From Chara braunii (taxonomy: Eukaryota > Plantae > Charophyceae): a DNA stretch of 64,000 bases. The notes below the pieces were generated by a model. That model saw only the letters and a program-made list of their open reading frames with translations. It was not told where the DNA came from and did no database searches. Below are positions 1 to 64,000 of the stretch, in pieces. Made by a program: the position numbers and the translations under genes. How positions within the stretch are numbered: position 1 is the first letter of the stretch; the number at the start of each line of letters is the position of its first letter. The stretch spans positions 5,015,886-5,079,885 of the forward strand of contig BFEA01000003.1 of assembly GCA_003427395.1 (NCBI GenBank), given 5' to 3'.

Positions 1-130
1 ACCAGTTAGTTCACATGAGCCTAAGTTTGACGAAGCTGCCTTCCAAGGCTTGCGAGCCTGCAACTGCGCCTTTTTCTTTTTTACGAAAGGATTTGAACAT
101 GTGATCTGTTTATCAAAAGCTACATGTAAG

Positions 131-1032
131 TGCAAGGCACAAGGCCTCGATAAGCCCTACCGGGCCCCCATTTGCAGCAGTGTCGGCCGCCCTAAGTGAA
201 GGCAGGCCCGACAGACCCTAAGAGGCCTATATAGGACTACTTCGCAACTGGGGAAAATTCAGGCAGTCACGCAGCGCCAGTTGGTTGGGAGCACCCAGGC
301 CCTGGCCTCCTTTATCAAATGCATCTGAGTCAGGCCCTGGGCGAGATTCGCAGCATAGGCCCAACTCAGGCTGTGGGCAGTTGGGCACNNNNNNNNNNNN
401 NNNNNNNNNNNNNNNNNNNNNNNNNNNNNNNNNNNNNNNNNNNNNNNNNNNNNNNNNNNNNNNNNNNNNNNNNNNNNNNNNNNNNNNNNNNNNNNNNNNN
501 NNNNNNNNNNNNNNNNNNNNNNNNNNNNNNNNNNNNNNNNNNNNNNNNNNNNNNNNNNNNNNNNNNNNNNNNNNNNNNGCCTGCCAGGCTCACGTGCTCA
601 CGGGCGAGCTGGAAGGAGCAGGGAGCCATAGCCGAGCTGCGCTGCTGTATGCTGGATGGGGCGCATGGTGGTCTTTGGGTGCAAGTGGCATCTGTGAGTA
701 GGGAACAAGGTTGTGACACCTGGTGCTTGAGGCGACGGCATTCTGTTTGTACTTCGGTGAAGCTGTTGAGATCATCCGGCGGCATTGTAGAGTACGCTAG
801 ATAGGATCTGCCATCTGTAGTCTGGGCGCCGAGTGCCAGATAGGATATCAACATTGGTTCTTCGTTGATGATGATGAGACTATTCCAACATTGTCAATTC
901 TGAGCTCTTGCTGTGTTCTTATTTGGTGAAACTCGTGATGCAATTCTGCTTTTGGTTCGAGGTCATGACTATCTGGTCTCATGTGTATGATGCTGTTTGA
1001 TTTCTGAAGTTCGCTATTGCTCATCTTCTGCA
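131..1032 (+). repeat. 5' LTR
   Basis: Starts tgcaaggcacaaggcctcgataagccc and ends tcatcttctgca. Matches 7937-8859. Contains an N gap. Confidence 0.92.
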
Positions 1033-1035
1033 ATT

Positions 1036-1047
1036 TGGTATCGGAGC
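1036..1047 (+). promoter_or_regulatory. Primer binding site, tRNA-iMet type
   Basis: TGGTATCGGAGC 3 nt after the 5' LTR; canonical plant PBS is TGGTATCAGAGC. Confidence 0.88.
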
Positions 1048-2516
1048 TGTGGTTCGGTGCGCTAATCTGGTGCTTGTCTTCTGCCTAATGCAGTACATGC
1101 ACGCGGTAGGTGCGGTGAGCAACCGTGCCGTGGGACATGTGTAGTGAGGAGGGCGAAGGCAAGAGTAGGCAACCCAAGTGGAGAGGGGTTCGCCAGGAAG
1201 GCTATGCGGTGTAATGTGGGTTCTGGACAGTGTGATGAGAACTATCTGATGTTCGATTGGTGCTGAGGTGGAACGGCGTGTAATGCTGGTTGTGCCGAAC
1301 CAATGACTGGTCATCACAATCGGCGTCAGGTCATCTGGTGAGATTATCGTTGTGGTTGGGGGCAGCTATTTGAGGTACGTTGCTCTTAACCTTATCTACC
1401 CTCTTCGACACTTCTTACCGTGAGGTTGTGTGTTCCGTCTTGAGAGTCCTCTCATTGTGAGGAGTCGAGTGCGCTCAACCTTGAGAGTCGGCAATGTTCA
1501 CGTGGAGCATCTGGGGGAAGATAGGCGGAGCTTTCTGAAGAGCCCTGGACGAAGCACTGGGTCACGGTCACCATGGCAACCCATCGGGAGTAGAGCACGC
1601 ATGCTTTGTTGCTTGTCCTTTGTTCGGCTCGCTGCGCTGTTAGATGGGGTTCTGAGGGGCAGGCCAGTCCTATGTGGGAGACGAGAACCGGGCGTCTACA
1701 AATAAACACCGACAGGGCAAACCATTGGCTGTGATCGTCGTCCTGTTTGTGACGTTAAATAATTTCTGAGGACACTTGGGAGTGGTCTTTAAATAGCCTC
1801 TTGATCAGCCAATTGGTGTAATCGCTCCACGCGAGGATAAACAATGTGCTAGAGCTGGCCAGCTCATCAGGACTCGGGGCACAAGGGTGGGCCGATTGCC
1901 AACCTTTAGACACGCTGCTCTCTGCATGGCTCAGGGACGCTGACGTCAAGCGACATTCAAGAGGAACTGAGGGAGGGGTAGATCTCAGGTGATAAGTTCA
2001 GGAAAAATTTCATACTGTCCCAATCCATACAAATGATTCTATTTTTATGTTTTGATTAGTTACATGTACAGCCATTAACATATGACAGACAACATATTAG
2101 AATTGTTTTCTGTTCATTGTGCATTATGTTCAAGAACTAGTCAAACTAAAAATAGTTTTGTTTGTAGGAATTTGAACTTACCTGTTGGACCCGGATGTAT
2201 AGTCTTTGACATAGCCACCGATTATTTCTTTTATTTTATTATAAATCGGTCTGAACATGTCACTGCGGTAGGCATCGCTTGAGTGTCCTAGTGCACGTAT
2301 TGTACAGTGTTGTAGCTTATGAGTGACAGGGAGGTTCCACAACCGGACGACCGGCTCTTGCGATCGGCTAGATGCCTGATTGCCCATTTGGCATTAGGAG
2401 CAGAGGGCGACAAATCTTTGTTCCGCCAGCATTAGGAGAGGCAGCAACAGCAGAGGAGAGCTAGAGCAGCAGCGGCTAGCAGGGCGTTCGTAAGCGAAGC
2501 CGCAGCTTCGGTAGCC

Positions 2517-4291
2517 ATGGCCACTTTTGTGCCGCAGAGTTCCCAGGCTAGCAGTTCAGGATTTGTAGGGTCAACGGTCGCGCAGACGCAGAGTCAGTCA
2601 ACTAGCTTAATGGCAAGCCAACCCCTAGTGATGATTCTCGAGGAGGTCGCCATACAGCGAGCTGCTGATCGCGAGGCACAGCTACAGCAGGCTTTGAGTG
2701 AGATTAAGGCAGAGAAAGAGACAATAATTAAAAGAAGAGTCGGGATGCAGCGGAGACAAGCGGACGTCAGTGAGTTAGAGGAGATGGACCCTACAGAGTT
2801 GGAGGATGATGTGAGTACCATACGGTCGGTCTTGTTAAGTGTAGTAGTAGAAATGCAAGATCACCAGATGGAGATCTTACAGGACATCCAGCAGAGTCTG
2901 GTTGTGGTAGTTGGGCGAATGCAGGCGGCACCATCACCGTACGGGCCGGGTGCCTGGCCCGTTGTACATCCTCGTCCTTTTGTCCTACCGGTGGTTGGGG
3001 TTTCCCATATACACCTCCAGCATCGGTCCAGACCGTTTCCCTGGGTATGTCGTTAACAGGAGGGTTCTCAGCAGGTCCTAGTTTGCAGGTTCCTGTACAG
3101 ACAGTGTTTTCCCAACCTCCGTCTCAAGTTGCCATGAGCGGGCAGCCTGTTGTCTCGCAGCCTGCACAACCGCAGGGTACACAACCCCAACAGTCAGTGC
3201 AGCAGCCTGCTCCTCAAGGTCCACAGCTCGGAGTGATGCAAGGACCGGAACAAAGTCAGTGGGTACCAAAGACAGTCATCGCCGCTCCTAAACCCTTCAC
3301 TGGGGATAAGAGAGGCGAAGACCTCGACACTTGGCTGAGGGCAGTGTCGGTCTACGTGAAGTGCAAACTTACCTTGCCGCACGAGGAAGTGCTTGTGGCT
3401 GCCTCCTATCTGGAGGGGAGTGCAGCACGATGGTTGAGAGGTTTAGTGCAGCTCCAGGGGTATGATCATGACTTTCACGCTTGGGCAGTCACCCAGCAAT
3501 TGGATGACTTCCTTAAGTTGGTGGAAGACAGGTGGCATGATCCGCAGGAGGCTCGAAAAGCTATTGACGCGATCCTAACACTGCATACGAGGCAATTTAA
3601 GTCACTAAGAGAGGTCACTAACGCTGTAGAGCGTCTGATCTGTGTCCCTTAGGTCCGCTATGACCCCCAGGTTTTACTCACCTCCTACCTAAGATGCTTT
3701 CCTATGCCTCTCAGGAATCAATTGGCAGGCGAGGCCAACATCGACATGCACAACTTCCCTTCGTTTAGCAAGAGGGTCCTAGACCTTGAAGCAAAGATAG
3801 GGCATGGACATAATCCCACGACGGATGATAGGAAGAAGTCACTGTCTCCCAACTGGAATGCGAAGGGCCGCATTATGTTCGTCGACAACGATGGTTCCAC
3901 CATCGAGTTGGACGACGAGTTCCAGGCGGGAGTAGGTTCAGAGACTGACAGCATAGAGGCTTCAGGGGGTGGAGTAGTCGCTGTCGTAGCACAAAAAGGT
4001 AAGGCGACCAGTAGACACCGTGGAGGTTCCCGGTTAAGAAGTCAAGTTGACCCCAATGCTCCTCCATGGGAGAAAGCGGGTCTTACTGAGGACGTGTGGA
4101 GAGATCGGTACACACGGCAGGCTTGTATCCATTGTGGCCAATATGGCCATAACCAATTCAAGTGCCGAAATAAGAAGGTGACCGAAAAGATCCCGCCTAC
4201 GATGGGACAGGCGTTGGGATCCTCCACTCCCGTTGGTAGCAATCTGGCTAGCAGTTCTGGCACCGCTCCGGGAAACACGTCAGGCCAGTAG
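2517..4291 (+). pseudogene. gag: gag (disrupted)
   Basis: ORF pieces 2517-3056, 3047-3652 and 3704-4291. Capsid-like PKPFTG..DLDTWL..AASYLEGSAARW and zinc knuckle CIHCGQYGHNQFKC (CX2CX4HX4C). Confidence 0.88.
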
Positions 4292-4320
4292 GAATAGTAG
4301 TTTTTCCTGCTAGGGTTGAG

Positions 4321-7300
4321 GTGGTGGACACACCCCCACCATCTCGAGAGATGGCCCAAGCTACTGACTCCATCGTCGTCCCGCAAACACATTCAGACCT
4401 ATCGAGCCTTTGTTCGATGAATGTGTTCGAGTCCTTAGAGGAGCTAGAGGAGTGGTCTAGATCAGACCCACTAGCTTCTTGGACGGCATTAGTCAAAGTC
4501 CCCAAGGGTGAGATGTTCGTCAGCGAAGTGGTCATTGGCGGCCGCAATGCCGGGGCCTATTATGACACTTTCTCGACTAGGAACTTCATCAGTCGCGCAT
4601 GCGTTGAGAGGCTGTGCTTACAGGGGCAAGTGCAACGCCTGAGTCGACTTGTGCTAACAAACAGCGCATGGTAGTCAACGACTACCTCCAAAATGTTGAG
4701 TGTTGTTTCCCGTACACGGGAGGGGAACTGAGATATTGTGTCTCGTTCCTAGTGAGCGATGATCTCCCCATGGACATTTTGTTAGGTATGTACAACCTCT
4801 CTGTGGCACAGCCCCGGTTTGACTTGGACCAAAAAGTGGTCAAACACACTTTGCCAGGTGGAGGGACCGCCAGATTACGTAAGTTCAAAGCCAGTAGTCT
4901 GATCGAGTCCTATGGATGCATGTGTGCGGCCACGTTCTATAATTATTATAAGCAAAAATCAGGAGGAGGGTATGTATCTAGTTTATGTCTCTGCTGCAGG
5001 CGAACCGATGCAAATGTCGTCGGAGATAGAGGGAGTAGTTGCTAAATACCCTGATCTATTTGAAGAGTCAACAGGGGTTGTTGAGAGGGAGGTCGTCCAC
5101 ACGATAGAGATTATCCCAGGGTCTAGCATCCCAAAGGGTAGGATCTATCGGATGTCTCCAGGCGAGCTTGATGAGCTTCGTCGGCAACTCAAGGAACTCG
5201 TAGAAAAGGGTTGGATCCGGCCGAGTGTTTCTACTTATGGTTCACCAGTCCTATTTGTACCAAGGAAAAAAGAAGGAACACTTAGGATGTGCATTGACTA
5301 TAGGGGCCTCAATGTCATTACTGTCAACAACAACGAGTCCCTACCGTGCTTCAACGACTTGCTAGATAGAGTGCAAGGGTGTCGGTACTTCAGTAAGATA
5401 GATCTGAAATCCGGGTACCATCAAATTGCAATCCAGCCTGAGGATCAATAGAAAACCGCATTTCAAACCAGGTACGGTCTGTACGAGTTTGTGATGATGC
5501 CTTTTGGCCTTTGCAATGCTCCTGACACCTTTCAGCACGCTATGAATCGGATATTTCATGACTACTTGGATAAGTTTGTCATCGTGTACCTTGATGACAT
5601 ACTTATTTTTAGTAAGACTGTCGAGGAGCACGTTGCGCACTTGGACAAAGTCCTTAGTCTTGTGCGACAACACAAGTTCAAGATCAACGGTGAGAAGTGC
5701 GAGTTTGGCCGCACCAGTGTCTTGTACTTGGTTCATGAGATATCTGCGGAGGGATTGAAGCCCGATGACGCGAAGGCGGCCAGCATGCCTGATTGGCCGC
5801 GTCCTCAGTCTGTAATTGAGATGAGGTCTTTCTTAGGCATGACCGGTTACTACCGTAAGTTTGTGAAGAACTGCAGCATAATGGCCGCTCCTTTGACTCG
5901 TCTAACTTGCCTTGACACCCCATGGGAGTGGACAGAGGTGTGAGGCTGCTTTCAGACGATTGAAGCATGCGTTGACACACCACGAGGTCTTGAAACTTCC
6001 TGATGTTGACAAACCTTTCGTAGTAACTACGGATGCTAGCCAATATGGCATAGGCGCCGTACTTGCGCAGCAGGAGGGGAAGAAGTTGAGGCCGGTCGTG
6101 TACATGTCCAAAAAGATGCTCTCTCAGAAGTTGGCTAGCTCTATGCGATCTACAAGGCGCTCACCCACTGGAGGCACTACCTCCTTGGGAGGTTATGCTA
6201 TGTCAGGACTGATCACCATACCCTGAAGTGGATGAGAACCCAACCTGTGCTCTCCAATGCTCTGAAGCGTTGGATTGAAGTCATAGAGCAATATGACTTT
6301 GAGCCTCAGTGCATCAAGGGCGAGTACAACAAGGTTGCTGATGCACTATCGCGTAGGCCTGACTTCTCCGGTGCGCTGATCACTTTGGGCTTGCAGACGA
6401 TGTTATTTACTCTATGGTGGAAGCCTATTGCAAGGATCAATTTGTGTTTGAGATCATTCGCAGACTCGAGGCGAAGGACAAGATTACTTCTGCCGAGTTT
6501 GAGTTGGTCAACGGCCTGCTGTTCCTTGAGAAGGGAATAAACATCTGTGTGTGCCAAATAGAGAGTCTTTGCATAGTTTACTTTTAGGCGAGTGTCACGA
6601 TGCCACAAGACATTTTGGCTTCAAGAAGACTGCAGCCAATCTGCTGCAGCGGTTCACGATGATGAGAGATGCCAAGCTGTACGTGAAAACTCGTCAGGTC
6701 TGTCAGAGAGACAAGCCCGTATACAGTCCCCTCTTGGGCTCCTCAAGCCCCTTCCGATTTCGGAAAGGCCCGGTGAGAGCCTGTCTATGGACTTCATGGA
6801 CACGCTGGTCACCAGCAAGAGTGGAATGAGACACATTTTTGTTATAGCGGATAGGTTTAGTAAGTACGCTAGGTTAGTTGCAGTGTCGGAGACAGCAAAG
6901 ACCGAGTATGTGATTAGACTCTTCAAAGAGAACTGGGTCAGAGACTTTGGGCTCCCAAAGTCCATTGTCAGTGACAGGGATGTCCGATTTACAAGTGAGT
7001 TGTGGAAGGCTGCAGCTGCAGAACAGGGGACACAGCTGCAGATGACTTCTGGGAACCATCCCAAGGCCAATGGCCAAGCAGAGCAACTCAATTGCGCTGT
7101 TCAACACCTGTTGCGGCATTACATCAAGCCCAATGAGGTGGACTGGGATGAGAAACTTGCTCTCATCGCCAGCCTGTATAACAATGTTGTGCACAGTGCA
7201 ACTGGAGTAAGTCCTAATAGTCTGCTACTGACTTTCAAGCCCAGACTGCCCTTAGACTTTCTGCTACCTGACAATCAATCGACTGCTGCACCCGGCATTT

Positions 7301-7890
7301 GCCTATCGCTATGAACAACTGATGCAGCAGACAGTAGAACAGATGCACAAGGCACCGGCGGCAATGATAGAAATTGAGAACAAGCACCGCCGTCCTTCTA
7401 CATTTCAGGTAGGGGACAGGGTCTGGGTAAAATCCTCAGAACTGGGACAGGAGCACGGGATCTCCTGTAAGCTCATGCCACAGTACTTTGGACCATGGGA
7501 GGTTCTAGATGTTGTTGGGGAAGAACCGGACGGGCCATCCTATGTCATTCGGATCCCTGGTCATCTCCGCACTTACCCTGTCTTTCACACCTCCAAGCTG
7601 GCACCATTCAAGGAAACTGACCAGTTTCCCTCTCGTCGTTCTGTGCTGCCCCCAACCATGGATGGAGAGGTCAACATCGACGACATTGTTGACCACAGGG
7701 AGATGCCAGTTTCAAGACCAACAGGCAGAGGACGTCCTCCGAAACCGAAGCTGCAGTAACGAGTTCGGTTCAGACGTCACACTGATCCGAAAGAGGACAG
7801 ATGGTTCACAAGGGAGGAATTGACGCAGACCCCTCCACAGGTATTCGCTCACTATGAGAAGACTCAATGGAAAGGAAAGCGCCAGATTAT
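4321..7890 (+). pseudogene. pol: pol: protease, RT, RNase H, integrase, chromodomain (disrupted)
   Basis: PR: YYDTFSTRNFIS. RT: LRMCIDYRGLN, KIDLKSGYHQI, MPFGLCNAP, YLDD. RH: TTDASQYGIGAVL. IN: SMDF, SDRDVRF, HPKANGQAE, GPY/F-like YFGPWEV. Chromo-like: IDDIVDHR...RVRFRRH..EDRWFTREEL. Confidence 0.93.
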
Positions 7891-7925
7891 CGAAGACTGA
7901 ACTTCTCAGAGGACTAGCGAAGTAT

Positions 7926-7936
7926 GGAGGAGGGAA
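7926..7936 (+). promoter_or_regulatory. Polypurine tract
   Basis: GGAGGAGGGAA immediately before the 3' LTR. Confidence 0.85.
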
Positions 7937-8859
7937 TGCGAGGCACAAGGCCTCGATAAGCCCTACCGGGCCCCTATTTGCAACAATGTCAGCCGCCCTA
8001 ACTGAAGGCAGGCCCGACAGACCCTAAGAGGCCTATATTGGACTACTTCGCAACTGGGGAAAATTCAGGCAGCTACGCAGCACCAGTTGGTTGGAAGCGC
8101 CCAGGCCCTGGCCTCCTTTATCAAATGCATCTGAGTCAGGCCCTGGGCGAGATTCGCAGCATAGGCCCAACTCAGGCTGTGGGCAGTTGGGCACNNNNNN
8201 NNNNNNNNNNNNNNNNNNNNNNNNNNNNNNNNNNNNNNNNNNNNNNNNNNNNNNNNNNNNNNNNNNNNNNNNNNNNNNNNNNNNNNNNNNNNNNNNNNNN
8301 NNNNNNNNNNNNNNNNNNNNNNNNNNNNNNNNNNNNNNNNNNNNNNNNNNNNNNNNNNNNNNNNNNNNNNNNNNNNNNNGCCTGCCAGGCTCACGTGCTC
8401 ACGGGCGAGCTGGAAGGAGCAGGGAGCCATAGCCGAGCTGCGCTGCTGTATGCTGGATGGGGCGCATGGTGGTCCTTGGGTGCAAGTGGCATCTGTGAGT
8501 AGGAAACAAGGTTGTGAGTGATACGAGAGACATACCTGGTGCTTGAGGCGACGGCATTGTACGAGATCTGCTCGTACTTCAGTGAAGCTGTTGACGTCAT
8601 CCGGCGGCATTGTAGAGTAGGCTAGATAGGATCTGCCATCTGTAGTCTGGGCGCCGAGTGCCAGATAGGATATCAACATCGGTTCTTCGTTGATGATGAT
8701 GAGACTATTCCAGCATTGTCAATTATGAGCTCTTGGTATGTTCTTATTTGGTGAAACTCATGATGGAATTCTGCTTTTGGTTCGAGGTCATGACTATCTG
8801 GTCTCATGTGTATGATGCTGTTTGATTTCTGAAGTTCTCTATCGCTCATCTTCCTTGCA
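7937..8859 (+). repeat. 3' LTR
   Basis: tgcgaggcacaaggcctcg...catcttccttgca; homologous to the 5' LTR with substitutions and indels. Confidence 0.92.
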
Positions 8860-9204
8860 TGTGTACCATTCAGCCACCTATCAGATCTAACTGTGCCTTT
8901 TCAAATTGCCCTGCCACTTTCTTTCTTTTTTTCCCCACCCACCCAGGCCCCAATCGAAATAGGCCCTTACGGCGTATACCAGTAAGGGAGCACTATTTTC
9001 TTTTCTTTTCCCTCAAAGGAGCATTACTCTGGTTCGGTGTGAACGGGTGGAGGTAGGTAGATAGTGAAAGGTCAAATTGAGAGAGGAATACAGCTTACTT
9101 TTCAAAAGGGAAAAAAAAAAAAAAAAAACTGGTGGTCTTAAGTGTGAACAAGCAACCGACACTACCGATAGAAAAAAACTGATAGCTATGAGGCCAATAG
9201 AAAC

Positions 9205-9245
<41 letters not shown>
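9205..9245. repeat. (AAT)n microsatellite
   Basis: Direct reading. Confidence 0.95.
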
Positions 9246-9248
<3 letters not shown>

Positions 9249-11307
9249 TTATAAAACAAGTTAAGAGGGCAATATACACATAATAGAGCTTAGTACTGTG
9301 AGCCATCGACCCGACAAAGTGCGAGAGAAAACGATGAGTTAACAGTGTGAAAAATGATGGGGAGTTAAAAGAGTGTGAAAGGGAAGGGGAGGAGGAGTGT
9401 AAGGAGGAATGTGGAGAGCCCAGGGGATGCGATGAGGACCGACTAGGAGGCTCGTTCGACACTCCTTGGGGACGTGAAATCCACAAGGACGCACTCGGTC
9501 CACCTGTCCTTGTGAACGAAATTTAAAAAGAAATGTGAAAACGCCTCAAGGAAAATTCTTTGTGGCATCCTTGTGGCCCCAGCCATTTCTTCCTTGTGCC
9601 CAAGGGACAAGGAATCCGGAGGAGAGGGCACACGGGTAGATAGACGTTACAGCTGAGAATCTGGATCGTGGCGGCACCCTATTGGCTGAAGGCCTGAAGC
9701 ACAACTGTTTTTTTTTTTTNTTTTTTNTTTTTTTTTTTCTGACATCATTTTGGGGGGGAGGGGGAGATGTGATCACGACCCCCACTAATCAACAACCCCC
9801 TTCAAATGAAGAAGAAACAGAGACTGTGCAAGCACAGATAGAGAAGAGGCTAACTGATGGTCCCATCAATCAATAGATGTAACGAGCCTAATCGATGGTC
9901 CAATCAATCAATAGATCATAATGAGGGTGACGAGGATGGTGCAATTAACGGGTTCATTGTATAGGGAGATGAGTGCTCAAGGAAGAAAGAGCGGGAAGGA
10001 AGAATGAGGAAATAACAGGGATAGACGACGAGAGAGGTCAATCAATGAGATGACAAACACTATATACNNNNNNNNNNNNNNNNNNNNNNNNNNNNNNNNN
10101 NNNNNNNNNNNNNNNNNNNNNNNNNNNNNNNNNNNNNNNNNNNNNNNNNNNNNNNNNNNNNNNNNNNNNNNNNNNNNNNNNNNNNNNNNNNNNNNNNNNN
10201 NNNNNNNNNNNNNNNNNNNNNNNNNNNNNNNNNNNNNNNNNNNNNNNNNNNNNNNNNNNNNNNNNNNNNNNNNNNNNNNNNNNNNNNNNNNNNNNNNNNN
10301 NNNNNNNNNNNNNNNNNNNNNNNNNNNNNNNNNNNNNNNNNNNNNNNNNNNNNNNNNNNNNNNNNNNNNNNNNNNNNNNNNNNNNNNNNNNNNNNNNNNN
10401 NNNNNNNNNNNNNNNNNNNNNNNNNNNNNNNNNNNNNNNNNNNNNNNNNNNNNNNNNNNNNNNNNNNNNNNNNNNNNNNNNNNNNNNNNNNNNNNNNNNN
10501 NNNNNNNNNNNNNNNNNNNNNNNNNNNNNGGGATCAGGATGAGATGAGTAAATCAGGGGGACGGAGGGGTCTAGGAGGTGGAGAGGACGCGGGCGCATCG
10601 CCTGTTCATCACCTCTTACGTACAAGGCCAGCCACGTGGATGACAGGTTGAGGGCTGGCTGCTCCCCCATCCCCGTGTGTCACACGGACCCACTTGCACG
10701 CAGCCAAAAGGCACAGAGGGAAAGAAAAGGAGGAGGCAACCAAACCTCACAGAGGCAAGAGAAAGAGAGAAAAGGGATCCAATCAAAGATCAAAGAAAGG
10801 ACAAGGGAAGAGGAAGAGGAAGGGCTAGTATCCCTTTCTCTCTTTCTCTTCCCTTGTCAAACAAAGCAAAAAATGAGACATCCCACAGATAAACCAATTG
10901 CCACAGTCACAACAAAGTTCAACACTTTTAATTTTTTTTATCTTTTTTTCTTTTTTCTTTTCTTCAGCAATTTTTTTTTTTTTTCCTTTTAGTTTTAACA
11001 TTTTTTTTCTTTCTTCTTTCTTCAACTCCGTATCTGTTGGTAGTGTCGAAAACTTTATCTGTCCTACAACAATTAGTGTTGCTCCTGACCTGCTTGATTC
11101 TATTGACCAGTCAGAAAGAAGAGCCCCCACCCCACCCCGGCAGATAGGACAGGCACGCTGAGGAGGATGAGGTGGATGCTCACAAGGATACCCAAGGAGA
11201 GATGCGCCAGAACAGCATTCAGCAGGACGGCTAGCACGGACCATCCCATCCCATCCCATCAAAACAGTCCTCACAAAGGACATGCTGTCCACATGTCATA
11301 TACAACA

Positions 11308-11504
11308 CAGTTCTGTGTGACGATATATGTATACATATATATAGCCTATATAGCCTCCTGATGAGTCGGTGAAAACTCCGACGAAACAGTTTGTGACAGC
11401 CCCTCGTTTGTTGTCCTCTTCTCCCTCTTCTCCCTCTCTGCCTACGGTTTTCCGTCGGCAGCTCTGATTGACGATAGATATATATATCGTCACAAACAGA
11501 ACTG
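11308..11504. mobile_element. ~200-bp inverted-repeat element (MITE-like or Penelope-like remnant)
   Basis: cagttctgtgtgacgatatat ... atatatcgtcacaaacagaactg imperfect inverted ends; no TSD seen. Confidence 0.5.
11358..11387 (+). ncRNA. Hammerhead ribozyme catalytic core (stems I/III not convincingly closed)
   Basis: CTGATGA-GTCGG-tgaaaact-CCGAC-GAAAC: conserved core with a perfect 5-bp stem II. Confidence 0.5.
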
Positions 11505-11873
11505 CCCGGTAAACCTATATATATATATATATATATTGTCACATTGGAAATATATATACATATGTATATATTATATACACGACATACATACAAATATATA
11601 TAGGAGGAAAGCTCCAAGAAGAGGATAACGACATTGGAAATGGAATACAATGAACGAAACGACAAAATTTTCGGACACCTCAAGAAGCCCTCCACATAAA
11701 CCCTAAACGGCAACTCAAACCGGAGAAGAAAGCAAAAAAAAAAAAAAAAAAAAGAAGGAAATAAAAGAATCCTCTTCATCTCATCTCTCTTCGCCTCACC
11801 GTTGCGAATAACATTATCCACCCGCACACTCAAATTCCGTCACCATCCCTCCTCCTCCCTCCTCCCTCCGTCC

Positions 11874-11875
<2 letters not shown>

Positions 11876-11957
<82 letters not shown>
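11876..11957. repeat. (TC)n microsatellite
   Basis: Direct reading. Confidence 0.95.
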
Positions 11958-11960
<3 letters not shown>

Positions 11961-13198
11961 CACGTACTCGTGAATCCGCTCCAACCACGCCTTTCTTCCC
12001 TCGCTCGATCAGCCAAACCACCACCCACCCATCAAAACGTTTTCTCGAACGCGTTCACATGCTGACAAAGCTCTTACGAGAGGGAAGAACGCCTCTCTTC
12101 CCTCTCTCTCTCCATGCCCCCTCTCAGCGGCAGCTAAGGAGTAGTGAATCTTCATCCAGAAGAGTGCGGCAGAGTTGAACGTCACCATGAATTCCTTTCA
12201 GACCTTATCAACCTCCTCCATTATTAGCCCTTATTAGCCCCCCAAGGCACTCCTCGTCGAGTTCCTTGCAGCCCCCCATGGCACGAGTCTGGCAATCCTC
12301 GTCTCCACTGCTTCCTCGCCTCGCCGCCTCCTCGCCGCCGCCGATTACCCGGTTCCCCCGATTAGAGCGCCCGGTCATTATCGCTGTATCTAGACTGAAA
12401 ATTGCCCCAAACACAGCTATATAATGACCATGAGTTCTATTCGAGGGAAGACGGTAGGATGCAGGAGTCGTCGTCGAGTGCTTCGCTCGCGTGTGCCTTC
12501 CTCTAAAATTCACCCTATTAAGTACTATTCCCATGCTTCTCTCATCCTTTCAGCAGAAAAATCCACAGACGTCAATCTCAAGACCATGTCTACACACTCC
12601 TTACCTCCTCTTCCACCTCCTCCACCACATCATCCTTCTCCGGATAATCATTCTCCCACACTACAGTAGNNNNNNNNNNNNNNNNNNNNNNNNNNNNNNN
12701 NNNNNNNNNNNNNNNNNNNNNNNNNNNNNNNNNNNNNNNNNNNNNNNNNNNNNNNNNNNNNNNNNNNNNNNNNNNNNNNNNNNNNNNNNNNNNNNNNNNN
12801 NNNNNNNNNNNNNNNNNNNNNNNNNNNNNNNNNNNNNNNNNNNNNNNNNNNNNNNNNNNNNNNNNNNNNNNNNNNNNNNNNNNNNNNNNNNNNNNNNNNN
12901 NNNNNNNNNNNNNNNNNNNNNNNNNNNNNNNNNNNNNNNNNNNNNNNNNNNNNNNNNNNNNNNNNNNNNNNNNNNNNNNNNNNNNNNNNNNNNNNNNNNN
13001 NNNNNNNNNNNNNNNNNNNNNNNNNNNNNNNNNNNNNNNNNNNNNNNNNNNNNNNNNNNNNNNNNNNNNNNNCGCACTATACTCTCCACCCTCCTCCTCC
13101 CTCTTCCTCCCTCTTCCTCCCTCCTCCCTCGTCCTCCCTCCTCCTGCTCCCTCCTTCCTCCCCCCTTCTCCTCCTCACCTTCGTGACGGAGATCACGG

Positions 13199-14401
13199 TC
13201 ACTTCTTCCCAGCAGCGGTGACATTGAACTTGAAGTTTATGATATCCCCATCAGCGACGACGTAATTTTTGCCCTCCTGTTTGAATTTCCCCGCCGCCCT
13301 GACCGCTGCCTCGCTCCCCTGCTCCTTCAGATCGTCGTATTTCATCACTTCAGCACAAATGAATCCCCTCTCGAAGTCTGTGTGAATTGCCCCCGCTGCT
13401 TGCGGTGCTTTCGTCTGCTTGCGTATGGACCAGCACTTGACCTCATCCGCTCCCGCCGTGAAGAAGTAGATCAGATGGATTGCCGCGAATCCCGTCTTGA
13501 TGATCTTCGGCAGCGCGCTCTGCAGCTCGCTCTCTTTGCAGTATCGCTCCGCCTCATCGGGGGGCATATCCGCAAGTTTCCTCTCCAAAGCGCCGCTGAA
13601 TGGGATGATCACATCGCCTCCGTGGTCCTTAACCCAGGCATGGATCTTGGCCAGCCACTTGTTCTTCTTCCTGTGGTAATCTTTCTCCGTCATATTGACC
13701 AGGTACACGACGGTTTTGGCGCTCAAGAGTTGGAATTTGTTCAAGATCAGAATCTCGTCGGCTTTCCAGTCCCCGAGCCTAACATCCTTGCCCTCTTCCA
13801 GCATCTCCACCACCTTCTGGCAGCACTCAAGCTCCTTCTTCTTCTCCTTGTCATTAGGGTTTCGCTTCATGTCCTTTGAGAGCTCCTCCAGCTTCTTGTC
13901 CATCATCTCCCGGTCCTTCAACCTCAGCTCTTCGCTCACGATCTCCAGGTCGCGGACGGGATCCACGCTGTCTTCCACGTGGATGACGTCGGGATCGTCG
14001 AAAGCGCGAAGCACGTGGAAGATCCCATCCACTTCTCGGATATTCGCTAGAAAGGCATTGCCCAGGCCCTGGCCTGCGTGAGCCCCCCGCACTAGACCGG
14101 CAATATCGTGGACCTGCAAGAAGGCGGGGACTTCGCTCTTCGGCTTATAAAGATCGCACAGCCAAGTGAATCGGTCGTCGGGGACGTTGACACGTGCCTG
14201 ATGAGGCTCGATGGTGCAGAAGGGGAAATTTTCCGCGGGGATGCTCAGCTTGGTCAACGTGTTAAAAAGCGTTGACTTTCCCACGTTGGGCAGCCCTACG
14301 ATGCCAATCTTAAGATGAGAGGAGAATCGGCCGAGGATTGGTCTCTCCTCAGCAGCTCCGCCTTTCCCCTTGGCTCCCCCCGCTGCTGCTTTCGGCGCCA
14401 T
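13199..14401 (-). CDS. OLA1: Obg-like ATPase 1 / YchF (intact, 400 aa, single exon)
   Basis: P-loop [28 protein letters not shown], and C-terminal TGS-type [35 protein letters not shown]. Confidence 0.97.
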
Positions 14402-15252
14402 AGCTCGCTCTTAAGAGAGAAGCTCCTCTTCTTCTTCCTTCTCCTCCCGCTGCCCCTCCTCCTCTTCTTCCTCCTCTTCCTCCTCCTAGTTCCTTTTGTT
14501 CTTCCTCTCGCCTAACCTCTCTCTCTCCTGTGTGATCGAACCAGCAGCAGAGAGAAGGATGTCGTCCTCAAGAATCAGAGTGCAAGAGAGAGAAGGGAGG
14601 AGAAAGGAGGAGAATGGAGACGTGCGAGCCTACACAACAGTAGCCAGGGGAAATGGAGAGAACGGGAGGAGAGAGAGAGAGATGAGAGTGGGCGTCGTTT
14701 GGCAACACGCACGTGAGAAACGACAAAACGAAAGAATCGCTCTTTGCCGTAGATCAGACCGATCTACGGCAGTGCAGCAGCGCGAGCGCCGCCCGCAACG
14801 ACGTAGAACCGGGCGAAGGGAAGGAGGGCGTAAGCCGACGATCTCCTAAGTGCCCTCCACTCCACTGCCGGTGCCAACACCTGAGGCCCCAGAAGAGGGG
14901 TTCAGCCTTTCCTGGGAAAAAGCCCCGTCCACTCTCCCCTTCAGTTCCCTTCCCTTCTCTTCCCTTCCACCTCAGCCTGGCTTCCTATTCCCAGTGCAAT
15001 TGTCTTGTCTCCGCTACGGGTATACTCACAATGGCATGGCAATTACGGCTGGACCTGGATGAATCTGACGGCAATCAAGCATAGAGGGCAGTAGAAAATG
15101 CCCTACTTGGGCCCTCTGACCCTGGCCGGTGATGCCTACCGGTAGTCCAGGGGTTCCTGCCTGCCTTTTTGTGAGGGACGGCGGGCCCGGTTCTCGGCTT
15201 TGGTAAATAACTGCCATACAACAAAAAAAAAAGGCCCCTGCTTCAAGCGCTC

Positions 15253-15482
15253 CCAGCTTCGACACTGACGAGCGATGTGCGGGCGAGCAGGGACCGGTCC
15301 GCTGGTGGACGCGAATGTCGGTCGTAGCTCCCTCAGGGCCGACCGCAGAGCATAGAGAACAGTAGAAAATGCCCTGCTTGCGCTGCCAGCTTCGGCACTG
15401 ACGAACGATATGCGGCCGAGCAGGGACAGGTCCGTTGGTGGAAGCACATGCCGGTCGAAGCTTACTCAGGGCCGACCGCAGA
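15253..15482. repeat. Diverged ~132-bp tandem duplication upstream of OLA1
   Basis: ccagcttcg.cactgacga.cgat.tgcgg.cgagcagggac...ctcagggccgaccgcaga twice; agcatagag..cagtagaaaatgccct is also at ~15078. Confidence 0.8.
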
Positions 15483-15686
15483 TGAGGTGGCCGGAGAGTG
15501 GAGACTGGCCCTTAGGAAGGGGTCACTAAGGAAAGGTCTCATTTGGAAAGACAAAGTCCCATTGACCAGCATGGCCGCCCGCCCACCCGCCGTCGACCGT
15601 GAGTCCAACCTCGCCCTCCCACCCACGCGCCTGCCGGCCCACTCAACCACTCGGACAACTTTGTCTGCCCGCCCTCCTGGGGTCTA

Positions 15687-15801
15687 GTCCCACTTGCAGT
15701 GTGTAGCAGTCGAAAACTACACGTTGCAACGCGTGGAGTAGTAAATGGTCGACAAAAGTTCCCTACGCATCGCACATATACTACACGTGTGCAAGTGGGA
15801 C
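15687..15801. mobile_element. Decayed Harbinger-like MITE
   Basis: gtcccacttgca...tgcaagtgggac inverted ends; terminus resembles those at 33559 and 34646. Confidence 0.55.
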
Positions 15802-15822
15802 CGTGACTAGAGCTCGGGTCGT

Positions 15823-15876
15823 CCACTGACATAAGGATTTTCAGTCCTTCGCTCTAACCAACTGAGCTACCTAAAC
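15823..15876 (-). pseudogene. trnF: Mitochondrial-type tRNA-Phe(GAA) fragment (NUMT), T arm and 3' acceptor strand missing
   Basis: Reverse strand GTTTAGGTAGCTCAGTTGGTTAGAGCGAAGGACTGAAAATCCTTATGTCAGTGG, closely resembling plant mitochondrial trnF. Confidence 0.85.
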
Positions 15877-16277
15877 AGAAACAAAATCAAACTATGTTCA
15901 ATTCATAAAAGGTAATTCAAAGATTACTAAGTACAAAGGCGCATTTTGGTAATCGTACGCCCGCCCACAAACCTTCACCCACCCACTCCGAAAGCATTAC
16001 TTCGCTTGCCCACCATACAACTCTGCTCGCTCGCCCACACAGCTTCGCCCTCCGCCATCTACATCTCCCCCACCTACGACTTTCATTCTCCCTCATTTGC
16101 CTTTTACCCCCTCCCAAGCAAACATGGAGAACCAAGACAATGAACACCCCCACAGAAATAAAAGAGGTAGAGGAAGATGTCATTGAAATAGAAGACAGTG
16201 AGGCAATAGTTTATCGATAACATTATCGAATGATGATTCGTGGCAGCAATTCGGCGGAGATGTCCCAATTGTTGCAT

Positions 16278-16402
16278 ATTAATAGCAGGTCGGATTCCAC
16301 GATAAAACAGTTTTGTCCGTCAGTAATGGAGATTACATTGGTAGAAATATAAACAGATACATCTTCAACTTGTGTTTCAATAACAGGTAAAGCAGTCAGA
16401 CT
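16278..16402 (-). pseudogene. atp1: Mitochondrial ATP synthase alpha fragment (NUMT)
   Basis: [30 protein letters not shown], then after a small deletion [11 protein letters not shown]. Confidence 0.88.
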
Positions 16403-17074
16403 AGACGAACATAACGTGCAATGGCTCAAAAAAAACACTGCAGTGGTGAATTTTGAATTTTTTATGCCAGCTTATCCCCATATACGCAAGTAGATGGGTA
16501 AAAAATGAATTAGGAATTCAAATAATGAAATGAGGAATTTTCATAAATTGAGGCACAAATATAATGGTGTGTATCCCTCCGCACAAGGAGATCTGTTGTT
16601 CTTACTGAAGAATAAAATAGATAAGGGAAAATCTTCGATTGTGTTGTTATACAACATCACATTCAATCATTGGGCAAGACGAAAAATGTTGGAGGAGAAA
16701 CAAACAAAGTAGAGAGAGGGAAGACTAATGATCACTCAAGTCTAATCCTTGAAAATAAAATTGAGACAATCCTAACATTGTATCCAATACTCAGAAATGA
16801 AGAAGAACCCAAACTCTTGAATATGAAATTTGACCTCCCAACACAAGCTAAAGCACGGGTGGCAAAAAAGATGAGGATGCGTTTTCAACATTAAGATAAA
16901 TTTTAAACTGAAAGTAGATATCGTGACTGCAGACACACCTTAATGTGATAAATATAATTGGTAATATCACACGACTGAGGAATGCGCGTTCTCATAAGAG
17001 AAAAATCGAAGGAACAAATTGGATAACGAACAACTCAGCACCATCGAGCTCTACAACCCGGAGTTTCAAGTTTT

Positions 17075-17775
17075 AACAGGAAAATTTCCCAGAGTTAGAT
17101 AATCATTCTATAGTAAAATTATATTATACATTTTAAATTTTTATTTTATCTTTAAAAATATAATTTAAATTAAAAAAAAAATCGTCGTACATGAATACTT
17201 TTATTCCAATAATGGGGTATCCCTTCTTACTTGCACTACATGTTAAAGATGGAATGAAAGTTTGGATGAGTTCATGAAATATTTTAATTGGACTGTCATT
17301 CTATGTAAGGATTTTCAGTGATAAATAAGTTAATTCAATTTAAAATTAAAAGATATTTATTATAGTAGAATGAAAGTTTAATTAAACCACTAGTACCTCC
17401 GAGCCTGTTTTTGACCAGTTTTGGTCTACCTCCGAACTTTCAGGAGGTTGGGTCTGACAACGGCTGCTGTTGATAAATCTGATTAGCGGTCGTTATTTCG
17501 TTTCGGCTTCCTGAAAGTTTAGTGGCCCAGTATTTTCGAACCGACAAAGGTACTAGTGGTTTAAGACATTTCATGAACTCGTCTAGACGTTCATTCCATC
17601 TTTAAAAAATAGATGTAGTTGGAAGGGAAACCTCATATTTATATGGGAACTTATCGAATGAAACTGAAAATTTTAGAATTGGATGAACATTGAAAGGATA
17701 ATTTATAAATATGAAGGATTTTTTTTTTATGGAATGTTTTTTCAAATTTCATTTCTCGTGGGAATTTTTCTGTTG
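17075..17775. mobile_element. AT-rich MITE family A, copy 1 (with nested insert)
   Basis: Inverted termini aacaggaaaatttccc / gggaatttttctgtt; colinear with 29696-30217. Confidence 0.8.
17386..17560. mobile_element. 175-bp MITE with TTAA target site duplication
   Basis: TIR ACCACTAGTACC/GGTACTAGTGGT with TTAA on both sides. Absent from the paralogous site at ~30002. Confidence 0.88.
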
Positions 17776-18061
17776 TTGGAATCAGAGGTGGGGGTAGAGG
17801 TAGGGGGAGAGGTAGAAGAGGCGCAGGGGAGGTTGAGGAGACCGCATGTCGTCCCTCCCCATCCCATATATCATGTCCCACCCAGGGGATGCATCCTCTA
17901 ATTCCTAACAACCTATGATAATTCAACGTTTTCACCCGAACACCAAAAGGGACACCCTCGTACCATTGATCATGAAACTGTTATTGTACTTGGCCAAAGC
18001 TATGATGATTGGTTTAGGTACTCATTATTGGGCAAATTTTATTTTCATACTACAAAAAACC

Positions 18062-18566
18062 TAGGTTACCAATTGTCCGGAGATCCGACGTCTCCCCCGG
18101 ACGTCTCCCCCATACGTCCGATACCCCCGTCGTCCGGATTTCCGAACGACGGTTTTTTAGCACTAAATAATATAAAAAAAAAAAAAAATGACAGTGTTGC
18201 ACATGCCCTAGAGACCCTCCACAAAAATTTTCAGATTTTTTTGAACATTTGGTGATAGGGTGGTATTTGGGGTGGGGTGGGGGGGGGGGGAGTACGAGAG
18301 GGTTTTGTGGGGATAGGAGGGGTATTAGTGGGGATTAGAATCTTTAAAGATTTTTATTGTTTATTCTACTTACCCAAATGAGCCAAAAAATTGGTGGCAT
18401 ACACCTTCTGCAAGGTGAAAGCCACACAATTTTTTTCAATTATTATTTTTTTATTTTTTTTTTGCGGTAGGTCGAACATACCCTGTCCAGTCCAACGTCC
18501 GACCATACGTCCGGGCGGACATCTCGGACGGTCAGGGGGGTCCCGGACATCCGATCCGGTAACCTA
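18062..18566. mobile_element. hAT-like non-autonomous element
   Basis: TAGGTTACC...GGTAACCTA termini and subterminal gtccg/cggac repeats; TSD not confirmed. Confidence 0.55.
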
Positions 18567-20845
18567 TAAAAAAAAAAAATTACGTTTTGGTTATAATTTG
18601 TCACTCAAAGAATGATGAAACTAATACCCTTGACGTTGAAAAAATGACTTGTTGGGCAAAAACAATAACACAACAAAGCATTGAACCTTCTCTCAGAAGT
18701 TGTCGTACCAAAAGGGTATTTGGTGTATTTATTGCATATTCACACCAGTGTCGTCATGTTTGTAATTGGCGACGTTCTATGTAAGTCGATATGAAGTCTT
18801 GGTATGGGGTTGTCAAGATTGGATTGGGAGAAGACCAATGTGTGAATATGAGATGTATCGAGACTTGTCCAACGGGACCTTAGCATGTGAGGCGGATCAC
18901 GTACACATGGAAAAATTGACTTTTTTGCCCAAATGGGCAACGTGCGCAGTGTGCCGACGGCTAAGCGCAACCGCTTGGCGTGCCCGACATCAAACTTCAA
19001 CCAACATCAATGGAGCAACGGAGTACGATGAAAAAAGTAAAAGGGGTGAGGGTCTCGGGAGACTATCCCTCTTAGTTTTACCACTAGTCTCAGACACGGG
19101 TCCGAATGGCGAGATCGAGAAGGTGTCGGTGATTTTTCCTCTTTCTTATAATCCTCTCCGTTTTTTATTTTTTTTGTTAATTTATTTTATTATTATTAAA
19201 TTTTATAGTCCCATGTTGGAACCCGAACCGGTATTGCTTGCGGGACCGGTGATAGGACAGACGGACCTAGCTCAGTTGTTACACCTATAAGTTGTTGAAT
19301 TGGAAACTGAAGTTCAAACCCAAATGATGAAACTCGATGGGTAAGGCCAAATGTTTTTGAATTACCTAGGACGAATTAGTTCAATGATGATATCTGTATA
19401 TCGTGGCTTGCGGCCCGTCCTTTGGGACATTTGTTAAAATTGCAATAATACAGAGACAATTAGTATGGTCCGTGCGCGGAGACGACACGTAGATGGGGGA
19501 TTGCCTTTGTTATGAGAAAATTTTAACTACCTTCGCCCCTAAATGGATCTAGCACGAATTCAAGGGAGGTGCGTTAAACTTGGGTTGGCTTGCGGCCATT
19601 GGTCGGCATATAGCGATATAAGATAGCGCAACCAACAACAGAAAGTTTTTTGTTTAAGAGTTAGGGTTTCGTTTGGACCGAGCGAGGAGCGAGTCCGCTG
19701 ACATGTCCGAACGTGTGCACTAGTCTTAGTAGTAGAGGACCATGAATGAAAAGACAAAGAAGACAACAGAGGTGATGAAGGCGACGAGATCGAACATGGC
19801 AGGTTGGAAGAACGCGCTTATCGTCCAATTCGGACCAAGTGTCGTTTCCAATATTTTTTGCTATGGTGAATCCGATGGTGATGTCGGATTTCGAAGTTTG
19901 TGGATGGTTCTGGCGCTACGGGGGTTACGAGTTGCGCAACCCAAATGGGGAGTGTCGAGTATGTTGATGATGAAACGACGAGGAGGCGGGAGGACTGAGC
20001 ATGGACAAGACGTATAATAAAGGACAAGCAGATGACACGGGAAATCAAAAGGGCGTAGGAGAAATGAATAAAGAGGAAAGGAGATGAGCTACAATGGGAT
20101 AAGAGATCTTACCTCAATATGATGATGTATCTTCTCATGTTGTAGCGGAAGATTCATTCTCACTTTGCATCTTTGGTGAGTAGAGGAGAGAAGTTTGTGA
20201 TACTCGCTGTCGTAACCATTGTCAATTCCCCATCATATACATCATTACGATCGACATACTGCCTCCAGCGCTGCTCGCCATTGCGATTTCTATCCCACTG
20301 CTGCTCGTCAAGATCCTGATTCGGGCATTGGTGGTTAGCCTGTGGTCGCCATAGTTTCTCCCCTTCGCCACAATCTTTGTTGATTGCCTTCGCCTTGGTA
20401 ATTGAGGATCCCAATGTTGTTCATGATCTTCTTCATCCGAGTGCAGTTCGCCACTGAGATCTTGGTGATGTGCTTTATCCCGACCCTAGCCACGTCTGAC
20501 GTGGCGGCCTCTATAGTAGTGAAGGTCCTAATGTTCGTCGTCAAGTTACCTTAACGGTCATCATGCTTCTCACCCGCGGTAGGGGTTAGAATCAATGTTG
20601 TGGTCGGACTACCAATCACAAGTCGCCTTCATCGTACTGATTTTGCAACCCGTTGCATTCCTTATGATGGCCACCAAGCACGTCAGCGTCGACTCTATCA
20701 CGAGCGTCATCAGTCTTCATTATTGTGGTTGCCTTTTTCATGATGATGAATCTTCCCTTGTTCTGAAGGAAGATTCACTATCGTTTTATGCAATTGGGAA
20801 GTCGGGCAGCAAACGAAAGTCGGGCAGCAAGCGAAAGACGGGCTA

Positions 20846-20848
<3 letters not shown>

Positions 20849-20931
<83 letters not shown>
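20849..20931. repeat. (GA)n microsatellite
   Basis: Direct reading. Confidence 0.95.
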
Positions 20932-20934
<3 letters not shown>

Positions 20935-21060
20935 CGGAGAGCTGGCCATTAAGAACTGGCGGTGCGGGATGAACCGAAAGTCGAGCTATAGAGCCAAGTT
21001 GCGGGATAGCCTAATAAAAGTTTTGGTAGGCGTATCTTCTCATGTTTAAGCAGAAGATTA

Positions 21061-21449
21061 ATTCTCATTTGCACATTTGGTGAGTTAGGCAACGAGTGTA
21101 GTGACGGGCGACGTGAACAGAGTGCACTATACAGACTCAAGTTCAAATCCAAAGGCAAACGGGCGAGGCTTACCCCATGCACCGCGGCACAGGGCCTTGT
21201 GCCCCCTCAAAACAGAAAGAGAAAAAAAACAATAAAATAAGAATAAGAAGATAAAAAAGGAGAAAAAAAAAAAAAGAAAAATAATAATAATTAAAAAAAC
21301 TCACCTGCTTTCAAGCCCTGCCAACAAGTAAGGGCACCTCATTGGTTGTCGGACACCAACGAGTTGCTGAAATGCAGACTCGAGTTCGAATCTAGATGCA
21401 ACCAGGGTGGGGTGGACCCCACCACTCACCAAACGTGCAAAATGAGAAT
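21061..21449. repeat. Short dispersed repeat in inverted pair
   Basis: attctcatttgcacatttggtgagt vs actcaccaaacgtgcaaaatgagaat; another related copy at ~32190-32290. Confidence 0.6.
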
Positions 21450-22322
21450 GAATACTTTGCTATAAAAAAAGAGATACACCACCATTCATATTTCACCCCC
21501 CCCCCCTTTGTTGCTACGAGAAACGAAGAGGTCAAAGCAAAAAAAAAAATAATTAAAAAAAAAAAAAATCATAAAAATTGATAAAATGAGATTAGACGCC
21601 CTTAAAATTGGCGCCTGACATCTCTGTTGGGAGTTGTAACTCTAATCTTTTATGAATCGTGTCATGTGACACTATACATTAATTTTTTTTTTTTTCCATT
21701 CTTTCGTCGGCTTATGCCAGCAATCATGCTATGCTCGTGACACATCCACGGGTTGCTGAACTATAAACCCAAGTTCAAGTCTTAATGGACTTTATTCCGA
21801 AAAAAAATTAAAAAAATGGACCATTTTTTTTTTTTAATGCGTGTCATGCTTGCGAGGGGCCATGTTGATCTTGACGCGGCTGATTTCAGCCACTCTAGTT
21901 ACCCTTGCTCAGCAGGTTCTCCAAAAGGAGTTGGACCAGTGGTATGGGTGCGGTTCAATCCCCATACCACTAGGGTAAGAATCAGTGTTTGTACCTATTG
22001 AGCTGTCTCTTATTCCTGATAGAATAGGAGCAACCTCCCTTATAAAGGGCATGTCCCAAATATGCCGTCTCTGCCCAATGGCTGAGCAGGTCCTGCCTAC
22101 CCCGCCTTTTTCACACAGCTGGTTGTCCGTCAACGGTTCGGTCAGGTGTCTGGTTTGGCGTCCCATAGCACCGACTTCCCCAACTCTCAATGTGGAATTA
22201 AACCCCATGGCTAGTTAGTTTATAAAAATAAATAAATAGGCATCTCATCCCCCCCCCCTACCGCGCCGCGGTGTCGCACTTTTTCCAGTCGGATCACTTA
22301 GGCAACCGGAAAGCCAACAGGC

Positions 22323-25300
22323 TGTCACGCAGGGTTTTGTATATGATTGCAATAAATAAAATAAATTAAATAATGCAAATCCCTTCCTGTTGTGTGCGTC
22401 CGGCTTCAAGCGAGACCCTTCAATTACGTCTTCGCCAGTCCCCGGTCTTAGGAATCTTTTATTTTGATTCGGAACAACAGAGAATCATGCAAATAATAAT
22501 CATAAAATTGTGGAGTGCTAAGCATGCATCAATTATGTCAATCTGATTTTGAGAATTGTGACCAAGTCATCCACATAAGCAATCATCAAACAAACAATGC
22601 AAGAAGCAAGACCGACTGACTCGAGCAACGACAAGGTCAAATAAATGAGGGAAGAATGAGAACTCTCGTAATAGTCTCAGAAAGTACATATAAAAGAGAG
22701 CATGGCCAGCACCAATCAAGAGTCCTCACTCAACCCTCTGGACTTTACACTTATTTTCTCACTTTGCTGTTCGTTGTCTGGGCTTCTTGCCATGTCTCCG
22801 TACTCTCTAAGGTTGTGGTCTCTCAATGTAAAGCCACCTGAAACCTGTTAGTTTCAAACATTTACATCCAAGTCCCATGATACGGAAGTCAACCATGGCA
22901 CAAAACTCCTCCCATAGAGTGGGGAGATAGGGCTGAGAGAAAACGTCCCTCTTGAGATGTGAGAACTCTGAGGGCTCTGTCACCGCCTCATAATCGATCA
23001 CTGCAAGGGAGATGTACCTCTTGGCTAAGTCCACAAGGTCACCCTAATATGATCCGTCAGTGAAGTAGTAAGGAATCAGAGGCTTGGGGTAGTCAACGAA
23101 AAGCTTAGGTCCAAAGCTATAGACTAGCTTTGCGCTCCCCTGGAGTCTCTCATCTTCCATTGCACGAACCTAGCCGTTGTGACCCACACTGCATCAAAAT
23201 GAGGATGTGTCTCTTTTTCCTTCTTCAGATATATCCGCAGATCCCTGAGTGCACCCCCTGCGAATTCTGTGAGAGCGACGAAGATTGACAGGTCTTCACG
23301 CCTGAAGCCATCAATCTGGACATACTTGTAGGGGAAACTCTCTTTGACAGCGATCAGATTTAGGCTGTCAAGGACCGGTTGACCAACTGTAATGGGGTTG
23401 ATCTTTCTCATGTATTTGGTAAATAGTTACTCCCCGATAGGAGAAAAAAAGATTGTGCTCGATTCGGAAATCCGCTGCTTGAGTGTCTTTTGAATATTGT
23501 TCTGGATGCGGCTCTGAATGCTGTTCCCGATTGCTGTTCTGATTGTTGTTCTGATTGCTATTCTGATTGCTGTTTGAAAACCGACAGCTAAGATTGTCTG
23601 AGTAAACTTTGATTGTATGTTTGCCTGAGTACTGTCTGGATGCTGATTTAATACTGTTTGAATAAAGGGGTCAACGGATGCTAGTCTCCTAACACCCAAA
23701 ATATTTGGAGATTTGCAGGTCTCGACGTAACACTAGTTAACCTGAGTTGCTGGTTAAATTCCAAAGACACGTAACGACAGTGAGTTTCTGACTGAACCTG
23801 ATTACTTGAAGAAGCTGCAGATGACAAGTGAAACTTTTTTCAACCAAGACACCAAAGGAAACTGTGATGAAAGAGTCTGAGTACTTTTTGTTTTACACAA
23901 GTCTTAGCCTGGCCTGTTCAACTGTTTCCAGGAACGAGTTGGCACTGTGCAACCGACCATTGCCACCATAGAAGTAAATCACATATTCGATATACCTCTT
24001 CCCTCTGGCCATCTCTATTGCGTACCCTCTCTGAGTCAGTTTATCAGTTTTCATAACTGAGAAGACTTTTTCCTCCCACTTTTCCCTCTTGTCTTTTACT
24101 GAGTTGCACTTCACTACTAGGATCTCGTCTTCTCTCATCTTTCTTGTGATTTACCAGGGTTCAAACATCAAGTAGTGTAGTGAGCTTGATTGACTACAGA
24201 CGAGCTCAGTATGCCTTGCACATTGAGCACGAGACTGTTCCTGGGCTCAGAATCATAGGGGCTTAATCAGCTCATCTCGGTAATGCTGGGCACTCAGACT
24301 ATTAGGTATGAGTCACTCTCATTCTGAGTGAGGAACCATGCTCTGCAGTACTTCACCTTTAAGATAATTACGACTCTCACTCAGAACAGTGGAGGTGCAC
24401 CGTTTAAACCTGTGAAGGTCTGAGTTTGCAAGGCTCAAAACGGGTCCAGGAGCTTGCTGCATGTTTGTCGAGTCAGCATTTGGTCACCCAATGACTGAAT
24501 TACCTGTGTAATGTTTGTGTTCACCAGACCCAAGCGTAAGTAAACCAAGACGGTGCTGGGTTCTCTGAATCTACACCAAGACGTATGAGCCTGTATTGAA
24601 TTGTCAAAGTCTACGTTAGGATGCTTGGGTCTGCTTTGGGCTTGCCTAAGTCAGGCTTGAATGAAATCAGCCTAGGGTGGTAAATCATCCAGGCTACTGC
24701 TTGCAAAACTCTCCGAGTCCGTTGAGTCTTTTAAGTCTGAGGAATGTCTGAGTCTTACCCGAATTGGCTAGTCATTAGTCCGACTGCATCCGCTTAATCG
24801 AGTCTACAAAGTTGAGCTTAGGTTTGTAAAGCCTAATCCGCGGAGCTCGTTCTGCAGGAAAATTAGTCTGCTACTCTCTGGGTCAGCTGTTCACTAGTTC
24901 CGCAACTCACTGAGCTGGATAAGCTTGTACTTAGCTGTCTATCAGTCGTGTGCGACACCACAAGGATAGACTACTGAGTTACAGTATGAGACTCACTCAC
25001 TCTTTATGCACGACGAAGCAACACAATCTGATTAGAAAATATACCGCTCCCCCTTGGACAACAAACCCTCCCCATATGCCGTACTAAAAATGGTTGCTCA
25101 GTCCCCCTTCATATATTGCTTTAGGGGCCGTTTTCAGAAATGTCGGTCACGTGCACATTAGATAGGTGCCATCATCCTTTGGGAATGACCTAGGAAATCT
25201 AGATGGGCTTCGTGTTTTATACGAAGCCGAGCACTACTCATCACGCCCTTCTCAAGCTTTTCCTTACACCCATCATAAGGTACTGCTATAGACAAGGTCC

Positions 25301-28300
25301 CATAGATAAACGACAATAGTCATCTGCTGAGGCTGTAATACGAGTGGTTTCTACAACACGGAGCGCGATCAACATCGATCCTAGTATAAGAAGTAAGGCA
25401 ACTTTTCAGGGTCGACCTGGCAGATTGCATGACAGGCGATTGATTAATCAAAATAACGCAATTATTAGCAGGATCGGTGAGTCAGGGACTATCTTTATTG
25501 TTAGTCCTAGCTTCCACGGATGGGACCCCTCGAGAGTGGTCTTCAGTCACGGAAGCCAGAGTAGATATCCCACTCTGTGTAGCTCTGGGTTCCCTTTATT
25601 TTTCCGTTACCTGTGCTTATTTTCTATTTGGGTGCTCTATTTGCTGCGAACTCACATCGTCAGACAACCCGTTAGTCACCGTCAAGCAGATACTTGACCA
25701 TAAAATATGCAACCCTTCTGAGAACTGATTTCCTCTTGCTCATCACTTGCTGATGGCCAGGCGGGATCGATTATCTTATCTTAAGGTAGGCCCTTGAGTA
25801 TGTCAACCCAATTAAGCGAGCTGTGTTTAACCGCATAGTTCTGACAATTCTTGCAATAAGAGGTTCATGAGAGCGAAGGAGTCATGATGACAATAAGCAT
25901 AGTTAGAGGGAAAAGGGAAATAACGAGTATTGACTTAGAAACTCAGATCAAGGGTAGGCGTAGGTTGGGTGCTCGGATCAAGGGTAAACGCAATATTACT
26001 TGAGTCTGATGTCTCAACTCAAAGAATTCAAGACCCAACATGATCGATTGTCACCCCGGAAAAACAACTGTTGACTTTCTATGGCAGTACGAAGCCACAG
26101 GGAACCAACAACTATTAGCAATGCTCGTTATCCAAGCCTGCAAAGTGATAACGGGCTAAACTGTCGATAGACAACTTGAGACGAGCACGCGAGATAAAAT
26201 CATCGCGTTCGTCCAGATAGACTCTACCTGATATAAGAGATAACCACAAAGTTCACGAACATGCCACGACACTTTAAAATCCACTTATCTTACCCCTATT
26301 TACTTCCACAAAACTAGGATAGAGCTCACTAGAGAGGTAAAATAGTGGTAATCAGTGTGGCTGGGTGGGGAACGAAAAAAGCATTAGCCCTTATATTACA
26401 ATGCCTCACTTTACACGCTGCTCAGACTGGTCAAGCCCGATACACGGGTTTTACGTTACCAGCTTTCCGCGCTCTCAATCACTATGGCACAACGCAGCCC
26501 ATGAGAAGGCTCAAGAAACATCATCAGTATTGATCTCGTAGCTTTTATCATCAGCATTGATCCCGTAATTTTCCATACAATATTTATGAACCTCACTCTT
26601 ACTTCTCGTAGCTATCACGTAGCTCACTCAACATCCCTATCATATCGCCTTCTTCCCCGTTTTCTTAGCACCTCAGCTCGGAATCACCCCTCAGAAGAAA
26701 ACTGTAGGACCCGTTAACTCTCGTACAAAGACATTCACTAGGAACGTCTCACACTGGCATGTGCACGAGTTCCTCCACTAACAACCGCATCCTCCGAGTC
26801 TCCCTTGACTGAAGGAGCACAGTGACGAAATGATCAAGCGCCGCGTGACTTGATGATCTAATTATCAAACTGTTTATCACAGAAGTTCAGTCTCTATCAA
26901 GAGTTAACGTCATCGCAGACAACAGAGCTCCTCTCTCTCTGACCATACCATGCAGCAAACCCATGCACTGCGATGGACTCCACGACTGGTACAGATGAGG
27001 CTTACGCGTGCTGTTGCGCTCAAGCCCAAGGGAGTCTGCAACTTCTTGCTGGTAAAAGCGACGTTGTCAAGAACTACGCGATGGCTTTATTTTGCCCCCC
27101 TCCTCGAGTTCACATGTCCCCCTTTCTTGCGAGCAGATCTCGGTTCCTTGTCTGACGACCCCGGTCCTGTTGCCATGAGCAGGGCTCACTAACTGCTCTC
27201 ATATGCCGCACTCTCCTGCTCATGGTCTCATCGGCTCCCAGTGGGTAAGCACAAGATCAACTGAGGGGATGATAAGAAAGCAACAAAAAATAATGACGCG
27301 CTGTCGCATCTCTCTGTCGAGACGAAATACACCCTTCGAGAATGGGGAACAAATATCTCTCCCAGGATGGTAGACTAAACATCGAGGGACGGAAACGAAA
27401 GTGATATCAACAACACTATGCCCGCGAACTTCTCTCTAATCTCCCCCCTTCTCTCGCTCTTCTCTTTCTTCTGCCGATCGTAGTTGGCTCATGCCTCACA
27501 CGAGAGCGTAGGTAGTGATTGTCGTCAACCACATTGCGCGCGTCCCCCTGTCTTGCTCTATGACCTTTTCTTGTCTTACTTCCCCCTCTGGGAAGTCCGC
27601 GTACAGCTCGCGCCACGTGTAGACCGTGCACAGGCGTAACCGCCTCGCGCTTGCCTGTCTCCCCGCAACTCGCCTACACGTGTTGACTTTTTTTTTAGAG
27701 CCTCCTCTTCTCTTTCACCGCTTGACATGCTCATTCCCTCTTCCTTTGCCTCCCGCCTTTCTTTGTCCTGCCCCTCTGGGACAGTCGGCTTCGGGTCCGC
27801 CTTCCACAGGTTGTGCCCCAGGGTGGTTCTTGCGAACCTGGCCTGGCCTATTCCAGGACGGGAGGCAGGTCTCCCGGTCACTGGCCTCACTCTCTGCCTC
27901 TGAGTCACGGTCCAGATGTCGCTGCTCGCGTTCCACCGTGTCTGTCGAGGTTTCAACCGCGTGGTAAATGACAGTCACCCGCACCTCAGCAGTGACCCCA
28001 TCCCTCTGCATCCTTCTCTTTGCCCGGTCTTTAGACTCCATGACCGCCAACTGTAGTCTCTGGTCCCTCTTCATCTCCTCCTCTCGCTCCCTCCACGATA
28101 ACCTTCAGACTCGCCTCGTCTCCCCCACTGTAATTCAGGATCGTAGTGATCCTGGGACCTTTGCCAGACATAGGAGACCAGCGAGTAGTGTACTTCCAGT
28201 AATCCGGCCGGTAGCCGTGCAGGCCATTGCAGCATGCCATAGCCGATTGCCAGATAGACACAACCTGGTACTCAACACTCGTGCACGCAGACTATCCATC

Positions 28301-28615
28301 GTTCTCAGGCCAACAGCGTCAACACAGCAAAAGAGGCCTCGCTGCTAAGGACTCATTTGCCTCGCCCTTTTATAGGCTCACCACTCGCTATGACCCCGCG
28401 CTCTAAACGAAGAGTTCAACTTTAGCCTTTTCCGGATTTCCTCACATTAGTAGTTTTAATGCTCCAAAATATAAAGCAAAATAAAACTAAATAATTCAGA
28501 AACCGAAACTCAACAGTCGAAGTACGGGCTGAACTCACTATGCTACTGTCAAGTCATTAATCATCGCGATGTGACCACGGCCCAAAGGCAGAAGTCCCAT
28601 AACGGGATACTGACA
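22323..28615 (-). mobile_element. Unclassified ~6.3-kb LTR-like block with decayed minus-strand ORFs
   Basis: TGTCA...TGACA ends and a minus-strand TATAAAAGGG at ~28366-28375. ORF remnants at 22807-23411, 23893-24138 and 27715-28261. No TSD and no RT/IN motifs. Confidence 0.35.
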
Positions 28616-29695
28616 AGCGTTCCCTTTCCCTCAAAACGCGCCTGCTGGCCTATACCTGACGGGTACCCGTGTCCGATGGCAAGGAGGGGGCTTATGACCC
28701 TCCACGGGGGGTGATAGGCTCCCTACCAATGCGGTCGTGGGTCCCCCCTCTTTGGGGTCCTACAGAGCGGCACTCACTCGAACAAACTTGACGCAGGTGA
28801 TATATGAGAAGTCGGCCCGCTTAGGCCGCAAAACATAGCTCAAGCCCGGATTTCCAACCGTTGGCCTTCCTGCGAAATGACAGGCCGAAAGGTAAACCGA
28901 GTCTGACAATCGTGCGAAAAGAAAACTAAATAATGATGATAATAATAATAGTAGAGGAAAAAGAAAAGTCAACGATAAAATGACCAACTGTCATTGGATT
29001 ATTCCGAATAAGAGCAAGGGCCCTGATCCGCGTGCTGATCAGACGCTCAACTTTCTTTTCATTTTTTTCTACAATTTTCCTTTCTTTTATTCATTTTCGC
29101 TCAACCTTTTCCTTTCCTGACAGTGACCTGTTTTCATGCACCTAAGCCCATAACCTGGTAGAGGGGCACTTGGCGCGCAATAGATAAGGCAGCGCCCGTC
29201 CCTCTACCTTCGCGTCCCAGGGCGAACCTGACGGCTACCACGGCCACAGGCCGGTAGTGCTCTGCTTGTACAACAGGGCGCAGAGCCTGCGTGGACCAAG
29301 GGAAAGCCCTGTGGCGCACCCCTTTTGCTGAGGCAAGCACCAACAGGGCCGGTTCATAATAGGGTTTCATTCTGGTATACCAGGAACGTTGCACAGGTTC
29401 GGAGGCAACCCGATGAGTAGCGGACACCCAAGCAAGGAACAAGCACTGGGTAGGAATCTGGCACACGGAGGAGGGCCGAGACACCGCGTCCTCCGACAGC
29501 GGCCCCATACCCGGTGTAACCGTTCCTTTTTAGCCTATGTAGGCTCTGTCACTATTTTATGTAGGATAATTTAAGATTTAACGTTTCAGTGGTCACGCCT
29601 TCACGCCTCTTCTCCATAATAGAATTCAACGGGTCACAACGTCGATCATCACCCATTGTTCCCAGACGTCAACAAAGGTCCAGACTCATATCTAA

Positions 29696-30217
29696 CAACA
29701 GAAAAAATTCCTAGAATTAAATAATCATTCTATAGTAGAATTATATTTTAAATTTTAAATATTCATTCCATTCAAAAAAATATCATTCCACTTTTAAATT
29801 ATTTCGTTTTACTTGAAAAGTTTCACTTCAATAATGGGGTATCTCATCTCATTTGAATTGCATGCTAGAGATGGAATGAAAGTCTTGATGAGTTCATTAA
29901 ATATTTTAATTAGACTTTCATTCTATATAAGGATTTTTAGTCATAAATATGTTAATCCAATCTAAATTAGAAGATATTTGTTATAGTAAAATGAAAGTTT
30001 AATTAAAGCATTTCATAAACTCGTATAGACTTTCATTCCATCTTCAACACATAGATTTAGTTGGAAGGGAAAACTCATATTTAAATGAAAAATTATCAAT
30101 TAAAATTGGAAATTTTAGAATTGAACGAACATTGGAATGATAATTTATAAATAAGAAAGATTTGTTGTAATATAATATTTTTTAAACTTTCATTTTGTGT
30201 GGGAATTTTTTTTGTTG
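29696..30217. mobile_element. AT-rich MITE family A, copy 2
   Basis: caacagaaaaaattcc...ggaattttttttgttg; homologous to 17075-17775. Confidence 0.8.
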
Positions 30218-30275
30218 AATAAATATCGGTACTAGGCCTTTCGTTCACATGTCAGGTTCGAGTGAACTTTCAGCC

Positions 30276-30548
30276 CAGGCTACCAGCCGGGCCGCCCGGG
30301 TCCCGGGTGGCCAGCTCGTGCAAGGACCAGAGAAGGTCCCGAAAACAAAACAAAACAAAAAAAAATCCGTAAAAAACCTATGTTATGCAAAAAAAATAAA
30401 CTGAACAACTTTTGCCTCAAGGTCACATCAAAATTCTTCATCAAATTCAAAATAAAAAATAAAATTATTTTTTTTTATTTTTATTTTTATTTTTTTAATG
30501 TTTTTGGCCCGGCCGAGCAAGTGCCCCCCGGGCCACTTTGGTAGCCTA
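30276..30548. mobile_element. hAT-like MITE
   Basis: CAGGCTACCA...TGGTAGCCTA ends with GC-rich ggcc/ccgg subtermini; TSD not confirmed. Confidence 0.5.
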
Positions 30549-31350
30549 GCTTTCGACAGATAAACCAATCTCATTAAGTTATGAAGCCTAGATAATCTTT
30601 AACAAAGTCGGACATCGTCCGACATTTAAAAATACGAGGTAGATGCCATTGTCAGAATTTCTGCCCCAACACCGAACTATGCCTGGGGTTGGGGGTATGT
30701 AAGACATATCTGCAGGGGCACACCATCATGACTAATATATGGCAATCCATAAACAATGCACTATCCAAAGTGGAACTTTTAGGTAAAGGTCAAATGCAAA
30801 ACCTAAATCCAAAAATACATAAGGTACGTAATTTTAATGGATCGCAAAAGGAAAGGTCCCATCTGATTTTTGCAAACATGATGGGCATTAAACAACAGAC
30901 TCTCGACTTTAGACGAAACTCAGAAAGTGATTTTGAGACTTTGGCTGTGTACAAGGCTGTAGAAAAATGATGGACGGTTATATGAAATAAAAGTACATAT
31001 TTTTAAGTCGAGCAGTACCCAACAGACACCCAAGGTAAGACCTGGGTCATGAGGTGTAATTTTTGAGTACTCATAGTTTAAGCAAAACATTGTCCGACTT
31101 CCGGTTGATGTATACTAGTAGAACTTACTTAGCAGGTAGGATGATGTTCGGTAGTTTGAAGCTGCAGACTTCCATTGGGACGCTGAACCCGATTTCCAGA
31201 CAGACCACGGCTTCGAGGTTGAGTTGTGGAGGGATTTTCGGCCTCTGTTCCTTGTTTATAATACATAATAAATGTTCCTGTAAAAAAAAATTAAAACTTA
31301 GTCATTTTGAAACTGTACTCAATCACCCAAAACATTGCATATACACACAG

Positions 31351-31352
<2 letters not shown>

Positions 31353-31383
<31 letters not shown>

Positions 31384-32059
31384 NNNNNNNNNNNNNNNNN
31401 NNNNNNNNNNNNNNNNNNNNNNNNNNNNNNNNNNNNNNNNNNNNNNNNNNNNNNNNNNNNNNNNNNNNNNNNNNNNNNNNNNNNNNNNNNNNNNNNNNNN
31501 NNNNNNNNNNNNNNNNNNNNNNNNNNNNNNNNNNNNNNNNNNNNNNNNNNNNNNNNNNNNNNNNNNNNNNNNNNNNNNNNNNNNNNNNNNNNNNNNNNNN
31601 NNNNNNNNNNNNNNNNNNNNNNNNNNNNNNNNNNNNNNNNNNNNNNNNNNNNNNNNNNNNNNNNNNNNNNNNNNNNNNNNNNNNNNNNNNNNNNNNNNNN
31701 NNNNNNNNNNNNNNNNNNNNNNNNNNNNNNNNNNNNNNNNNNNNNNNNNNNNNNNNNNNNNNNNNNNNNNNNNNNNNNNNNNNNNNNNNNNNNNNNNNNN
31801 NNNNNNNNNNNNNNNNNNNNNNNNNNNNNNNNNNNNNNNNNNNNNNNNNNNNNNNNNNNNNNNNNNNNNNNNNNNNNNNNNNNNNNNNNNNNNNNNNNNN
31901 NNNNNNNNNNNNNNNNNNNNNNNNNNNNNNNNNNNNNNNNNNNNNNNNNNNNNNNNNNNNNNNNNNNNNNNNNNNNNNNNNNNNNNNNNNNNNNNNNNNN
32001 NNNNNNNNNNNNNNNNNNNNNNNNNNNNNNNNNNNNNNNNNNNNNNNNNNNNNNNNNNN

Positions 32060-32127
<68 letters not shown>
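31353..32127. repeat. (CA)n and (GA)n microsatellites flanking an assembly gap
   Basis: Direct reading. Confidence 0.9.
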
Positions 32128-32131
<4 letters not shown>

Positions 32132-32764
32132 GAGAATGTAGTATTGGATAGTCCGCAAGTAAATTCAAAGTCATTTTAGTCATTTGAGGCGATGGGGATT
32201 TGAATTGAGGTCTGTGTTTCAAAGCTCGTGGGTATACCAACTAAGGGCATTCTCACACCACTCTCCAAATGTGCAAAATGAAAATAAACTTCCCGCTAGA
32301 ACATGGTCGAATGCACCCACCATATTTTTGTCTTTTTCACATTTCGAGAGTGGTGTTGCAAGGCCCTGAGCTAGGGTCGTTGATTCCGCTAGTTAGTTTT
32401 CACTTTCTGAAGGACGACGTAGCCACGACGGAGGCCTGTGTTGACTGAACATGATCATAATTTGTGATCAAGTACTTATAAGATCATATGACGACTTGCA
32501 TGAGTGTGTGTTGACGTGCCAAGTTGACATGTCACTATGCGCCAAGTCCACATGTCTCTACTCTCTATCCAGATGCAATCCCGCACTCTGTGCGCGGGAT
32601 GAGATGTCACCCCTGCCAACCACCCGAATCTCGACACTTTGTCCCAGCGGCGGCCACTACTGCTCTCGCGCAACCTGTTCCCTAACTGCTGCTACCGGTA
32701 CTTCCCCACAGGTTCCACCCTTTTTTTTTCCTTTTTTTTTTTTGCAGGGCCATCTGAATGCCGA

Positions 32765-32830
32765 CAAACAAACAAACAAACAAACAAACAAACAAACAAA
32801 CAAACAAACAAACAAACAAACAAACAAACA
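32765..32830. repeat. (AAAC)n microsatellite
   Basis: Direct reading. Confidence 0.95.
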
Positions 32831-34645
32831 AAAAACCGCTACTGCGACTGAGTGAGGAATCAACGGCAATCTGCCTTCGACGCGCACAATAATCCACATC
32901 GAGTGGGATCTGGGCTTGATACCACGTAGAGGCCTTGTCTTTATGGAGACAAACCCCAAAACGATGGGGGTGGATATGGTATTGTCGTACGGGAGAGCCG
33001 CCAGGCGTCGGGACCCCGCCGGCTTGCGGCATATCCCGCACGTAACCAATATATAGTTGCCGACCTCCTGGATCCCAACGCCGCCAAGGCCTCTGCTTTC
33101 GCCCAATCGCTATGCCGGTAGGCGGGACATAGTCTACCGGTAGAGGTTAGGAATAGTGCACGCCCCTTGTAACCCTTATCAACAACCCCTGTAAATGCCT
33201 TCCCTCCTCCTTACCACCTCTGTTCAACCCCTATTTTAAACCCTGCCCCTACAACCTTCTGCAAACCCCTGTCAACTCGCGGGCCTTCTCAACTGGACGG
33301 GTGGGCCTGGGCGCGCATTACAGACCAACGCCGAACCTATAGTAGGGTAGTGTAGACAAGTTACGGTCGGGACAGCATCCGACAGGCAACAGTGACGTGG
33401 AACTGCCTATAACCTGGTTGTGCGCTTACCGGTCGAACCGGTGCGGAACCCTCCCCCCCTCCCCCCTGCTCCCCCTACCCTCCCCTCCAAGGGCTGAACG
33501 GAAAATGACGCGGAGCCGCCTACAACGCTGTAGGGCCGAGCGGGCTACCGGTAATCAGGGGCTAGGTCCCACTTGCATGAATTAAGAGATCTTGACCGCA
33601 GATAGCAAAGATCAACGACCGAAATCTCCTAATCGGCGCAAGTAGGACCTTGCCCCAGGTTGGCACGATACCGACGACACCGACGCTTCGTACTTGGATG
33701 GGATGAGACATTCAACGACGACCGGACCCGACCCGGGGCGAGGTCCCGCTAGCAAAGAGGATTGGATTAAACTCCTAAATCTGGGCGTCACTAATACCTC
33801 CGCGAGTGTTGGGAAAATAGGGAAAAGTGGCAGTTTTCCCAAACTCCTAAAGATTCGGAGGTCGGGTCCGACGACGAATGCCATTGATAAATCTAATCGA
33901 CGGTCGTCACTTCGTTTCTTCCTTCGAAAAAGTCAGAGGACCAACCAAGGCCCGCTATTTTCCCACGCAGCAAAGGTACTAGTGGCTTAAGCTGAGATGC
34001 AAAAAAGCAGTTCAATCTCAATTTCTTACATCTTTTCGCACATCTCTAGTCTAGATTAAGGCGTTCAATCCAATCCTCCCTGCTACTGTCTTCCCCCCAA
34101 CATAACGCACCCTAAAAATGAATGTATACAAGCCATATTTTCGACAAGATACAACTAAAATAAGGGTGTGTTGTGTTCGGGGGAAGTAGGTAGTGGGACC
34201 CCACCCCCGGACGACGGGTCAGAAGGTTTGATTAGGCGATGCAAATCGCGGCTCTTCGCTTTTTTTTTTTTTTTTTTTTTTGGGGGCCCTCCGTTTCGGC
34301 GAACAGCCAGCGAACATGAAAGGAAAAAGCGCCTCGCTCCTCTCAACAACACTCTATATGTATCTGGACCTCGTAATCATCCCGATACTTTCAAAACTTC
34401 GAACTCGTCCGAGTGTCCTTGGCCAAAATGGCGTCCCAATACATGTAGAATGTCGAATAGTGGAGCGAGGCCTAGGGTCGGCGCGAGCCATGCATTAAAT
34501 CCAACCCCGGCTGAAAATGTCGGGAGGTGAAAAAAAAAAATGTCCGCGAGTGGATTTGAACTCATTCCCTTTGGTGATGGTGTCGTACAACTCCTATTGC
34601 TGACGTGTCACTAACGGTTGCATAGCGACCACAAAAAGTGGGCAG

Positions 34646-34809
34646 GGGCTAAGTCCCACTAGCAGCGTTGAGCTACCTCAACGCCTAAATGTGGACGCTT
34701 TTGCGGCGGTGTGCAGAAATAGTGTCGAGTTTTCTGAACTGCACGTTTCCACAAACACGTCCAAATTCAGGCGTTGAGGTAGCTCAACGCTGCTAGTGGG
34801 ACTTGGCCC
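34646..34809. mobile_element. Harbinger-like MITE with ~50-bp TIRs and CAG TSD
   Basis: cag|gggctaagtcccactagcagcgttgagctacctcaacgcct ... aggcgttgaggtagctcaacgctgctagtgggacttggccc|cag. Confidence 0.88.
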
Positions 34810-35289
34810 CAGGTACACTCCGTCATCGCCTCTTTTCTTTTTCCCTTTTTTTTTTTTTTTTTTTTNNNNNNNNNNNNNNNNNNNNNNNNNNNNNNNNNNN
34901 NNNNNTTTTTTTTTTTTTTTTTTTTTGAAAAATTTGGACCATTTCTCGGCTTATGCGTGTCATACTTGCGGATGTTTGCAACACCCCATCAGTCAGTCAA
35001 GCTAAGAGGAAACATAAGGCCTCACTCCATTGCTCGACATTTGACATGTATATGGGCAGTAGAGTCGCCCAGGTACATTCGAACTGATCCAACATTTTGA
35101 ACATATCCGGACCACCATGAGCTCAAGATACATGTTGATATTTTTTCCATGTTGAATTTAAAAAAATGTTGTCTAGTGGAGTGAGGCCCCATAATCAAGA
35201 TACGGAGGGAAAACACCGAGAACGATGAAATGAACCGGAAAAAAAGGAATGATTGACAATCAATAAAAAAATTATTTGCTCTAGTTAAT

Positions 35290-37623
35290 AGAGGATGTGA
35301 GTGCCAAGCTTGTAGCAAAGTTCTTTACAACCTTGGCTACGGAGAAGCAACCACATTCAACGGGTTTTCGGAGACTGCTCCTTACCCCCTGGTCCAGCCT
35401 GGCTGAGCCTAAGACAGGCAAAAGGCAGCGCCATGAGAGAGTACAAGGCGAAGAATCAACGCGGATCCAAACAACCGCCACAACCAGCATAGCCTATGCG
35501 CAGGTTGGTGGACTCCTACAGGACCACCCACCCCACGAAGCTTGGATATACTTGGTTCTCCTCGCAGCGTACAGGCGACCACCCGCCTCCAAGACGCAAA
35601 CTCGACTTGGAACTAACAGTTGGCGCAGCATGGGAAACTCTCACTACAATTGAGAGTTCCATTGAATTTATCTCCGATCACAGGCCATTAGTAGCCAACT
35701 TTGAGTTGGCTGCCCAGCTGGTAAGGGAACCAGGCACATTCCGATTGAATGTGGAGCTGCTCAAAGCCCTAGGCATAGTACAATGGGTTGCAGAACATTG
35801 GGAGGGATGACACCACATAAGAGCAGACTTCGATGCGAAGGAGGATTGGTTGCAGATGGGGTTCAGAGTGGTCACAAGGGCACGCATCCAAGCTAGGGGC
35901 AGAAGGCAAGAAGAGCAGAAATGGAGGGACGTTATTACAAATGCAGAAGCAGAGTTAGACAAGAACCCGCTCACAGAACTGTACTGGCAGCACCAGACAG
36001 ATAAAGCCCTACAAGAGCTGGAGGAGATCAAGGTGAAACAACAAGTACTCTGGGCCAGCAGGGCACAGGAAAGAGGAATGACTATCAGCGATAGAATGAC
36101 AAAGGAAACGTTTCAACGAGTATGCCCACCATGAAGGCACTCCCTCATGAGAGAACTGCATCATCCTTTCTATCAGGAAGCAGCACCGACAAAGGACTCT
36201 GAAGCAATCGGGGAATACGCACTCACATACTTCAAGGACATTCTCACTTCAAGGAGACAACCCGATCAGCCGCTTCAGCAGCTAAGGGAGGAGCACGACT
36301 TGTGGCATCATACTCAGGCAAGACTGTCCCACGACGCCAGACAACGATTGGAAGAGCCACTAACGCTGGAGGAAATAAAGCAGGTTGTCAAAGCCATGGT
36401 CAAGGGAAAGTGCCCCGGATCAGCCGGCCTTCCAGTGGAGTTCTATGAAGCAAACATGTGACCATATAGGGTCCATCTTGCTTAATAGCTACAACGTAAT
36501 TCTCCAGTGTGGCTCGTTAACTGAGGATATGAAACTCGACATCAACGCTCTAATCTACAAGAAAGGTGACAAGTGCAACGTGCGCAATTGGCCTCAACGT
36601 TTCTTATAAGATTATCGCCAAGGTCCTGGCCAGAAGACTGACTCCTCATCTCTCAACGTTGGTATATACAGACCAAGGTGCTTTCGTTCAGGGCAGATCC
36701 ATCGCGGAGAACATGATGATGGCAGCAAGTGCGTTTGAGATCAGCCAAAAGGAAGACAGGCAAGTGATGGTGTCAATGCTTGACCTTAAAAAAACTTACG
36801 ATCGAGTTAACTGGTGGTTTGTTCTGGCCACACTGGAGCACCTGGGTTTCTGTCCCATCTATAGACGTTGGGTCAAGGAGCTCTATACAGGTGTTGCAGC
36901 CACAGTTAGTGTCAACGGATTCCTATCTCAAACATTCTCACTCACACAATCATTGCGTCAGGGATGTCCACTCGCATCACTGCTCTTCACTGTTCAAATG
37001 GAGGTTCTTTTGAATGCCCCCTGAGCCTCCCCTCACATTCGAGGCCTGGGCCTAGGAGATGGTGATACCATGCTAACCGGCGCCATTTCTGATGACCTCC
37101 TGCTCACCATGGAGGCAGAACCAGAGTCCATAAGCAAAGCCAAGGTACTGCTGGATTCATATGCGCAACTGTCGGAGGCCAGGGTAAATTGAGATAAGTC
37201 TGTATACTTCATACCAGCAAGATACGATCTCCCAGGACCAGACTGGGGCATGAAACGAGTTTCGTAGGAGGTGTCAGAAATATATCTAGGTATGCAAGTC
37301 TCCCTCACTAATGCACAGCCGAAGCAACAAGCCCTCCTCCGAGCTAAAACACAGACCTGCATACAGCGATGCAGAGTAGCAGTGGGAATTTCACTTTTCA
37401 GTCGAGCGTTGTTACTCACCTCTGTCGTTTTTGCTCAACTTTGGCATGTCGCAGCAGTATGCCTGATTTCCAAGCCAACAGCTAAGACGATCATCGCCGA
37501 TGCCGCCAGGTATCTTTGGAGGCCAACAACACATGAGGGGTAGAGATTCGTCTCCAAATGTGCTTGGATAAAGGTAACAACGACGAAAGCACAGAGGGGA
37601 TTGGGAGTCATCGACCTGCAGAA
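35290..37623 (+). pseudogene. L1/Tx1-type LINE ORF2, 5' part (APE endonuclease end plus RT), decayed
   Basis: LVDSYRTTHP..GYTW, SDHRPL, KCPGSAGLPVEFY, YKIIAKVLARR, QGAFVQGR, LDLKKTYDRV, LRQGCPL, ISDD, YLG, GLGVIDL. Confidence 0.9.
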
Positions 37624-38031
37624 AACGGTATTTTCGTTATAAGTGAAATTGTTTTCATGTTCACTTTTTTTTTTTTAACTGTAAAATGGCAGAACGAAAT
37701 GAGGAAATTATAGATGAAATAACGACAAAGCAAAATAACGACAAAGCGAAATAACGACAAAGCAAAATAAGGACGAAACAATGTTCATATATCAAAGCTT
37801 AGTAATGCAAACGACAAAATGATGCTCATATATGAAAAGTTGAAGGAAAAATTTAATGTGACAGTCATGATTATACAAGTTCAAAACAATCATGCTCCCG
37901 TGTTGCTTGTGCTCAAAATATAATACAATGTCAAGTTCTTACCTCGAATGTTTACACTCAGTAAACATGTCAATCTCATCAACAAAATATTAACCACGGA
38001 CTACAGCTTTAGTCACGCCTCATTGGCTTTC

Positions 38032-38799
38032 CTATCTAACCATGAACAAAATGTCAAATGTTATTCTAAGCCTCATATCAGAAATATTGGCTTGTGAGAA
38101 AGCAAATGGAGGGAAGTGACCTCTTGCAAGCAAAGATGCAAAACCTAACATAAAAACACCACAACTACAATGATCCTTTTGAGCAGGAATCCCATCTACT
38201 GATGTATCAAAGTAGGATGTAGGCCCGTCCACGTGATCTCTTTCGTGAAGATTATGTCGATGAAACTCCGCTTCGAAAAAATCTTTCAAACGTTCAAGGA
38301 CTGAAACATAGTCAACACGAGGGAGAGAGTCTATTAGGTGGAATTTACAGTTCGAACCGTCTATGCTGACATAAGTTAAGGCCTAGTGATTTCCAAAATG
38401 AAGAGGGATAATCACTAAGTCATAATAAAAAAGATTTGTGTCCTTCACCCATTTCATCCCTTCGGAATATGCGGTTTCAAACCTCGAAGCACCTGACAAT
38501 CGAGTGAAGAAAAAGAAATTGAAAATGTACACAAAAGGAACACTACATGAGTTTTTATGATCTCTTGTCACTTCTGTATATGCAGAATCAACCTTGATGT
38601 AGTCATTGGTGATCTGGACAGCTAGCAGGTACAAATTGACGACTTTGTCATTTAACCATTTCCCATCCTTGGCAACGACCATGATGTCTTCCTTTCCCAT
38701 CTTCCAGCTCCCCTTGTAATTGACAATGACGTATGCTTCATTGTCTTCGCTGCTGCCTGTAATCATGTCAAGATACTCATTTCTTCTACGGTGAGGCAT
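38032..38799 (-). pseudogene. Ulp1/SENP (peptidase C48) SUMO-protease domain
   Basis: WLNDKVVNLY, FNFFFFTRL, IIPLHFGNH*(W to stop), IDSL, QKDHCSCGVF; His/Asp/Cys triad order is preserved. Confidence 0.9.
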
Positions 38800-39899
38800 T
38801 CTGTTGCTACAGGAATCTGGAACGAAAGGTCATGAACTGCATACAAACACACATATAAACAACAATGGAACGACTAAGACTTCATACAAAAACGAACTTT
38901 TCGTTATGTGATGTACGACGTAGACCCGAGTTCATGTTTTTTGTTGTCTATCTGTTTCGCTATCAAAGCTGTCATCCACAATAGATAAACTGCAACCTTC
39001 GCGATGCAATTTTTTCCCTTCTCTGAGGCTTATTCCAACAACTTTAAACATCCTTAGGGCAACTGGCATTATAGATGGAAATGTCATGGGTGTAAGTCTT
39101 CTTCTCTTTTTTTTTGGCAATAACGGTAAAGTTGATAAGGCTTGCAAGCCACAACGAATGATATTCTTCTCACTCTGCCTTTGCGAACGTACGTGCGTCG
39201 TTTTCCACAATTATTTTCGTCGCCCTGCATGTTCATCAATATAAAACGATAATGATTGACAAGACAAAACCTTATGAGTTTAAGTTCAATTTTCCACATA
39301 ATTGCAAATAATAGATACACAATATTCTACTTCATCACCGAGCGTACGGTTGCAAACCTAGGCAAAAAATTAGTTCCTATGAGATGAGTGTATGTAATAT
39401 ACCCCCTAATCCGCATATAGTATTAGATATTCCCTAAGAGATAAGTACGTGCTCACCTCGGTGGCTCACTAACACTTTGTCTTCAACACAACCTTCAATC
39501 GCACCATGAGATGACGCAAAAGGAGATTCGTCGATAGATATCACGAGGTTAGCAGACTGTTGTGCTTCTGATTTTGCAAGCATAAGTTCAGGCTGCACAA
39601 GTGTATGTTGCTCCCGTGTACTTAGTACTATATGTCCTTCATCCTCTTCGATGACCCGTACATTGACAGTTTCCTTTGCACCTGCAGGCAGCAGTCGCGC
39701 TTTCATTCTTCATGTCCAGAGAGACTTCATGCTCATCTTTCTCAGATGGCATATCCAACGATGGCATCTCGAATTCTGCAAGTGCACCAGTATTATCCAC
39801 TTGTGTAGTAACACTCTCGCTCGCCAACACAGTGGTCGCCCAAACTTGGTCATCCGAAAGGACCTCCTCGACACATTTCGGCAGTTCTCCATGACTTAC

Positions 39900-40310
39900 G
39901 CCCTTAACGCTTGCACCGCCGCTTGCTCCCAAATCCTTGCCACTTGCATCGCCTCTCGATCCCGTGCCATGTGCACCGCCGCTTGGTCCTAATCCCAGAG
40001 GCGAACCCGATCCCCTGCAATGTGCACCGCTGCTTGGTCCTGATCCCAGAGGCAATCCCGATCCCTTGTCATGTGCACCGCCGCTTGGTCCTGATACCTT
40101 TCCCTCTATTGCTTGACGCCCTTGACACATTTCGTGTTTTTGCAGTTCACCAGAGTTATTGGCTTTCCACTTGCACCGACGCTCGGTCCCAGGCCCTTGC
40201 CACTGGCACCGCCCCGTAGTTCCGATCCCTTGCCATGTTCACCACCGCTTGATCTTGTTCCCTTGCCACGTGCATCGCCGCCTGATCCTGATCCCTTGCC
40301 ACGCGGATCG
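39900..40310. repeat. Coding tandem repeats (GPSGGAH..GSG)
   Basis: Repeated tgtgcaccgccgcttggtcc...gatcccttg units. Confidence 0.8.
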
Positions 40311-43300
40311 CCGCTCGCTCCTTTCCTTTCCCCAACTTTGTCTTGAAGTTCCTCTTCGATGCGCCAATTATATCCAAAAGCTGGACTTGTTTCTTTATCA
40401 TAGAACTCTTCCAGATACTCAAGCCATTGAGATATTTTGAACTCCGTAAAAGTTTCTTATCTCCTTGCATCCAGTCTTGATTGAGAAACCTTCAGATTAA
40501 GTCGCAGTAGTCGCTTGCCAATTTGATTTTTGGCGTGTGTGACAAACTTGGATTCTGGCATACGTCTGTGGAGGCAAAATTGTCACTTTCCTTCTTCTTT
40601 TATAGCCATTACCCAGTTCCCTCTCGCCAATGCAGGTTGGAAGTGGTGGGGGTGCCATATAATGTGATGACTCTATACGTCGCCAGGCATCACCGTATAA
40701 TCGTCTCGGCACACAATAGGTCCAGGGAAGCTGTGCAATGTCCGGAGGGATCCTGTCTCCAATCTCGTACTCCAAAGGCTTGGACGGAGGTTGTTGTGGA
40801 GTTTGAGAGCGTAGCAATTCCAAAACAACAGTCGGGCTATGTGCAAGTGCTGATAGACTTGCAATAATCTCTGGGGAGAGCATTGGTTGCACCCTCGGAC
40901 TCGGGCCATGTGCGAGTGCTGACATACTTGCAATAACCTTTAGGGAGAGCATTGCCCGCACCCTTGGATCATCCCGAACTGCGCCGGAAGGTAGCGCTGT
41001 TGTGTTGCCCGCCATGTGAGAAGGTTTAACTTGCACAAGAGAAGAAGTTGAGGGACGATTCGGTAATTGGCCCGTTGAAACTGCCATACTTGAAGCCTCT
41101 CCACAACCGGACGATGTGCCCGACGCACCCATCTTCTGCGAAGCCGAGCTACAAGTTTTTTGCCTCTCATCTGCGAAAGCCGCTTGCAAAGTACCATCTT
41201 CACTTTCTTCTTCTGAGTCCTCAGCATCAAAGCCTTCCCCAAAACAAGTTGCATAAGCTACGATTGTAAACGCCCCGATGTGTTCGTCGAAGTACATCAT
41301 CTCCAAACGGTCTAAAAATGTAACTTCCGTCTTCGTCGGTGTCTTATGATACCCCCTCAGAAGTGATTCCATTTTTCGCCTTCTGGCGACATATGCACGT
41401 TCCCCTCTGTTTTGTGGCTTAGTCTCGAAAAGGAACTCCCAAATGTTGACGATGTTTTGGCCGACTTTGTAGACGAGATCACGCCTTTCATCATGTTGAG
41501 GAGGCGGCTTAATAAATTTGGCGTAGTAACCTCCAGTCACGACCATCCTGTTGACGAATGAACGAGAAACTCGAACTTCATACCCTCCCCTTCCATAACA
41601 ATGCAATGACGGTGACTCTTTAACAACTCCCAAATCAACGCCGCATGACCTTTTCCCAAGAAAACAACCGCCTCATCCGCAGGACAAAAATGCTCCAATG
41701 TCTCCACCATCGCATTTGACTCCCTTTCCATACCTTTGTACACAAATTTCTCCTTTGGCTCCATACATGTCATTTTCAACTTCGTGGGCGTGAAGTTCTT
41801 CTCCACGACATCAGTCAACATCTTTGGCTTTCTCTCCCTGCGCACAAGTGCTGATAAGTCACCCGCCTGCTCGCCAGATGATCGATCTGCAACTGGAGTG
41901 CTTGCTGGAATGTCTTCAAGCAAGGGAATAGTGTTGCGGTGATAATCCCCATCGTTGGAGTACATGATGACAGCCATTCTGTCTGTGTCCTCCAAAGACA
42001 AGTTCGCAACCTTATATGAATGCTTCGCCTTCGTTTGTTGCTGATGAGTCCACTTTAGAATAGACAAGTGAATGTCCCAACGTGTAACTCGCTTGAAAAA
42101 TGTAAACTCGCAAGACCGCGGAACGAAGCACAATAATGTCCAATAATCACCACTCAGTTTTCCCATGAACTTCCATAGACCATGAAAGACTTCTTCAGTC
42201 CACATTCCCATCTGGGTTGAGTGACACAAATCCAGCACGGCCGTGTGGCAACTCAGATGTTTGACAACTCTATATATTTCCTTGGAATCCATTTCGTCTG
42301 AAATATCGCCTGGCTCTCATTGGAACGGGACGAAAACATACTTCACGTTCTGTTTTTGGAAATGTATATATTTTGCTGTGTCCGACATTCTTATGCTTTG
42401 CGAACCCCTGGTTTCTGATCTGCGCAGCAGCTTGTTGACAATAACACGTAGGGCCCGAGGGCGTTGGACCACTGGCCGCTCCATTGAGTAGTAAGGGACA
42501 TGTCAACCAAATGATTAATCCTGGTCAAACGAAGAGTCTCTCCTGCAAACTTTCTATAATCTGTATTTTTCACTTCCGCCGCAGAGCCGCCTTTAGCTTC
42601 ATGACAGTTCGATACGTACCACAACTTCCGTATGTTCTGGATGACCACGATCTGGTGCGGTGGGGTATTCCATTTGTCCTTCGCGTTCTGGAAAGTGCTC
42701 AGCGTGCCGTAATTGTCCATGCTCTTACCCGGATAGTAAACAGGCCTCGCAGTCCAGCGATCCAATCGGAGTTCTTGTGCGATGCCAGGGCATTCAACAA
42801 AACACCTTCTTGCCGTCGCCACGTTATGCTGACCGCTGAGAGGGTAGTAGTAGTACTTGTTCACAGAGCCGAGGTCGAATTCATTGGGCAACACCCTCCT
42901 TGCTCTCACAATCCTCCTTGAAGTGTCAGTATGCATTGTATCATGGAGGGCAACCAACAAAAGGACAGGCTTTTCATACAATGTACAAACATTTACACCG
43001 GCAGTTCCAATCGTTCTCTCTCTGATAGCAGCCTCACCCGATGCAACCATTGCGTCATAAATGTCATCAATCGTCTGTTGCACAAGATAGTGTTGATTGT
43101 ATCTGAATTCCCCGTCGGGGATATCCAGAATTCTGTCGAACTTGACATAAATGAATTCCATATCTGGACACTGGTTCCCATGCTCGTCCAACTCAAGGAA
43201 GAAGCCTTTGTTGAGAACACCAGAAGAAGTCTCCGATGATACATTTCGCAAACTTGGCGGCCTATTAACTGTCTTGCCTTCGGCCTCTTCATCCGATTGT

Positions 43301-43569
43301 GGTTGTTCTGCTGGAAAAACGGAAGTCTTTTCCATGACACCACCCTTTGCCGTTTTTTTCTTTGGCTGCTGCTTTTTCTTCGTGGCTGCCTCAGTCTCCC
43401 GTGTGCGCTGGACCGCCTCATCCACGGGCAATAGTTTCAATTGTCTTTTCTGACCCGCTTCCTGCTTACTCCGTTTACTATCCAAAGCACTTCCCCTCTC
43501 CTGCCTGTGCTTCCTCTTTCGCTCGGCGAGCCTTGCAGCATCTGTATGCGCAGTCACAACCACTGTCTC

Positions 43570-43917
43570 GTGGTGCACCCCCCCTCGTGTTGGATGCACA
43601 TCTGCCTCACATCCTTCGTTGTTGCCCCCATATCCCCCTACCATACCAACCTCTCCACCCAATTCGTTGATAGTGTGCTCAGTGTCTTCATCCTGTCCAA
43701 CCACTTTACTTGTTTCCCCATAGCGCCTCGTCATGTCACCGACGTGGTGCACCCCCCCTCATGTTGGATGCACATCCGCCTCACATCCTTCGTCGCTGCC
43801 CCCATATCCCCCTGCCAGACCAACCTCTCCACCCAATTCGCTGATAGTGTGCTCAGTGTCTTCATCTTGTCCAACCACTTTACTTGTTTCCCCATAGCGT
43901 CTCGTTATGTCACCGAC
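43570..43917. repeat. ~174-bp tandem duplication in the cargo gene
   Basis: gtggtgcacccccc..tggatgcacatc...tttcccatagcg..tcg.tatgtcaccgac occurs twice. Confidence 0.85.
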
Positions 43918-45194
43918 ACCCACCGCATACTGTTCCTGTCCTCCTGCTCATTCTGAATATTCCTCGCCGTTCTCGTCATCATCATCCGAGTCTTCAAAAT
44001 ATTCATGGGCTTCCTCTGTGCGGCTTGGCACAGTGTAGTCGCAGCGCTGCTGGCCCACCAAGGGGAGAGGTCCCTTGGTGGCTGCTGCATAGCGCGGTTG
44101 GCTGCCCAAGGCAACTGGTGCTTTGGTTGCCGTTGGCCTGGACGTCACAGGGGCTGACGGCACGATCAGTCCGCGGTACGGACCCTTCTCTCCAATCTGC
44201 CCAGCTTTCGGACTCGGCGGTGTGTCGCGGATCGTGATCGAAGGCCCAGTCTCCACGGTTAGCACGCATTTAGGCTCCGGTATGCGGTCTTTTGGATGCA
44301 CAACCGGCTCTTCGCCCGCGATTACATTACTGTCGAAAAACCCGAGGACGTCGTCGAGCTCAGGCAACTTCACTTTCGTACTCTCTGGTGTGTTGAATAC
44401 ATCAACGAGCGACTTGCCATATCCTGCGTGTTTGGCCCATCGAAGAGCGACGTGTTTAACATTCGACATCCTTTCCCCTCTTCCATTCAGGACCATCGTC
44501 AACTCGAACATTGCAGACGAAGCATCTTGTCCAGTCCACCTCACCAGACCGCCAACCAGCACAATACTTTCTTTATGACCACGTATAGAACAAGGCCACT
44601 CGATGGTTCTTCGATCTCCCCCACCCAGTCCAACATCTAGAACTTGTCCTTGTGATCAACCACGGGCACATCGTCCCGCCGACCCGCGGTAGTCGTTTCA
44701 CCAGACGGTTTATGTCCGAGCACAACGTCCACTGCAGATCTTCCCTGCCGAGGACCAGGCATACGTTCCTGACCCGCAGACCCGCCAGTCATCAACACAG
44801 CCTTATCCGGAACACGAGTCGACGGAGTGTTTGTGGAAGGTGCACCCCTCGGAACCGGAGTGCCTGTGGAAGGCCCAGTCCGTGGAACCAGAGTGCCTGT
44901 GGAAGGTGCAACCCGCAGAACCGGGGTGCGTCGACTCTTAGTTCCCGGTGTCTCCTGACTCCCCCCTCCAGCGGTCGGTGTCCCCTTCGATTTCTTCGGA
45001 GATTGGTCCATGCTCCCAAAACTCTTACTTGCTCGTCATTTACTTGCCTTCCCCTCTCGTTCCATGTTTTGCATCGTTGCCGAATCTGAAAGCAACACAA
45101 CACATCACCGCAAAGCCAAATATCAGAAGGTCGCCCAACATTGGCATGGCACGACGAGTAGAAAAGTGAAACGTTTTAGATAGTGGTAAGGCAG

Positions 45195-45525
45195 TGCAGC
45201 TCGATCGTGGCAAGGCAGCCCCGGAGACGGAGTTCGAATCGACCACGATCGTGTTCAATTCAACCGCGATCGTGCTCGCCTGGACTCGACCGTGTTCGAC
45301 GCGACCGTGTTCGTGTTCGACTCGATCGTGTTCGACTCGATCGTGACGGGCCAGCTCGATCGTGTTCAACTCGATCGTGGTGGGCCAGCGTGACCCAAAA
45401 GATCGTGATCGTGGCGGGCCATGACCCAGCTCGATCGAGTTCGACTCGAACGTGGCGGGCCAGCGCGACCCTCGAGGCCAGCTCGATCGTGTTCGACTCG
45501 ATCGTTGCTGGCCATCGTGATCAAT
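45195..45525. repeat. Array 1 of CpG-rich pseudo-palindromes
   Basis: Repeated tcgatcgtgttcgactcgatcg variants. Confidence 0.85.
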
Positions 45526-45562
45526 CGAGGCACACTGCAGCCGGCTATCAACAAATGCACCG

Positions 45563-45900
45563 CTATCAATTCAGAATTCAAAGCCTACATCCATTATCAA
45601 TGCCAAGCATTCAATTGGCAACGCATGCAATCGACACCCACAACGAGCGNCAATTCAGAATTCAAAGCCTACATCCATTATCAATGCCAAGCATTCAATT
45701 GGCAACGCATGCAATCGACACCCACAACGAGCGATACACAGTCTCTACGCATGTAATCGACATCGACCGATGCACCGCAATCAATTCAAAATTCAAAGCC
45801 TATATCCATTATCAATTCGAAGCATTCAATTGGCAACGCATGCAATCGGCACCCACAACGAGCGACACACAGTCTCAACGCATGTAATCGACATCGACAA
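45563..45900. repeat. Three tandem copies of an ~80-115-bp unit
   Basis: caattcagaattcaaagcctacatccattatcaatgccaagcattcaattggcaacgcatgcaatcgacacccacaacgagcg x3; one junction has an N, so this may be partly an assembly artefact. Confidence 0.8.
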
Positions 45901-46013
45901 TCTCACATCAAACTTACTGCTCCCATAACATACATAGTCTCAGTTCACACTCTTGCTGAATAGCTCACATTTCTTACACTGTTCATCTCCCACGACCTCT
46001 CCCACGACCTCGT

Positions 46014-46889
46014 CTATCGTTTAGCCCTGAAACCGTACAGTGCGTCCAGGGATGAACCGTACGTCAGGAGCTGGGGACTAGACAGGGTAGCAGTGGCGGA
46101 GAAGCGAGACACGTATCGCACTCGGACGAAACCACATGTTCTGGCTAAAGTGTGACCGATGGCGTCTCGAATGACCGTCACGTACTCCTCGACCTTCTCC
46201 CAATGCCGGGGTGCGTCAACCAGCCCCGCCAATTTCACGTCAAACTTACCGTTCCTATAACCATGCGGTACCAAAATCGTGTCCCCGTCAACGATGAGCT
46301 CGTTTCTGGACACGTAAATAGCTGCCTCCGCTGAAGTCTTACTTCTATTTCTTACCGAAACACACAGAACCCTAGCGAAAGGGAAACGATAGAGTTCAAC
46401 ATGCACGCAGTAGTACGACACACTCCCCGTCAAGTTGTCCTCGAAGGGAAGGGGATATTTCTCTAGAAACTGGTTGTATTTCGCACAATCCAGCAACTCC
46501 TCCTTCATCGATGGTCCCCACAAGCGCGGCGAACACGACACGTTGTGCGCACTCAACGATAAAGACAAGCCTCGGGTACAAAATGCTGCAGACAACCTCG
46601 ACGTGTGTTTCGTCACGAGGATGTGGTCGAGGAAGATGAATGTCCCCCATTCCTGGCTGGAGACAAGTCGATAATCAGACGCCCATGGGCAGTCTTTCAT
46701 GGTGTTCTCCCAGTCTAACTCGGACCATGCATCAAAAGGCCTGTCAAACCAGGGCACAACGCTCATCCAAGGGTCTGATTCGAAGTCATCTCTTCGAGCC
46801 CCAAGTACAGTAGTCGCCTCCCTTGAACCCCGCATGTACGACGCACTAGCATTCAAAGGGAACGAGTAATCGAACCAGTGATCCATCGC
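46014..46889 (-). CDS. Orphan ORF inside the transposon (~290 aa from MDHWFDY)
   Basis: Uninterrupted, compositionally globular ORF; the track ORF extends to 47123. No family recognised. Confidence 0.55.
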   Translation of the reverse strand, partial: AMDHWFDYSFPLNASASYMRGSREATTVLGARRDDFESDPWMSVVPWFDRPFDAWSELDWENTMKDCPWASDYRLVSSQEWGTFIFLDHILVTKHTSRLSAAFCTRGLSLSLSAHNVSCSPRLWGPSMKEELLDCAKYNQFLEKYPLPFEDNLTGSVSYYCVHVELYRFPFARVLCVSVRNRSKTSAEAAIYVSRNELIVDGDTILVPHGYRNGKFDVKLAGLVDAPRHWEKVEEYVTVIRDAIGHTLARTCGFVRVRYVSRFSATATLSSPQLLTYGSSLDALYGFRAKR

Positions 46890-47079
46890 GAATGTCCTAC
46901 ACACACAAACGATTGACGACCACAACAAACACTCAGGGAACGAGAGAGCCATTGCTAAGGTCGAACCAATGTCACACACACAACAAGGACCCGTCGCAGT
47001 CGCGAAAGTCGTACACACAACAAGGAGCCATTGCGAATGTCCAATACAGAAGGAGAAGACACACAGAACGACAAGCGAG

Positions 47080-47572
47080 GCGAACTCGACGGCCATCGTT
47101 GTGTTCGTCTCGACAAAGGCCATCGGCGCCTATCCATCGTCGAGTTCGAATCGACGACGGCCAAGGCCAGACGGCCGTCATCGAGTTCGAATCGACAACA
47201 GCCCAGCATCAAGACCTCTGGCCACTGTCGAGTCAAATCCTGACGCCCACCGCCAAGGCCTCTGGCCATTGTCGAGTCGAACTCGACGACGGATGAATCG
47301 ACAACAGTGGCCAGACGGCCGTCGTTGAGTTCGACTCGACAGTGGTCAGACGGCCGTCGTCGAGTTCGACTCGACAGTGGCCAGATGGTCGTCATCGAGT
47401 CGAACTCGACGGTCGGCCAGCGCCAAGGCCTCTGGCCATTGTCGAGTCCGACTCGACGATGCCCGCAGGTCGTTGTCGAGTTCGACTCGACCGAAGGCCG
47501 TTGTCAAGTTTGACTCGACGATGGCCATAGGCCTTGGCGCTGGTCCACCGTCGAGTTCGACTCGACGACGGC
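47080..47572. repeat. Array 2 of pseudo-palindromes GTCGAGTTCGACTCGAC
   Basis: Example at 47359-47375; more than ten variant copies in both orientations. Confidence 0.9.
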
Positions 47573-48629
47573 CTCTGCGAGGGCGGAAATGCCACGTGGC
47601 AGCACGTGGTTGCTTCACGGGGGTTTACCGTTCTCCCAGGTCTCCGCTGCTGCCTTCGATGCGAATGCTCGGAACTTCGCTCCGATGCTGCGCAAACCTC
47701 CAATGTGCGAGTGGGAGCTCCGTTGCATTCTGCGCAAGCCTCCGATGTGCGAGTGAGCACTCCGCCGGGCTCGGACGATGCGCGCGAACCTCCCCAGCGC
47801 TCTGTCGTTCTCGACAAACTTCCAGAAATGGAAAATGGTGGGCCCACACCACTATTTGTACTTTCTGTGGAGGGCAGAATGGACGCTCGGCACAGCCGTC
47901 CGATCGCGAGATCTTGACGGTTGGGGTGTCCGGCAGTGCGGCCTGCGGGGTGTGGATTCGGGTCCCGGTGCCGCGGGGGAATCGGTGCCGCGGGAGCAAC
48001 GTTTCGGGTCCAGGGAAAGTCTGGGCCGTCGATCCGTCAGCTGAGGGCCAGGATCTGGTACGGGGAAAACCGGTGCCGCGGGGAGAATCGGTGCCAAGGG
48101 GGCGACGATTCGACTGTCGGTGCCTTCCGCGACTGTTTAAACGGGCTCCGCAGGTGGATCCAAGGGTCTTTTTCCTTGCGTCGCTCCCCGAGAAAAGTAC
48201 CGGTGCAGTGTCACCTTCGCGTCGACACGACAGACAGCTGCATTGCTCCGCCACGGTAGCCGCGTTGCTGCTCCAATTCGTGCCTTCTTTGACCCAGGTG
48301 AGTTCAGAATCCACACCGCCCCCNNNNNNNNNNNNNNNNNNNNNNNNNNNNNNNNNNNNNNNNNNNNNNNNNNNNNNNNNNNNNNNNNNNNNNNNNNNNN
48401 NNNNNNNNNNNNNNNNNNNNNNNNNNNNNNNNNNNNNNNNNNNNNNNNNNNNNNNNNNNNNNNNNNNNNNNNNNNNNNNNNNNNNNNNNNNNNNNNNNNN
48501 NNNNNNNNNNNNNNNNNNNNNNNNNNNNNNNNNNNNNNNNNNNNNNNNNNNNNNNNCCCCCCCCCTCCCTTTCGTCATTTGTGGTTTTTCAGGACGGCAA
48601 CAAAATTTCTCCGACAGTTCACAGAGGCG

Positions 48630-49260
48630 TCCATCATCGACTCCGACACGACGACCGTTGTGTTCAACACGATGACGGACGAGCATGGACATGTTCACCA
48701 CGTGTTGAACACGACCCCACCGTCGTGTTCAACACGATGACGGTCGCTGTCATCGTGTTGAACACGACCACGGTGGCTCGCCACGACCACGCAGTCGTGT
48801 TCAATACGATGACGGTCGTGTTCGACACGATGACGGTCACTGTCGTAGTGTTGAACTCGACCGCGGTGGCTCGCCGTCGTGCCGGTGATCGTGTTCAACA
48901 CGATGACGGTCGAGCGCAGACATGTTCACCTAGAAAGCACCGTCGTGTTCAACACGACCACGGTCGCTCATCGTCGTCTTCGACACGACCATGGTGGCTG
49001 TCGTGCAGAGACGGGTATCGAGCGCGACATAACGACGGTCGAGCGCGGAGATGTTGAACATGACCACGCCGTCGTGTTGAACACGATGACGGTGGCAGTC
49101 ACCACGTGCGCCTGTCGTGTTGTGCAATGCGATGATGCGTCGTCGTGTTCAACACGAACGCGGCGGCAAATCATCGTGTTCAACACGACAGCCGGCGACT
49201 GTTCAACACGACATCCGTCGTCGTATTCAACACACAGTCGGTCGACGTGTTCGAGTCGGT
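48630..49260. repeat. Array 3 of pseudo-palindromes GTCGTGTTCAACACGAC
   Basis: Example at 48942-48958; more than ten variant copies. Confidence 0.9.
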
Positions 49261-49486
49261 CGCCATGTCTCTCGTGCATCGCTTCTGTTGCAGACTGTGT
49301 TTTTTTTTTCCGCCTTCACGGGGCTGATCTTTTACATCAGCTGTGTGTGGCTAGCAGTGGCCGCGCTATACCACATGTGTTGCACTCTATATATACCGCA
49401 TGTGATCCATCTAGTTGTGGATTTGTTACTGATATACATGTTTTGTGCCAGTGGTCCACTGTTTTGTCATCGCAGAAACGTTTTAA

Positions 49487-52306
49487 ATGGCTTGTGGTGG
49501 GCACGCACCACGACAAGCTGCCAGCACAACTTTGGAAAGCATGGACTGTGTGGCATCTAATATACTGCCTAATGATGAATTTCCTCCGCCGGACCTGCCA
49601 ATGTTTTCACAATACGTTCAAATAACTCCAGAATCTCCTGATCATAAAAGGTCCCGGATGGCTGCATGTGAAGAAACCACATGCAAAAGTGCATCTCCAG
49701 CCTTGGGCGGGCCAGTGAAAACCTCTGATGTAGAAGGTTCGGAAGGTCAGGGTAGGGCCTGCTCCGGTGACAAGAACACATCCGATGTAGATCGTATCAT
49801 GTGCGTGCCGAGAAGTTCGCTACGAGATTTCAAGTGCACAGGCCTTCTGTTTGACGAGAGTGATGAAGATGGTTCGGAATCAGGTTCTTCGATGTCATAT
49901 GATGCCGACAGTTCTCCAGACAAAATTGATTATCCACAAACTTGCGATAGTGATGCCACTGATCTTTACTGCCGCAACGATATGGAAAATTCTGATGTCG
50001 TCTCTGATTTTGATGACATTTTTCCAAAACGTTTGTCGTCTGAGAAGCGTCCTTATACTTTCCGTATCTGAATGTCGCAGTCAAAGAAGATTCTGCAAAC
50101 AGTTCACAGAAAGCTCACCAAAAAAACACCGTCGAGTGTGCGTGGACAAGTTTGTTGTAAACGTCAAAGCTGTCCGGAGTGCATAATACTCTAAGGATCA
50201 CAAAAGTAGAGATGCATGGTGGGTTGAAACGTTAAAGAGGTTCACCTTCGTGGAAGATGAGAAAAAGATTGTACAACCTATTGTAGAAAAAAGAAAGGTG
50301 TGCATTAGTGCATGGTGTTTCACACTTGGTGTGTGCAGGAATACATTTTTGAAAAAGAGGATGACTTTGTCAAAAGGTTACATTATGCCGGAGCATGGCA
50401 ACATTGGACTCAGACGCACATCTGCAACATATGCGATGATGTACGAAAAACTAAGCTCCTTTGTGCGCGATAATGGAGATTCCATGCCCAATGACATGAG
50501 AATCAAAGATGGGGAATCACGAGTGGTTTTGAGATTGCCTGCTTGCTATAACAAGGTTGACATTTACAAGTTGTTAACATGGGTGTCCCTTCTGTTTCTC
50601 TCCAAGAAGAAGAACACACTTCTGACATGTGAAATTTCATGAAGAAACTTTGCAAAATGCGAGAAGTGTGTTGAGTTCAAAGAATCTATCAATTTTGCGA
50701 AGTTCGTACGTGTGCGTGAGTATTTTGTTTCGGAACGTGAAAAACACTTGGACTTGCATCTCCAACATCGTGTTGCTTATGAGGTGTGGAATGATGAGTC
50801 GAGGAGACCAGATTCCAACAGTTTATGCATCATTATTGACGGTATGGACCAAAGCAAGACAAGTATTCCACACTTTGGCGGAGAAAACAAGTCGAAGGCA
50901 TTCGCGAATATTCCGATGATGAAAACACATTTAACAACTATTATCGCGCACGGTCGTTCACCGTCTGGCCATGTTCACACATGGTACCCTTGCTATCCAC
51001 ATGATTCCAATGTTGTGGTGTCATCCATTATGAAAGTTTTGCGTGACATACAGGCGACAAGCGACTTACCTCCTAAATTGAGGATACAAGTTGACAACTG
51101 TTGGGGAGAAAACAAAAACAAATACGTTTTCTCTGTGGCCGCAGCTTTGGTGAAATTGGCTTCTTCAAAGAAGTTGAATTCGGTTTTATGTTGGTAGGAC
51201 ATACACATACGGACGTTGATGCCACTTTCAGTCATTTCTCTCGCAAACTGAAAATGCGCGATCCTTATACCATGCTCGACCTCTTCAAACTCGTTCCCAG
51301 TTCCCAAAAAGAGCGTCCTTTGTGCACATTCATGGACGAAATTGTTGACTGGCGGGGAGCTGTTAAGCCCTTCCTGGTCAACAGACTGACCGGTCATACT
51401 AAGCCACATTTATTTAGGTTTTATATGGAGGATGACAATCTTGTGTTCCGGTGGAAAGAGTATTGCACTTCTCCGGTCTATTGCTTTAAACGAGATGAAA
51501 ATAAAGCATATGCTGGACCCGAATGGCCATTCGAGCCTTCACCTGTTATCCCATCACCTATTCGAGCTGTTAAAGAAACATCACGTAGTCAGCCCACTAA
51601 GGATAAGAATTCGAATTTCAAATAAGGAATTGAAGGCGTGAAGACGTTTGTTGAGTGGTTGGAAAACAAGCAGCACGAGTGGTTGGGAATGAAAGATGAG
51701 GTTAGCTTCTCAAATGAGAGTGCTCTTTCTCACTGGAAAAATTTCGTGGACACAATCGAGCAAAATTATGGGTCTGGCTTTGCGAAAACATCACTTAAGG
51801 CTGGCTTTTGGCCCTCGCAGGACAGAATTACGAAGGACGATGCTGAGGATATTGATATTGCCTTCCTCTTCGAAGAGTCGTTGTTCGTTGGGTCAGCCAA
51901 TGAGCGTCCAAAAGCAGAGCTCGACCCGGTTGTGGATGTCGAAAAGGGTCAACTCGTTCTCTTGCGTCCTTCGCAAGATGATATCGATCAGGGAGTTCCC
52001 GTGTGGATGGGTAGAGTCATTTCTGATATTGACAACGATAGGAAGTCGCCTGCTTTCAATCATGTTTTTATTGAATATTGGGTGCCACAACCTGTCGTCA
52101 AACATCTTTCTCTGCAATATGCAAATGCATGGAAGAAGATATGGAAGAAAGACAGCACAACAGCACAACAGTGGCAGCACGTGGACTGTGTTTTGTGGAG
52201 CTGGTCATCAAGGATGTTACATTTGAAAAATGGAGTGCACATTCCCAAATCAGTCAGAGAGAAAGCCTTGACATGTCTTTCACTTCCCGATGATGAAGAC
52301 CCGTAG
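49487..52306 (+). pseudogene. DDD transposase, Sola1-like (frameshifted), with C-terminal SH3/Tudor-like segment
   Basis: VCISAWCFTLGV, EHGN, GDSMPN, IIIDGMDQSK, IQVDNCWGENKNKYV, FMLVGHTHTDVDATFS, GQLVLLRP..VWMGRV..VFIEYW. Confidence 0.82.
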
Positions 52307-53726
52307 GATAAGTCACTGAGAAGACCTCATTTCGTGCGTGTTGGTGTACCATTTACTTGTCATTGAACTTCCATTCATATATAGTTAAACTATATTGCAT
52401 TGGCTTGCCTTTTACTTCCCGATGATGAAGATCAATAAACTTTAAGTACGTCGTTGAGAAGAGGTAATCATATTTCATTTGAGCGTATTGCTGTATCATT
52501 TAGTTGTCATTGAGCTTCTGTATTTCATGTGTTGCAGAATGCTTCATTCAACGACTGGATGACCGCCAAGCAATATGGTGTGAGACAGAAATGTATGGCA
52601 TGATATGGGGTCTATCTTTTTCACACCTGAAGTGGTTTTCGATGATGCAGTACTCAGTGTCAGAGGTGTGGATGTCGCACCGGATTGCTGGGAGCATTAT
52701 CCTCGACAATGTTTGTATATTTGTGGTCGTAGGTGTTGTAGAACAAGAGAATATCCGCGATAAGCGTTTGCACCGTACTCAGAATTGTACTATTCAGCAG
52801 TGAAGTTCTACCACAACGACTTCAAGCTGATGACCAAATGCTGCAAACTTTCTTTTCTTATTCATAACGATTATTCTACAAGTGCAAACATATTCAATGC
52901 ACATGACATCGACGGATGAAGACGGGAAGCATTTCCAAGGAGGATCATGGACCAACCGTTGCTCAAAGCACTCGTGGATGGGCTCGTGGACACAGCGATT
53001 ACATATGTACGAAGTCTTCTGCTGCGCAAGTATGAATTCATAGAAACTTACGTAGAGTACAAGGAACCCACATTCGATGGTCACAATGAGACGAACACTG
53101 TAGAAGATTTGACAATTTACACGAGGAGAGCGTTAAATTTATCACGCAGATCGTATTAATATGTTCATTACGTACTATATCTGATTCAAGTCGATAACCT
53201 TAGAATATCGTTTTCAAGTGTTATATGCCTAGTAGTCAAGTCGATTTCAATTATAGCCTAAGGACTTTGACGAAGATTTTGACAATGTGTAATTTTAAGA
53301 GTTCATAGATGCACCATTGAGCTGATGTAAGTGGCACAGTTTTGCTTTTAATATAATTGGACTTTTGCATTAAATTTTCCTTTCACGGTCTCCATATGAA
53401 GGGTGTTGTTATAGTTTGAAACAACTTAAGGTCTTGGACTTTAGAGAGCTGCATTAAATTTTCCTTCCACTGCGCTTTGTTTGAATTTGTTAACTTTCTG
53501 TAGAGGGTTTTACAAATTTCGCTATTCTTTCCTTCACATATGATGTCATTCTTTTCGTTTATATTCTAATTGTTTCGACACTTCTCCGCTCAAGGTTTAC
53601 ATTGTGCCGAAATATTAAAATCCTCTTATTTTGTTCTACAATTTACCTTTTTTTCGGTTACTTTATTAATTTCATTATGCTCACTTTTTACAAAACAGTT
53701 CATTTTTAACGAAAACATCGTTAAAA

Positions 53727-55060
53727 ACAAAACCTTGCATTACTCACTAAGTGGCTCGTCAAAGCGACGACGCAGACGGAAAGAAGGACATGGGTCCCCA
53801 TCTTGGAATATCTCCTGCAACAAGAATTTTCACTGACACACAAATAAGATGTTTGGACCGTTGTTTTTATGCCTTCCTTTTTGCATAGGCAGCCACGATC
53901 ACAGTTGGCAGGGGCCTGTTGGACAATATGGAGGACCCTTATCCCATCTTGCACCAAAGAGCCGACCACGAGAGAAGAGGTTCTGATGCAGCCCCTTTTC
54001 GACAATCTGCAAATTTTTAATAGCCAATGGTCTCTCTTCTCAGCTACAGCCATCCCGGGCAACTTCGGAAAACGATCGACAGAGAAGGGCCTAATTCGTG
54101 TACAAGATCTGTGAAATGAAAAAACACAAGAATGATCCACAGAAGAGGACATCAAACACAAGCTGGGAAGACTTAAGTTGGTGGCAGAAAGGAGGTACAA
54201 CCTGATCTCAACGATCCCGCCCCACTGGCGGGACTTGTTGTGCTCTGAGTCAGACGACCCAATGCAGGGGAAGTGGTATTCCCCCATCGCAGGAACGGGA
54301 AGGCAAAAAGTGATCCAAGTCCAGGAACAGTTGGACAACAATACGTGACGAGCACAGACTTGGAAGACAGCAGAAAGTACAAGGTATCTCGAGAGACTCC
54401 AGCCCCAAGACATGATCGCCCTACACTCCACCTGCGACCTGCAGCAGATCTGCGTCCACACCAACACCAGGAATGGCCACTCAACCTACGATATTATAGC
54501 CAAGGGAACTCCGAGTCCATTGAGGAGGTTGAGGATCGACCCGAAGGTTATTAGGAACTAGGACAAGGCCGCAGAAAGTACCTATATCAATACACGACAG
54601 GGCTGGGAAGGCTTCTTCAAGCAAAAGGGGAACCACTTTCAAAGATCGCGGTTGAACGCTTAAACAAATCAGGCACCCTGGATTCTCATAGCATCACAGA
54701 AGGAGAAATGAGAACACTTTGGGCGCAGCTCCCAGCCCTGCCATCACAAAAGTTAGCAGGGCTCATATGGCTCATGTCGCATGTCGTAGTCCCCTACTCA
54801 GTGAGGCTATTCGAAGGAGGAATGAACATCGAAACCAAATGACTGCGCTATGGAAAACATGAGGAAGAGACGTTGCAGCACCTGTTCTGGGCCTGCCCAG
54901 CATCCAAACGTATTTGGCGTTGGTGGGAGAAACATTAGCAGCGATTCGTTGGTTCTCTGCTGAATTGGGATGAGACATGGGTTCTACATGGCCGCATCCC
55001 AGAAGCTTTGTTCAAACACACAGGGAGAGGCTACGTAGCCCAAGCCATCCGCTCTATGGA
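53727..55060 (+). pseudogene. LINE ORF2 3' part with zinc-finger remnant
   Basis: QNLALLTKW continuation, EEVLMQPLFDN, GLIRVQDL, EETLQHLFWACP. Confidence 0.85.
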
Positions 55061-55840
55061 AGCCCTCCCCACGCGGGACTGGGCACCTGCCATTTTTTTT
55101 CAATGTGGAACGAATGCCCTAGGCAACCTTGTCTGACCTGGATCATACGATGGCAACAGTACCTTTAAGTCTGTGTCTATGTTACTAAGGGCATGATTCT
55201 TCTTCTACCGTTTTTCGTAAGAACCCAAAAGAATCACTTTCAGCAGAGCCGGTCCGCAACGGACGTACAAGTAAAATGGAATCCTACTTGCCCGGTGTTT
55301 GAGGTGTTTTTTTTAGGAAAGCGGCGGATTGTTGTGGGCGGGTGTGCGGGGTCGGGTTTCGTGCTCTCCGTTCGGACACCGCGTGGTGTCTTGTGCGGCC
55401 CTGCGAACTGTGTGACTGGTTAGGTGGTGTGTCCCCCTTTGTGGGCCCAGGGGGGTTTGTGTGGCATGCACAGAGACGGGCATCGGCCCTTCGTAGTGCC
55501 AAAAATGTTCCCCGACCGTCAAGTCCCCCATACGCGTTTTGGAGGGAAGTTTCTCCACGACGGTCCCTCTCCCCCAACGCAAGTCTTGCTATGTTCTCCA
55601 CGGGTAATCTTTTCACCATCATCTTGCTTGTAAGAGGTAGCATGGTTGTAGCATCGTTGTAGTGTCCATCTATGAGAGTGGCACTTGAAGCAAGTTGACA
55701 AGTGGCACGTGCACGGGCAGGAAGTTGTTGTGGCAGGGCGGGGGACCTGGTGCGTTTGTCGTGGCACGCACATTTTTGGAGTTGATCGACTTCGTGGAAA
55801 GCGGTGATCATGTTCCACAATTGCCATTGTCGGGCAAGCT

Positions 55841-57165
55841 ATGGATCAATTGACTGCGGCCCAACTTGGTATGGTACTAGCTGCGGTCATCCGGTGGGTG
55901 CGGATGAGGGAGCATTGCACTGTTATCTCCGCTGCCATGTTCATCCATGTCATGGCGAACATTGTCGCGCTGCAAAACATGAGGAATGTGTTTTTGCTCC
56001 TTGCTTATGAAGTTTATGAGGGCGCAGGGTGAGCGGACGGTCGACTCTCACACGTTGGTCGACGACGACGACTGTGGGTGCGGGAGCGAGTGGGAGGAGT
56101 TGAACATGACGAGAGTGGGATACGAAAAAAAATTCAGGGAATACACACGGCTGACACGTCCCATATTCGACGAAATTCTGGAACGAATTCGTCCAAGGAT
56201 TCAAAGGAGGGATACTCGCTGGAGAGATGCTTTGCCAATGTCTCTGAAGTTGGCCTTCGCACTGTACAGATGGGCAACGGACGGGTTTTATCGTCAATCC
56301 GGGAACGACTTCGAGATTGGGTTACACATCGCCATACGATGCACGGACGACGTCGCGAGAGCTATTTGTGCAGAGTATAGCAGAGTACGGTCATGTTTTG
56401 TCTTGGTCGACAGGCGCTCGCTTGCAGGCGACCCTCGACTATTACGAGGGGAAAGGCTTCCCCCGGTGTTTCGGGGCCATAGACTGTATACACATCTATA
56501 TTGAAAAACCACGTGGCGGGGAGGTGGAGCCGTACTTCGATCGCAACAGACAGTACTCAATCCGAGCGCAGGTTGTGTGCGATGAGAACATGCGCATACT
56601 GCATGTTGTCGTCGGCGCACCTGTTTTATTTCATGATTCACGTGTTATACGTCTGTATGATATGTACTGGCGTGGAGAGGAAGGGGGGGATCCTTTCACG
56701 CGGAGGACAAATGTGTTGATGGATGGCGTGGTGGTGGGGAGATATCTGATGGGAGATGCTAGGTATCCAATCCTATCGTGGTTGATGACGCCGTTTGTTG
56801 GCACTGACCGGACTGCGGAGGAGATATCCTATGACAACGAGTTTTTTGCCCTGCGCAACGTGATTGAAAGGTGTTTCGGCAGGTTGAAAGGAGTGTGGAG
56901 ATGCTTTGAGCGTAAGCATATCGCAAACATAGAGAATATTTGTTATCGGTTTTTTGCTTGTTGCATTCTACATAACATCATTATTGATGTGGGCATCCCG
57001 GTCGACGACGAACTGTTGCGACGGAGACCGGATGATGATAACGAAGACGACGACAATGAGGGACCACCTGCGGATGATGTCGCCAACGATGGAGATGGTG
57101 GAATCGAAGGAGAACCTGCCGCCGCGATGGACAATGACGATGGAGATGGCGAGGCCGATCGATGA
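55841..57165 (+). pseudogene. Harbinger (HARBI1-like) DDE transposase, frameshifted
   Basis: FREYTRLTRPIFDEIL, FGAIDCIHI, HDSRV, YLMGDARYP, RNVIERCFGRLKGVWR, CCILHN, acidic tail. Confidence 0.93.
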
Positions 57166-57373
57166 CGCGAGGGGTCCACCTTGTACGCAACCCATCTGCA
57201 ACGACGCGACGCGACAGAGGCTCTTCGTCACTCTGTGGTTCGCCATGCTCTTCACGTTGCTCGCATTTTTGGTCCGGCTACTGGTGCACAAGGATGATAT
57301 TTTCTCTGAGCTTCGGGGCCATATAAATCTATTTGTGAAAAAGTAGATAGATATAGGGAAATGAGAGAGACAC

Positions 57374-57376
<3 letters not shown>

Positions 57377-57429
<53 letters not shown>

Positions 57430-57477
57430 NNNNNNNNNNNNNNNNNNNNNNNNNNNNNNNNNNNAGAGAGAGAGAGA

Positions 57478-57535
<58 letters not shown>
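57377..57535. repeat. (GA)n microsatellite with gap
   Basis: Direct reading. Confidence 0.9.
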
Positions 57536-57536
<1 letters not shown>

Positions 57537-57714
57537 AGCCTCGAGCTTATGATCATCATCAGTTCATGTTGTAGGTAGGTTTTCTTCTATCATGATTATC
57601 ATCATTGTTTTTCACTTGCCACAATTACATTTTCTTGGATTTGTCATTTCCACCAAGCCGAGAGAAGGTTAACAACAGTCGTATTTTTCATCACCACTTC
57701 AAGTCCAGGACACC

Positions 57715-57886
57715 CTTCGCCACTTCAGGATGCAGCCTGCCTAAATAGGTGGTTTTCAGGGTCTTCGGACCTTTCACCACTTCAGGACCATTCAAGTCTG
57801 AAAATCCTGAATGGTCATGAAGCGGTGAAAGCCCCGAAGACCCTGAAAACCACCTGTTTAGGCAGGCTGCATCCTCAAGTGGTGAA
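57715..57886. repeat. Long inverted repeat (~80-bp arms, 13-nt loop), with further direct copies to ~58065
   Basis: cacttcaggatgcagcctgcctaaataggtggttttcagggtcttcgg... vs ...ccgaagaccctgaaaaccacctgtttaggcaggctgcatcctcaagtg. Confidence 0.9.
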
Positions 57887-60796
57887 GTGCGGTTTTCATG
57901 GTCTTCGGACCTTTCACCACTTCAAGACCATTCATGATTTTCATATTGCCAAAAACTCTCACTTGACCACTTCAGGACACCCTGCACCACTTCAGAATGC
58001 AGCCTGCCTAAACAGGTGGTTTTCAGGGTCTTCGGACCTTTTACCACTTCAAGACCATTCAAGATTTCAGACTGCCAAAAACTCTCACTTCTGAATTTTC
58101 ATTCCTGAATTTTCAGCTACCCGATAACCGCTTGTGACCGGGCCACACCCTATTTTGCATTACGTATTGTTTGAAGTGCGCAGTATGTCTGTCACATTAT
58201 ATGATGTTGACCTTGGTTGTTTTTCGTGCACATTATGTTTTTTTTTTGTTTTTTATTTTTTTTATTTTTCATTATGTTGCAAGATTTTTCACGATAGCGG
58301 TGCGACTTTGTATTGCTTAACAAGGCCCAACGAGGGGTAGAGACACGCTGTGTCTTTCTGGCATTGCTTGCATACATCCTCCAAATAGTAACCTCAAACA
58401 CATGTTCACATTGTGAGATCATCCCTGTGCATGCAATCAACGACCAAACAATGAGGACCTACCATCAATCACACTTGACACAGACGTCGTGACACGGACA
58501 GTGACAATACAAGAACAATGATGTGAAATTGTTACGAGAAGCAATGACAACAAGGAGTGCGATCATCTCAAATTTTGTTTGTCACTTGTTCGACACCAAA
58601 AACAAAAAAAAGAACGTACTGTCGTGTTTGATAGATTTCGATCCAAAAGACCCCGCAACAGCAAATACACGCCTGCGTCATTAACACCGTGACTCAAAAA
58701 CTGTCCCGTGCGGACAGACCCCATACTACCCCCCGACCCTTCGACACAAGACCACACATAAACCGAAGCTTCGTGCGAGAGACACGAACAACTACACTGG
58801 AAGGACGAGATGGCGACTATCTATTTATAACCCTCTATTTAATGCAACATTATTTAGAGTCGGTGGACGAATCAAACTCCATACTCATTGACCTCCGAAG
58901 GTGATCTGCAACAACTGCCACATCATGCCGGTTCGCGTCCGGTGACATGGTCGGGAATACTGATGGCGACCTACCATCACAGGGCATGGACACATGCCTG
59001 TCTGGAGGTGTCCGATATGCATTGTCCGGAACCAAATTGTTGAGGGAAACGGTGACGCTCGCGACGGTCCCTCATCGCTTACCCCAAGGGCTCTGCACAG
59101 TGCTGACATAGTCATCACGATCCAGCCATGAATTTTGCGACTCCCCTTCGTACATTGCCAATTGCTGCTCTAAACGTGCCACCTCATCCTGCAACACAAT
59201 AATCGTCCTCTCTGCAGCTTCTGCTTTGGAAACTGCCACACCCTCTCTCATGGCAGCCTTGTCCACCTCCTCTCGCAAACGCTTCAACTCCTCGACCATA
59301 GCGGACACGCGTGTGAACATAACACCTCTCTTGCGTGCGAGTTCATGTGCTTGTTGAATCATTCGTCTGTGGGTCAACGTGAAATCACATGCCATGTCCA
59401 CGACTTCGCTGACGCCACGAAGCGGAGAGGATGATATCCCTCCTTTATGTCATCGTTCCACCCCCCCCGACCAGATACCTGCAACAAGGCCATCACGCCC
59501 GCCACATGCGGATGGACAACTGTCAGATGGATAGCCCCNNNNNNNNNNNNNNNNNNNNNNNNNNNNNNNNNNNNNNNNNNNNNNNNNNNNNNNNNNNNNN
59601 NNNNNNNNNNNNNNNNNNNNNNNNNNNNNNNNNNNNNNNNNNNNNNNNNNNNNNNNNNNNNNNNNNNNNNNNNNNNNNNNNNNNNNNNNNNNNNNNNNNN
59701 NNNNNNNNNNNNNNNNNNNNNNNNNNNNNNNNNNNNNNNNNNNNNNNNNNNNNNNNNNNNNNNNNNNNNNNNNNNNNNNNNNNNNNNNNNNNNNNNNNNN
59801 NNNNNNNNNNNNNNNNNNNNNNNNNNNNNNNNNNNNNNNNNNNNNNNNNNNNNNNNNNNNNNNNNNNNNNNNNNNNNNNNNNNNNNNNNNNNNNNNNNNN
59901 NNNNNNNNNNNNNNNNNNNNNNNNNNNNNNNNNNNNNNNNNNNNNNNNNNNNNNNNNNNNNNNNNNNNNNNNNNNNNNNNNNNNNNNNNNNNNNNNNNNN
60001 NNNNNNNNNNNNNNNNNNNNNNNNNNNNNNNNNNNNNNNNNNNNNNNNNNNNNNNNNNNNNNNNNNNNNNNNNNNNNNNNNNNNNNNNNNNNNNNNNNNN
60101 NNNNNNNNNNNNNNNNNNNNNNNNNNNNNNNNNNNNNNNNNNNNNNNNNNNNNNNNNNNNNNNNNNNNNNNNNNNNNNNNNNNNNNNNNNNNNNNNNNNN
60201 NNNNNNNNNNNNNNNNNNNNNNNNNNNNNNNNNNNNNNNNNNNNNNNNNNNNNNNNNNNNNNNNNNNNNNNNNNNNNNNNNNNNNNNNNNNNNNNNNNNN
60301 NNNNNNNNNNNNNNNNNNNNNNNNNNNNNNNNNNNNNNNNNNNNNNNNNNNNNNNNNNNNNNNNNNNNNNNNNNNNNNNNNNNNNNNNNNNNNNNNNNNN
60401 NNNNNNNNNNNNNNNNNNNNNNNNNNNNNNNNNNNNNNNNNNNNNNNNNNNNNNNNNNNNNNNNNNNNNNNNNNNNNNNNNNNNNNNNNNNNNCCTCTGC
60501 TCCCTGCTGTCCACGTAGCGAAGCACCGTGACATGTGCTTCGGGTACCTATATCAGTGACCTGCAAGAAGGCCATCATGCATGGCACATGGTGGTGAGGA
60601 CATATGTGAGATGGAGACGGCTATGGATGGGAGACGTACATAATGAAAAAGAGAAGGAAATCCAAACACCACACCAAGAACGGACGAAGCATTGAATGAA
60701 AAAAAAAATAAAAAAAAATAAAAAAAAATAAAAAAAAATAAAAAAAAATAAAAGGACGTGAATCTGTCCGACGATAAGCACTTGGACATGGTGTCT

Positions 60797-62677
60797 TCAA
60801 CCACCCTCCGCCTCCCCCCTCTGTGTCGTTGGGGGTGTAGACGTCGGTTGTCTCGCCAACGAACTGGACAGCATTGCAAAACACTGCAAGAGCGTGGTGT
60901 TCCCGTCTGCCATGGTCTTGTTGATGTCAGCCATGGCATCAATAAAACTTCCATACAACTTATCAGTTTGCCTTTCCATGGCATCCACGAGAGCGTGGGC
61001 GACGTCTACGAACGTGCCCCTCCCCCTTCCCCCCCACCCTCTACAGAACTCTCCGACGGCGAACGTCTGACGTTCCCTCTCCCCCCACCACGTCGAGCGA
61101 ATTACGCTCCATCAGCACTATTGCTGTCTGCTTTCCGGCGGCCGCCTCTTGTGTCCTCCCCACCGCCCGTGTCAAAGCTTTCCTTGTCCCGGCTTGTCTG
61201 TGTTGGACAACCCTCCTTGTAGATGCGCACTCTGCATGAGACCAGCGCAGTGTCCATCTGCTTTTGCAAGCTTCAAGTTCCACTGCAGTGCTTCGTACAA
61301 CTCGCGTTCAAACGTCAACGAAAGTCCTGCCGCCTTTCGCACATCCCGTGACGCATTCTTGTACGACGGCGCGCCAGACTTCCCTCCAAAATCACGAATC
61401 CTCTTTGCGCTATCTAGGAGCCCGTAGTACTTCCTCTCGCGTTCGTCCACGGTGCGCTCGCAATATCCTTTCTCGACAAGCTTCTTCACAATCCACTCGT
61501 ACTTCTCCTTCCTGCTTCTGATCTGTTGCCTGCCTTTTTTCTTTTGCTGCATACAGTCTTCTTCGAAAAGCAGTTTCAGCAGTGGGACGCTCTCCCCGGA
61601 ACCCCAATCCGCACCTCGGACTTCGGGCTTGTCCCCGCCACGCCCTCCCCCACCTACCCTTCTGCTCTTCTTCCTTGCTTCTCCACCCACCCCGTCATCC
61701 GTTTTGCCTTCATCGCTAATGTCGACTGTCACATGCCCCGTGCTTTGCGTACCAGCTATGCCGGCAGTCGGTGATGTCCACGTCTCGCCCATTCCAGAGT
61801 CCTGCTTGTCCATATTTTCACCCAGATCGGCGACCGATTCAGAAGGGTCATTTTTCGTTATTTCGGAATCGACAACATGAAGCCGCCAACCGTCATGACT
61901 GCGGAACGCTGCATCTAAAGGCATGGACTGCGCAGTGCCTCCAACTGGTGATGGAGGAGGCGGTCTTGAATAATAGATCATGGGGGTGGCTCCACCTACC
62001 CCCGCATGCATGTGCCCAGCAGGGCCAGCAACGTATGATGTATGTGTCGATGATGCAGGCCCCCCCGCAGGCACCTCTCCTTCCCTGTTGGGTCCCATGG
62101 CTGGCGGTGAGTGTTGCCACTGACCTCCACATGGCGTGCCCCACCCATGATACCCAACACTGCGCCCATACGATTCTCCACCTCGCGGCGGTCCAAGGCT
62201 ATCACCTTCGGCGAGGAGGGCAGTCGTAGATCGAGGCTCTCTTCCCACAGTGTACATCGAAATGTGCAGATTCTTGAACGCTGGCAGGGGCGGCAGACCG
62301 TGTGGCATAACGGGAGTTGGCCGTATGTAAGACGACCCATCTCCAGCAGGTGACGAAGCTTGATAACCTGGGACGTATGTGGCAGGGGTCGATGGTGGGA
62401 CATCCGCCATGCATGTTTCGACAGGCATTGGGGACGGGGATGGGGAGAGGGATGGCGAACGGGGTTGGAAAGTGTGATGACCACCGTCCATGCCTTCACT
62501 ACAAAGCTTGTACACGTGGGACTTCAACGCACCTCCGCGACCCCAGCAATAACACGTGGCTGTGATAGAAGCGTGGATGAATCGGGGATCTTCGACGCCT
62601 GGATCACGTGACAAATGAGAAGTGCTTTGCGTTATGGCTGCGATGATAAATAGACCGATTGGACAATCACGCGACAT
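60797..62677 (-). pseudogene. Harbinger Myb/SANT-like (trihelix GT-type) DNA-binding protein; frameshift near 61170
   Basis: WGSGESVPLLKL..RKEKYEWIVKKLVEKGYCERTVDERERKYYGL..FERELYEAL; helical C-terminus in ORF 60797-60988. Confidence 0.85.
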
Positions 62678-63178
62678 GACCCATGTATACGGTGGGCTTC
62701 CCGGGCGGATAAACGTTCAGGTTGCTATTCCGCTGGCACTTGCTGGCCAATGAAGTGGGACATCCAGACCCCCAGGGGTAACTGGGGGGCCGGGGGGGGG
62801 AGTACACGGCCTTGGGACAGGATGTGGTGACTGGTTACCGTTGGGCCGCGCGGCGGAACACACCGTCGGGGTTACGGTACCATGCCGGCCGTCACACACT
62901 GTCCACCGAAGGCGGACATTCCAGGACTACCGTTTGGACCGAAAAAAAAAAAAAAAAAAAAAGAATTGTTGTCTTCTTTTTCGCTACGGAAGAGGGGGTC
63001 GGCCTCTCCCGAAAACCAAAAGAACTACCGCCCCTGCGATTACGGTCGTGCCTACACGTAGGAGACCGTTTCCACATCCCCGACATGCAGGGGCGGGATC
63101 CTACTTTCGTGGAAAGAAGTGGGATCCCAAATTTTGCCTAAAAGTGACGTCCCTGTAAGAAGTTGGATCAGACCCTAA

Positions 63179-63771
63179 GGGGTGGACCCCACTGGCCGGC
63201 GGCTGGAAACTGGTGTTGGCCACAAAAAACGGCCGACCGTGGTTGGAAAAAACTTGACGCATTTTGAAGGGACCCCACCGATGACCGATAGTTTCGGCAC
63301 TGGAAAAGGCATGGCATACCCGAATAGGAAACCGCCGAAGGGTTTTTCCCGAAAAGGCAAGTCGGGGGGTTGCTGTAGACCATGGCCTGGTACCACACTG
63401 CTCTTGGGAATACCGTGCGACACCACGGGAAAATACGAATGTCCGCCACGGCCTCCGGGTGCACAGAACGGTCCACGACGAGGGTGCATGGTCCACGCCG
63501 TGAAGCCCGCGTCTGGAAACTGATTGACGTGCCCCCCCCCCGCTCAACTGGCCGCCTCCTTGGAAAGGGTCTGGAAACCAGTCGTAGAATTTCCAGACGC
63601 GGAACATGTAGAAACGCCCCATCACCATTTAGGCAACCTCTTTCCAAGTGCAGTGGGGTCTGGAATTCCTTTCCAGGCCAGCTTTCCACACCGGTTTCCA
63701 GACCCAGTGGGGTCTGGAAAACACCCCGGTGCCCAAACTTTTCCAGGCCGCCGGCCAGTGGGGTCCACACC
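63179..63771. mobile_element. Tourist/Harbinger-like non-autonomous element with TAA TSD
   Basis: taa|GGGGTGGACCCCACTGGCCGGCGGC ... GCCGCCGGCCAGTGGGGTCCACACC|taa. Confidence 0.9.
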
Positions 63772-64000
63772 TAAAGCAAACTGGGGTAATGCTCCCTGAC
63801 AAACTCTGAAGCCTATAGCTCGGTAATGGCCGAGCACTTTCTCCCGTGTACCGGGTTGATTTGTGGGGTGTATTCCCGGGCCCCTGTTCTCGCCCTCTTT
63901 GGAATAATAAGCCTACTGTTTTTGAAAAAAAAAAAAGAAAAAAAGAAAAAGGAAAGATTTGAAGTGTTGGAACGATACACAAGAGAAGAAGGAAAAAAAA

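Follow-up and report, generated by a model that had tools for sequence, protein, structure and literature searches.

A single DNA transposon of the 16-kb class occupies positions 37624-53722 of the window, the 64,000-nucleotide stretch of the Chara braunii genome analysed here, and of this assignment we are close to certain. The element is a decayed, neutrally evolving member of a multi-copy C. braunii family of Sola1-like cut-and-paste transposons of ~16 kb, and its host site is an older LINE. It carries a transposase gene read rightward and an orphan gene and a cargo gene read leftward, with a GC-rich (62%) central stretch, probably a bidirectional promoter, between the divergent genes (47581-48323). 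A disabled methyltransferase-like cargo, a SUMO protease and lineage-specific palindromes suggest that the family may tell its own copies apart and protect them from silencing.

The earlier note on this DNA had described one giant element with terminal inverted repeats (TIRs) and a restored LINE frame, and the TIR pair, the LINE alignment and the termini of sister copies bear this out. The left TIR (37624-37654, plus strand) and the right TIR (53692-53722, minus strand) have arms of 31 nt, the Sola standard being at least 11 bp; the arms are 77% complementary and form the sole long-range inverted pair. The left terminus recurs in seven sister loci whose flanks are unrelated, and one sister, L003, matches the right end up to 53717. 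The target site duplication (TSD) reads AGAA on the left (37620-37623) and AAAA on the right (53723-53726), so that the proposed length of 4 bp held, whereas its exactness did not (three of four positions match). Excising the element with one TSD returns an open LINE frame, and an alignment with an unrelated LINE protein runs to the left end and picks up again at 53725 with the same residue, 230. In the window copy, 4 bp is the only length that restores both this frame and symmetric ends. A search of the sisters for another copy readable at both ends found none: L003 has lost its left end, the right end of L009 lies in a gap, and L001 ends ~290 bp short. In L009, both flanks alike consist of a GA microsatellite.

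Eight sister loci are collinear with the window element. An assembly gap (48324-48556) interrupts the window copy and is bridged by none of the Logan contigs; no gene runs across it. In sister L001, which stays collinear to the left and right of the gap, ~33 C-rich bases stand at that place, so the two sides are continuous and non-coding, and the gap-corrected length of the element is ~15.9 kb. Several changes are private to the window copy. A deletion junction at 42435-42441 marks the loss of ~670 bp of cargo that are present in all sisters, taking out most of the helical domain between two predicted folds of the cargo. Duplications of 174 bp (43569-43916, minus strand, in the N-terminal part of the cargo) and 131 bp have been gained, and the protease exon has a stop codon just past the catalytic His. 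Together with stops and frameshifts in the transposase and dN/dS values of 0.4-1.2 against the sisters, this agrees with the earlier view that the copy is decayed.

The transposase is a plus-strand pseudogene (49487-52306), as had been proposed. Broken genes were searched against databases piece by piece, and two pieces of the transposase match DUF7869 (E 4e-26 and 1e-26). Three Asp motifs, the predicted DDD triad, are kept in all copies examined, their roles being set by motif comparison with Sola1-1_AP. By-eye comparison with the supplement of PMC3985635 makes Sola1 the closest group by motif and a better fit than Sola2, and the initial label of Sola-like thus holds at the level of motifs and of the 4-bp TSD; the transposase is best described as Sola1-like by its motifs. 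As described for the group (Bao et al. 2009, via PMC10741241 and PMC3985635), Sola1 elements share with the Chara element a DDD transposase, a 4-bp TSD, short TIRs and sizes to >15 kb, and the second and third motif blocks of the Chara transposase resemble those of Sola1-1_AP. In contrast to the DLEK/DLQQ described there for Sola1, the first acidic motif in Chara is DGMDQ, and a Pfam match to DUF7869 and a multi-gene cargo set it further apart. A literature search found no mention of DUF7869 or DGMDQ. A metagenome scan returned 11 distant DUF7869 loci (25-49% identity), all on short contigs. Neither cargo nor orphan was matched there and the ends could not be read, but the contigs are too short to exclude cargo.

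The cargo gene runs on the minus strand from 45065 to 38035 and terminates in Peptidase_C48, in line with the multi-domain cargo ending in Ulp1 that had been expected. Its N-terminal part (43222-45065, start codon at 45065) holds an acidic/basic low-complexity stretch and a small conserved domain (44296-44511). There follow a predicted ParB/sulfiredoxin-fold domain (42441-43221), a predicted beta-class N4/N6 DNA methyltransferase-fold domain (41307-42440), a conserved domain without a family match (40461-40895) and a Gly/Ser-rich low-complexity region with tandem units of 51 and 33 bp (39437-40460). A probable intron, recognised by its GT/AG signals (38830-39436), leads to the Ulp1/C48 SUMO-type protease exon (38035-38829); splice signals and automatic gene models point to a fusion of cargo and Ulp1. 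Less broken copies match Peptidase_C48 in Pfam with E values of 4e-16 to 6e-23. The His-Asp-Cys triad and the oxyanion Gln are kept in copies of subfamilies A and B and of the distant lineage C.

Sequence-profile searches for the ParB-like and methyltransferase-like domains returned nothing in Pfam, PHROGs, PADLOC or the PDB, and their assignment therefore rests on structure. The fold was predicted for an intact cargo homologue (31% identical, 856 residues, pLDDT 82) rather than for the window copy. Residues ~490-790 of this model align with M.BceJIV (Z 16.4), CcrM (Z 16.0) and M.PvuII (Z 15.3) over ~215-230 residues; the homologue model has the circularly permuted Rossmann fold, with motif IV before motif I, and its strand positions agree with the motifs. 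Within the same model, residues ~15-175 align with KorB (Z 7.3) and PadC (Z 7.2), and six ParB/Srx members score a middling 5.7-7.3. The nearest atlas clusters to the cargo include phage fusions of N6_N4_Mtase and ParB_N; among viral contigs, no relative of the ParB-like domain was found, and no helix-turn-helix reader was identified. Both predicted domains are degenerate at their catalytic signatures. ParB proteins need the arginine of the GxxRxxA motif to bind CTP; it is found in 0 of 25 cargo sequences, all of which read xGQH(N/T/S) in place of GxxR/DGQHR (SGQHN in the window copy). Likewise, none of 32 cargo sequences has DPPY, NPPY, SPPY or any other form of (D/N/S)PP(Y/F/W) at motif IV, the window copy reading DLCH for DPPY and FLGKGH for the FxGxG of motif I.

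The orphan ORF (46017-46886, minus strand, ~290 aa), also seen earlier, is open in the window copy and kept in distant lineages. A length-limited homologue search and the atlas were blank for it, it has no Pfam match, and an AlphaFold2 model from seven sequences reached a pLDDT of only 35. Its identity is 37% between subfamilies A and B and 46% between B and C. Comparison of subfamily majority sequences indicates purifying selection on all genes between subfamilies, with dN/dS of 0.07-0.21 for the transposase, 0.21 for the ParB-like domain, 0.19 for the methyltransferase-like domain and 0.47 for Ulp1; for the orphan, pN is 0.40 and dS is saturated.

A 17-bp palindrome, RTCGWGT-TCR-ACWCGAY, links the three genes. 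With up to three mismatches it has ~36 matches in the window element, against 0-1 in each simulated element, and these fall in three clusters, one ahead of each gene, as the earlier note had reported. The first array (45227-45502, ~9 units) lies 160 bp upstream of the cargo start, the second (47074-47566, 12 units) 190 bp upstream of the orphan start and the third (48636-49260, 15 units) 230 bp upstream of the transposase start; each has its own variant of the motif. The second and third hold units in both orientations, and both orientations within one array fit a double-stranded DNA site better than an RNA hairpin. A sigma-70 scan of the sequence was at chance level, the model being inapplicable to a eukaryote. 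Lineage C, with the same gene order, has a different, 22-bp palindrome, and the two motifs are mutually exclusive: copies of A and B hold 13-130 of the 17-mer and none of the 22-mer, whereas in lineage C the 22-mer occurs 28-34 times and the 17-mer 0-1 times. A and B have the motif in common with cargos 70% identical but such divergent orphans, and B and C differ in motif despite their more similar orphans. Across the three or four lineages compared, the motif appears to track the cargo and the transposase, not the orphan. In subfamily B and lineage C, motifs also occur inside the coding repeat of the cargo.

These observations can be read as a lock-and-key system of anti-silencing. The cargo protein would descend from a phage-type ParB-methyltransferase fusion and, because both catalytic signatures appear lost, would act as a DNA-binding scaffold. 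It would probably be a dimer that recognises the two-fold symmetry of its site, in the manner of ParB at parS. From the arrays it would bring the Ulp1 domain to remove SUMO from silencing factors, shield the promoters against host methylation, or both, and the three genes of an element would remain expressed while an active copy supplies the protein. Since site and reader would drift together, each lineage would aid only itself, as VANC does for VANDAL. This mechanism as a whole, with a cargo that reads the arrays, Ulp1 delivery and/or shielding, and lineage specificity, seems to us evenly poised between right and wrong. Stated in full, as a system unrelated to VANC in which a prokaryote-derived ParB/pseudo-methyltransferase reads a lineage-specific palindrome of 17-22 bp and directs a SUMO protease, or else a non-standard base-modifying activity, to the promoters of its own element, we give it a probability of roughly 0.35. 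The earlier analogy with VANDAL fares unevenly. Its logic gains indirect support from a motif that changes with lineage and from genes under selection, but its anti-silencing part does not: CpG decay after insertion is equal in arrays (0.056-0.059) and genes (0.053-0.060) and leaves no footprint of methylation protection, so that in these dead copies the arrays had no lasting protection, and poly(A) RNA gave only 12 reads in ~4.2 Gb over the central 6 kb (6-13% of each run; strain and tissue not stated).

The most serious competitor, though an improbable one, is that the transposase reads the palindromes, for autoregulation of three promoters or as internal synapsis enhancers, and that the cargo has no sequence specificity. 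Against the preferred mechanism, the motif changes in step with the transposase no less than with the cargo: A and B transposases are 86-94% identical and share a motif, whereas identity to lineage C, with its other motif, is ~32% in the one piece seen. There are precedents as well, since the transposase of AtMu1 acts as a sequence-specific activator, while Spm TnpA is transposase-derived (10.64898/2026.08.24.746577). However, neither the termini nor the subterminal regions of the window copy contain the motif, and strong selection on the two DNA-handling folds of the cargo would be left unexplained.

Less probable still is a cargo that is an active DNA-modifying enzyme marking its own arrays by 4mC, 6mA or non-standard chemistry, as has been published as a proposal for an Ectocarpus protein (PMC12477816). 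The complete beta-class fold of the homologue model (Z 15-16) favours this, as do the motif IV Asp (kept in 29 of 32 sequences, with a Cys following in 18) and the motif I Gly (30 of 32). Nevertheless, all 32 lack the Pro-Pro-aromatic stretch of motif IV, motif I is without its second Gly, and the comparable known cases, METTL14 and the DIRS1 methyltransferase, are inactive (PMC4738411).

We regard as slightly weaker again a ParB/parS-like handling of DNA with no link to silencing, in which a coat of cargo protein on the arrays would serve to compact, tether or partition the excised 16-kb element in giant coenocytic cells. The predicted ParB fold and 16-17-bp palindromes recall ParB/parS, the nearest architectures are phage fusions tied to packaging loci (PMC4738411), and the motifs in the coding repeat and the missing protection footprint suit it. 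In contrast, the absence of the CTP-binding arginine and, in the window copy, the fixed distance of the arrays from start codons, like that of regulatory sites, argue against it. More improbable yet are arrays that no protein of the element reads, being host transcription factor sites or by-products of repeat turnover. Motif copy number is indeed very variable between copies and units turn over through duplication, yet over 577 units the 17 positions show 81-95% conservation, against 40-60% in their flanks, and an element-encoded reader explains more easily how lineages sharing one host genome could exchange the whole motif for another. That the cargo or the orphan is a separate nested element can be set aside: dS between subfamilies climbs centreward, from 0.3-0.4 in the transposase and Ulp1 to 1.4 at the N-terminus of the cargo and saturation in the orphan, which indicates that the central part has its own history, but recombination between lineages accounts for this gradient, gene order is identical in nine A/B copies and lineage C, no internal termini were found, and sisters with the same left end carry both cargo and arrays, so that the refuting outcome named in the earlier note did not occur.

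Known systems share parts of this design. The 21.5-kb Sola1 element of Ectocarpus, Sola1-1_Ec32, has a gene opposite its transposase with a ParB-like and then an N4/N6 methyltransferase domain, for which a self-binding and self-modifying role is proposed; similar transposon proteins of green and red algae are covered in the same source, which refers to Iyer et al. 2011 and to Petroll et al. 2025 (PMC12477816). The earlier claim that such an element had not been described is thereby overtaken. The likeness, drawn from the available part of that paper, is one of architecture; the degenerate catalytic motifs, Ulp1, orphan gene and lineage-specific arrays of the Chara element receive no mention in that part. 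New in Chara are the pseudo-enzyme, Ulp1 and the co-varying palindromes. The Chara cargo may be a separate capture, because the matches that phmmer found for it were confined to Chara (15 of 16 checked) and a single metagenome contig. Arabidopsis VANDAL elements likewise combine a transposase with accessory genes including Ulp1 (VANC, PMC5735166; Ulp1-bearing VANC/KIU, PMC13317346; PMC10398659) and carry short tandem motifs in non-coding parts that differ between related families. However, they have a MuDR transposase, a TSD of ~9 bp and asymmetric motifs of 8-9 bp, unlike the DUF7869 transposase, 4-bp TSD and 17-22-bp palindromes of Chara, and no VANC homologue was found here, the cargo and orphan having no Pfam match and the predicted cargo folds being ParB and methyltransferase. 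Fusions of ParB and N6_N4 methyltransferase in phages and bacteria, and ParB/parS itself, resemble the Chara system in domain order, predicted folds and palindromic sites of 16-17 bp; the Chara protein differs in its eukaryotic transposon setting, a 200-residue helical insert, lost catalytic residues and an identity of 7-10%. KDZ/Plavaka elements reportedly carry TET/JBP genes (Iyer et al. 2014, cited in PMC12477816). These too are DNA transposons whose DNA-modification cargo is thought to alter their own epigenetic state, with other transposases and an active dioxygenase in place of a pseudo-methyltransferase.

For annotation, it matters that ~110 clusters of "hypothetical proteins" in Chara represent parts of this cargo. 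Sequence-specific anti-silencing by transposon proteins has been proven for only a few systems, chiefly VANC and Spm TnpA, and algal ParB-methyltransferase proteins have been proposed to bind and modify their own elements, with no target site named in the available part of the source (PMC12477816). In Chara, candidate sites can be named outright and vary from lineage to lineage, which makes the proposal directly testable by cross-wise binding. If true, the family would provide a natural series of reader-site pairs, diversified within one genome.

The transposon at 37624-53722 is a real element bounded by 31-nt arms that are 77% complementary, and it is a family member, not a chance patchwork. 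Cargo homologues led to eight further loci (L001-L007 and L009) that are collinear with the window; seven of them have the element's left terminus in common, their flanks are unrelated, and the right end is present in L003. Cargo and palindrome arrays thus form one unit with the element, as had been proposed. Identity to the window is ~85-94% in subfamily A and 67-84% in subfamily B (L004-L007). This copy has a deletion at 42435/42441 where all sisters retain ~670 bp of cargo. Contig depths summed across the element centre (several hundred to 2000, versus ~20 for single contigs), which are not themselves a copy number, suggest tens of copies. DNA reads containing the stretch come from one organism, and 11/11 homologues of the first conserved cargo domain are Chara braunii gene models. 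Among the sisters, L001 has a ~1-kb insertion in the orphan gene 3' end (7737-8813), L009 sits in a long (GA)n microsatellite found on both sides (3850-4241, 23203-23283), and L007 has an additional orphan gene with an array block, lying upstream of its main copy (46-2606) and representing either an adjacent element or an internal duplication.

The bases outside the ends are AGAA (left) and AAAA (right). Because the host LINE frame is open once the element and one 4-base copy are excised in silico, and because an unrelated LINE protein (locus L010) matches the left flank and resumes at the same residue at 53725, the target site duplication (TSD), readable only in the window's copy, is 4 bp with one base changed later. 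The exact ends described in the earlier note therefore stand for the terminal inverted repeats (TIRs) and restored LINE frame, but not for the TSD, which has one mismatch. The gap at 48324-48556 reflects a break in the assembly at a poly-C tract, lies in non-coding DNA and has been set ~200 bases too long; the sequence on either side aligns with sister L001, which has ~33 C-rich bases in between, and no contigs of run X1 crossing it were found. The single N at 45650, flanked on each side by an identical 84-bp copy, probably marks a scaffold overlap; a 131-bp duplication missing from the sisters adjoins these copies (45567-45898). Elsewhere, the window holds an LTR retrotransposon integrase core (rve; 6592-7314, plus strand), a PIF/Harbinger-type transposase piece (DDE_Tnp_4; 56317-57165, plus strand), a Pro/Gly-rich ORF of 501 codons without a Pfam match (61172-62677, minus strand) and, amid repeats, an intronless 400-aa YchF/OLA1-type GTPase ORF (Pfam MMR_HSR1 and YchF-GTPase_C; 13199-14401, minus strand), either a host gene or a retrocopy.

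The transposase (49487-52306, plus strand) conserves three Asp motifs, and two of its pieces match DUF7869. It is classed as Sola1-like, which at motif level agrees with the earlier Sola-like assignment, because by eye its blocks 2 and 3 are nearer Sola1-1_AP than Sola2 (supplement of PMC3985635) and because a 4-bp TSD and short TIRs are Sola features (PMC10741241).

Each gene is preceded by an array of one motif, as first noticed: ~36 units of a 7-3-7 palindrome (RTCGWGT-TCR-ACWCGAY), versus 0-1 expected, lie in three clusters (45227-45502, 47074-47566 and 48636-49260) situated 160, 190 and 230 bp upstream of the cargo, orphan (46017-46886, minus strand) and transposase start codons. Fixed positions are 81-95% conserved across 577 units, flanks are not, and both orientations occur within one array. 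Splice-like signals suggest that arrays 1 and 3 lie within 5' UTR introns. Two adjacent CACGTG (G-box) sites occupy a GC-rich stretch between the divergent genes (47593-47610). The distant lineage C (L011, L023), with cargo 25-30% identical, has the same orphan, cargo and Ulp1 order, and in L023 a transposase piece lies on the opposite strand. The lineage C motif is a 22-bp palindrome, AAGTTCG-GATCCCGG-CGRACTT, and the two motifs are mutually exclusive across lineages; L010 (cargo 42-48%) carries a few units of a variant that keeps the outer GTCGA arms. Orphans are 37% identical between A and B, which have one motif, and 46% between B and C, which have different motifs; across the lineages compared, the motif tracks cargo and transposase, not orphan. 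Each lineage's palindrome also occurs inside or beside the low-complexity cargo coding region in B (L004-L007, ~15000-15800) and C (L023, 17283-21143).

Compared through their majority sequences, subfamilies A and B give dN/dS values of 0.07-0.21 in transposase parts, 0.14-0.29 in the first four cargo domains, 0.47 in Ulp1 and 0.61 in the short tail domain. For the orphan, pN is 0.40 and synonymous sites are saturated. This copy diverges near neutrally from its sisters (3-6%), in agreement with its earlier description as decayed. By these measures, the genes were functional while the lineages were active, and the window copy is dead. A-B synonymous divergence (43231-47070 versus L004-L007) is 0.3-0.4 at transposase and Ulp1 but reaches saturation at the orphan. 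This rise toward the centre points to exchange of a central module between lineages, suggesting a swap with the palindrome retained.

Sequence-profile searches with the cargo gave no match. An AlphaFold2 model (65-sequence alignment headed by an intact metagenome homologue, pLDDT 82) resembles beta-class N4/N6 DNA methyltransferases at residues ~490-790 (Z 14-16; Foldseek E 2e-6) and, at a consistent but middling Z of 5.7-7.3, KorB, PadC, SerK, a ParB-N domain, SbnI and sulfiredoxin at residues ~15-175. Phage ParB-methyltransferase fusions are among the nearest atlas clusters. Motif IV is DPPY or a variant in 0/32 sequences (mostly DLCx), motif I usually reads FLGKxH, and the ParB motif reads xGQH(N/T), with arginine in 0/25; both modelled folds are therefore most likely pseudo-enzymes. 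Ulp1 keeps its catalytic residues across lineages, and splice signals and automatic gene models predict that it is joined to the cargo. Used as a phmmer query against 1.84 billion representatives, the methyltransferase-like domain hit 112 clusters, with identity as low as 22%. Their domains keep the order ParB-like, helical, methyltransferase-like and conserved tail, plus Ulp1 in several gene models. Of 16 origins checked, 15 were C. braunii and one was a JGI metagenome contig (L008, 7672 bp), probably from another charophyte, with an intact 1419-codon cargo frame, a Ulp1 gene and a terminus near 7621 resembling the family's.

The earlier analogy with Arabidopsis VANDAL holds in the logic of an element with accessory genes including KIU/Ulp1 (PMC5735166, PMC13317346), but not in membership. 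Nor is the kind of element undescribed, since PMC12477816 already presents Ectocarpus Sola1-1_Ec32. No mention was found in print of a radiation in Chara, of a cargo that has lost both catalytic motifs, of the added Ulp1 and orphan, or of explicit lineage-specific palindromes.

Post-insertion changes in four subfamily A copies gave no array protection footprint in CG decay (0.056-0.059 in arrays versus 0.053-0.060 in main coding parts); CHG decay was similar or higher, and CHH about half. On this measure, array methylation matched that of the rest of the element through most of the life of these copies. Protection may still have operated during an active phase, because VANDAL targets regain methylation once VANC is gone (PMC10398659). 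Three poly(A) RNA runs placed 12 reads on 44700-50650, and the element is silent in these samples. We consider the whole self-recognition and anti-silencing mechanism plausible, at a probability of about 0.5; among the functional tests made here, one was negative and none positive. It is directly testable, and the L008 cargo is the best experimental template.

Follow-up and report, generated by a model that had tools for sequence, protein, structure and literature searches.

Why should one CpG-rich sequence of 17 bp be repeated in front of each of three genes of a single transposon of Chara braunii, and what might read it? The question was raised by an earlier note on the window (the whole 64,000-nucleotide stretch of DNA analysed here), which had described the motif GTCGWGTTCRACWCGAC as arrayed 5′ of three transposon genes. 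Allowing up to two mismatches, this motif matches the 64-kb window 42 times, against 0.06 matches expected, and 41 of the 42 lie inside the three arrays, the exception being at 24945; the description is therefore correct, and the coordinates agree. A relaxed scan with the core places array 1 at 45234–45501, array 2 at 47075–47565, and array 3 at 48637–49188, and TRF carries array 3 on to 49252.

The features of the element are collected in Table 1. For comparison, we used six further C. braunii copies (L001–L006), which fall into two subfamilies, A and B, and whose cargo genes are 53–88% identical. The left boundary of the element is set by the end of homology to L001 and L003 (37617/37624), and the right end was placed from TIR similarity alone. 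The termini are AT-rich and TIR-like; both share AACGRTRTTTTCGTTA, they contain TTTTCGTTA and AACGACAAAGC repeats, and their sequence differs from the array motif. No unambiguous target-site duplication could be read at the element ends. The transposase, classed by Pfam DUF7869 only, has this domain split over two overlapping ORFs in different frames, which form a single frame in L002; the ORF pieces of the transposase and of the cargo were searched separately. The Ulp1-like gene is conserved in L001–L004, and its relatives carry Peptidase_C48. The orphan protein is found at the same position in subfamily B by tblastn, with 36–40% amino acid identity and conserved blocks in the alignment; Pfam, a word search, and Atlas gave no match for it, and its AF2 model (6-row alignment, pLDDT 38) is unusable. 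The cargo gene here has a deletion of ~0.66 kb at 42435–42460, so that residues 331–548 of the intact ORF of a further locus, L007, are missing. To judge from its sequence, the window copy is dead, and all the copies examined are decayed.

Table 1. Features of the transposon copy, with their positions in the window.
Feature	Position	Strand	Remarks
Whole element, ~16.1 kb	37624..53722		Giant DNA transposon copy, Chara braunii, judged dead
Ulp1 (C48) protease-like gene pieces	38383..39706	-	Weak Pfam Peptidase_C48 match, E 0.011, below Pfam cutoff
Cargo gene, several ORF pieces: N-terminal region, predicted ParB/Srx-fold domain (42394..43215), methyltransferase-like region	40497..45011	-	13 C. 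braunii paralogues
Array 1	45195..45525		~8 copies, asymmetric hybrid core TCGTGTTCGACTCGA, single orientation, 5′ of cargo gene
Orphan gene, ~290 aa from conserved ATG	46014..46886	-	Conserved in all copies; no family match
Array 2	47075..47572		~12 copies, palindromic core TCGAGT-TCG-ACTCGA, 5′ of orphan gene
GC-rich spacer, ~1 kb, between arrays 2 and 3	47573..48629		86.6% identity to L001 4987–5956; contains assembly gap
Array 3	48630..49260		~14 copies, palindromic core TCGTGT-TCA-ACACGA, 5′ of transposase gene
Transposase gene (DUF7869)	49487..52306	+	Frameshift near 51100–51200

An assembly gap of 233 N (48324–48556) interrupts the spacer that separates array 2 from array 3 and falls within no array or conserved ORF. 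Since window 53434–48560 matches L001 1–4953 and window 48323–47304 matches L001 4987–5956, L001 is collinear on both sides of the gap, and no break in order or orientation separates the flanks. In place of the gap, L001 has just 33 G-rich nt (4954–4986), and the ORFs called across the N run are artefacts of it.

What is the unit that is repeated? Each site is laid out as two 6-nt half-sites, TCGWGT, inverted about a 3-nt centre, with 9 bp from the middle of one half-site to the middle of the other, a spacing that suits a dimer. The palindromic cores listed in Table 1 are carried by 11 of the 12 sites of array 2 and 12 of the 14 sites of array 3, and in array 1, 6 of the 8 sites are the asymmetric hybrid TCGTGT-TCG-ACTCGA. 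Among 400 sites, 235 (59%) are asymmetric hybrids of two half-sites vs. 143 that are palindromic, and thus the unit is the half-site TCGWGT and not a strict palindrome. Compensated variants that keep the dyad symmetry, as the earlier note had it, are accordingly found in arrays 2 and 3 of this copy only, whereas array 1 here and the largest arrays of subfamily B are made of asymmetric hybrids. TCGA or GANTC (methylase-type) sites were rejected as the true unit because array 3 here (TCGTGTTCAACACGA) contains neither. Coding repeats were also rejected: gene models P0008–P0010 translate the arrays, but a reading frame cannot run through periods of 28, 31, and 35 bp, and both orientations occur.

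The hybrids bear as well on whether the conserved property might be a nucleic-acid structure, with transcript hairpins or DNA cruciforms that might give rise to small RNAs or signal replication or recombination. In a palindromic site, the arms pair into a stem of 7 bp closed by a 3-nt loop (−6.3 kcal/mol), and arms reach 9–12 bp in parts of arrays 2 and 3. However, the 59% of sites that are hybrids have a mid-stem mismatch, and for a hybrid site taken from L004 the folding energy (−2.8 kcal/mol) is no more favourable than that of shuffled sequences (z +0.6). Since hybrid sites do not fold, a hairpin or cruciform was rejected as the constraint on the arrays; Rfam gave no match over the whole element, and we regard a structural explanation of any kind as very improbable.

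Three CpGs lie within the motif, and they account for the CpG excess of the arrays, in which the observed/expected ratio is 1.45–1.71, compared with 0.84–1.08 for the ORFs and 0.84 for the window overall. The density of CpGs in arrays relative to ORFs, asserted earlier, is confirmed by this comparison. In the arms of the motif, CpGs are lost at about the same slow rate at which non-CpG positions change, and elsewhere in the element CpG transitions are ~3-fold faster. This pattern of decay is the sole pointer toward promoters that may be kept unmethylated, and we take it as a hint.

Do the arrays belong to the element, or are they a generic satellite? The same 15-nt core is arrayed at the same intergenic positions in all six further copies. 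The counterpart of array 1 is at 9310–9593 in L001 and at 8727–9356 in L003 (23 copies), that of array 2 at 5723–6739 in L001 (27 copies), and that of array 3 at 4395–4876 in L001. No core matches were seen in the flanks of the L001–L006 loci or in the remaining 48 kb of the window outside the element. Every array found is at a homologous place in a copy of the element (the window and seven loci); the arrays are thus linked to the element family, as the earlier note had claimed. When the central non-coding DNA of subfamily A is compared with that of subfamily B, blastn finds a single match, of 186 nt and inside array 3, and 51–58 of the 61–89 shared 12-mers are motif-derived, with ~2 shared 12-mers expected by chance. 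The core is embedded in repeat units of 15, 18, 21, 28, and 35 bp with unrelated spacers. In the family of L007, whose cargo is 36–39% identical, the site becomes GTCGGAT-TCG-ATCCGAC, with 16 matches vs. 0 expected, upstream of the cargo ATG; this variant, GTCGGATTCGATCCGAC, keeps the 7+3+7 design, and arm positions 5–6 are altered on both sides. In the more distant cargo families L008 and L012, no arrays were found in readable upstream DNA, and none were seen at L008, L012, L009, and L011, where long N runs interrupt two of the loci and the contigs of two are short. A metagenome scan for two adjacent exact cores gave one match, on an actinobacterial-looking bacterial contig, and this is taken as chance.

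It could be argued that the arrays are functionless minisatellites, derived from a slippage-prone ancestral near-palindrome that has since been expanded, contracted, and homogenised. The number of copies per array ranges from 8 to 60 over all copies of the element and for array 2 is 12 here, 27 in L001, and 33–60 in subfamily B; such 2–5-fold variation between copies would be expected of minisatellites, and assembly gaps fall in arrays. Every copy seen is dead, and within a subfamily the difference in substitutions between core and spacer (window vs. L001, 6.1% and 10.3%, p = 0.04) is modest. In addition, tandem repeats may evolve in concert, which can imitate some of the core-retention signal. 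Since all the copies examined are decayed, it is the retention between families that speaks for selection, and here a single 15-nt core has been kept by 7 array lineages whose spacers and periods are unrelated, amid other non-coding DNA that cannot be aligned. Neutral repeats would be expected neither to lie ahead of most genes at much the same distance nor to show the matching alterations of the two arms that the L007 site has, and we find this explanation quite unlikely.

The position of the arrays relative to the genes is regular. Array 1 lies 184–223 bp 5′ of the cargo ATG at 45011, array 2 ~190 bp 5′ of the conserved orphan ATG at 46886, and array 3 235–300 bp 5′ of the transposase ATG at 49487. 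The gene order common to the copies is transposase (−), array 3, spacer, array 2, orphan (+), array 1, cargo (+), array 4 (subfamily B), and Ulp1 (+), this fourth array of subfamily B being 5′ of the Ulp1 gene. Across copies, arrays end ~170–330 bp 5′ of the ATG of the cargo, the orphan, Ulp1 (subfamily B), and the transposase (subfamily A); in subfamily B, array 3 is 1.3–1.7 kb from the transposase ATG. A shared proximal promoter module was rejected, as the ~200 bp array-to-ATG stretches of the three genes do not align together. An arrangement ~200 bp 5′ of each ATG is that of upstream activating sequences, and homotypic site clusters are typical of enhancers; the arrays might then be sites for a host transcription factor, accumulated to drive the element genes, for example in a particular cell type. 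However, neither the 48 kb of the window outside the element nor the locus flanks showed the core, and the symmetrically altered L007 site is easier to explain by a factor that evolves with the element. The motif is not known to match a plant cis-element, and we consider a host factor rather unlikely.

Could the transposase itself read the arrays? Subterminal transposase-binding repeats of the En/Spm, Ac, or Mutator type are ruled out by distance, since the arrays are internal, 7.6 kb and 4.5 kb away from the element ends, by the count of half-sites in the terminal 500 bp of either end, which is 0, and by the different repeats of the ends. The TnpA protein of maize En/Spm binds a 12-bp subterminal motif in direct and inverted orientation, regulates the element promoter, and counters its methylation. 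This is also described in a preprint (10.64898/2026.08.24.746577). The Chara arrays are similar in that a short motif is repeated in both orientations within the element, but TnpA sites are subterminal and are used in transposition, whereas the Chara arrays are 4.5–7.6 kb from the ends and unlike the termini. Alternatively, the arrays could be internal transposase sites, forming a transpositional enhancer that joins ends 16 kb apart or regulating the element's own genes. Phage Mu has an internal activation sequence that helps bring its two ends together, and the arrays are central in the element; moreover, array 3, beside the transposase gene, is of the only type (TCGTGT...ACACGA) identical in both subfamilies. 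Transposases have also been reported as sequence-specific activators of cognate copies (preprint 10.64898/2026.08.24.746577). Against this stand the lack of half-sites in the terminal 500 bp, where the ends share a different AT-rich sequence, and the retention of cargo-adjacent arrays by L007 and L003 without a transposase gene in the DNA examined. Furthermore, inverted-repeat arrays adjoin a ParB-like gene in red-algal elements too, and the transposase of those elements is unrelated. Transposase sites are, in our opinion, unlikely.

We propose instead, and judge it somewhat more probable than all of these together, that the arrays are densely clustered putative sites at which a sequence-specific DNA-binding protein of the transposon family itself binds. 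All the related copies examined have arrays at these positions, which makes docking of an element protein their most likely role, and a core kept amid diverged non-coding DNA, together with the symmetric change in L007, fits the sites of an element-encoded, probably dimeric, protein. The earlier suggestion of binding sites for a dimeric element protein thus survives in its family linkage, its position 5′ of every gene, the retention of the core, and the L007 change, and loses, with 59% hybrids, its strict dyad. With an array in each promoter-proximal intergenic region, one factor would act on all the element genes at once, and its binding would likely bring self-specific transcriptional activation or protection from silencing, by analogy with VANC (below). 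The window copy, being dead, would be served in trans. Binding itself, the identity of the binder, dimer formation, and the effect of binding are all what we infer from these patterns. The likeliest binder, with good probability if an element protein does bind, is the cargo protein with its predicted ParB/Srx fold; the orphan protein is the next candidate.

The AF2 model of the ParB-like domain has a pLDDT of 86. VIA-align matches it to ParB and Noc with Z 8.0–7.5 and rmsd 2.3–2.9 Å over 91–97 residues, a Z of 8 falling in the range where a common arrangement is possible. The top 28 rows are all ParB, Noc, PadC, Srx, or SbnI chains (Z 8.0–4.6, ~78–97 residues), and unrelated rows have Z ≤3.5. 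The Atlas fold neighbours are DndB and ParB_N+HTH families. By sequence, Pfam (38 relatives), NCBIfam, phmmer, and a profile against the PDB returned nothing relevant, so that the ParB-like element protein of the earlier note holds as a predicted fold (AF2, VIA-align) with no sequence-family match. The loop homologous to the CTP-binding GERRxR(A) of ParB reads (S/A)GQHN, in which G, Q, and H vary little or not at all (38–52 relatives), and which we take to resemble the DGQHR loop of DndB-type proteins; an invariant N is located ~48 residues downstream of this loop and outside it. The CTP-binding arginine motif GERRxRA, for clamp loading and spreading, is absent from the cargo domain. Genuine ParB reads parS through its HTH. 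Residues 186–266 of the model are helical, solved ParB chains align over the N-terminal domain alone, and Atlas alignments to ParB_N+HTH clusters extend to residue 245 with TM about 0.4. Loading of the parS kind is therefore not borne out: GQHN replaces GERRxR, no sequence profile recognises the domain, and the predicted helices are not established as an HTH.

There is a likeness to ParB–parS and Noc–NBS in the predicted ParB/Srx N-terminal fold and, less clearly, in 16–17-bp inverted repeats clustered near the gene. The Chara cargo differs in having no GERRxR CTP motif and in a model in which neither HTH nor dimerisation domain is established, and the Chara arrays differ in that many sites are asymmetric and that tens of copies precede the genes of a nuclear transposon. 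We do not expect the arrays to serve in partition.

The VANC proteins and their target motifs offer one close parallel. The Mutator-like VANDAL elements carry a further non-transposase gene, VANB, with a Ulp1-like domain, and the Chara element likewise carries further genes besides the transposase. In Arabidopsis, VANC21 binds arrayed YAGTATTAY motifs in non-coding parts of its own VANDAL transposon (Hosaka et al. 2017, PMC5735166), and both binding and methylation loss have been established experimentally for VANC (PMC5735166; PMC10398659). In both cases, a short motif forms dense tandem repeats in the non-coding DNA of one family, including upstream of genes, and is rare elsewhere, as found here in the window and seven loci. 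Both also show a fast change of copy number between copies, and related families use different motifs; in Chara, the repeats have evolved in tandem with periods of 15–35 bp, and L007 has its own variant. In contrast, the motifs of VANC have 9 nt, lack palindromic symmetry, and are arrayed in one orientation; the protein itself does not resemble ParB, and the transposon superfamily is another. The binding and demethylation by VANC come from experiments, whereas the Chara arrays are known from sequence alone.

Other giant algal transposons offer parallels as well. In the Plavaka (EnSpm-type) giant transposons of red algae, PAG3, a ParB-like/2OG-oxygenase protein, adjoins tandem inverted-repeat arrays (Petroll et al. 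2025, bioRxiv 10.1101/2025.02.11.637652), and these authors proposed that PAG3, whose best HHpred match is 7BNR, binds its own element (10.1101/2025.02.11.637652). The Chara element is likewise a giant algal DNA transposon with a ParB-like accessory protein found only by remote methods (7bnr_A, Z 7.9 here), and it too has the ParB-like gene and adjoining inverted-repeat arrays inside a DDE transposon. It differs in that its ParB-like domain is joined to a methyltransferase-like region and not to an oxygenase, its transposase is of the DUF7869 type, its host is a streptophyte, and its arrays precede every gene (3–4 per element), not just the ParB-like one. Sola1-1_Ec32 of Ectocarpus, of 21.5 kb, has a ParB-like and DNA methyltransferase gene, which lies on the other strand from its transposase (PMC12477816); compared by description only, it agrees with the Chara element in gene content, in the divergent orientation of cargo and transposase, and in being a giant algal element. 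Palindromes go unmentioned in that paper (PMC12477816).

It is tempting to go further and to suppose a private recognition system, in which a bacterial-type ParB/DndB-like protein and the palindromic arrays of its sites before every gene co-evolve between families (TCGWGT vs. TCGGAT), so that each family would act only on its own copies, activating or shielding them. It would be a ParB-based counterpart of VANC, of independent origin, in a lineage sister to land plants. We put this forward tentatively, as a proposal that may well prove wrong. The finding is descriptive at present, and for red algae others have already suggested that such a protein binds the element encoding it. Even so, family-specific escape from host silencing, or its tuning, has a known mechanism in few plant elements (VANC, TnpA), and the host here is a streptophyte alga near the land plants. 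A 15-nt site with two natural half-site variants, and a sister family with a matched arm change, make specificity and co-evolution testable. If the arrays are sites of the ParB-like cargo, they would represent a second, independently evolved protein fold for self-specific regulation and, if this is true, would give a function to the ParB-like accessory genes reported in the giant transposons of brown, red, and green algae.

Within the window, the 17-nt pattern (≤2 mismatches) has 42 matches, against 0.06 expected from dinucleotide-preserving shuffles, and 41 of the 42 lie inside three blocks. These are the arrays that the earlier note had described ahead of the cargo, orphan and transposase genes; they exist where it located them, and a relaxed scan with the 15-nt core and TRF agree. 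The dominant variant differs from array to array: TCGTGT-TCA-ACACGA makes up 12 of the 14 sites of array 3, TCGAGT-TCG-ACTCGA 11 of the 12 of array 2, and the asymmetric mixture TCGTGT-TCG-ACTCGA 6 of the 8 of array 1. The claim that the variants are compensated and keep the dyad thus stands for arrays 2 and 3, which differ symmetrically, but not for array 1, which is non-palindromic at that position. The dense CpGs it reported are there as well, with observed/expected ratios of 1.45–1.71 in the arrays, versus 0.84 for the window as a whole and 0.84–1.08 for the ORFs nearby; three CpGs lie within the motif core itself.

Coordinates of the arrays and genes (window positions unless a further C. 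braunii copy, L002, L004 or L005, is named)
Feature	Position	Strand	Basis or remark
Array 1	45234-45501		relaxed 15-nt core scan and TRF
Array 2	47075-47565		relaxed 15-nt core scan and TRF
Array 3	48637-49188, degenerate copies to 49252		relaxed 15-nt core scan and TRF
Fourth array	L002 15432-15835; L004 15024-15392; L005 23200-23562		core motif
Transposase	49487-52306	+	Pfam DUF7869, its parts on two overlapping ORFs that differ in frame
Orphan ORF	46014-47123	-	kept in subfamily B
Cargo gene	ATG 45011 to about 40497	-	strand opposite transposase
Ulp1-like gene	38383-39706		after cargo; weak Pfam match here, clear matches in relatives

Six further copies of the element (L001–L006) were obtained by exact look-up of annotated paralogues, and all six carry arrays of the same core. 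No core arrays were found in the flanking DNA of these loci or in the window's other 48 kb. The motif is therefore not a generic satellite unlinked to the element, since in the window and the L001–L006 loci the arrays are confined to it. One order is common to all copies: transposase (−), array 3, spacer, array 2, orphan (+), array 1, cargo (+), Ulp1 (+). Subfamily A comprises the window, L001 and L003, and subfamily B comprises L002, L004, L005 and L006, with cargo about 61–66% identical over aligned parts. In L002, L004 and L005, a fourth array lies between cargo and Ulp1; in L006 the matching region is masked by N runs. The distance from array to ATG is 170–330 bp for cargo (all copies), orphan, Ulp1 (subfamily B) and transposase (subfamily A), and in subfamily B array 3 lies 1.3–1.7 kb from the transposase ATG. 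The placing of an array 5′ of all the genes is thus borne out across copies, with Ulp1 of subfamily B added as a fourth.

Assembly gaps lie in or beside arrays at L002 3804–4733 and 6501–7015 and at L004 4524–4778, which suggests that arrays interrupt the assembly. The annotated N-termini of three C. braunii gene models (P0008, P0009, P0010) are translated arrays, with repeats such as IVESNT, and are likely to be annotation artefacts. The window has an N run at 48324–48556, 80 nt from array 3 and within the 1-kb spacer that separates that array from array 2. The ~90% identical copy L001 is collinear with both sides (window 53434–48560 = L001 1–4953; window 48323–47304 = L001 4987–5956), so the flanks are continuous in order and orientation. 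No more than 33 nucleotides, rich in G, separate the two stretches in L001, and C runs stand at both gap edges in the window; what is missing is probably a G/C tract that is difficult to sequence and some tens of bases long. The gap interrupts no conserved ORF, and ORFs called through the N run were rejected as artefacts.

From transposase ATG to cargo ATG, the sole blastn match between subfamilies A and B is 186 nt inside array 3. Their central non-coding regions have 61–89 12-mers in common, against about 2 expected, and 51–58 of them include 8 nt or more of the core. The core is embedded in units of 15, 18, 21, 28 and 35 bp whose spacers are unrelated, at 6 to 60 copies per array, counts that are minima because other copies have assembly gaps within their arrays. 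As sequence evidence, this suggests that it is the core that has been retained, rather than the repeat. For two arrays the window and L001 can be aligned base by base; they differ there at 6.1% of core positions and 10.3% of spacer positions (substitutions only; pooled p=0.04), a weak, modest signal within subfamily A, as expected for dead copies.

It might be supposed that a base-paired structure is the conserved object. Palindromic sites fold as a 7-bp stem (−6.3 kcal/mol); a hybrid site (−2.8 kcal/mol, z +0.6) folds no better than shuffled sequence, and we rejected this candidate. Among 400 sites from seven copies, arm position 4 is palindromic in 143 (102 T-type, 41 A-type) and hybrid in 235. 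Array 2 of subfamily B, the largest of all at 28–60 sites, is almost purely hybrid, and hybrid arrays all share one orientation relative to the downstream gene. Given the hybrid majority and its failure to fold, the conserved object is an inverted pair of TCGWGT half-sites with a 3-nt centre, which accepts A or T at arm position 4 without a compensating change. True arm compensation appears in the more distant L007 family (cargo 36–39% identical), where a GTCGGAT-TCG-ATCCGAC array lies upstream of the cargo ATG, with 16 matches versus 0 expected. This site keeps the outer GTCG, the T at arm position 7 and the TCG centre, and is altered at positions 5–6 in both arms. The readable upstream DNA of the L008 and L012 families (about 25–28% identity) has no such arrays. 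On L010 (Ga0170475_114640918), a high-GC, bacterial-looking metagenome contig, the contig end (2545–2615) has 4–5 tandem repeats of a 15-bp unit that exactly matches the hybrid core TCGTGTTCGACTCGA, which we take as coincidence.

Between copies, CpG-to-TpG/CpA changes in non-array parts of the element run at ~3 times the per-base rate of other transitions. This agrees with the deamination-type decay previously remarked on in the ORFs, and would be consistent with some cytosine methylation. The motif arms show 20.5 changes per CpG position versus 20.7 per non-CpG position (transitions 3.4% vs 2.6%). Slow CpG decay there may reflect either constraint on the sites or a lower level of methylation; because the two comparisons differ in kind, we give this little weight.

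The window's transposase carries a frameshift at 51100–51200 inside the DUF7869 domain, recognizable as such because both halves share one frame in L002. Its cargo lacks ~0.66 kb at 42435–42460, between the ParB-like and methyltransferase-like parts, a segment that the other copies keep (L001–L005); it has nothing that corresponds to residues 331–548 of the L007 ORF, which is uninterrupted. With at least these two defects, the copy is dead. The orphan ORF matched no known family (Pfam, word search, Atlas). In every subfamily B copy, however, the equivalent position encodes a protein 36–40% identical to it that shares conserved blocks, so it is a real gene; since the homology starts at residue 77–102, ATG 46886 is its likely start.

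Homology to L001 and L003 ends at 37617/37624. The TIR-like sequence AACGRTRTTTTCGTTA, which is AT-rich, is present at both element ends, and subterminal repeats of AACGACAAAGC lie at the left one. The arrays lie 7.6 and 4.5 kb from the ends, and the terminal 500 bp at either end contain zero half-sites. Other repeats in the window are a 174-bp direct duplication (94% identical, 43569–43917) within the stretch of the cargo gene that encodes the N-terminal part; an 84/131-bp tandem repeat (45547–45898, 2–3 units, 90–100% identical) between the orphan 3′ end and array 1, conserved in L001 and L003 and containing CAATTG and GCATGC palindromes; a 33-bp tandem repeat with CACGTG (40194–40314) ahead of the Ulp1-like gene, the region of the fourth array in subfamily B; and, outside the element, an 80-nt inverted repeat (57715–57887, 91% complementary, 13-nt loop). 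Retroelement-like ORFs flank copies, namely a reverse-transcriptase gene (Pfam RVT_1) at L005 1–1647 and a putative RT-like ORF at window 36566–37024; these are unrelated retroelement fragments.

Which element protein might bind the arrays? Neither Pfam (window pieces, 6 paralogues, 38 relatives) nor NCBIfam nor a PDB sequence profile recognized the cargo. The 453-aa ORF at 42391–43752 (−) has 13 protein matches, all from Chara braunii (53–88% identity), and exhaustive HMMER searching gave 70 cargo relatives. An AF2 model of ORF residues 180–453, built with 52 relatives aligned, is confident (pLDDT 86). Its top Foldseek rows are Noc, ParB and sulfiredoxin (E 0.03–2), and its Atlas neighbours are DndB and ParB_N(+HTH) clusters (TM about 0.4). 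VIA-align superposes it on ParB and Noc at Z 8.0–7.5 (rmsd 2.3–2.9 Å, 91–97 residues), a Z of 8 being in the range flagged as possibly generic; the best 28 rows belong without exception to the ParB/Srx superfamily, and the first unrelated row after them has Z 3.5. The alignment to ParB covers the N-domain only and stops short of the HTH, and where ParB has its CTP-binding loop the cargo reads a nearly invariant GQHN. The modelling thus supports a predicted ParB/Srx N-domain fold, ParB-like in fold and short of a demonstrated ParB. The short environmental contigs L009 and L011 (JGI metagenome 3300064063) encode 27–28% identical cargo relatives; on L009 a Peptidase_C48 (Ulp1) gene follows, so the cargo–Ulp1 pairing exists beyond the C. 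braunii assembly.

The arrays are best read as binding sites for a protein that the element itself encodes, a reading that we rate slightly above even. The ParB-like cargo is the favoured, though unproven, candidate binder; the earlier note's proposals of parS-like loading by such a protein and of array-based protection from methylation are conjecture. There are precedents. VANC of Arabidopsis VANDAL elements binds a 9-nt motif arrayed as fast-evolving tandem repeats in its own family's non-coding regions; VANC proteins cause methylation loss, and the motifs of related families differ (PMC5735166). Red-algal Plavaka elements encode PAG3, a ParB-like protein with 7BNR as its best HHpred match, and inverted-repeat tandem arrays adjoin PAG3, for which the authors proposed self-binding (10.1101/2025.02.11.637652). 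Ectocarpus Sola1-1 has a ParB-like–methyltransferase gene opposite the transposase (PMC12477816). The Chara element resembles all three and is a variant rather than a first case. What is new with respect to them is the host lineage, the fusion partner, the presence of an array ahead of each gene, the half-site organisation, and a sister family whose site has changed correspondingly in its two arms.
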